Shown here in pieces: positions 1 through 32,000 of a DNA stretch of 32,000 nucleotides; the first letter of the stretch is position 1, and each line of letters begins with the position of its first letter. Under the pieces are notes generated by a model. The model made no database searches and was not told the origin of the DNA. It saw nothing but the letters and a program-made list of their open reading frames with translations. The DNA comes from an uncultured Erysipelotrichaceae bacterium (lineage in GTDB: Bacteria; Bacillota_I; Bacilli_A; Erysipelotrichales; Erysipelotrichaceae), in NCBI GenBank assembly GCA_942492995.1, contig OW818653.1, forward strand, positions 1,770,001 to 1,802,000, read 5' to 3'. A program made the position numbers and the translations under genes.

Positions 1-42
1 TTTCTTTTCATTAAAAAGTGTATTTAATATATTTTTGAACAT
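1..42 (-). CDS. 5' end of an unidentified CDS running off the left edge (visible: MFKNILNTLFNEKK...)
   Basis: ATG at complement 40-42 with AAGGAG (complement of 52-57) 9 nt upstream. The frame stays open to the window edge. Too short to assign a function. Confidence 0.3.
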   Translation of the reverse strand, partial: MFKNILNTLFNEKK

Positions 43-67
43 AGAATAATTCTCCTTAAATAAATAG

Positions 68-910
68 TTATACTTTGTATTGTAAGATGAATTCGTTTAA
101 TCTCTTTGTAGAATAAAGAATGAGTGTTTCTTTGTAATAATGCTTGAAACCCGACATATTCGCAAAACTAGATAATGGTTCGTCATTAGAATGATTTATA
201 CGCAAATCTAATACATTGTCGATTAAATCTTGAATGAATGTTACTGGGATGTTGTATTCTCCATGCCCTGGGAAAATCGAGGAAAATAGATGAACTTTTG
301 ATTGAAGTTTTCTAAGTGAATTTAGATAAACAAATAATGGTTCTTGGTTATCCATCATATAATAAACATTATATTTCATGACTGAATCACCGGTAAATAG
401 ATGTCCGTTTTTTGGATCATACAATGCGATAGAACCACTTGAATGGCCAGGGATCGATATTACTTCAATCTTTCGATCACCTAGATCAAATATATATCCA
501 TCATCTATCAATGTATACTTTGTATCAAAAATTGAGTGTTTGAAATAATCCTCAATATCCATTTCGTCTTTAAGTTTAGAATTTGGTTTATTTAAGCGAT
601 AATTTAATTGTTCAGTTTTATAGTCTAATCTGTCATTTTCTGCAAGATTCTTATAATCATAAGTAGAAATATGAACTTCATCGAATAAGAAGTTACCAGA
701 AGCATGGTCTACATCTGAATGACTATCAACAACAAAATAAGGTAAATCAGTTACTTGTTTAATAATGTCTTTAAAATCAGTAAATCCAAATCCTGTATCA
801 AATAGCAGAGCTTTTTCAGTTCCAATTATTAAATATTTATTAATTGATTGGACATCTTTTATACAGTACAAATTATCATCTATTTTAATCAATTCATGGG
901 TATAACTCAT
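68..910 (-). CDS. MBL-fold metallo-hydrolase
   Basis: 280-aa ORF. HxHxDH-type motif 'VVDSHSDVDHASGN', then 'IPGHSSGS', 'FTGDS' and 'FPGHG' ligand-like motifs. AAGGAG RBS (complement of 918-923) lies 7 nt upstream of the start. Confidence 0.8.
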   Translation of the reverse strand: MSYTHELIKIDDNLYCIKDVQSINKYLIIGTEKALLFDTGFGFTDFKDIIKQVTDLPYFVVDSHSDVDHASGNFLFDEVHISTYDYKNLAENDRLDYKTEQLNYRLNKPNSKLKDEMDIEDYFKHSIFDTKYTLIDDGYIFDLGDRKIEVISIPGHSSGSIALYDPKNGHLFTGDSVMKYNVYYMMDNQEPLFVYLNSLRKLQSKVHLFSSIFPGHGEYNIPVTFIQDLIDNVLDLRINHSNDEPLSSFANMSGFKHYYKETLILYSTKRLNEFILQYKV

Positions 911-931
911 GATTTTTCTCCTTTATAAGAT

Positions 932-960
932 ATCTCCCTATAGAATTTCTATAGGGAGAT
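932..960. other. Perfect 12-bp inverted repeat (hairpin) in the PTS-MBL intergenic spacer
   Basis: atctccctatag (932-943), aattt loop, ctatagggagat (949-960). It lies 14 nt past the PTS stop and just before the MBL gene RBS. No U-tract on either strand, so it is not a canonical intrinsic terminator. Confidence 0.5.
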
Positions 961-973
961 TATCACACACTAC

Positions 974-2347
974 TTATTTATCGTTTTCACCGTATCCAGT
1001 ATCATCAAAGCCTAACATCCATGTAGCAACCATAGTAACAACGATAGTTAGAACAATTGCGCCAATAGCAAAATAGAAGTTATTTGATCCATTAGGGTCA
1101 ATGAAGATAGGAAGAGTAAAGAATGATGGTGCACCGAAGGAATATACTTTAACTCCGAAGATGGCACAATAGATACCATTCACAATACTACCGATGAAGA
1201 CTGCGATTAATGGTTTCTTTAGTTTTAAAGAAATACTATACATTGCAGGTTCACTAATACCAGCTAAGAATGAAGTAATTGCGGTTGAAGCAGATACACC
1301 TTTAAGATTCTTGTTTTTAGTTTTTAGGAATACAGCTGCAGAGACAGCGAATGCGGTAAAGTTAACACCTATAAATGCTGGTAATAATAAGTTATCAAAG
1401 CCTAATGTTTGGAAATTAGTAATAATAATTGGGAGTAATGCTAAATGTGTTCCAGTTAATAATAAGATTGGAGCAATAGCGCCCATAACTAATATTCCAA
1501 GCCAAGGAGCAACATTATAAATCGATGTTAATCCAGATCCAAGGGTTTTACCAAACCAAGTACCAAGAGGACCTGTAACGATTAACATTACTGGTACCAT
1601 TACAAGTACAATCAATAATGGTTTAAATACATATTTAACAGCCGAAGGAACATATTTTTCTACGAATTTTTCAACCCATGACATTGCATAGATTGTTAAG
1701 ATAATTGGAATAAGTGAAGATGAATAGTTTACAAGTGTCATTGGTAAACCAAGTAAAGTAACTGGGGCACCTGTTGTAACAATCGTTAGAATAGTAGGAT
1801 GTAACATAACGCCTGCTAAGAAAATAGCTAATACAGGGCTTGTTTTAAAGCGTAGTGCGGAAGTGTAAGCTAATAGGAATGGTAAGAAGTAAAATGCGAC
1901 GTTTGATACAGCATTGAATACAACGTAGGTATTACTTTCTTTTGATAATCCTAAATAACCAGCAACAATTAATAATGCACTTAGTAAACCACTCGCAATA
2001 ATTGCTGGAACAGCTGGAGAAATTATTGCGGAAACAGTACTCATAAACAAATCAAATGGATTTGTTTTAGCAGTTTTTGCCTCATCTGTATTTACACTGT
2101 ATTTTTCTGATATAACTTTGTAGACTCGGTTTGCGTTGTTGCCAATAATGATTTGATAACCACCCATAGACTTAACAACATCTAATACATCATTTAATTT
2201 TTTAATAGCTTCAATATCGAATGATTTTTCATCCTTTACAAAAACTCTTAATCTCGTTGAACAGTACGAGATTGATGCGAAATTTTCTGCTCCACCTGCG
2301 TTTTCAACGATAGATTGAGCTAAACTCTCAAAATTCTCTTGTTTCAT
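974..2347 (-). CDS. PTS sugar transporter EIIBC component (glucose/beta-glucoside class), no EIIA domain
   Basis: 457-aa ORF. N-terminal EIIB phosphocysteine motif 'YCSTRLRV', followed by a long polytopic hydrophobic EIIC body. Sits directly downstream of a BglG/LicT antiterminator gene. Confidence 0.9.
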   Translation of the reverse strand: MKQENFESLAQSIVENAGGAENFASISYCSTRLRVFVKDEKSFDIEAIKKLNDVLDVVKSMGGYQIIIGNNANRVYKVISEKYSVNTDEAKTAKTNPFDLFMSTVSAIISPAVPAIIASGLLSALLIVAGYLGLSKESNTYVVFNAVSNVAFYFLPFLLAYTSALRFKTSPVLAIFLAGVMLHPTILTIVTTGAPVTLLGLPMTLVNYSSSLIPIILTIYAMSWVEKFVEKYVPSAVKYVFKPLLIVLVMVPVMLIVTGPLGTWFGKTLGSGLTSIYNVAPWLGILVMGAIAPILLLTGTHLALLPIIITNFQTLGFDNLLLPAFIGVNFTAFAVSAAVFLKTKNKNLKGVSASTAITSFLAGISEPAMYSISLKLKKPLIAVFIGSIVNGIYCAIFGVKVYSFGAPSFFTLPIFIDPNGSNNFYFAIGAIVLTIVVTMVATWMLGFDDTGYGENDK

Positions 2348-2406
2348 AATTTAAACCTTTCCTTTTTATGTCAATCATATGTGGCCAGCATACGAATGAT
2401 ATTAAT

Positions 2407-3246
2407 TTAAATATCCAATATACGAGCAAGGTGAATAATTAGATACAGTCGATCTGAATCAGAGACAGTATATTTATTCGATTGATAGGTATAGTTTGCG
2501 ATCTTTTCAACACATGCGTAGATCTGTGGATATTTCTCAACTAACATGCAATACAAGGAATCATCTTTTAAACTCTTTGTGTCAGATTTTGACTTGCTAA
2601 ATACACGATGCATAAAGAATTTTAGATGAACTTTAAAGCGAGAATAATCGATTGTGTCATTGTGTTCAGATATGTTTAGATTCTCTTCGACGATATTAGA
2701 GATTTCTTTAATTTCTCTAACAATCTCTATCGTGTCATCTAATGTTTCGGTTTGTTGAGCGTTGATTAAATGGAAAGCTATAAATCCCGCTTCTGCTTCA
2801 TCTAACAATACGGAGAAGTGCGAATTCATACGATTTACTATTTCTTTTCCAATCTCAAATTCTCCACTATAGAAATTCTGTATTTCATCTACTAATAAAT
2901 TTGGTATATATAAACCTTTACGGTTTTTCTGGATGCTGAAGTAAATATGATCGGTTAATGCGATAAGTAAATTGCTATCTAGTTTTGTTTTTATTTGGGA
3001 TTGTGCATATTCAATAACTTTTTCTGTGAAGTCAATGTACTCTAGAGGTATTTCTGATACAAGTCCTTCTATTCTTGATTTTTGTGTTTCGTTTTTTGGA
3101 TAGAATATCTTTTCTATGCAATGTTCTTCTATTTCTTCATAGAGAGATTTCTTAAAAGCAATACCTTTACCTATAACGATTATCTCTTTATTCGATATAT
3201 CTCTTGAGATAACTGCATTATTGTTTAGGATTTTATATATCAGCAT
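2407..3246 (-). CDS. BglG/LicT/SacY-family PRD-containing transcription antiterminator
   Basis: 279-aa ORF. N-terminus 'MLIYKILNNNAVIS...VIGKGIAFKK' fits the CAT RNA-binding domain pattern. Two PRD-like halves with conserved His ('ALTDHIYF', 'AFHLINA', 'KVHLKFFMHR', 'LIIHLARI'). AGGAG RBS is present and a RAT/terminator leader lies upstream. Confidence 0.9.
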   Translation of the reverse strand: MLIYKILNNNAVISRDISNKEIIVIGKGIAFKKSLYEEIEEHCIEKIFYPKNETQKSRIEGLVSEIPLEYIDFTEKVIEYAQSQIKTKLDSNLLIALTDHIYFSIQKNRKGLYIPNLLVDEIQNFYSGEFEIGKEIVNRMNSHFSVLLDEAEAGFIAFHLINAQQTETLDDTIEIVREIKEISNIVEENLNISEHNDTIDYSRFKVHLKFFMHRVFSKSKSDTKSLKDDSLYCMLVEKYPQIYACVEKIANYTYQSNKYTVSDSDRLYLIIHLARILDI

Positions 3247-3263
3247 TTTAATCTCCTTTCTGG

Positions 3264-3316
3264 AAATAAATAAAAGGCAAAACCATTAATCTGGTCTTGC
3301 CTTTGGGTTACAATCC
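3264..3316 (-). promoter_or_regulatory. RAT (ribonucleic antiterminator) overlapping an intrinsic terminator in the licT-like leader
   Basis: The minus strand reads GGATTGTAACCCAAAGGCAAGACC (complement of 3293-3316), resembling the RAT consensus GGATTGT..AC....GGCAAAACC. Its 3' half is the 5' arm of a 12-bp stem (AAAGGCAAGACC / GGUUUUGCCUUU, one G-U pair; 3293-3304 and 3273-3284) with an 8-nt loop, followed by UAUUUAUUU. Confidence 0.65.
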
Positions 3317-3328
3317 TTTATCGCTTAA

Positions 3329-3357
3329 ATCTTAGCACTCACTAAAATAATTGTCAA
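3329..3357 (-). promoter_or_regulatory. Sigma-A-type promoter for the antiterminator/PTS operon
   Basis: Minus strand TTGACA (complement of 3352-3357), 17-nt spacer, TAAGAT (complement of 3329-3334). The predicted TSS falls a few nt before the RAT. Confidence 0.5.
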
Positions 3358-3580
3358 TCATCGTATGCAGGATTTTTTGTTGAACCAAATTATTAAAGTA
3401 AACTCTATTTTTTGAATTGTACAGAAATTAGTCTAAGAAATTTAAAGTGCTTATACTAATATTAAAATTGATTAAATTAGTCAAGATTATTGAATATTTT
3501 ATCTAAAATGCATTATATTGGCTATTTAAAAATAAATGTTTAGGAAAGTTGATTTATATGAGTGTTTATGTGGACATGTA

Positions 3581-3609
3581 TTAGACATATCTTTTCATTC
3601 AGGTATAAT
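3581..3609 (+). promoter_or_regulatory. Candidate sigma-A promoter for the 13-kb plus-strand defence array
   Basis: TTAGAC (3581-3586), 17-nt spacer, TATAAT (3604-3609), about 70 nt upstream of ATG 3681. It is the only good -35/-10 pair I see in the 350-bp AT-rich spacer. GACAT is duplicated across the -35 region (3573-3577 and 3584-3588). Confidence 0.4.
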
Positions 3610-3680
3610 TAAAATGTCCGTATATATCAATATCTATAATTAATACAATTTATAACAATTCAAAATCTAAGAGGTGGGTA

Positions 3681-6443
3681 ATGGGGTTTGATCGTAATAA
3701 GTTTGAGAAGAGAGTACAAAAAGAATTTAAGACTAGACTATTAGTTGGTGATATTTATGTAAATGAAATAGAGTATGTTTATTTGATAGAATACTTCAAA
3801 AATAATTGTGACATTCTACAATATGATGCAAATAGAAAACCTGATAGGATTTTTTCATTAGCATTAGTACAAATTGGAATTCATGATTACGATGGAAATT
3901 ATTGGGAACATCTCGACAAAATCGTTGGTTATCCAGTAGTAGGAGAACACAGAAAAAGAATAAGTGAGCTATTTTATAAAACACTGTACATATATGAGAA
4001 GCCTATTATAGATAAAAATGAATTTGTAAAAAATGTGTTAATGCATGGATTTGTATCAAATCATTATTGCAAGAATTTATTTGATTTCCTATATAAATTT
4101 TATTCAATTGACATAGAGCGAAATCTAAAGTGGGAAAGTTTTGGTGATGCTCTTAATATTCTAATTGATTCGATTAAAGATGAATCACATTTGGATGAAA
4201 ATAATACGACAAATAGAGAATATATGCTTGTTAAACAGACAATACAAGCTATGAGGTTTTTAAGTAAGAAAAGTATTAGGATGAGATTCAAATGGTTATT
4301 AAAATATCTTGATGCAATAACTTTTAATGAGGAAGTTAAATCAAATTCCAAATCTAGACTAATAAATCAGATGATAAACTGGAGCAATACTTCACAATCA
4401 AAAGCAAGAATCGATAAAGAATATAGAAACCAAAATAACGTTACATATAGAAATGAAATACCATATATAAAATATAAAGAAAGTAATGATAATTTTACTC
4501 TTTATATTCCAAGTCAACGACATATAATAAGAAGAAATAGTGATTTGAAAATATATCTTAATATTGGGAATGAAAGAAAGGAATTACTTATAGGTTTAAA
4601 TGAATTTTCTACAATTATAAAAACAATGGATTATAAAGTAGAAATTAAATATGAAGACTTATTTAAAGACATGAGTATTGATGTATATGCCGGTGAAAAA
4701 TGTATAAAAATTCAAATATTAACTGGAAGTCAAATAGTGTTTTTCAATCAAGAATTTATATCCAATAAGATAAATGACAATAAACAAAGTGTTCACTTTG
4801 GTATTAATAATGCATTAACTAATAACGAAACGAGAGTTTCAAGTTCTATGAGTACAAATTATGTTAGATTTCATGGAGGTAGATTATATACTTTTAATTT
4901 TAGTACTAGTGACTATTTATTCGTAGATTCAACACAATTATATACTCCAAACCAAAAATATATTGAAGGTATTAATAACTCACATAAAATAGACTTTATT
5001 AAATGTAATAATTTAAACGTTTATAATAAGGTTCCAATAATTTTTATAAAATCACAAAAAGATAAATTATCTGGTTTAAAGTATATTGTAAATGAAAATG
5101 TATACAGACGAGATGAATCTATAATTATGTTAGATAGTTTTGAAATTTCAAATCTAGAAATCCAAATAGTCTTAAATTTAGAAAGTAATAAAAATATAAA
5201 AACTGGAGAAAATAAAATTCTAATTGATTTTCCTGGATTAAAGGCAAGAGAATATAGTTTTATTTATTTACCAGATCTAACATTTGAGTTTGTTAATGAA
5301 CCCTTTATTTTCACATCTGAGGGTTATATTGATTTTATAGGTAATAAGAACATTTATTCTCAATATGAGTCAAAGAATGGCCGTTATAAGTTTGAAATTA
5401 GTAATCAAAAAAACTATGAGTTCTTTTATAACATAGATAACCAAGAATTAAAATTAAATGTTAAACCACCTATTTTTGAAATATTTGATATTAATGATGA
5501 ACAAATTGAAATGAAACCGTTTGGAGATCAATGGCATAAGAATTTTAATTATAGCAAAATGCTTAGATATTATAATTATTTTGAAGTTATTATAAACAAA
5601 AATATTAATATGAGAATAAAGCCTGAAAGAGACTCCGATGGATATTTCCAATGTGACCTATCGAAACTCAAATCTTGGTTTTATGATATTAATGAAACAA
5701 GTTGTACCGTAAATATTGAAATAGGTAATAAGTACTACGATTTAGCTAGAGTTTTCTTAAGAACTGAAATATTGGGTTTCTCATCACTTGAATTCAATGA
5801 AGATAAAAAAGAATTAGAGGCTGAGTTTGATAAGATTGGTGACGATAATTTGTATTTGTCTATTAAAAACTTAAATAGTGATTTCGCTATTTGCGAAAAA
5901 TCCGAATTAGTTAGTAACAAGATTTCAATACATAGTGAAGGTGAAGCTGGAATCTATGAAATTGAATTCTTCATAAAATCTGGTGGGTTTTCAAGGAATT
6001 TTGTTAGTATTTATAAAATTAAGAGAGAACTAATTACAAATAATTTTGTTGGAATAAAATTTAAGTTGGTAAGTCATTACTTCGATAAATTTAGGTTCCA
6101 AGTTCACAAATATGCCGAATCAACAAATTTACGGATTGAAAGAAAAATATCAAATAATGAATATATTGCCGAATTGTTTTCTTCTTTTTATGACGAAACT
6201 ACAAAAAAATTTGTAAAAGAAAATTTGTGTAAAGTTCTAATAAGAATAATTGATTTTAATAAATATTATAGATCTGAAATAATGCTTCTTGATGAAGATG
6301 AGGATGATCCACTTCCACTATTATATGACAAGCAATTAAAACGATTAGTAGTTGATGAAGACCATACATTAGATAGTAAGACAAGGTATAGCAGATATTC
6401 GTTTTTAGATGATGTTACTTTCGATTTAGAAATAGGAGCGTAA
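3681..6443 (+). CDS. Large protein of unknown function; positional equivalent of DruH (type III Druantia)
   Basis: 920-aa ORF with RBS GAGGTGGG (3671-3678). Its stop is 4 nt before the next ATG. I recognise no catalytic motif; the DruH-like label rests only on size and position upstream of a DruE-type helicase. Confidence 0.5.
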   Translation: MGFDRNKFEKRVQKEFKTRLLVGDIYVNEIEYVYLIEYFKNNCDILQYDANRKPDRIFSLALVQIGIHDYDGNYWEHLDKIVGYPVVGEHRKRISELFYKTLYIYEKPIIDKNEFVKNVLMHGFVSNHYCKNLFDFLYKFYSIDIERNLKWESFGDALNILIDSIKDESHLDENNTTNREYMLVKQTIQAMRFLSKKSIRMRFKWLLKYLDAITFNEEVKSNSKSRLINQMINWSNTSQSKARIDKEYRNQNNVTYRNEIPYIKYKESNDNFTLYIPSQRHIIRRNSDLKIYLNIGNERKELLIGLNEFSTIIKTMDYKVEIKYEDLFKDMSIDVYAGEKCIKIQILTGSQIVFFNQEFISNKINDNKQSVHFGINNALTNNETRVSSSMSTNYVRFHGGRLYTFNFSTSDYLFVDSTQLYTPNQKYIEGINNSHKIDFIKCNNLNVYNKVPIIFIKSQKDKLSGLKYIVNENVYRRDESIIMLDSFEISNLEIQIVLNLESNKNIKTGENKILIDFPGLKAREYSFIYLPDLTFEFVNEPFIFTSEGYIDFIGNKNIYSQYESKNGRYKFEISNQKNYEFFYNIDNQELKLNVKPPIFEIFDINDEQIEMKPFGDQWHKNFNYSKMLRYYNYFEVIINKNINMRIKPERDSDGYFQCDLSKLKSWFYDINETSCTVNIEIGNKYYDLARVFLRTEILGFSSLEFNEDKKELEAEFDKIGDDNLYLSIKNLNSDFAICEKSELVSNKISIHSEGEAGIYEIEFFIKSGGFSRNFVSIYKIKRELITNNFVGIKFKLVSHYFDKFRFQVHKYAESTNLRIERKISNNEYIAELFSSFYDETTKKFVKENLCKVLIRIIDFNKYYRSEIMLLDEDEDDPLPLLYDKQLKRLVVDEDHTLDSKTRYSRYSFLDDVTFDLEIGA

Positions 6444-6447
6444 ATAA

Positions 6448-9400
6448 ATGTTTTCACCAGTTAATGCATCTACTAATATAGTTAATAAGTATTTAAGGTA
6501 TCTGAACACGATATTTCAATTAAACGATGAAGAATATACTAAATTATTTAAAAAGGAACTGAGTAAAGTAGGAAGTTTCTATAAAGGTCCGTATTTGGAT
6601 GTTTCAAATTCATATAAAAAAGAATCTAATATTGAAGAATTAATTTCAATTGGAAAACTGAATAGAAATTTTGCGAGAATTAACATTAATAAGGAACGTC
6701 AATTATATTCACATCAAATAAATGCATTGAACAAAGTAATAATGGGTAAAAATATCGTTGTATCTACAGGTACTGGTTCAGGTAAAACAGAATCTTTCTT
6801 GATTCCTATACTTAATAGTTTAGCTTCAGAGCAAGATAAGAATACATTAGATTCTGGAGTTAGAGCTTTATTAATTTACCCAATGAATGCTTTAGCAAAT
6901 GATCAAATTGATAGATTGAGAGTAGTACTTAAAGATTATCCAGAAATAACATTTGGTTCATATACTGGTCAAACTGAAAATGATGAGAAGAGTGCTCAAA
7001 ATAAATATAACGAATTAAATAAATCAAAACCATTAATTAATGAATTGATTTCTAGAGAGAGGATGCATTTATCTCCACCAAATATATTAATAACTAATTA
7101 TTCAATGCTAGAGTATCTTTTACTAAGGCCTGAATCTTCAGTTTTTTTTAGTAATAAATTTGCAGATAAATGGAAATATATTGTTCTTGATGAAGCGCAT
7201 GTTTATAGTGGATCAACAGGGATAGAGGTTTCTTATCTTTTAAAACGACTAAATACGAGACTTGAAAATCCGAATATACAGTATATTCTAACTAGTGCGA
7301 CATTAGGATCTGAGGAAGAGAACAATGATGTAGCGAGTTTTGCGCAAGACTTATGTTCATCTAAATTTGATGGTGCAGATGTTATAAGAGCTGAGAGAGT
7401 TAATATGCAACCAGAGGGAAATCTCTCCATTTATGACATAGAAACATATTCTATTCTCGCAAGTGATATTGAAACTTCTAGTGAAGAATATGTACTAAAT
7501 TTACTTTCCGAAGTTTATCATGTGAGTTCAGGTAGCTTGAACAATGCACTTTATGATTTTGTTATTAAGGATAAAAATTATTGGTCAATAAAATATTTTC
7601 TTAATGAGCCTAAAACTATTATCGAAATAAGTGAGCATATGAATTGGACGATAAAAGAAGTTGAAGATTTTGTTTATGTTGCTTCAAAAGCTGTAAAAGA
7701 TGAAATAAAACTATTTGATTCTCGATATCATATGTTTTTAAAGTCGACTGAAAGTGTATTTATTACACTTAGTCCTCTAAAGAGAGTGTTTCTTGAAAGA
7801 AAGAAAATACATATCGAAAATAATAGAGAATATAAGGTATTTGAGATATCTACATGTATTTACTGTAGTTCAATATATATACATGGCGAAATTGATTTAG
7901 AAATGAAACTTCAGCAAAAATCACAGTATAATCTTGATACAGATCACCATGTTTTTTTACTTAAGGATAAATACTCAAATGATAACGAAGATAATGAAGG
8001 ATCAGATAATTTATCAGAATATTTACTATGTCCATATTGTGGACATATTGTATCAGAAAAGGATAGAAAAGCTAAATTATGTGAACATTCAAAAAGTGAA
8101 TATGTTAAGGTAATAAAAGTAAAATTAAAAGATTCGAAAAAATTAACAAAATGTTATGTTTGTGAGAATAAGAATAATACAGGTGTTCTAAGAGGTTTTT
8201 ATTCAGGCCATGAAGCAGTTTCAAGTGTCATTTCAAGCGCACTATATGAAGAATTACCTTCAACACTAGTTGAAAATATTAAAAAAACAAATTCTGGTGG
8301 TTTTGGTAAAAGAGTAAATCAGCCAACATTAACATCTTTGGCTAAACAATTTTTAGCATTTTCAGATTCTCGACAAGCTGCAGCATACTTTGCATCATAT
8401 TTTGATACAACATACAAACAATTATTGTTTAGAAGAGTACTTGTTAACATTATTAGTAAAATGGATAAAAATTTCTCTATGGACTTTAAGGAAATAGCAA
8501 ATAAATTAGAACTCTCATTTCTACATGATCTAAATGTGGATAATGCAAAGATGTTGGCTTATCAAACACTTTATAATGAACTCTTTAATATAAATACGAG
8601 TAATTCATTATCAAAAAAAGGATTACTGAATTTCAATTATAATTTGGAATCAAACTATCCAATTCTTGATTTGACAGAAAATGAATTGAACGATTTTTGC
8701 ATGATAATAGCTGAAACAATGATGCAGTCTGGTGCCATAAATGTCGATGGAATGGAAGCCGGTCTCACAGAGAATGATTATGACTTTTTTACTTATTCTT
8801 CAAAGCTTACTGGATTCAAACTTAATATAACAGAACCAAATAATAAAATAATCTCATTTACACCTTCAAAATTGAATGGAATGAATAAAAGATTGGATTA
8901 TGTTATCAGATTAATGAAGAAAAAAGGTATTTATGAGAATGATGAGAAAGCTCTAAGAATTCTTGAAGAAGTTTTTAATGATTTTGAACATGATTTACTA
9001 ATCAGAGATAAAAATAATAGTTCTTTTAGAATAGATCCTAAAATGCTTAATGTTTCAGTAAGAAAGTTATATAAATGTGATAAATGTTATTCATATACAC
9101 ATCATAATATTCAGAAAATTTGTCCTTCATACAAATGCCAAGGTAATTTACATGAAGTTCTACCAGATAAAGAATTTGAAGATGATCATTATTATCAACT
9201 TTACAAAACAATGGAAATAAATTCTATGAGAATAGTTGAGCATACTGCTCAACTTTCAAGTGATAAAGCTTATGCATTTCAGAAAGAATTTGTCGACAAA
9301 AAAATAAATATATTAAGCTGTTCAACAACATTTGAAATGGGTGTTGATGTTGGAACACTTGAAACAGTATTCTTAAGAAATATGCCGCCATCCCCAGCTA

Positions 9401-11355
9401 ACTATTCTCAAAGAGCTGGGCGAGCAGGAAGAAGTAAAAATTCTGCTGCATTTGCATTAACATTCTGTAATAGATCATCACATGATTTTTCCTATTTCAA
9501 TCGTCCAAAAGAAATGATTAAAGGAAAAATTAGACCTCCAAAATTTAAAGTTGATAATGAGAAAATAGCAATACGCCATCTTTATGCAACAGCACTTTCT
9601 AAATTTTGGAGAGAAAACCCCCATTTGTTTAATGATGCTGAGACATTTATGGAAAAGGGAGGTTACTTAGCATTTAGAGATTTTATCTTATCAAAACCTA
9701 ATGACTTAAAGAATGAGTTAAAGACATTATTCTCTGATAGATTAATTGAAGAATTTAAAATTAGTAGTTTTGGATGGGGAGATTTTCTTTATGAGAATGG
9801 GCCATTGAAACAAAGTAAGGAAGAATATGATTACATAATTGATATATTAACAAAATCTAAAGATTTGAAAAGTAACAATAAAAGTATAGATTACAGAATT
9901 AATACAATACACAAAGAAAAAATAATATCATTTTTCTCTAATAGAAATATTCTACCCAAATATGGATTTCCGGTTGATACAGTAGATTTGAAAATTTCAT
10001 TAGACAAGAGTAATCAGGCGACGGGTGTTGAACTTCAACGAGATCTATCAATGGCGATTTCAGAATATGCCCCAGGTTCGCAAGTAGTTGCAAATGGTAA
10101 AATAATTACAAGCAGATACATTTCAATTATTCCAAGTTTAGGTTGGAGGACCTTTGCACACTCATTGTGTACTCACTGTTTGACATTAAATGTTGACGAA
10201 TACAGTACTGATGAAAGCCTTGAAGATATTCTAAATGAATGTAAAGCTTGTAAGGAAAAGTTAACTGAAGATAAGAAGAAAGCTATTATACCAACTTTCG
10301 GGTTTACTTCAGATTTAGATATAAAACCAGCAGGAATAAAAAAACCTGAAAAAACATATAGAACTGACGTATATTATGTTGGGCATCAAAATAATATTGT
10401 ATTTCAAGAGCTAAAAATTGAAGATTCAATTATAAAAATTGGTTATTCTGAGAAAGATAAATTAGCAATGCTAAACCAATCTAATTTCTTCGTATGTGAA
10501 AGATGTGGATACTCAGACGCTTTTAGAAATGTGTTTAACAATTCAATAACTGAAAAACATAAGGATTCTAGAGGTAGATTTTGTGAAAATTCATTTTTAA
10601 AGAAATATACTTTAGGCTATACTTTTGAAACAGATGTTTTACATATTGAATTTGAAAGACCACCTATAGATAGTAGAGAAAAAGGTTTATCAATCTTGTA
10701 TGCACTATTAGAAGGGATATCAAATACATTAAATATTGAGAGGTCTGATATTAATGGTGTTCTGAAACCTGGAGTACTTGATGATTATGGAAATCATAAA
10801 ATATCCTTCGTAATTTTTGATAATACACCTGGAGGTTCAGGCTATGTGAAACAACTTAATAATCAGAAAATCATAAGTCAAGTAATTCAAAGAACATATG
10901 ATTTAATGATTAATTGTTCTTGTGGTGATAAGGAAAAAATGGAAACATCATGTTATGCATGTTTAAGAAATTATTATAATCAAAAACATCATCACATCTT
11001 GCAAAGGGGATATGTTGTAAATTTTCTTGGTGAATTATTGGGAATATTAGATAAATCGAAAGTTCAACAATCTAGTAATAGTCAACTAATAAATAATCAA
11101 TATTTAAGGGACTTTCTGAATTGGATAGAATTAAATAACTATGAAAATCCAATAATCGGTTATGAATTTAATTCGAAAAAATATGCTACAGCTGAATTGG
11201 TTTGGGAAGAAATGAAGTTAGCAGTAATTATTGAACCGCAAATTATTTATGAAGATGTAATCCAAAGTTTAGGGTGGGTAGTAATAAAACTGAATGAATC
11301 AAATATTACTGAAGTTAAGAAGCTATTTAAGGAGAAAATACATGGCCCAAAGTAA
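6448..11355 (+). CDS. DEAD/DEAH-box SF2 helicase fused to DUF1998 (DruE-like; MrfA/YprA/COG1205 class)
   Basis: 1635-aa ORF. Motif I 'STGTGSGKTESF', II 'VLDEAHVY', III 'LTSATL', VI 'YSQRAGRAGR'. Several CxxC zinc-ribbon pairs. C-terminal DUF1998 signature 'FDNTPGGSGYV...CSCGDKEKMETSCYACLRNYYNQKHH'. Confidence 0.8.
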   Translation: MFSPVNASTNIVNKYLRYLNTIFQLNDEEYTKLFKKELSKVGSFYKGPYLDVSNSYKKESNIEELISIGKLNRNFARININKERQLYSHQINALNKVIMGKNIVVSTGTGSGKTESFLIPILNSLASEQDKNTLDSGVRALLIYPMNALANDQIDRLRVVLKDYPEITFGSYTGQTENDEKSAQNKYNELNKSKPLINELISRERMHLSPPNILITNYSMLEYLLLRPESSVFFSNKFADKWKYIVLDEAHVYSGSTGIEVSYLLKRLNTRLENPNIQYILTSATLGSEEENNDVASFAQDLCSSKFDGADVIRAERVNMQPEGNLSIYDIETYSILASDIETSSEEYVLNLLSEVYHVSSGSLNNALYDFVIKDKNYWSIKYFLNEPKTIIEISEHMNWTIKEVEDFVYVASKAVKDEIKLFDSRYHMFLKSTESVFITLSPLKRVFLERKKIHIENNREYKVFEISTCIYCSSIYIHGEIDLEMKLQQKSQYNLDTDHHVFLLKDKYSNDNEDNEGSDNLSEYLLCPYCGHIVSEKDRKAKLCEHSKSEYVKVIKVKLKDSKKLTKCYVCENKNNTGVLRGFYSGHEAVSSVISSALYEELPSTLVENIKKTNSGGFGKRVNQPTLTSLAKQFLAFSDSRQAAAYFASYFDTTYKQLLFRRVLVNIISKMDKNFSMDFKEIANKLELSFLHDLNVDNAKMLAYQTLYNELFNINTSNSLSKKGLLNFNYNLESNYPILDLTENELNDFCMIIAETMMQSGAINVDGMEAGLTENDYDFFTYSSKLTGFKLNITEPNNKIISFTPSKLNGMNKRLDYVIRLMKKKGIYENDEKALRILEEVFNDFEHDLLIRDKNNSSFRIDPKMLNVSVRKLYKCDKCYSYTHHNIQKICPSYKCQGNLHEVLPDKEFEDDHYYQLYKTMEINSMRIVEHTAQLSSDKAYAFQKEFVDKKINILSCSTTFEMGVDVGTLETVFLRNMPPSPANYSQRAGRAGRSKNSAAFALTFCNRSSHDFSYFNRPKEMIKGKIRPPKFKVDNEKIAIRHLYATALSKFWRENPHLFNDAETFMEKGGYLAFRDFILSKPNDLKNELKTLFSDRLIEEFKISSFGWGDFLYENGPLKQSKEEYDYIIDILTKSKDLKSNNKSIDYRINTIHKEKIISFFSNRNILPKYGFPVDTVDLKISLDKSNQATGVELQRDLSMAISEYAPGSQVVANGKIITSRYISIIPSLGWRTFAHSLCTHCLTLNVDEYSTDESLEDILNECKACKEKLTEDKKKAIIPTFGFTSDLDIKPAGIKKPEKTYRTDVYYVGHQNNIVFQELKIEDSIIKIGYSEKDKLAMLNQSNFFVCERCGYSDAFRNVFNNSITEKHKDSRGRFCENSFLKKYTLGYTFETDVLHIEFERPPIDSREKGLSILYALLEGISNTLNIERSDINGVLKPGVLDDYGNHKISFVIFDNTPGGSGYVKQLNNQKIISQVIQRTYDLMINCSCGDKEKMETSCYACLRNYYNQKHHHILQRGYVVNFLGELLGILDKSKVQQSSNSQLINNQYLRDFLNWIELNNYENPIIGYEFNSKKYATAELVWEEMKLAVIIEPQIIYEDVIQSLGWVVIKLNESNITEVKKLFKEKIHGPK

Positions 11356-13402
11356 AATAGATATTAAGATTTCTTTATCTACAAGTTTTCTTGAATCATT
11401 AGAGGATTTACCTAAATCGATACAGAAAAAAACTCGTGAGTTTCTTACGAAATTTCAAGAAAATCCATTAGCTTCGAGCATTAACTATGAAACAATTGCT
11501 AATGCTTCAAACGATGATTTAAGATCAGTTAGAATAGATCAAGCATATAGGGGAATTATTCTTAAACCTAAGTTAGGCAATGTTTATTATTTACTATGGG
11601 TTGCAAAACATGATGATGCATATAATTGGGCATTAACCAAAAGAGTTGATTCAAAAGAAATAATGGGTTCAGAATATATTGACACAAGATTCAAACCTGT
11701 TTCTTTGAATGAAGAGAAGAAAACATTATTAAAACAAACTTCAATTGTAGATTTAGTAAAACTGGGCATTCCCTTAGAGTTAATTGATTCGATAAGAGAC
11801 GTAAATGACATAAATGAACTTGAAATTTATAGAAACACTCTTAATATTAAAGTGTATTTAAAACTGCAATATTATTTAAGTGGTTATAACCTTGATAAAT
11901 TGGATGATTTAGTTGATTTAGAAGATAATAAAGAAAATCCTTTTATAATGATTGAGGATTTATCAGACTCAGAACTAATAAAATTGATAAATAGTCCAAT
12001 TAATAAGTGGAGATTATTTTTACATCCCTCACAATTAAATCTTTCAAATAGAAATTTTAGTGGTTCGGCAAAAGTGATTGGTCCAGCTGGAACAGGAAAA
12101 ACTGTAGTTGCAATTCATAGAGTTAAACATTTATATAAAAATTTAAAATCAAATGAAAAAATCCTTCTAACAACATTTACTAAAACTCTATCAGAAGATC
12201 TCAAAACGAAAATTTCAGAGATATTACCAAGTTATTCAACTAATTTAGAAGTTATTAATCTTGATAATTTAGTAATGCAATATTTTACAAGAGAAAGATT
12301 AAATCTCACGGTAGTAGATGATACTAGTGATATTTGGAGTAAAGCGATAAATTATTTTGATTTTAAATCTAAATATAGTACGGAATTTATCAAAGACGAA
12401 TGGGAAATGATTATTTTGTCGAATAATATCGATAAATTAGATGAGTATTTAATTGTGCCTAGAGAGTATAGATCGAAAAAAATTGATCGAGCCTCAAGAT
12501 TAGAAATATGGAACATTATTGAAAAATATAAAAATGACATGGAAAATAAAGGGGTTGTTGACTATGAATGGGCAAAACTAGAAGCTATTAAACATTTAAA
12601 TAGAAAACATCCCGACGGCATTTATAGACACGTTATTTTAGATGAAGCACAAGATATGAGTGCTTTATCATTTAAATTAGTGAGAGCATTGGCTGGTACA
12701 GATAAAACTAATGATATATTTATTGTTGGAGATTCTAGGCAAAGAATTTATAAAAATAGAACAACACTGAAATCTTGTGGAATAAGAGTATCAGGTAATT
12801 CATATAGTCTAAATATAAATTATAGAACCACTGACTCTATATATGAATTTGCGACTAATATTATTAAAGATATAGAATTTGATGATTTAGATGGTGAAAT
12901 AATAAATATAGAAGATGCTCAAAGTGTTGTAATAGGGAACACTCCAATTGTTAAAGAGTTTGAAAATTATGATGATGAAATAGATTTCATATCAAATCTC
13001 ACTGAACAATTAGAATATAATATTATGAAAAATGAAATCTGTATTTGCTTGAGAACAAACGAACTAGTGAATAAATATGCCGATTCTCTAAATAAAAAAG
13101 GAGTTAAGATTCTAAAGCTATCGATTAACCAAGCTGAAAATCAACATTTAGATGGTGTTAGAATTACTACAATGCATAGAACAAAAGGATTAGAATTCTC
13201 ACATATAATAATTGCTGGGTTAAATGATGATATTATGCCTTTAGATACATTGTTAAAAAATGTCAACAACGACCAAGATATAACAAAAATATTTCAAACT
13301 GAGAAATCACTATTATATGTTGCAATGACAAGAGCAAGATATTCGTTAACTATTACTTCAAGTAAGAAATTAAGTTCATTTATAAGGAATTATAAAAACT
13401 AG
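11342..13402 (+). CDS. UvrD/Rep-like SF1A helicase with RelE/ParE-like N-terminal domain
   Basis: Preferred start is ATG 11342 (GGAG at 11331-11334), not the ORF-track 11294; it overlaps the upstream stop by 14 nt. Motifs 'VIGPAGTGKTVVAIHR', 'VILDEAQDMS', 'IVGDSRQRIY', 'INYRTT', 'TTMHRTKGLEFSHIII', 'LLYVAMTRARYSL'. N-terminal ~105 aa: 'FLESLEDLPKSIQKK...NP...LRSVRIDQAYRGIIL...VYYLLWVAKHDDAY'. Confidence 0.85.
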   Translation: MAQSKIDIKISLSTSFLESLEDLPKSIQKKTREFLTKFQENPLASSINYETIANASNDDLRSVRIDQAYRGIILKPKLGNVYYLLWVAKHDDAYNWALTKRVDSKEIMGSEYIDTRFKPVSLNEEKKTLLKQTSIVDLVKLGIPLELIDSIRDVNDINELEIYRNTLNIKVYLKLQYYLSGYNLDKLDDLVDLEDNKENPFIMIEDLSDSELIKLINSPINKWRLFLHPSQLNLSNRNFSGSAKVIGPAGTGKTVVAIHRVKHLYKNLKSNEKILLTTFTKTLSEDLKTKISEILPSYSTNLEVINLDNLVMQYFTRERLNLTVVDDTSDIWSKAINYFDFKSKYSTEFIKDEWEMIILSNNIDKLDEYLIVPREYRSKKIDRASRLEIWNIIEKYKNDMENKGVVDYEWAKLEAIKHLNRKHPDGIYRHVILDEAQDMSALSFKLVRALAGTDKTNDIFIVGDSRQRIYKNRTTLKSCGIRVSGNSYSLNINYRTTDSIYEFATNIIKDIEFDDLDGEIINIEDAQSVVIGNTPIVKEFENYDDEIDFISNLTEQLEYNIMKNEICICLRTNELVNKYADSLNKKGVKILKLSINQAENQHLDGVRITTMHRTKGLEFSHIIIAGLNDDIMPLDTLLKNVNNDQDITKIFQTEKSLLYVAMTRARYSLTITSSKKLSSFIRNYKN

Positions 13403-13435
13403 AATTTTACGACAATAACAATATATAATAAGAAT

Positions 13436-13762
13436 ATGAAAATCTATAATAAGCTTATTAGAGACCATATTCCTGAGATAATTACTAAAGATGGGAAAAC
13501 AGCAGATATTATAATTCTGTCAGAAGAATCGTTTAAACAAGCCATTAAAGATAAACTAATCGAAGAAGCAACTGAAGTAGCTAATGCACAAAATAGAGAT
13601 GATATCTTAAGTGAATTAGCAGATCTACAGGAAGTCATGGAAAGTATCAAGCAGATCTATAATATTAATACATTAGAAGTTAATACCATTCAAGCAGTCA
13701 AAGCTTTACAACGAGGTAAGTTTGATAAGAAGATATTCTTGAAGTCAGTGAATGAAAAATAA
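13436..13762 (+). CDS. Small all-alpha MazG/HisE-like nucleoside triphosphate pyrophosphohydrolase
   Basis: 108-aa ORF. N-terminus 'YNKLIRDHIPEII' plus acidic helix motifs 'LIEEATEV' and 'ELADLQEV', typical of the house-cleaning NTP-PPase (PRA-PH-like) family. RBS is weak. Confidence 0.65.
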   Translation: MKIYNKLIRDHIPEIITKDGKTADIIILSEESFKQAIKDKLIEEATEVANAQNRDDILSELADLQEVMESIKQIYNINTLEVNTIQAVKALQRGKFDKKIFLKSVNEK

Positions 13763-13781
13763 TTAATAAAAGGGGAATTGG

Positions 13782-14744
13782 GTGGACGATTACTTTAAAG
13801 AATGGTTAACCGTAATTGACGGTATGAACAATGAAAATACCTATAAATTAGCATGGGGTAGAGCCATTATAGAACTCTGTCATTCTTTTGATGTGATTGA
13901 AGGAAGCACTACAGTTTTTACATTTGAACAAATAGGAGAATACGTCTTGAAGTACTTTTGGAACCAGACGTATTTTTTTAAGCTTTATCAAGGACCAGCA
14001 AAATCTAAGCCTAAGATACAACAGATTACTGAACAGGTCATTGATTATTATCAAACACAAGCAAATACAAGAATACCTGTCTGGTTTGATTTAGGGAAAC
14101 CAATATTAACAAAAGATACCATCAAATATAAACGATTCTTAAAAGATATAAGTACTGCACTTAAACAAGATGTTTGTTGGAGATTCACAAAAGTAGGCGA
14201 AGAAAATATCGATTTATATATATTAGATAAAGATAGAAGAATTATAGAACTTTCATCTCATCAACATACAATCTTGAAGGAACATGCCTTCGTATTATCG
14301 CAACTATTAAATTATCGTTGGGCACAACTTCTAGAGAAGTTTAATCAAAGTCCTAGAATCGCTTTAAAAGTAAAAGGTTCAACAGATGAAAAAATTAGAA
14401 GGAATAGTTTAACTAAGTTCAAACTTGCATTATTAAAACAGTTCCCAGATGGAATAGTGAGAGACTTCTATACAGATGAAGTATTAGATTCAAATGATAT
14501 TAGTATTGATCATGTTATCCCTTGGTCATTCATGTATAGTGATGATATTTGGAATCTGGTAATAACATCAAAATCAAAGAACTCAAGCAAGAGTAATAGT
14601 GTTGTGAAAGAAGAATATATAAATAAGTTAAAAGATAGGAATATTGAATTAATTAAGTATACTGATGAAAATTGTAGATTGGAATTATTAGAAGCTATTG
14701 AGAATAATTTAATAGATAAGAGTTACTATCAGTTTAAAATGTAA
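13782..14744 (+). CDS. HNH endonuclease with ~230-aa uncharacterised N-terminal domain
   Basis: 320-aa ORF with GTG start and AGGGG RBS (13771-13775). C-terminal His-Me finger 'DISIDHVIPWSF...DIWNLVITSKSKNSSKSN'. N-terminal region ('NTYKLAWGRAIIELC') is unassigned. Confidence 0.8.
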   Translation: MDDYFKEWLTVIDGMNNENTYKLAWGRAIIELCHSFDVIEGSTTVFTFEQIGEYVLKYFWNQTYFFKLYQGPAKSKPKIQQITEQVIDYYQTQANTRIPVWFDLGKPILTKDTIKYKRFLKDISTALKQDVCWRFTKVGEENIDLYILDKDRRIIELSSHQHTILKEHAFVLSQLLNYRWAQLLEKFNQSPRIALKVKGSTDEKIRRNSLTKFKLALLKQFPDGIVRDFYTDEVLDSNDISIDHVIPWSFMYSDDIWNLVITSKSKNSSKSNSVVKEEYINKLKDRNIELIKYTDENCRLELLEAIENNLIDKSYYQFKM

Positions 14745-14757
14745 AAGGAGAAACAAA

Positions 14758-16554
14758 ATGTATATTATAAATGAAGAAATTAATAAGATTAAGGAGAATT
14801 ATAAGAAAGAATTTGGAATAAATATATCTGATGAAAGAGCATTTACTGCAATGATTTCATACATCTATTTTTATTATGATAAAGACTTTAGAGAGAATAT
14901 TTATTCAATTAGTGATTCAATAGTAGATGGCTCTTCCGATGGGGGAATTGATATAGTGTATTTTGATGATGAGCAAATGAAAGTAATAATTGTTCAAACT
15001 AAATTTACTGAAAGTGTAGATAACAACACAGTAATTTCTGAATTAAATAAAATGAATGCGACAGTTAGGAATTTTGAAGAAGGAAATTATAGTACTTATA
15101 ATAAAGCTTTAAAAGTTCAATTAACGAACGCATTAAATAGACAAAATGATGAGGACAAAGGAAATGTTGAATATTGGTTTGTTACTACATCCACACTGGA
15201 CGAAATAAGTGTCTATAGAAAAATAGAAAATGATATTAGAGAATACAATCCAGATATGGTAATTTTAAAACAAAACAATGACATCATTAGCAGAATAAAT
15301 AGTTTACGTGATGATTTTAATTATGTTAAGTTTGATAAAATCGATTATGATAAAGACTCTGGTGTTTTAAACTACGAAAGTAATGAAAACAAAGGTATTA
15401 TCGTAAATATAAGTTCTAAATCATTAAAAGATCTTTTCAATGCACATCAGGACAAAGGACTATTCGATTTAAATATTAGAAGATATATTGCAAATAAAGC
15501 AATAGATAGTGGTATATTAAAAACAATAAAGGACACACCGGATGATTTCTGGTTCTTAAATAATGGAATTACTATTGCGTGTCGGTATTTTGAAATTGAT
15601 GGTAATAAAATAAAACTTCATGACTTTTCTATAGTAAATGGTGGACAAACGACAAAATTGATTGGAGACTCTAAATTTACAAAAGTTCCGTTTCTAGTAA
15701 CTTGTAAGATTATTTCTGATAGTAATGGAGAAGATATAAATAGTGATTTTTATACCAGAGTTGCAGAAGCGACAAATTCTCAGAAACCAATATTACCAAG
15801 AGATTTAAAAGCGAATAGAAGAGAAATGAGATCATTAAAAAATTTATTAAATCTTGAAAAAATAAATCTCGAAATAAAAAGAGGTGAAAAGTCGACAAAG
15901 ACTCATTTCAAAATTAAGAATGATGAACTTGGACAATTAATTCTATCGTTCGTCAATCAAAGACCTGGTACAGCTAGATCAGGTAAAAAACTTATATTTG
16001 ATAATAATAGTTTATATAATACTATTTTTAACATAAACTATGAGAAAGAACCTAAAAAGACATTTCTACTAGACTTAATTGATTTTTATAGAAGAATAGA
16101 CTTTATTACTGATAGTTTAATCAAAAATAAATCAAGCAAAACAATATCGTTGGATCAAAAAAATATTTTAAAAAACGGGAAACAAATTATAATTGCACTT
16201 TTTGGTTTAATGTACAGACTATCTTTAGATGATACATATTCTAAAAAGCTCTATGAGGATTTAAGTAAATTACATACTGATGAATTTGAATATAAGCCAA
16301 TATTTAGTAAATATAATTTGGATGATCTAGATGAAAACATACTTGAGCTATTAATATTTTGCGTTGAGATTTTAGAGGAATCATGGGAACGTGTAAAAGA
16401 AAGAGAAACTAGTATTAGTAATTTCTTTAAAACTGATAAAAAATATATTGATACTATAGTAAAAACATTTTTATCGATCTATAATTCGAAATTCGGGAAA
16501 GTTAGAATTGAAGAACCTTTAAGAATCTATAAAGGTATTGATTGTGGAAATTAG
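14758..16554 (+). CDS. AIPR-family (abortive infection phage resistance) protein with N-terminal Mrr-like PD-(D/E)xK motif
   Basis: 598-aa ORF with AAGGAG RBS (14745-14750). N-terminus 'DGSSDGGIDIVYFDD...VIIVQTKF' (D...QxK, Mrr-like). Central 'FWFLNNGITIAC...IVNGGQTT' matches the AIPR domain pattern as I recall it. Confidence 0.75.
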   Translation: MYIINEEINKIKENYKKEFGINISDERAFTAMISYIYFYYDKDFRENIYSISDSIVDGSSDGGIDIVYFDDEQMKVIIVQTKFTESVDNNTVISELNKMNATVRNFEEGNYSTYNKALKVQLTNALNRQNDEDKGNVEYWFVTTSTLDEISVYRKIENDIREYNPDMVILKQNNDIISRINSLRDDFNYVKFDKIDYDKDSGVLNYESNENKGIIVNISSKSLKDLFNAHQDKGLFDLNIRRYIANKAIDSGILKTIKDTPDDFWFLNNGITIACRYFEIDGNKIKLHDFSIVNGGQTTKLIGDSKFTKVPFLVTCKIISDSNGEDINSDFYTRVAEATNSQKPILPRDLKANRREMRSLKNLLNLEKINLEIKRGEKSTKTHFKIKNDELGQLILSFVNQRPGTARSGKKLIFDNNSLYNTIFNINYEKEPKKTFLLDLIDFYRRIDFITDSLIKNKSSKTISLDQKNILKNGKQIIIALFGLMYRLSLDDTYSKKLYEDLSKLHTDEFEYKPIFSKYNLDDLDENILELLIFCVEILEESWERVKERETSISNFFKTDKKYIDTIVKTFLSIYNSKFGKVRIEEPLRIYKGIDCGN

Positions 16555-16939
16555 GAAATTGATTGTTGTTGCGGCAATTATTGTTGAAGATAATAAATAT
16601 CTAATTGGTTTAAGATCTACTGGCAGATTTGTTAATCTATGGGAATTCCCTGGTGGAAAAGTAGAAGAGAATGAAAATCATAAAAACGCTTTAATTAGAG
16701 AAATCAAAGAAGAATTTAATGTCAAAATAGAAGTAAAAGATCTAATAAAAAAGATAGAACATCAATATCCTGATTTCTATCTTGAAATGTATTGTTATGA
16801 ATGCAAATTATTAACTGATGATTTTATATTAAATGATCATAGCGAAATAATGTGGTTTGATCCAAAGAATCCAGTTGAGCTAAATTGGCTTCCTGCAGAT
16901 GTAGCAATTGTTGAGTATCTAATTGCTAATTCGATTTAG
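16544..16939 (+). CDS. MutT-type Nudix (deoxy)nucleoside triphosphate pyrophosphohydrolase
   Basis: Nudix box 'GGKVEENENHKNALIREIKEEFNV' preceded by 'VVAAIIVED...LWEFPGG'. There is no ATG start: the ORF track uses TTG 16538, and I prefer GTG 16544 (AAAGG 8 nt upstream). It overlaps the AIPR stop (16554) by 11-17 nt. Confidence 0.85.
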   Translation: MEIRKLIVVAAIIVEDNKYLIGLRSTGRFVNLWEFPGGKVEENENHKNALIREIKEEFNVKIEVKDLIKKIEHQYPDFYLEMYCYECKLLTDDFILNDHSEIMWFDPKNPVELNWLPADVAIVEYLIANSI

Positions 16940-19760
16940 TATTTGTTATAAACTCATTTAGAAGTTTTTCTGGTAATGTTTCTCTGAACTTGAATAAAAA
17001 TCTAATTGGTTTGTTAAATTCATATTTATAAGTATCTACTAATCCAAGATATATAAAAGGTTGAACTAATCCGTCAATCTTTTTAAATTTACGAACAAAC
17101 ATGTGTAAATTTATATTTTTTTCTCTATTCTGGATGAGGTTGATGCCAATCTTCGAATTTTGACTAGTTTTATTTTGAGATTCCCATTGTATATAATATT
17201 GATCTATAATTTTATCTTTGTAGTTTATAGATTCCTTTATTGTTTCATCTTTATTTAGATCAACGTAAATGAAGTAATCGTTTTTATTAGTGATTAAACC
17301 TTGACCTCGATATGCAGCTGTTTTTCTATAGTCATTAGATAAAGTTGCAGCATCCATCATTGTGTAAGTTTGATAAAGTTTAAAGAATGGTAATTGGTAA
17401 TCTGGAAAGTTAAACTCTCTAGAAAATCGAGTCAAACCAAAACGAATTGTATCGCTTAACATTTTCATGTTTTTATCTGTTAACAGTGAGGTCCAATTTT
17501 CGTGTCTTGTTATAATCTGTGATTTTTCATCATATTTTATTAAATGAGTAAAGTTTTTAAGTTGTTGAGAATCTTTAAATTGACCTAAAAGACTATTTAT
17601 AGCATGAAGTAAAGATTCTGAACTAATGTTATTAACGAAAGTAGAAATTTCAGATTTCATTAATTCGAATGTAATTGATTCATTATGAATTAATTGATCA
17701 ATTATTGCATATTCATGTGGTCTCCTAATTGGTAATTCAGAAGACACTTGTGCTAAAACTTTCAAAAATTGATTGGTTAGATCATAGTCGTTTAAATCAA
17801 TATCTTTCTCTATTTTACAAATAAATTCGATATATGTTTTTGAATGATTTATGAACTTAATTGGATCAGGACTTCCTTCAAGTAGTTCGTATTCCATTAA
17901 GTAAAATGGGATTTTATAATTATTTATTTTCTTAAATAGTAGGTATTCATCTTTGAGATATTTCATCGAGTTAAAGTTTTCAAATTCTAATTGTTTTAGT
18001 ATTTGTTCTCTTGCAATCTCATTCATTTGGACAAAAGATGTTCCTGGTAACCCTTTAAAGTTATTTTTAACAGTTACTTTGAGACTATCTTTGTCTAAAT
18101 AATTCGAACCATTAAGTGCTATTGCTATTAAGAAACTCTTTTTATAATTGCCAATAAAATCTAATACAGTTACATACTCTTTATCTTTATATTTTCTTAA
18201 TCCGCGGCCTAATTGTTGAATGAAAATAATTGGTGAGCTTGTTGGTCGCAACATTAGAACTGTGTTTATGCTAGGTATGTCTATACCTTCATTAAATATA
18301 TCTACTGTAAATAATACTTTTATTGAATCATATGATTCAGATTCTATTTCATTAATATACTGCTTACGTATTTCAACTGAATCAGATCCACTTAAGAATT
18401 TGCTTTTTATACCACGTTTATTAAATTCTTCCGCCATATATTCTGCATGTTTTAAACTTGCACAAAAACCAAGTGCTTTTAATTTCTTACCATCATGCCC
18501 ATAGAAGTTTAATTTTTCTAGAACATACTCTACTCGATTATTGACACTCAACATAGTACCAATCGTTTCTGAGTCATTTAAATCAATTTTCTCAAGATCT
18601 ATACCTTCTACTTCTGTTATACCAAAGTAATGGAACGGACAAACCAAATCATTTTCGATAGCCTCATGAAGTCGAATTTCTAAAGCAACATTATTATTAA
18701 AATAATTAAATAATGCAAAACCATCAGTTCTTTCTGGAGTTGCAGTCATACCTAAAATAAAGTTAGGGTTAAAATAGTTCATAACCCTTTGATATGATTC
18801 AGAAACGGCATGATGAGATTCATCTAATATAATGTAATCGAAATCATTTGGATTAAACTTACTGAAGTGCAAATTCATGCTATTAATTGTAGAAAATAGA
18901 TACTTTCTATTATATTCCTTGCTGGTTCCGCTTAATACACCAATATCAATCTTACTACCAAGAACTCTTTTAAATGATTCAACAGCTTTTAATAATATAT
19001 CTTCTCTATGTACTAGAAATAATAAACGTTTTGGATTATAGTTCTGAACATCAAAGGCAGACATATATGTTTTTCCTGTTGCAGTTGCAGCAATGACTAA
19101 TCCTCTATTTTCTCCACGACTGCGTAGATTCTTTAAACTTTGCATTGCTCTTAATTGCATCGAATTTGGTCGTACAGTTTCTTCTCGATATATGAAAGAT
19201 TCTTCGTTTCTCTTAAAATCTTTTAAGTTCTCTATAAAGTTCTCGTACTCAATTAGAAACCGTTCATCTAAAGATTGAGTTTTGTTCCATAATTCATTAA
19301 ATTGATTAAAAATATCGATGACAAAAGGGTTTTCCTTTTTAGAAATAATTTTTACATTCCATTCTATATTCTTTAATAATGCATTAGAAGTAATGTTGGA
19401 TGACCCAACATAAAGTTGATAATTGTCTTCATACTCAAAAATGTATGCCTTTGTATGGAATCCACCAAAAACATGTTGAAGATAGATCTTAGTTTCAATA
19501 TTTTCGAATTCAGTTAATTTTCTAATCGCTTTTGGTTCAGTAAAATTCAAATAATCTGATGTTATTACTTTGCCTTCTATTCCTTTTTCATTAGCTTCAT
19601 TCAATGTCTTTAAAAGAAGTTGTAGTCCACTATAGTTGATGAAGGCGACACTAAAAATAAAACTTTTACAGTTTTTTAATGAATTGTTTATTTCGTCAAA
19701 CATATTAGAATTAAGATTATTCGAAATTAGACTTAATGATTGTTGCTCAAAGTTATTCAT
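16926..19760 (-). CDS. SauUSI-like type IV modification-dependent restriction enzyme (PLD nuclease + SF2 ResIII helicase + DUF3427-type C-terminus)
   Basis: HKD motif 'GGFHTKAYIF...YVGSSNITSNAL'. Helicase motifs 'VIAATATGKTYMS', 'IILDESHHA', 'GMTATPER', 'QQLGRGLRK'. A ~330-aa C-terminal region and a total length of ~945 aa match the SauUSI architecture. The second ATG (19760, GGGG RBS) is preferred over 19772. Confidence 0.75.
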   Translation of the reverse strand: MNNFEQQSLSLISNNLNSNMFDEINNSLKNCKSFIFSVAFINYSGLQLLLKTLNEANEKGIEGKVITSDYLNFTEPKAIRKLTEFENIETKIYLQHVFGGFHTKAYIFEYEDNYQLYVGSSNITSNALLKNIEWNVKIISKKENPFVIDIFNQFNELWNKTQSLDERFLIEYENFIENLKDFKRNEESFIYREETVRPNSMQLRAMQSLKNLRSRGENRGLVIAATATGKTYMSAFDVQNYNPKRLLFLVHREDILLKAVESFKRVLGSKIDIGVLSGTSKEYNRKYLFSTINSMNLHFSKFNPNDFDYIILDESHHAVSESYQRVMNYFNPNFILGMTATPERTDGFALFNYFNNNVALEIRLHEAIENDLVCPFHYFGITEVEGIDLEKIDLNDSETIGTMLSVNNRVEYVLEKLNFYGHDGKKLKALGFCASLKHAEYMAEEFNKRGIKSKFLSGSDSVEIRKQYINEIESESYDSIKVLFTVDIFNEGIDIPSINTVLMLRPTSSPIIFIQQLGRGLRKYKDKEYVTVLDFIGNYKKSFLIAIALNGSNYLDKDSLKVTVKNNFKGLPGTSFVQMNEIAREQILKQLEFENFNSMKYLKDEYLLFKKINNYKIPFYLMEYELLEGSPDPIKFINHSKTYIEFICKIEKDIDLNDYDLTNQFLKVLAQVSSELPIRRPHEYAIIDQLIHNESITFELMKSEISTFVNNISSESLLHAINSLLGQFKDSQQLKNFTHLIKYDEKSQIITRHENWTSLLTDKNMKMLSDTIRFGLTRFSREFNFPDYQLPFFKLYQTYTMMDAATLSNDYRKTAAYRGQGLITNKNDYFIYVDLNKDETIKESINYKDKIIDQYYIQWESQNKTSQNSKIGINLIQNREKNINLHMFVRKFKKIDGLVQPFIYLGLVDTYKYEFNKPIRFLFKFRETLPEKLLNEFITNTKSN

Positions 19761-19854
19761 ATAACCCCACATTGAATGAAAACTACATTAAACAAATTTT
19801 AACATTTAAAGTTGCTGATAGATATTAATTATTTTTTCATAAATTTATTCACAT

Positions 19855-19883
19855 TTACATATTTCCATATTTAAAGCTATAAT
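19855..19883 (+). promoter_or_regulatory. Candidate sigma-A promoter for the 195-aa/SF1B-helicase operon
   Basis: TTACAT (19855-19860), 17-nt spacer, TATAAT (19878-19883). The ORF-track ATG at 19882 lies inside this -10 box. Confidence 0.45.
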
Positions 19884-19905
19884 GTACATACAAATACGGG
19901 GGATT

Positions 19906-20493
19906 ATGTCTGATTCTATAAAGAATAATCAAGATCATCAAGTTGCGATAAATCTTGTAAATGACCTAATTGAAGGAAAGAATCCAATCACGAAATCCAA
20001 GTTTGATATGGATACAATTTTTAGTTCGCCTGAAATAGCAAGAGCTCTTTTCTATATAAGAAATATTCTAAACAATGACTCGAATTCTGCTTCATCATTA
20101 GTAGAAACTGTAGTTAATAAGTCTAAAAGAAAAACTGAGAAATTAAGAATTAGATTCGACAAGATTGATTTTGAAGAAATTGATTTTAGTGATTTTAATT
20201 ATGAAGAGAATACAGGTATTATAAAATTATCTAAAACTATTACTAAGTTTGTAAATGATAAACAGATATTGTTCGATGTAGAAGCAAAAGACTTAATAAG
20301 CTGGTTAGAGAATGAAGGATATCTTATAACAGAAAGTCTTGATTCAAAAAAGCATATTCCAAGTCCGTTAGGTGAAGCATTAGGAATAGTGTTTAAAGAT
20401 GTTGAAATAAAAGGAAGAATGGTTAAAATGAGCATTTATAGTCGATATGCTCAACAATTCATTATCGAACATTTAAAGGATATATATCTATAA
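19906..20493 (+). CDS. Hypothetical protein (195 aa) coupled to the downstream helicase
   Basis: ATG 19906 follows GGGGG (19898-19902, short 3-nt spacer). The stop TAA 20491-20493 abuts the next ATG (20494). No motif recognised. Confidence 0.55.
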   Translation: MSDSIKNNQDHQVAINLVNDLIEGKNPITKSKFDMDTIFSSPEIARALFYIRNILNNDSNSASSLVETVVNKSKRKTEKLRIRFDKIDFEEIDFSDFNYEENTGIIKLSKTITKFVNDKQILFDVEAKDLISWLENEGYLITESLDSKKHIPSPLGEALGIVFKDVEIKGRMVKMSIYSRYAQQFIIEHLKDIYL

Positions 20494-23400
20494 ATGATAA
20501 ATGCAGTGGCAATAGAGATAACTAAGTCTATCTATGAAGGTAAATGGTTATCGATTCGATATCATAATAAAAATGAAGAAGAAACTTATTTTTGGTGTGG
20601 AATAAAAGATATTGATACTGAAAAAAGAATGATACTTGCAGATGTTTATAATATCGGTAAAGAAGGATTTAAATCCGATTTTAAAATGTATATTGACTCA
20701 ATCATACAGGCAAATGTAGTAGAAGGAACATTCTACGGAAAACAAGAAGCTTTGATTGAAAAAATGAAAAACAATGTGGAAGACTTTTTGTTTCTTGAGC
20801 TAAGATCATTAGATGATAGAGTTTTAAATTATTACTTGGAATGTTATGCCAATGATGAAGAGCCTTATCAGAATGAATATGCTTTAGTTAAAGGATTAGA
20901 TCTAAATATATTCAAATCTAATATTGTAGATTTATCAGATCGTGATTTCGATCAAATTGTTATTATTCTTAATAAGCAACTCAAATTGAAAGTTGATCCT
21001 AAAACATCATTAGTTGTAAAGTTAGTTATAAATTATCTTTCAATTTACCAAGGCGACGATAAAATAATCCCTTTAGTTTACTATAATACTAAATTGGATA
21101 TTGAGAATAAACGTTTAGTTGTAGACGATAAGCCAACAATAAATAAAAACCAGATATCGGATGGTAAGCAACAAGCTTATATAACAAACTATATCGATGT
21201 TGATTATAAATTTTTCAAAGAGAATTTTTTGAAGTTCGAAGAAGAGTTTACGGAACAAGTTAGAAAAAATCTTGGACCACATGAAAAACTCGATCAAATG
21301 CCATACATATTCAAGTTTTCATTACGCTACAATACTTCATTAAGATCAGAATTTGAACAGATAGAATCAAAGTATAAAGCAAATAAATTGAACAAACCTT
21401 TGAGTTCATTTTTTGGACTTATTGAGAAAGATACGAAGAGGACCAAAGTTCGACCTTTACTAATTGAGAACTCAAATATAAACGTAAATCAGTTAAGAGC
21501 TGTATATAATGCAATAAATCGAAATGTTGTATTTATTCAAGGCCCACCTGGAACTGGAAAGACTGTATCAATTGTAAATATGGTACACACTTGTCTATTT
21601 AACAACGAATCTACTTTGATAACATCAAACAATAATGAAGCTATTAATAACATTGTTAATAAATTAAATAATCTATCCTATAATAATATTCCTATTCGTT
21701 ATCCATTTTTACGTTTAGGATCTGACGAAAATATCCAAATGACACTGAGAAACTTAAGAGATTATCTTAAGTATTTTGAACTTATTGAATTTTCAGATGT
21801 TGATAAAGAGCGTTTATTTGACTTAGAGTATGATGTTAACGAAAGTATGAAATATGTAAATGAAATACTTGAAAAATACGAAACTCGATTAGAGTTAGAA
21901 CAAAAAATCGATGGATTGAAAAACTTTATTAAACTTATTGAAGAAGATAGTGAAATGGACGAATTTACAAAAGTAGGTAATATAATAGATTTTGAAGCTC
22001 AAATATTAAGACACAGCGAAAAACTCAAACAAACTATTAATAAAGAAGAACTAGAAAATCTGAAGTTAGATTCTTCAAATAGTCATGAGATTATTTACTA
22101 CCTTTCAATAGAATATGGGAAAAAGTTGTTCGATGACAAGTATTCACAACTAAGGGAGATCCTCAATAAACAAAATGAAGAGGATAGATTGAAAGAATTT
22201 AAAAACTATATTCTAAGCGATGATGGAATGAAACGTCTTTTAGAGTGTTTTCCAATAATATTATCAACCAATATTTCCTCAACAAAGTTAGGGTCTTCAA
22301 ATTCAAACTTTGACTTATTAATTATGGAAGAAGCTTCACAATGTGGAAGTGCTGTTTCTCTAATTCCGATGACAAGATGCAAACGTGCTTGTTTTATTGG
22401 CGACCAAAATCAACTACAACCAGTAATAACGCTTACTGATGAACTAAATACTAAGTTTAAGAATACATATAATATTCCAGATTCGTTTGATTACAAGCAA
22501 AACTCAATATTAACTACATTGCTTAAAATCGATACTGCATCTAAATTTATCATGTTAGAGAAGCATTATAGATGTCCAAAAAAAGTCATAAATTTCGCAA
22601 ATAAGAAGTATTATAAAAATTTACTAGATATTGAAAATTTGATGAATGATGACGCTTCATTAAAACTTATTGATATTCAAAATACATCCTCTTATGAACC
22701 TAATACTTCTGGTGCAGAAATATCGGCTATTCTAGAAGAACTCAGAACATTACCTAAGAATGAAGAAGTAGCGATTATTACACCATTCAAAAAACAGGCA
22801 AGGTTGATCGAAAGTGTTTTATTTGAAAAAGGTATAGAAAATATAAAGGTTGGTACAATCCATACATTCCAAGGACAAGAAAAAGATCACATTATAGTAA
22901 GTACAGCAATAACTGGAAAGACAAAACAAGGTTCTTTTGATTGGATAAAGAACAATAAAGAGTTAATAAATGTTATGACCACAAGACCTAAAAAGAAACT
23001 TACAATTATCGCGGACGTTCAAGCAATAGATAGATTAAGTCAAGGTGAAATGAATGATTATTTTGAGTTGATTAATTATATGGCTTTAAAAGGAGATTCA
23101 GAAATTATTGAAGTTGAGGAAGATATTTTTAGTTCAAGAGTTAATGGGTATAGAAACTTTACTACAAAGAGTGAAAGAGAGCTACTTAAAACAGTTCAAC
23201 ACTTTAGATCAACCAACCAAAAGTTTGGTATAAGGTTAAAACCTAAGATTTCTGATTTATTGGAATTGCTACCTGAAGAAAAATATTTATTTAATTATGC
23301 TAATTCAGCACACTTTGATTTAGTTTTAACAGATAATCAAGATAGACCTCTAATGGCAATCGAAGTATGCGGTCCTGAACACTATGAAGATCCTATTGTC

Positions 23401-23529
23401 ATAGCACGAGACAAAAAGAAAGCAGAAATCTGTGCTTTAAGAAATCTGCATTTAGTTATTATACCTAATGAAAATGTTAGAAAATATAATGAAATTAGAC
23501 AGATAATTATAGATACTTTGAAGAATTGA
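20494..23529 (+). CDS. Upf1/DNA2-like SF1B helicase (AAA_11/AAA_12 type) with C-terminal DUF2726/DUF559-like restriction-endonuclease-fold domain
   Basis: 1011-aa ORF. Motifs 'FIQGPPGTGKTVSIVN', 'LLIMEEASQC', 'FIGDQNQLQPV', 'LEKHYRCPKKVINFAN', 'VGTIHTFQGQEKDHIIVS', 'NVMTTRPKKKLTIIAD'. C-terminus 'AHFDLVLTD...PLMAIEVCGPEH...ARDKKK'. The N-terminal ~330 aa are unassigned. Confidence 0.8.
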   Translation: MINAVAIEITKSIYEGKWLSIRYHNKNEEETYFWCGIKDIDTEKRMILADVYNIGKEGFKSDFKMYIDSIIQANVVEGTFYGKQEALIEKMKNNVEDFLFLELRSLDDRVLNYYLECYANDEEPYQNEYALVKGLDLNIFKSNIVDLSDRDFDQIVIILNKQLKLKVDPKTSLVVKLVINYLSIYQGDDKIIPLVYYNTKLDIENKRLVVDDKPTINKNQISDGKQQAYITNYIDVDYKFFKENFLKFEEEFTEQVRKNLGPHEKLDQMPYIFKFSLRYNTSLRSEFEQIESKYKANKLNKPLSSFFGLIEKDTKRTKVRPLLIENSNINVNQLRAVYNAINRNVVFIQGPPGTGKTVSIVNMVHTCLFNNESTLITSNNNEAINNIVNKLNNLSYNNIPIRYPFLRLGSDENIQMTLRNLRDYLKYFELIEFSDVDKERLFDLEYDVNESMKYVNEILEKYETRLELEQKIDGLKNFIKLIEEDSEMDEFTKVGNIIDFEAQILRHSEKLKQTINKEELENLKLDSSNSHEIIYYLSIEYGKKLFDDKYSQLREILNKQNEEDRLKEFKNYILSDDGMKRLLECFPIILSTNISSTKLGSSNSNFDLLIMEEASQCGSAVSLIPMTRCKRACFIGDQNQLQPVITLTDELNTKFKNTYNIPDSFDYKQNSILTTLLKIDTASKFIMLEKHYRCPKKVINFANKKYYKNLLDIENLMNDDASLKLIDIQNTSSYEPNTSGAEISAILEELRTLPKNEEVAIITPFKKQARLIESVLFEKGIENIKVGTIHTFQGQEKDHIIVSTAITGKTKQGSFDWIKNNKELINVMTTRPKKKLTIIADVQAIDRLSQGEMNDYFELINYMALKGDSEIIEVEEDIFSSRVNGYRNFTTKSERELLKTVQHFRSTNQKFGIRLKPKISDLLELLPEEKYLFNYANSAHFDLVLTDNQDRPLMAIEVCGPEHYEDPIVIARDKKKAEICALRNLHLVIIPNENVRKYNEIRQIIIDTLKN

Positions 23530-24240
23530 TTATTTAATGTTAAGCAATATTGATAATATTATAATTATCATATTCATAATCCCAATTACCATTACTAATG
23601 AAGTAAACTTTTTCTCAAGTTTATCGATTTTAACATTCATGAGCGTATTAAAATCATTTAATTTATTTTGAATTTCTAAAATATTCCTATTAGAACTTTC
23701 ATATAATGAAACCAAATTTCTTAAAGTTTCTCTTGTGAAGTTAACTTCTTTTTCTAATCCAATTGTACTATTCTTAAATGAATCATTTGTTTGATCAATT
23801 AGCTTTTTGTAAGTTTCTTCAATTGATGCAATATTTTCTTTGGTATTGGTTTCTAAATCAACGATTAATTCCTTATATCGATTTTCGATTTCAGATGCAA
23901 GTTTTCTTAATTCTTCAATCTTTTGATTTGTATCTTTCTTCGATTCTTCGTTGGATTGAATAAATCGATTTTCGATTTCAGAAGATAGTTTTCTTAATTC
24001 TTCAATCTTTTGATTTGTTTCATTCTTCAATTCTTCATTTACTTGAATAAATCGATTCTCAATTGTTTCAAGAAAATTTTTGGAATTAGTGTCTATTGAT
24101 TTTACTAAATTATCAATATCCTCTAGTCGTTTTAATCCTTCTGTTGAGTTTCTGTTAGATTGTTCAAGTTCTTCAATTAACTGAGTTGCTGTCTGTATTT
24201 TATGCTTAAAATTCTGTAGTTCATTTTCTAAATTAGTCAT
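23530..24240 (-). CDS. Tail-anchored coiled-coil protein with 29-aa tandem repeats
   Basis: Preferred start ATG 24240 (AAGGAG, complement of 24247-24252, 6-nt spacer) rather than 24261. Heptad-rich E/K/N/L sequence. One C-terminal hydrophobic helix 'LVMVIGIMNMIIIILSILL'. The RBS overlaps the stop codon of the upstream RecQ-like gene. Confidence 0.7.
   Translation of the reverse strand: MTNLENELQNFKHKIQTATQLIEELEQSNRNSTEGLKRLEDIDNLVKSIDTNSKNFLETIENRFIQVNEELKNETNQKIEELRKLSSEIENRFIQSNEESKKDTNQKIEELRKLASEIENRYKELIVDLETNTKENIASIEETYKKLIDQTNDSFKNSTIGLEKEVNFTRETLRNLVSLYESSNRNILEIQNKLNDFNTLMNVKIDKLEKKFTSLVMVIGIMNMIIIILSILLNIK
23879..24052. repeat. Two tandem copies of an 87-bp unit (about 87% identical by manual alignment) inside the coiled-coil gene
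   Basis: Copy 1 is 23879-23965 and copy 2 is 23966-24052, with degenerate partial copies on both sides. They encode 'NRFIQVNEELKNETNQKIEELRKLSSEIE' and 'NRFIQSNEESKKDTNQKIEELRKLASEIE'. Confidence 0.85.
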
Positions 24241-24250
24241 TTGTTTCTCC

Positions 24251-27200
24251 TTAAAGTACATCGCTATAATGTTTATTAATTGATTGGATTAAATAAGGTG
24301 TTATAAACTCATCCAAATTCTCCTCATAAGATAAATGCTTCATAAAATATTGAGAATTATAATTAAACGCGAAATCTATAATGTCTTTCTTAGCCGTATT
24401 TGAGCAAGATTTATAAATAATTGGAATGTTAGAATAGAATTCATCAACATCTTCTTCCGTACTTTTTGATAGTGCAAGTTTGAGTCGTTCTTGACCATTT
24501 CTTGTTTTAAAATTATCGAGTCTTAGCATTACAAGAGACATAAACAAGTTGATTTTATTTGATTCTTCTGTTTCAAGTAATCGTTCCATTACAACCCTTA
24601 TTTCTTGAAGTTGATTATTTTTTATTTTAGATGCTCTATTCAAAACTCCTCTTATATTGACTCCATCAAATGTAAATGATAGTTTTGAATCACGCTTTTC
24701 AAGTAGTCTTGAAATATCGAAGAATTGACTCATTTCATTTTGTATAGAGTCATTCATTTGAGCGTTTTTATATCTTTCTACAAAATCAAACATATTAGCT
24801 AATTGCTCACGTTTTGATCTTAAAAATGTGCTTTGATACCATTCTCTAATGATTACAATAATGTCATATAGCTGATCTATTCGTTCAATTCTATCAATTT
24901 TGTTTATTAGTTCAGTATTAGGTAGATATTGATTCAAATAGTTAATCGATGTTTGTTTAATATGTTCAATATCTAAATACTCTGGATGTAGTTGAATAAC
25001 TAATACTACATTCAGATAACCTCTATATTCTACTGTCCAAGTTCTGATTATTCCAATTTTATGTAGTATATAAAGCTTGTTTTGAAAACTGTTTAAGTAT
25101 TTACTTTCAAGAAAATGAGTTACGCTTAAATTATTTGTTCTCTCAAGTAAATATTTCAATACTTCAAGGGTTTGTTCTGACTCCTTTTCAGGTGTATTCA
25201 AATCTTGTGTCATAAAGAATGCAATTGTTGATAGATCACTGTCATCTGAATAACCTAGATTATCATTTAATCCTTTTAATTCTTCTACTGAAGTTGATAA
25301 ATCTAAGAACCGATTTATCTTATCTTGATATTTAGGATTAGCTTCATAGGTTAAAAGTAAACAACCAGACTTCTTACCATCGCGCCCAGCACGTCCAGCT
25401 TCTTGGAAGAATGACTCTCTTGAAGGTGGGATACCAAAATGAATAGTTCTTCTGACATTTGGTTTATCTATTCCCATCCCAAATGCTTTAGTTGCGAATA
25501 ATAACGTCTTTTTATTTCGAATAAAATCATCTTGTGTATTCTTCTCTTCACCATGAAAGAATGTAATTTCATTTGGAAATGACTTCAAATATTGCCTGTG
25601 CATTCTATTTAGTAATGCCTTTGTCTTGAAAAATACAATGTAGGCATTAGCTGGGTTCTTATCAAGACTAAAACTGATTCGCGGATTCTCGTAGTCAGTT
25701 TTTAAAACTTTATCAAAAGTTTCAACAAGTTGAGCATAGCTTTTAGTTTTAAGAATAGAGAAATTTAGATTATCTCTTTGAAGTTTCTTAGAAAAAACGA
25801 TATTATCCTTGTCATAAATTCCAAGCTCAACTTGAAGATCTTTAATAACATTGATAGCAGCAGTAGCGGTTAATCCTAAATATTGAACATTTGAACAATA
25901 AGTATTAATAGTATGGGAGAGCATTAAATACGATACTCTAAAGTCATGACCCCATTCTGACAAACAATGAACTTCATCTAACACAATTAGTCCAATCTTC
26001 TTTTTGATACTTTGAGCAATTAACCAATCCCTAAAAACCTTATTTTGGAATCTCTCAGGTGAAGAGAAGATAAAAATAGATGGACGTTTAAACATCTTAT
26101 CAACAATTGTTTTTGCACTTAAGTTACCTTCTTCAGTAGTCTGAGCGATTAATTTAACAACTCTGTCAATCATAAATTCTTCAGTTAATTTTCTATATTG
26201 ATCGATTATGAGTGCATTAATTGGGTCTACAATTATTGTGAATTTAGGTTGCATTAATGCTGCCATTTGATAGATTAGTGATTTCCCACCACTTGTGGTT
26301 AATATACCAATTGTGTTATTACAATTTAATGCACTTCTAAGTATTTCTATTTGACCGGGTCTAAATTCTTGGAATCCAAAAAGTTCTAATAAAAGAATGT
26401 TTAAGTACTCTATATGTTCAGAACTATCATTAATTTTGTATTTTACTTTATCTGCAATCCATAAGTTGGCTAATGTTTCGTCTGAGAAGTCACTCAGAAT
26501 AGTATAAGAATTTGATTTATTAGGATATATAACTTCAAAAGAAATATTGATTTTTTCTAAAGTGAAATCAGTTGAAGTTAAGTTTAATAATGGACTTTCA
26601 AAACTCAAGTTTGCTAGAGTAGTAAGGATCTTTACTCTGTTTGTAAGATCTCCGATTGCAATATTTAGATAAGTTAATGAAGAGTTAATTATATTTAAAT
26701 TCCATTGTTTGTCATCTAGATGATTGTTGCGAATTAGAGACAAAACAAGAATTTCGAGCTGATATACTTTTCGATACTCAGATTCATTCAAATTTAATGT
26801 TATTAAATATTGAGATGGTTGAATATATCTGCCTCTAATTAGCTGATTAAAAACGGTGGCATAGAAAGAATCATATTTCGATGTACATTTATCTTCATCA
26901 CTAACATTAAAAATCGAGAAAGATAATTCTCCTAGGAAACAACTATCATAAGAGACCTGGCAATTTTCAACTAATAGTGAGAAATCAGTGTAGATATCAT
27001 CGGAGTCTTTTATAACTTCAATTTCTTGTTTTGATTTTTGAAATGATTCAATTTTTAATCTGTTTTCCTCTAATAAAGCAGTATTTCTTTGTAATGCAAT
27101 ATCATTTGTTTTAAATTCAGTTTGTTTATAAGAAAGTAATTCATCTTCAATATCTTGAAGATCTAATGTAAGAATATCAATCTCATCTTGTAGATATATC

Positions 27201-32000: not shown

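Follow-up and report, generated by a model that had tools for sequence, protein, structure and literature searches.

The four open reading frames at 13436-16939 of the window, as the whole 32,000-nucleotide stretch of uncultured Erysipelotrichaceae DNA analysed here is called, are not one system; both the boundaries of smaller units and the pairwise linkages within them have been shown. Three independently inherited units abut in a variable defence island: a MazG-like pyrophosphatase/HNH nuclease cassette, a solitary AIPR/AbiU-like gene, and a Nudix gene which belongs with a convergent SauUSI-like type IV restriction gene. This anatomy is observed in the comparison of loci and is held with high confidence. 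The best explanation overall, to which a probability of roughly 0.6 is assigned, joins the three units to a mechanism in which each pyrophosphatase would clean the nucleotide pool for its own nuclease; the mechanism, taken by itself, is put forward as a tentative proposal.

Three units in a variable island

The island, of about 26 kb (3681-29105), contains all three units and is flanked by PRD/PTS genes on the left (974-3246) and by a two-component system on the right (29459-31581). Unit 1 comprises, on the + strand, a 108-aa all-alpha NTP pyrophosphatase of the MazG superfamily (13436-13762) and a 320-aa nuclease (13782-14744) built from an N-terminal domain of about 190 aa without a match and a Cas9-type HNH_4 domain. 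Unit 2 is a 598-aa AIPR/AbiU-like protein (14758-16554, + strand), and unit 3 consists of a 133-aa Nudix hydrolase of the NudG/MutT clade (16538-16939, + strand) and a 948-aa SauUSI-like type IV enzyme with PLD nuclease, SF2 helicase and DUF3427 (16926-19772, - strand), the stops of these two convergent genes overlapping by 14 nt.

A sequence-only reading had taken the four + strand genes for a single undescribed module, a claim which fails because the four families show no linkage in other genomes. Neighbourhoods were analysed in 66 HNH-anchored loci/genomes, 80 AIPR-anchored metagenome loci and 11 Nudix contexts, and all four genes together were seen in the source genome only. AIPR adjoined the HNH gene in one of the 66 loci (L035), and the Nudix gene was absent from all 80 AIPR-anchored loci; it lay within 10 kb in 4 of the 66 HNH-anchored loci, each time beside a type IV enzyme and never beside HNH or AIPR. 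The idea that two pyrophosphatases bracket two nucleases as one set was likewise abandoned, each pyrophosphatase being tied pairwise to its own nuclease (MazG to HNH, Nudix to type IV).

Two close relatives, L067 and L068, retain MazG and HNH at about 82-84% DNA identity. L067, with 84% in the HNH gene, shares 13424-13769, 13769-14767 and 16548-19729 with the window, the Nudix and type IV genes forming one conserved DNA block in both, while a bPH_1 gene occupies the AIPR slot and an inserted PvuRts1I-like gene separates MazG from HNH. With L068 the window has in common only 13435-14746 and the right border of the island (29239-29452); the island content of L068 is different and is devoid of the AIPR, Nudix and type IV genes. 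In both relatives, synteny breaks off precisely at unit boundaries.

In unit 3, the Nudix protein matches NUDIX and NUDIX_4 (54 and 57 bits) and, over its full length, the PADLOC candidate PDC-S07 (2.8e-43). Its best PDB match is 5x1x, a MutT-named chain (4.9e-24), and chains deposited as CTP pyrophosphohydrolases (1.9e-20 and 1.3e-15) score better than the classic MutT 1mut (5.4e-10); the protein stays under the MutT and NudG equivalog cutoffs and, like the MazG-like protein, under the curated cutoffs of every named equivalog. The convergent gene encodes PLDc_2, ResIII, Helicase_C and DUF3427 domains and matches PADLOC mREase_IV at 1.4e-156, which bears out its earlier assignment as a type IV enzyme. 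The Nudix gene adjoins a gene of this PLD-helicase-DUF3427 architecture in 10 of 11 independent contexts, and Nudix-anchored look-ups found homologues of 48-61% identity, including archaeal ones, beside such genes in varied orientation. At least 60 such linkages were already noted by Xu et al. 2011 (PMC3141236). In a test of transformation, loss of the Nudix gene did not make S. aureus transformable in the way that loss of sauUSI does (PMC3312211); an accessory role fits this result.

Unit 2 is a swappable solitary cassette. The protein exceeds the PF10592 cutoff widely (111 bits against 25), and PADLOC AbiU matches residues 8-431 at 4.6e-31; it is predicted to be a stand-alone AIPR/AbiU-like abortive-infection protein. 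The N-terminal 'DGGID...VQTK' motif, previously read as PD-(D/E)xK-like, is indeed conserved, D61, G63, D65, Q80 and K82 being invariant in 42 homologues. The nuclease fold itself is plausible but unproven: for the AlphaFold model (pLDDT 84) all PDB matches are weak (E >= 0.1), and those ranked highest include several PD-(D/E)xK nucleases (HamA, EcoO109I, Can2, NucS and cap-snatching endonucleases) alongside unrelated folds; D61/D65...Q80-x-K82 is probably such a nuclease site. Neighbours across the 80 AIPR-anchored loci are heterogeneous. An HNH gene lies nearby only in two loci with a neighbouring gene in common, L103 and L104, on the opposite strand and in convergent orientation; in L104 it is C-terminally truncated where read. 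Adjacency of HNH and AIPR, as in L035 and L103/L104, is rare but may exceed chance level.

The pyrophosphatase/HNH cassette

The MazG-like and HNH genes (13436-14744) form a conserved two-gene cassette. The 108-aa protein probably resembles the COG4997 family; it scores just below the Pfam PRA-PH threshold (19.7 against 21.3), its family profile finds HisE/PRA-PH structures in the PDB at E about 1e-3, and the acidic residues of the all-alpha NTP-PPases (E43, E44, E47, E60, D63 and E66) are invariant in 19 homologues. It has no PADLOC match. The 320-aa protein carries an HNH_4 domain (E 2e-11) whose catalytic residues (D243, H244, N258, N267) do not vary among 65 homologues, and 697 homologues of about the same length (320 aa) were found. 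Its AlphaFold model reaches pLDDT 84. The N-terminal domain has no PDB match by sequence or by fold, nor any detectable relative of known function; its conservation is strong (57% mean column identity), and it is also found fused to MrcB_N and to MTaX1.

In 59 of the 66 loci, the HNH gene has a partner immediately next to it on the same strand, and the two often overlap. The window-type MazG is this neighbour in 23, upstream in 22 and downstream in one, and adjoins HNH in L067 and L068 in addition. Other partners are a PF12643 MazG related to dCTP pyrophosphatase 1 (DCTPP1; 2e-13) in about 8 loci, a HIT hydrolase in 6 and a class-I SAM methyltransferase of about 190 aa in about 27, a few loci having two. 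Nucleotide-hydrolase folds without relation to one another replace each other beside the same nuclease, the type of partner tracks the HNH phylogeny, and the commonest alternative is the methyltransferase, a generic small-molecule-type enzyme. Third genes near the cassette are heterogeneous.

The genomic context suggests a role in defence for the cassette. The 95 nearest neighbours of HNH cassettes match 218 PADLOC families from many different systems, and the earlier interpretation is supported in so far as the region is a defence island. Modification-dependent nuclease genes recur beside the cassette: besides the PvuRts1I-like gene of L067, DpnI_C-T5orf172 genes occur in three loci and a DUF262/HEC-06-like gene in another. 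The proposed theme of modified DNA is made plausible by the SauUSI-like, PvuRts1I-like and DpnI_C-bearing neighbours, together with the DCTPP1-like alternative partner of HNH. No description of the cassette was found in the literature, and with its unmatched N-terminal domain and interchangeable partners it may be new.

Candidate mechanism and its rivals

According to the proposed mechanism, each pyrophosphatase would be a narrow-specificity cleaner of the nucleotide pool, removing non-canonical (d)NTPs, 5-substituted dCTP in the case of the Nudix enzyme for example, before their entry into DNA. Host DNA would thereby be kept free of the mark which the nuclease attacks, and phages building modified DNA might also be starved; the HNH protein would act as a restriction-type nuclease, possibly a modification-dependent one. 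[quoted passage not shown] The methyltransferase is left unexplained by pool cleaning through hydrolysis, being a generic small-molecule-type enzyme.

The same three-unit anatomy could be read with the pyrophosphatases as offensive effectors, which would destroy modified phage dNTPs (hm-dCTP, hm-dUTP) or deplete dNTPs, while the nuclease cuts incoming modified DNA. Manipulation of the dNTP pool is an established precedent for defence, and the DCTPP1-like and NudG-like affinities of the enzymes agree with it. Moreover, in rare PUA-HAD systems MazG-like domains take the place of Calcineurin-CE, an effector that depletes dNTPs (bioRxiv 10.64898/2026.01.15.699771), and DefensePredictor predicts MazG domains to be defensive (PMC13092281). 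Nevertheless, these single-domain proteins, at 108-133 aa, lack any sensor or regulatory domain, and a broad depletion of dNTPs would therefore be constitutively toxic; the S. aureus deletion, within the limits of that test, did not reproduce the sauUSI phenotype, and the methyltransferase partners again have no place. We consider this reading rather unlikely.

Somewhat less likely still is that the partner in unit 1, be it a MazG, a DCTPP1-like enzyme, a HIT hydrolase or a methyltransferase, eliminates or alters a small nucleotide-like ligand which controls HNH through the N-terminal domain, acting as an antitoxin-like protein or signal eraser that would keep the nuclease off until infection. 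Four chemically different partners in the same position fit a shared small-molecule target better than a shared dNTP, the overlap of start with stop codons hints at coupled expression, and the conserved N-terminal domain is reused with other modules. However, no ligand-binding fold is recognisable in that domain, no conserved gene for a signal-generating enzyme lies among the heterogeneous third genes nearby, and its fusion to MrcB_N and to MTaX1 suggests a link with DNA and not with a small ligand.

The arrangement of the genes speaks for a single system that makes joint use of two pyrophosphatases and two nucleases. The four ORFs and domains previously described, and their spacing, were found again: 19 nt between MazG and HNH, 13 nt between HNH and AIPR, and an AIPR/Nudix overlap of 17 nt if the Nudix gene starts with TTG at 16538, or of 11 nt if it starts with GTG at 16544, as the 131-aa form of the protein in the database suggests. 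All four genes lie on one strand, no terminator-like site was predicted from 11000 to 20600, and HNH and AIPR adjoin again in L035. The tight co-directional block is real but not specific, as it takes in seven + strand genes from 3681 to 16939 (junctions of 4, -62, 33, 19, 13 and -17 nt), among them upstream DruE-like and UvrD-like genes. Given this tight packing and the lack of a predicted terminator, co-transcription and functional synergy between units may exist. A four-gene system is nonetheless very improbable, with no second locus in any of the three scans, close relatives which swap AIPR for bPH_1 or are without AIPR, Nudix and type IV genes, and a Nudix gene that stays with the type IV gene on the opposite strand.

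It is equally improbable that both pyrophosphatase genes belong to the ordinary MutT/MazG housekeeping complement and adjoin solitary nucleases by chance. Both come from house-cleaning superfamilies, and in some places, for instance on Priestia plasmids, the window-type NTP-PPase has neither HNH nor another nuclease as a neighbour. However, across bacteria and archaea the Nudix gene accompanies type IV enzymes in more than one orientation, and its product matches a defence candidate over its full length while staying under the MutT and NudG cutoffs; MazG and HNH, for their part, are inherited as one block in a variable island, their genes often overlapping. Finally, the pair could be a selfish mobile element, for example an HNH endonuclease of the homing type together with a passenger gene, HNH nucleases being common as homing enzymes and the cassette lying in variable DNA, but this is scarcely credible for a family not found in 50,697 phage records nor in IMG/VR, free-standing and interrupting no host gene in the loci read, strongly conserved across orders, with partners that follow HNH clades and with defence genes as neighbours.

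Relation to known systems

McrA and ScoMcrA are modification-dependent type IV restriction nucleases of the HNH type. Unit 1 resembles them in having a reader-like region at the N-terminus and HNH at the C-terminus, in its residence in defence islands and in its modification-dependent neighbours, and differs in an N-terminal domain without detectable similarity to solved structures and in the Cas9-type HNH_4. We know of no obligatory small enzyme partner described for McrA or ScoMcrA. Among pool enzymes, NudG/Orf135 (Nudix) and DCTPP1/RS21-C6 (MazG-like) are the closest, given the matches of the Nudix protein to CTP pyrophosphohydrolase chains, those of the PF12643 partners to DCTPP1, and the intact catalytic motifs. 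These are, however, housekeeping enzymes without genomic coupling to a nuclease, the window MazG-like protein lies on another branch, nearest to HisE, and none reaches an equivalog cutoff. The dCTP deaminase, dGTPase and PUA-Calcineurin-CE-HAD systems also place a (d)NTP-pool enzyme in a defence island, but the window MazG-like protein shows no homology to these by PADLOC, has no sensor domain and is paired with a DNA nuclease.

The AIPR protein shares with AbiU of Lactococcus the strong PF10592 match and stands alone like single-gene Abi proteins, although the relation is distant, the AbiU model being matched over 436 of 537 positions. Its assignment as an MZA component was rejected, the NCBIfam MzaE score being marginal (23.6 bits against 1050).

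Unit 3 corresponds to SauUSI and its linked MutT/Nudix gene in S. aureus (Xu et al. 2011, Monk et al. 2012), with the same PLD, SF2 helicase and DUF3427 and a small Nudix gene abutting; the genes are convergent with a stop overlap in the window, whereas the S. aureus Nudix gene lies upstream on the same strand. The type IV enzyme of the window is predicted to be modification-dependent and may have the 5mC/5hmC specificity of SauUSI. PDC-S07, listed in PADLOC as a single-gene candidate, is indicated by the present data and the 2011 note to be an accessory gene of SauUSI-like enzymes. The Nudix/type IV linkage has been known since 2011, and the possible novelty lies in the pyrophosphatase/HNH cassette.

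Limits of the gene block within the island

All four open reading frames lie on the plus strand, exactly where the sequence-only reading had placed them, and their domain assignments hold: a MazG-like NTP pyrophosphatase of 108 aa (13436-13762), an HNH nuclease of 320 aa (13782-14744), an AIPR protein of 598 aa (14758-16554) and a Nudix hydrolase of 133 aa (16538-16939). The gene of a SauUSI-like type IV restriction enzyme (16926-19772, minus strand) is convergent with the Nudix gene, and the two overlap at their 3' ends. The MazG-like and HNH genes are separated by 19 nt and the HNH and AIPR genes by 13 nt, and the AIPR and Nudix genes overlap by 17 nt, an overlap reduced to 11 nt should the Nudix protein begin at an alternative GTG start (16544), inferred from its 131-aa database form. 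The surrounding island, of about 26 kb and about 27% GC, is bordered by PRD/PTS genes (974-3246) and by a two-component system (29459-31581). Co-directional tight packing spans seven of its genes, not four, and no terminator-like site was predicted between 11000 and 20600, so that spacing alone is uninformative as to where a module begins or ends; promoter-like sites were fewer than in shuffled DNA, in a scan that is uninformative at this GC content. An annotation warning follows from this, namely that tight co-directional spacing within a defence island is not evidence of an operon-level system.

The four genes had been proposed to form a single defence system, a proposal which is not supported, since neighbourhoods anchored on the HNH, AIPR and Nudix families show no linkage of the four. 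The underlying pairing of pyrophosphatase with nuclease survives at the level of pairs (MazG-like with HNH, Nudix with the type IV enzyme), but not as a four-gene system. Two close relatives of the region, L067 and L068, place the limits more finely. L067, whose HNH protein is 87% identical to that of the window, has three DNA blocks in common with it, covering the MazG-like gene (13424-13769), the HNH gene (13769-14767) and the Nudix and type IV genes together (16548-19729), and a bPH_1 gene occupies the slot of the AIPR gene. In the same locus (8765-10963), the gene of a methyl-directed nuclease, PvuRts1I-like with an SRA domain (PADLOC mREase_II, 1.6e-56), is inserted precisely at the junction of the MazG-like gene with the HNH gene, leaving gaps of 4 and 11 nt and forming a three-gene array. 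L068 (82% protein identity) has only 13435-14746 and the right border (29239-29452) in common with the window, and its HNH gene is followed by an unrelated five-gene SNF2/ParB_N set. From these shared blocks and differences, the breakpoints fall exactly at the boundaries of three units: the MazG-like/HNH cassette (13436-14744), the AIPR gene, and the Nudix/type IV pair.

The rest of the island includes several helicase genes. An ORF of 920 aa (3681-6443), with no Pfam, NCBIfam or PADLOC match, precedes a DruE-like helicase gene (6448-11355; PADLOC DruE, 1e-170), which overlaps by 62 nt the gene of a UvrD-like helicase (11294-13402) with an unannotated N-terminus of about 240 aa; the stretch 3681-13402 may represent a Druantia variant with non-standard partners. 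The UvrD-like helicase was considered as a further member of the MazG-like/HNH cassette and rejected, being absent upstream of the MazG-like gene in L067 and L068 and present at one HNH locus only. Beyond the type IV gene, at 19882-23529, a 203-aa ORF without matches precedes the gene of a 1011-aa SF1 helicase that contains DUF2726 and is similar to MkoA/MkoC and to PDC-S37; homologues of this helicase adjoin HNH cassettes in two loci (L001, L063), and a protein with SF1-helicase and DUF2726 domains adjoins the Nudix/type IV pair in L151. A minus-strand trio (23530-29105) comprises ORFs of 243 and 362 aa, both without matches, and a 1212-aa DpdF-like DEAD helicase (PADLOC 4.6e-73), relatives of which occur in L033 and L041, downstream of the HIT-HNH cassettes there.

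The MazG-like/HNH cassette and its partners

The HNH protein (13782-14744) represents a family of about 320 aa with 697 matches and a mean column identity of 57% (65 sequences), throughout which residues D243, H244, N258 and N267 are invariant. Its HNH_4 domain (E 2e-11) aligns with the HNH catalytic region of Cas9, and within PADLOC only Cas9 HNH domains are matched. Residues 1-200 gave no Pfam, NCBIfam or PADLOC match, this N-terminal domain found no counterpart in the PDB by profile or by fold, and no domain of the kind that reads modified DNA, such as SRA, SBD or MrcB_N, was recognised in the protein. In proteins P0422 and P0419 the N-terminal domain occurs in fusions with MrcB_N (McrB-like and DNA-binding) and with MTaX1 (methylase-associated), and in several proteins of 650-1800 aa it is the sole recognisable domain. 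Searches of phage genomes and viral contigs found no member of the HNH family.

In the MazG-like protein (13436-13762), the acidic metal-binding motifs EExxE ... ExxD are present, and all of 19 aligned homologues retain E43, E44, E47, E60, D63 and E66. The score against PRA-PH is 19.7 bits, just under the Pfam cutoff of 21.3, and that against the hisE model TIGR03188 is 19.6 bits (cutoff 42.7); a profile built from the 19 homologues matches HisE structures only at E of about 1e-3, and no PADLOC model is matched. Judged by its sequence, the 108-aa protein belongs to the all-alpha NTP pyrophosphatase (MazG) superfamily but falls outside every named family. Some genes of this family have no HNH gene beside them, as on Priestia plasmids. 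Relatives are found near cysteine desulfurase genes on a Leptolyngbya plasmid (L160) and a Priestia plasmid (L157), the desulfurase gene of the former adjoining that of a 387-aa HNH protein, 33% identical to residues 140-283 of the window HNH protein.

The neighbourhood of the HNH gene was compared in 66 loci, taking one genome per species, the hosts being mainly Erysipelotrichaceae, with relatives of Acholeplasma and Anaeroplasma, Clostridia and a few others. The window-type MazG gene lies directly beside the HNH gene and on the same strand in 23 of the 66, frequently overlapping it, and is upstream in all except L049. The same adjacent slot is filled elsewhere by a PF12643 MazG-like protein (about 8 loci), whose top PDB match is dCTP pyrophosphatase 1 (2e-13), or by a HIT hydrolase (PF01230; 6 loci), and about 27 loci have a class-I SAM methyltransferase of some 190 aa directly downstream. 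At least one partner of these kinds is present in 59 of the 66 loci, several of the remainder ending at contig ends, and the type of partner tracks HNH phylogeny. The methyltransferase gene (Methyltransf_11/25) overlaps the 3' end of the HNH gene across a whole clade (L014, L021, L026 and about 24 others). Its product has the uncharacterised RPA2492 as best PDB match, and its top matches are small-molecule or protein methyltransferases; a DNA methylase was considered and rejected, as no (D/N/S)PP(Y/F/W) motif was seen on inspection of one representative (L026). No conserved third gene was found, including after the HNH and methyltransferase genes, the genes that follow being heterogeneous. The AIPR family neighbours the HNH gene in a single locus of the 66 (L035), and a Nudix gene lies within 10 kb in four, each time adjoining a type IV homologue and not the HNH gene itself.

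Erysipelotrichales, Acholeplasmatales and Clostridia widely carry the cassette. Divergent forms extend to Paenibacillus, with the gene order reversed on a plasmid, and to megaplasmids of the Bacillus cereus group, where the HNH protein has 350 aa and its similarity is limited to the HNH core (pairwise E 4e-6) and, tentatively, an N-terminal N..TYK motif (pairwise E 0.03).

Of the genes surrounding the cassette across loci, the 95 nearest match 218 PADLOC families belonging to many unrelated systems, such as Mokosh, PARIS, AbiO, AbiL, Hhe, Gabija, Menshen, Nhi and Dpd, as well as methyl-directed nucleases and several PDC candidates, and from this genomic context we infer a role in defence. The region had also been suggested to act against phages with modified DNA, a theme which is borne out in part, in that modification-dependent nuclease genes recur beside the cassette: PvuRts1I-like (L067), DpnI_C-T5orf172 (L033, L040, L041), DUF262/HEC-06-like (L001) and SauUSI-like (several loci). 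In L033 (about 9636-11562), L040 and L041, the HIT hydrolase gene is followed by the HNH gene and then by that of a 194-aa protein combining DpnI_C, a methyl-adenine-reading winged helix, with T5orf172, which is GIY-YIG-like. The cassette is not among the PADLOC systems, and a literature search for a MazG-plus-HNH system found no description, which is not proof of absence; it is apparently an undescribed two-gene candidate with an unmatched domain.

The AIPR gene and the Nudix/type IV pair

The AIPR protein (14758-16554) carries a PF10592 domain (111.1 bits, cutoff 25) and matches the PADLOC AbiU model PDLC02357 (E 4.6e-31) with residues 8-431 against positions 6-436 of 537, its C-terminal part lying outside the match. 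A PD-(D/E)xK-like nuclease motif had been proposed at its N-terminus, and in this motif, D61/D65...Q80-x-K82, the residues D61, D65, Q80 and K82 are invariant; the structural model puts D65 ahead of the first strand (66-70) and both Q80 and K82 within the second (75-82), and several PD-(D/E)xK nucleases are among the top PDB fold matches, all weak, with E of 0.1 or above. Assignment as the MZA component MzaE was rejected (NF041935, 23.6 bits, cutoff 1050), and window scans recognised no other MZA gene. In the neighbourhood check that the sequence-only reading had suggested, homologues with 33-48% identity were compared in 80 metagenome loci, of which 59 upstream and 56 downstream flanks reach at least 600 nt. 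Neither a Nudix gene nor a SauUSI-like gene lies beside AIPR in any of the 80. An HNH gene is found only in L103 and L104, two loci with a further neighbouring gene in common; the HNH gene is convergent, and C-terminally truncated where it could be read (L104). Just upstream of AIPR in L142, tblastn matched the stretch 7622-7924 to the MazG-like protein at 40% identity; with no ORF left, it is probably a decayed remnant. The flanking genes are otherwise heterogeneous, as expected of a single-gene Abi protein, and by homology the AIPR protein is a stand-alone new member of a known AIPR/AbiU-like family.

The convergent neighbour (16926-19772) is a type IV enzyme, as had been proposed, with PLDc_2 (47-162), ResIII/Helicase_C (201-526) and DUF3427 (680-941) in one polypeptide and a PADLOC mREase_IV match of 1.4e-156 over residues 14-911. 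The SauUSI-like assignment comes from this domain architecture, and ATP-driven cleavage dependent on 5mC or 5hmC is putative here. The Nudix protein (16538-16939) belongs to the Nudix superfamily (NUDIX and NUDIX_4 matched), and its sole PADLOC match, PDC-S07, is full-length (E 2.8e-43, residues 7-130 against positions 6-130 of 135). Equivalence to MutT (TIGR00586, 68.9 bits, cutoff 97.9) and to NudG (PRK10546, 77.5 bits, cutoff 156) was rejected. Its top PDB match is a chain named MutT (5x1x, 4.9e-24), and chains deposited as CTP pyrophosphohydrolases (1.9e-20 and 1.3e-15) rank ahead of the classic MutT 1mut (5.4e-10).

Six homologues of the Nudix protein (48-61% identity) were looked up, and a PLD-helicase-DUF3427 gene, convergent or co-directional, was found directly beside five of them (L150, L151, L152-154, L163/164 and L165), two being archaeal. 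The sixth (L161/162) adjoins a NOV_C gene, and at a distance of about 1.8 kb there is a DEAD/ResIII helicase gene. Together with L014, L021, L026, L050 and L067, adjacency is seen in 10 of 11 contexts. In the Methanobrevibacter-like L152-L154 (1184-4945), the pair directly follows a DUF2357/PDDEXK_7 (McrC-like) gene, ahead of which lies a 623-aa ORF for which no Pfam match is recorded; if these two genes are McrBC-like, two modification-dependent systems are adjacent there. In L150 (2977-8221), PF12643 MazG-like and SLFN-g3 helicase genes lie directly upstream of the pair, the array adjoining DarT-NADAR, which is another case of a small pyrophosphatase paired within a defence island. The linkage itself is already known: a conserved MutT/Nudix gene adjoins sauUSI in at least 60 pairs, its function still to be examined (Xu et al. 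2011, PMC3141236), and the Nudix gene has been deleted in S. aureus (Monk et al. 2012, PMC3312211).

Precursor-pool cleaning as a proposed partner function

Unrelated hydrolase folds replace one another beside a single nuclease family, a non-orthologous replacement which suggests that a nucleotide-hydrolysing activity is required there. As to its nature, the evidence points to each pyrophosphatase being a narrow house-cleaning enzyme and not a bulk depleter of dNTPs, since both consist of a single domain, retain intact catalytic motifs and lack a sensor domain, and since the Nudix protein is nearer to CTP pyrophosphohydrolase chains than to 1mut, although the MutT chain 5x1x is the best match of all. 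In the same direction, NudG hydrolyses 5-methyl-dCTP, according to the statement cited in PMC3744803, and one partner class of the HNH nuclease is DCTPP1-like. Neither the MazG-like nor the Nudix protein showed homology to the dNTP-depletion defence enzymes (dCTP deaminase, dGTPase) in PADLOC.

Type IV enzymes have no cognate methylase, and their avoidance of self-cutting is usually put down to the absence of the modification. On the reading we prefer, each pyrophosphatase would contribute to that absence by clearing a modified or non-canonical precursor that, once incorporated, would turn host DNA into a target of the partner nuclease. Pool cleaning would then act as a form of self-immunity for a restriction type that has no protective methylase, and phages which build modified DNA might be starved as an additional benefit. 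A broader form of the proposal is that the Nudix protein, the two MazG branches and the HIT hydrolase (perhaps also the methyltransferase) are dedicated partners of modified-DNA nucleases, keeping the host unmarked by cleaning the precursor pool, and that the HNH proteins of about 320 aa are an undescribed family of restriction enzymes, widespread and equipped with a new N-terminal domain that reads a DNA mark; we would give this a chance of about one in four. A speculative candidate for the mark is phosphorothioate, since HINT1-type HIT enzymes act on nucleoside 5'-thiophosphates (PMC8775712); cysteine desulfurase genes near related genes on two plasmids (L157, L160) may be set beside it. As the N-terminal domain has no similarity to solved structures, the idea stays a lead only.

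The commonest alternative partner is a generic methyltransferase, which hydrolytic pool cleaning does not explain. Partner diversity is better accounted for by a model in which a small ligand controls the HNH nuclease and is neutralised by the partner, but neither a sensor fold nor a signal-generating gene was found in support of such a ligand. The suggestion, already made from sequence, that the pyrophosphatases are offensive and destroy phage-specific dNTPs is equally compatible with the genomics.

Precursor-pool cleaning draws its wider interest from recurrence. A second nuclease family paired with small hydrolases, and with interchangeable folds, points to pool cleaning as a general accessory function of DNA-targeting defence nucleases, a rule that can be tested. 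What the region offers is this recurring pattern of nuclease plus pool cleaner, together with a directly testable object, the compact two-gene candidate defence cassette at 13436-14744, whose nuclease includes a domain without structural precedent. Among known systems, one close comparison is SauUSI, two features of which, the PLD, SF2 helicase and DUF3427 architecture and the linked MutT/Nudix gene, are present in the window; an unrelated HNH family now shows the same pairing with a hydrolase.
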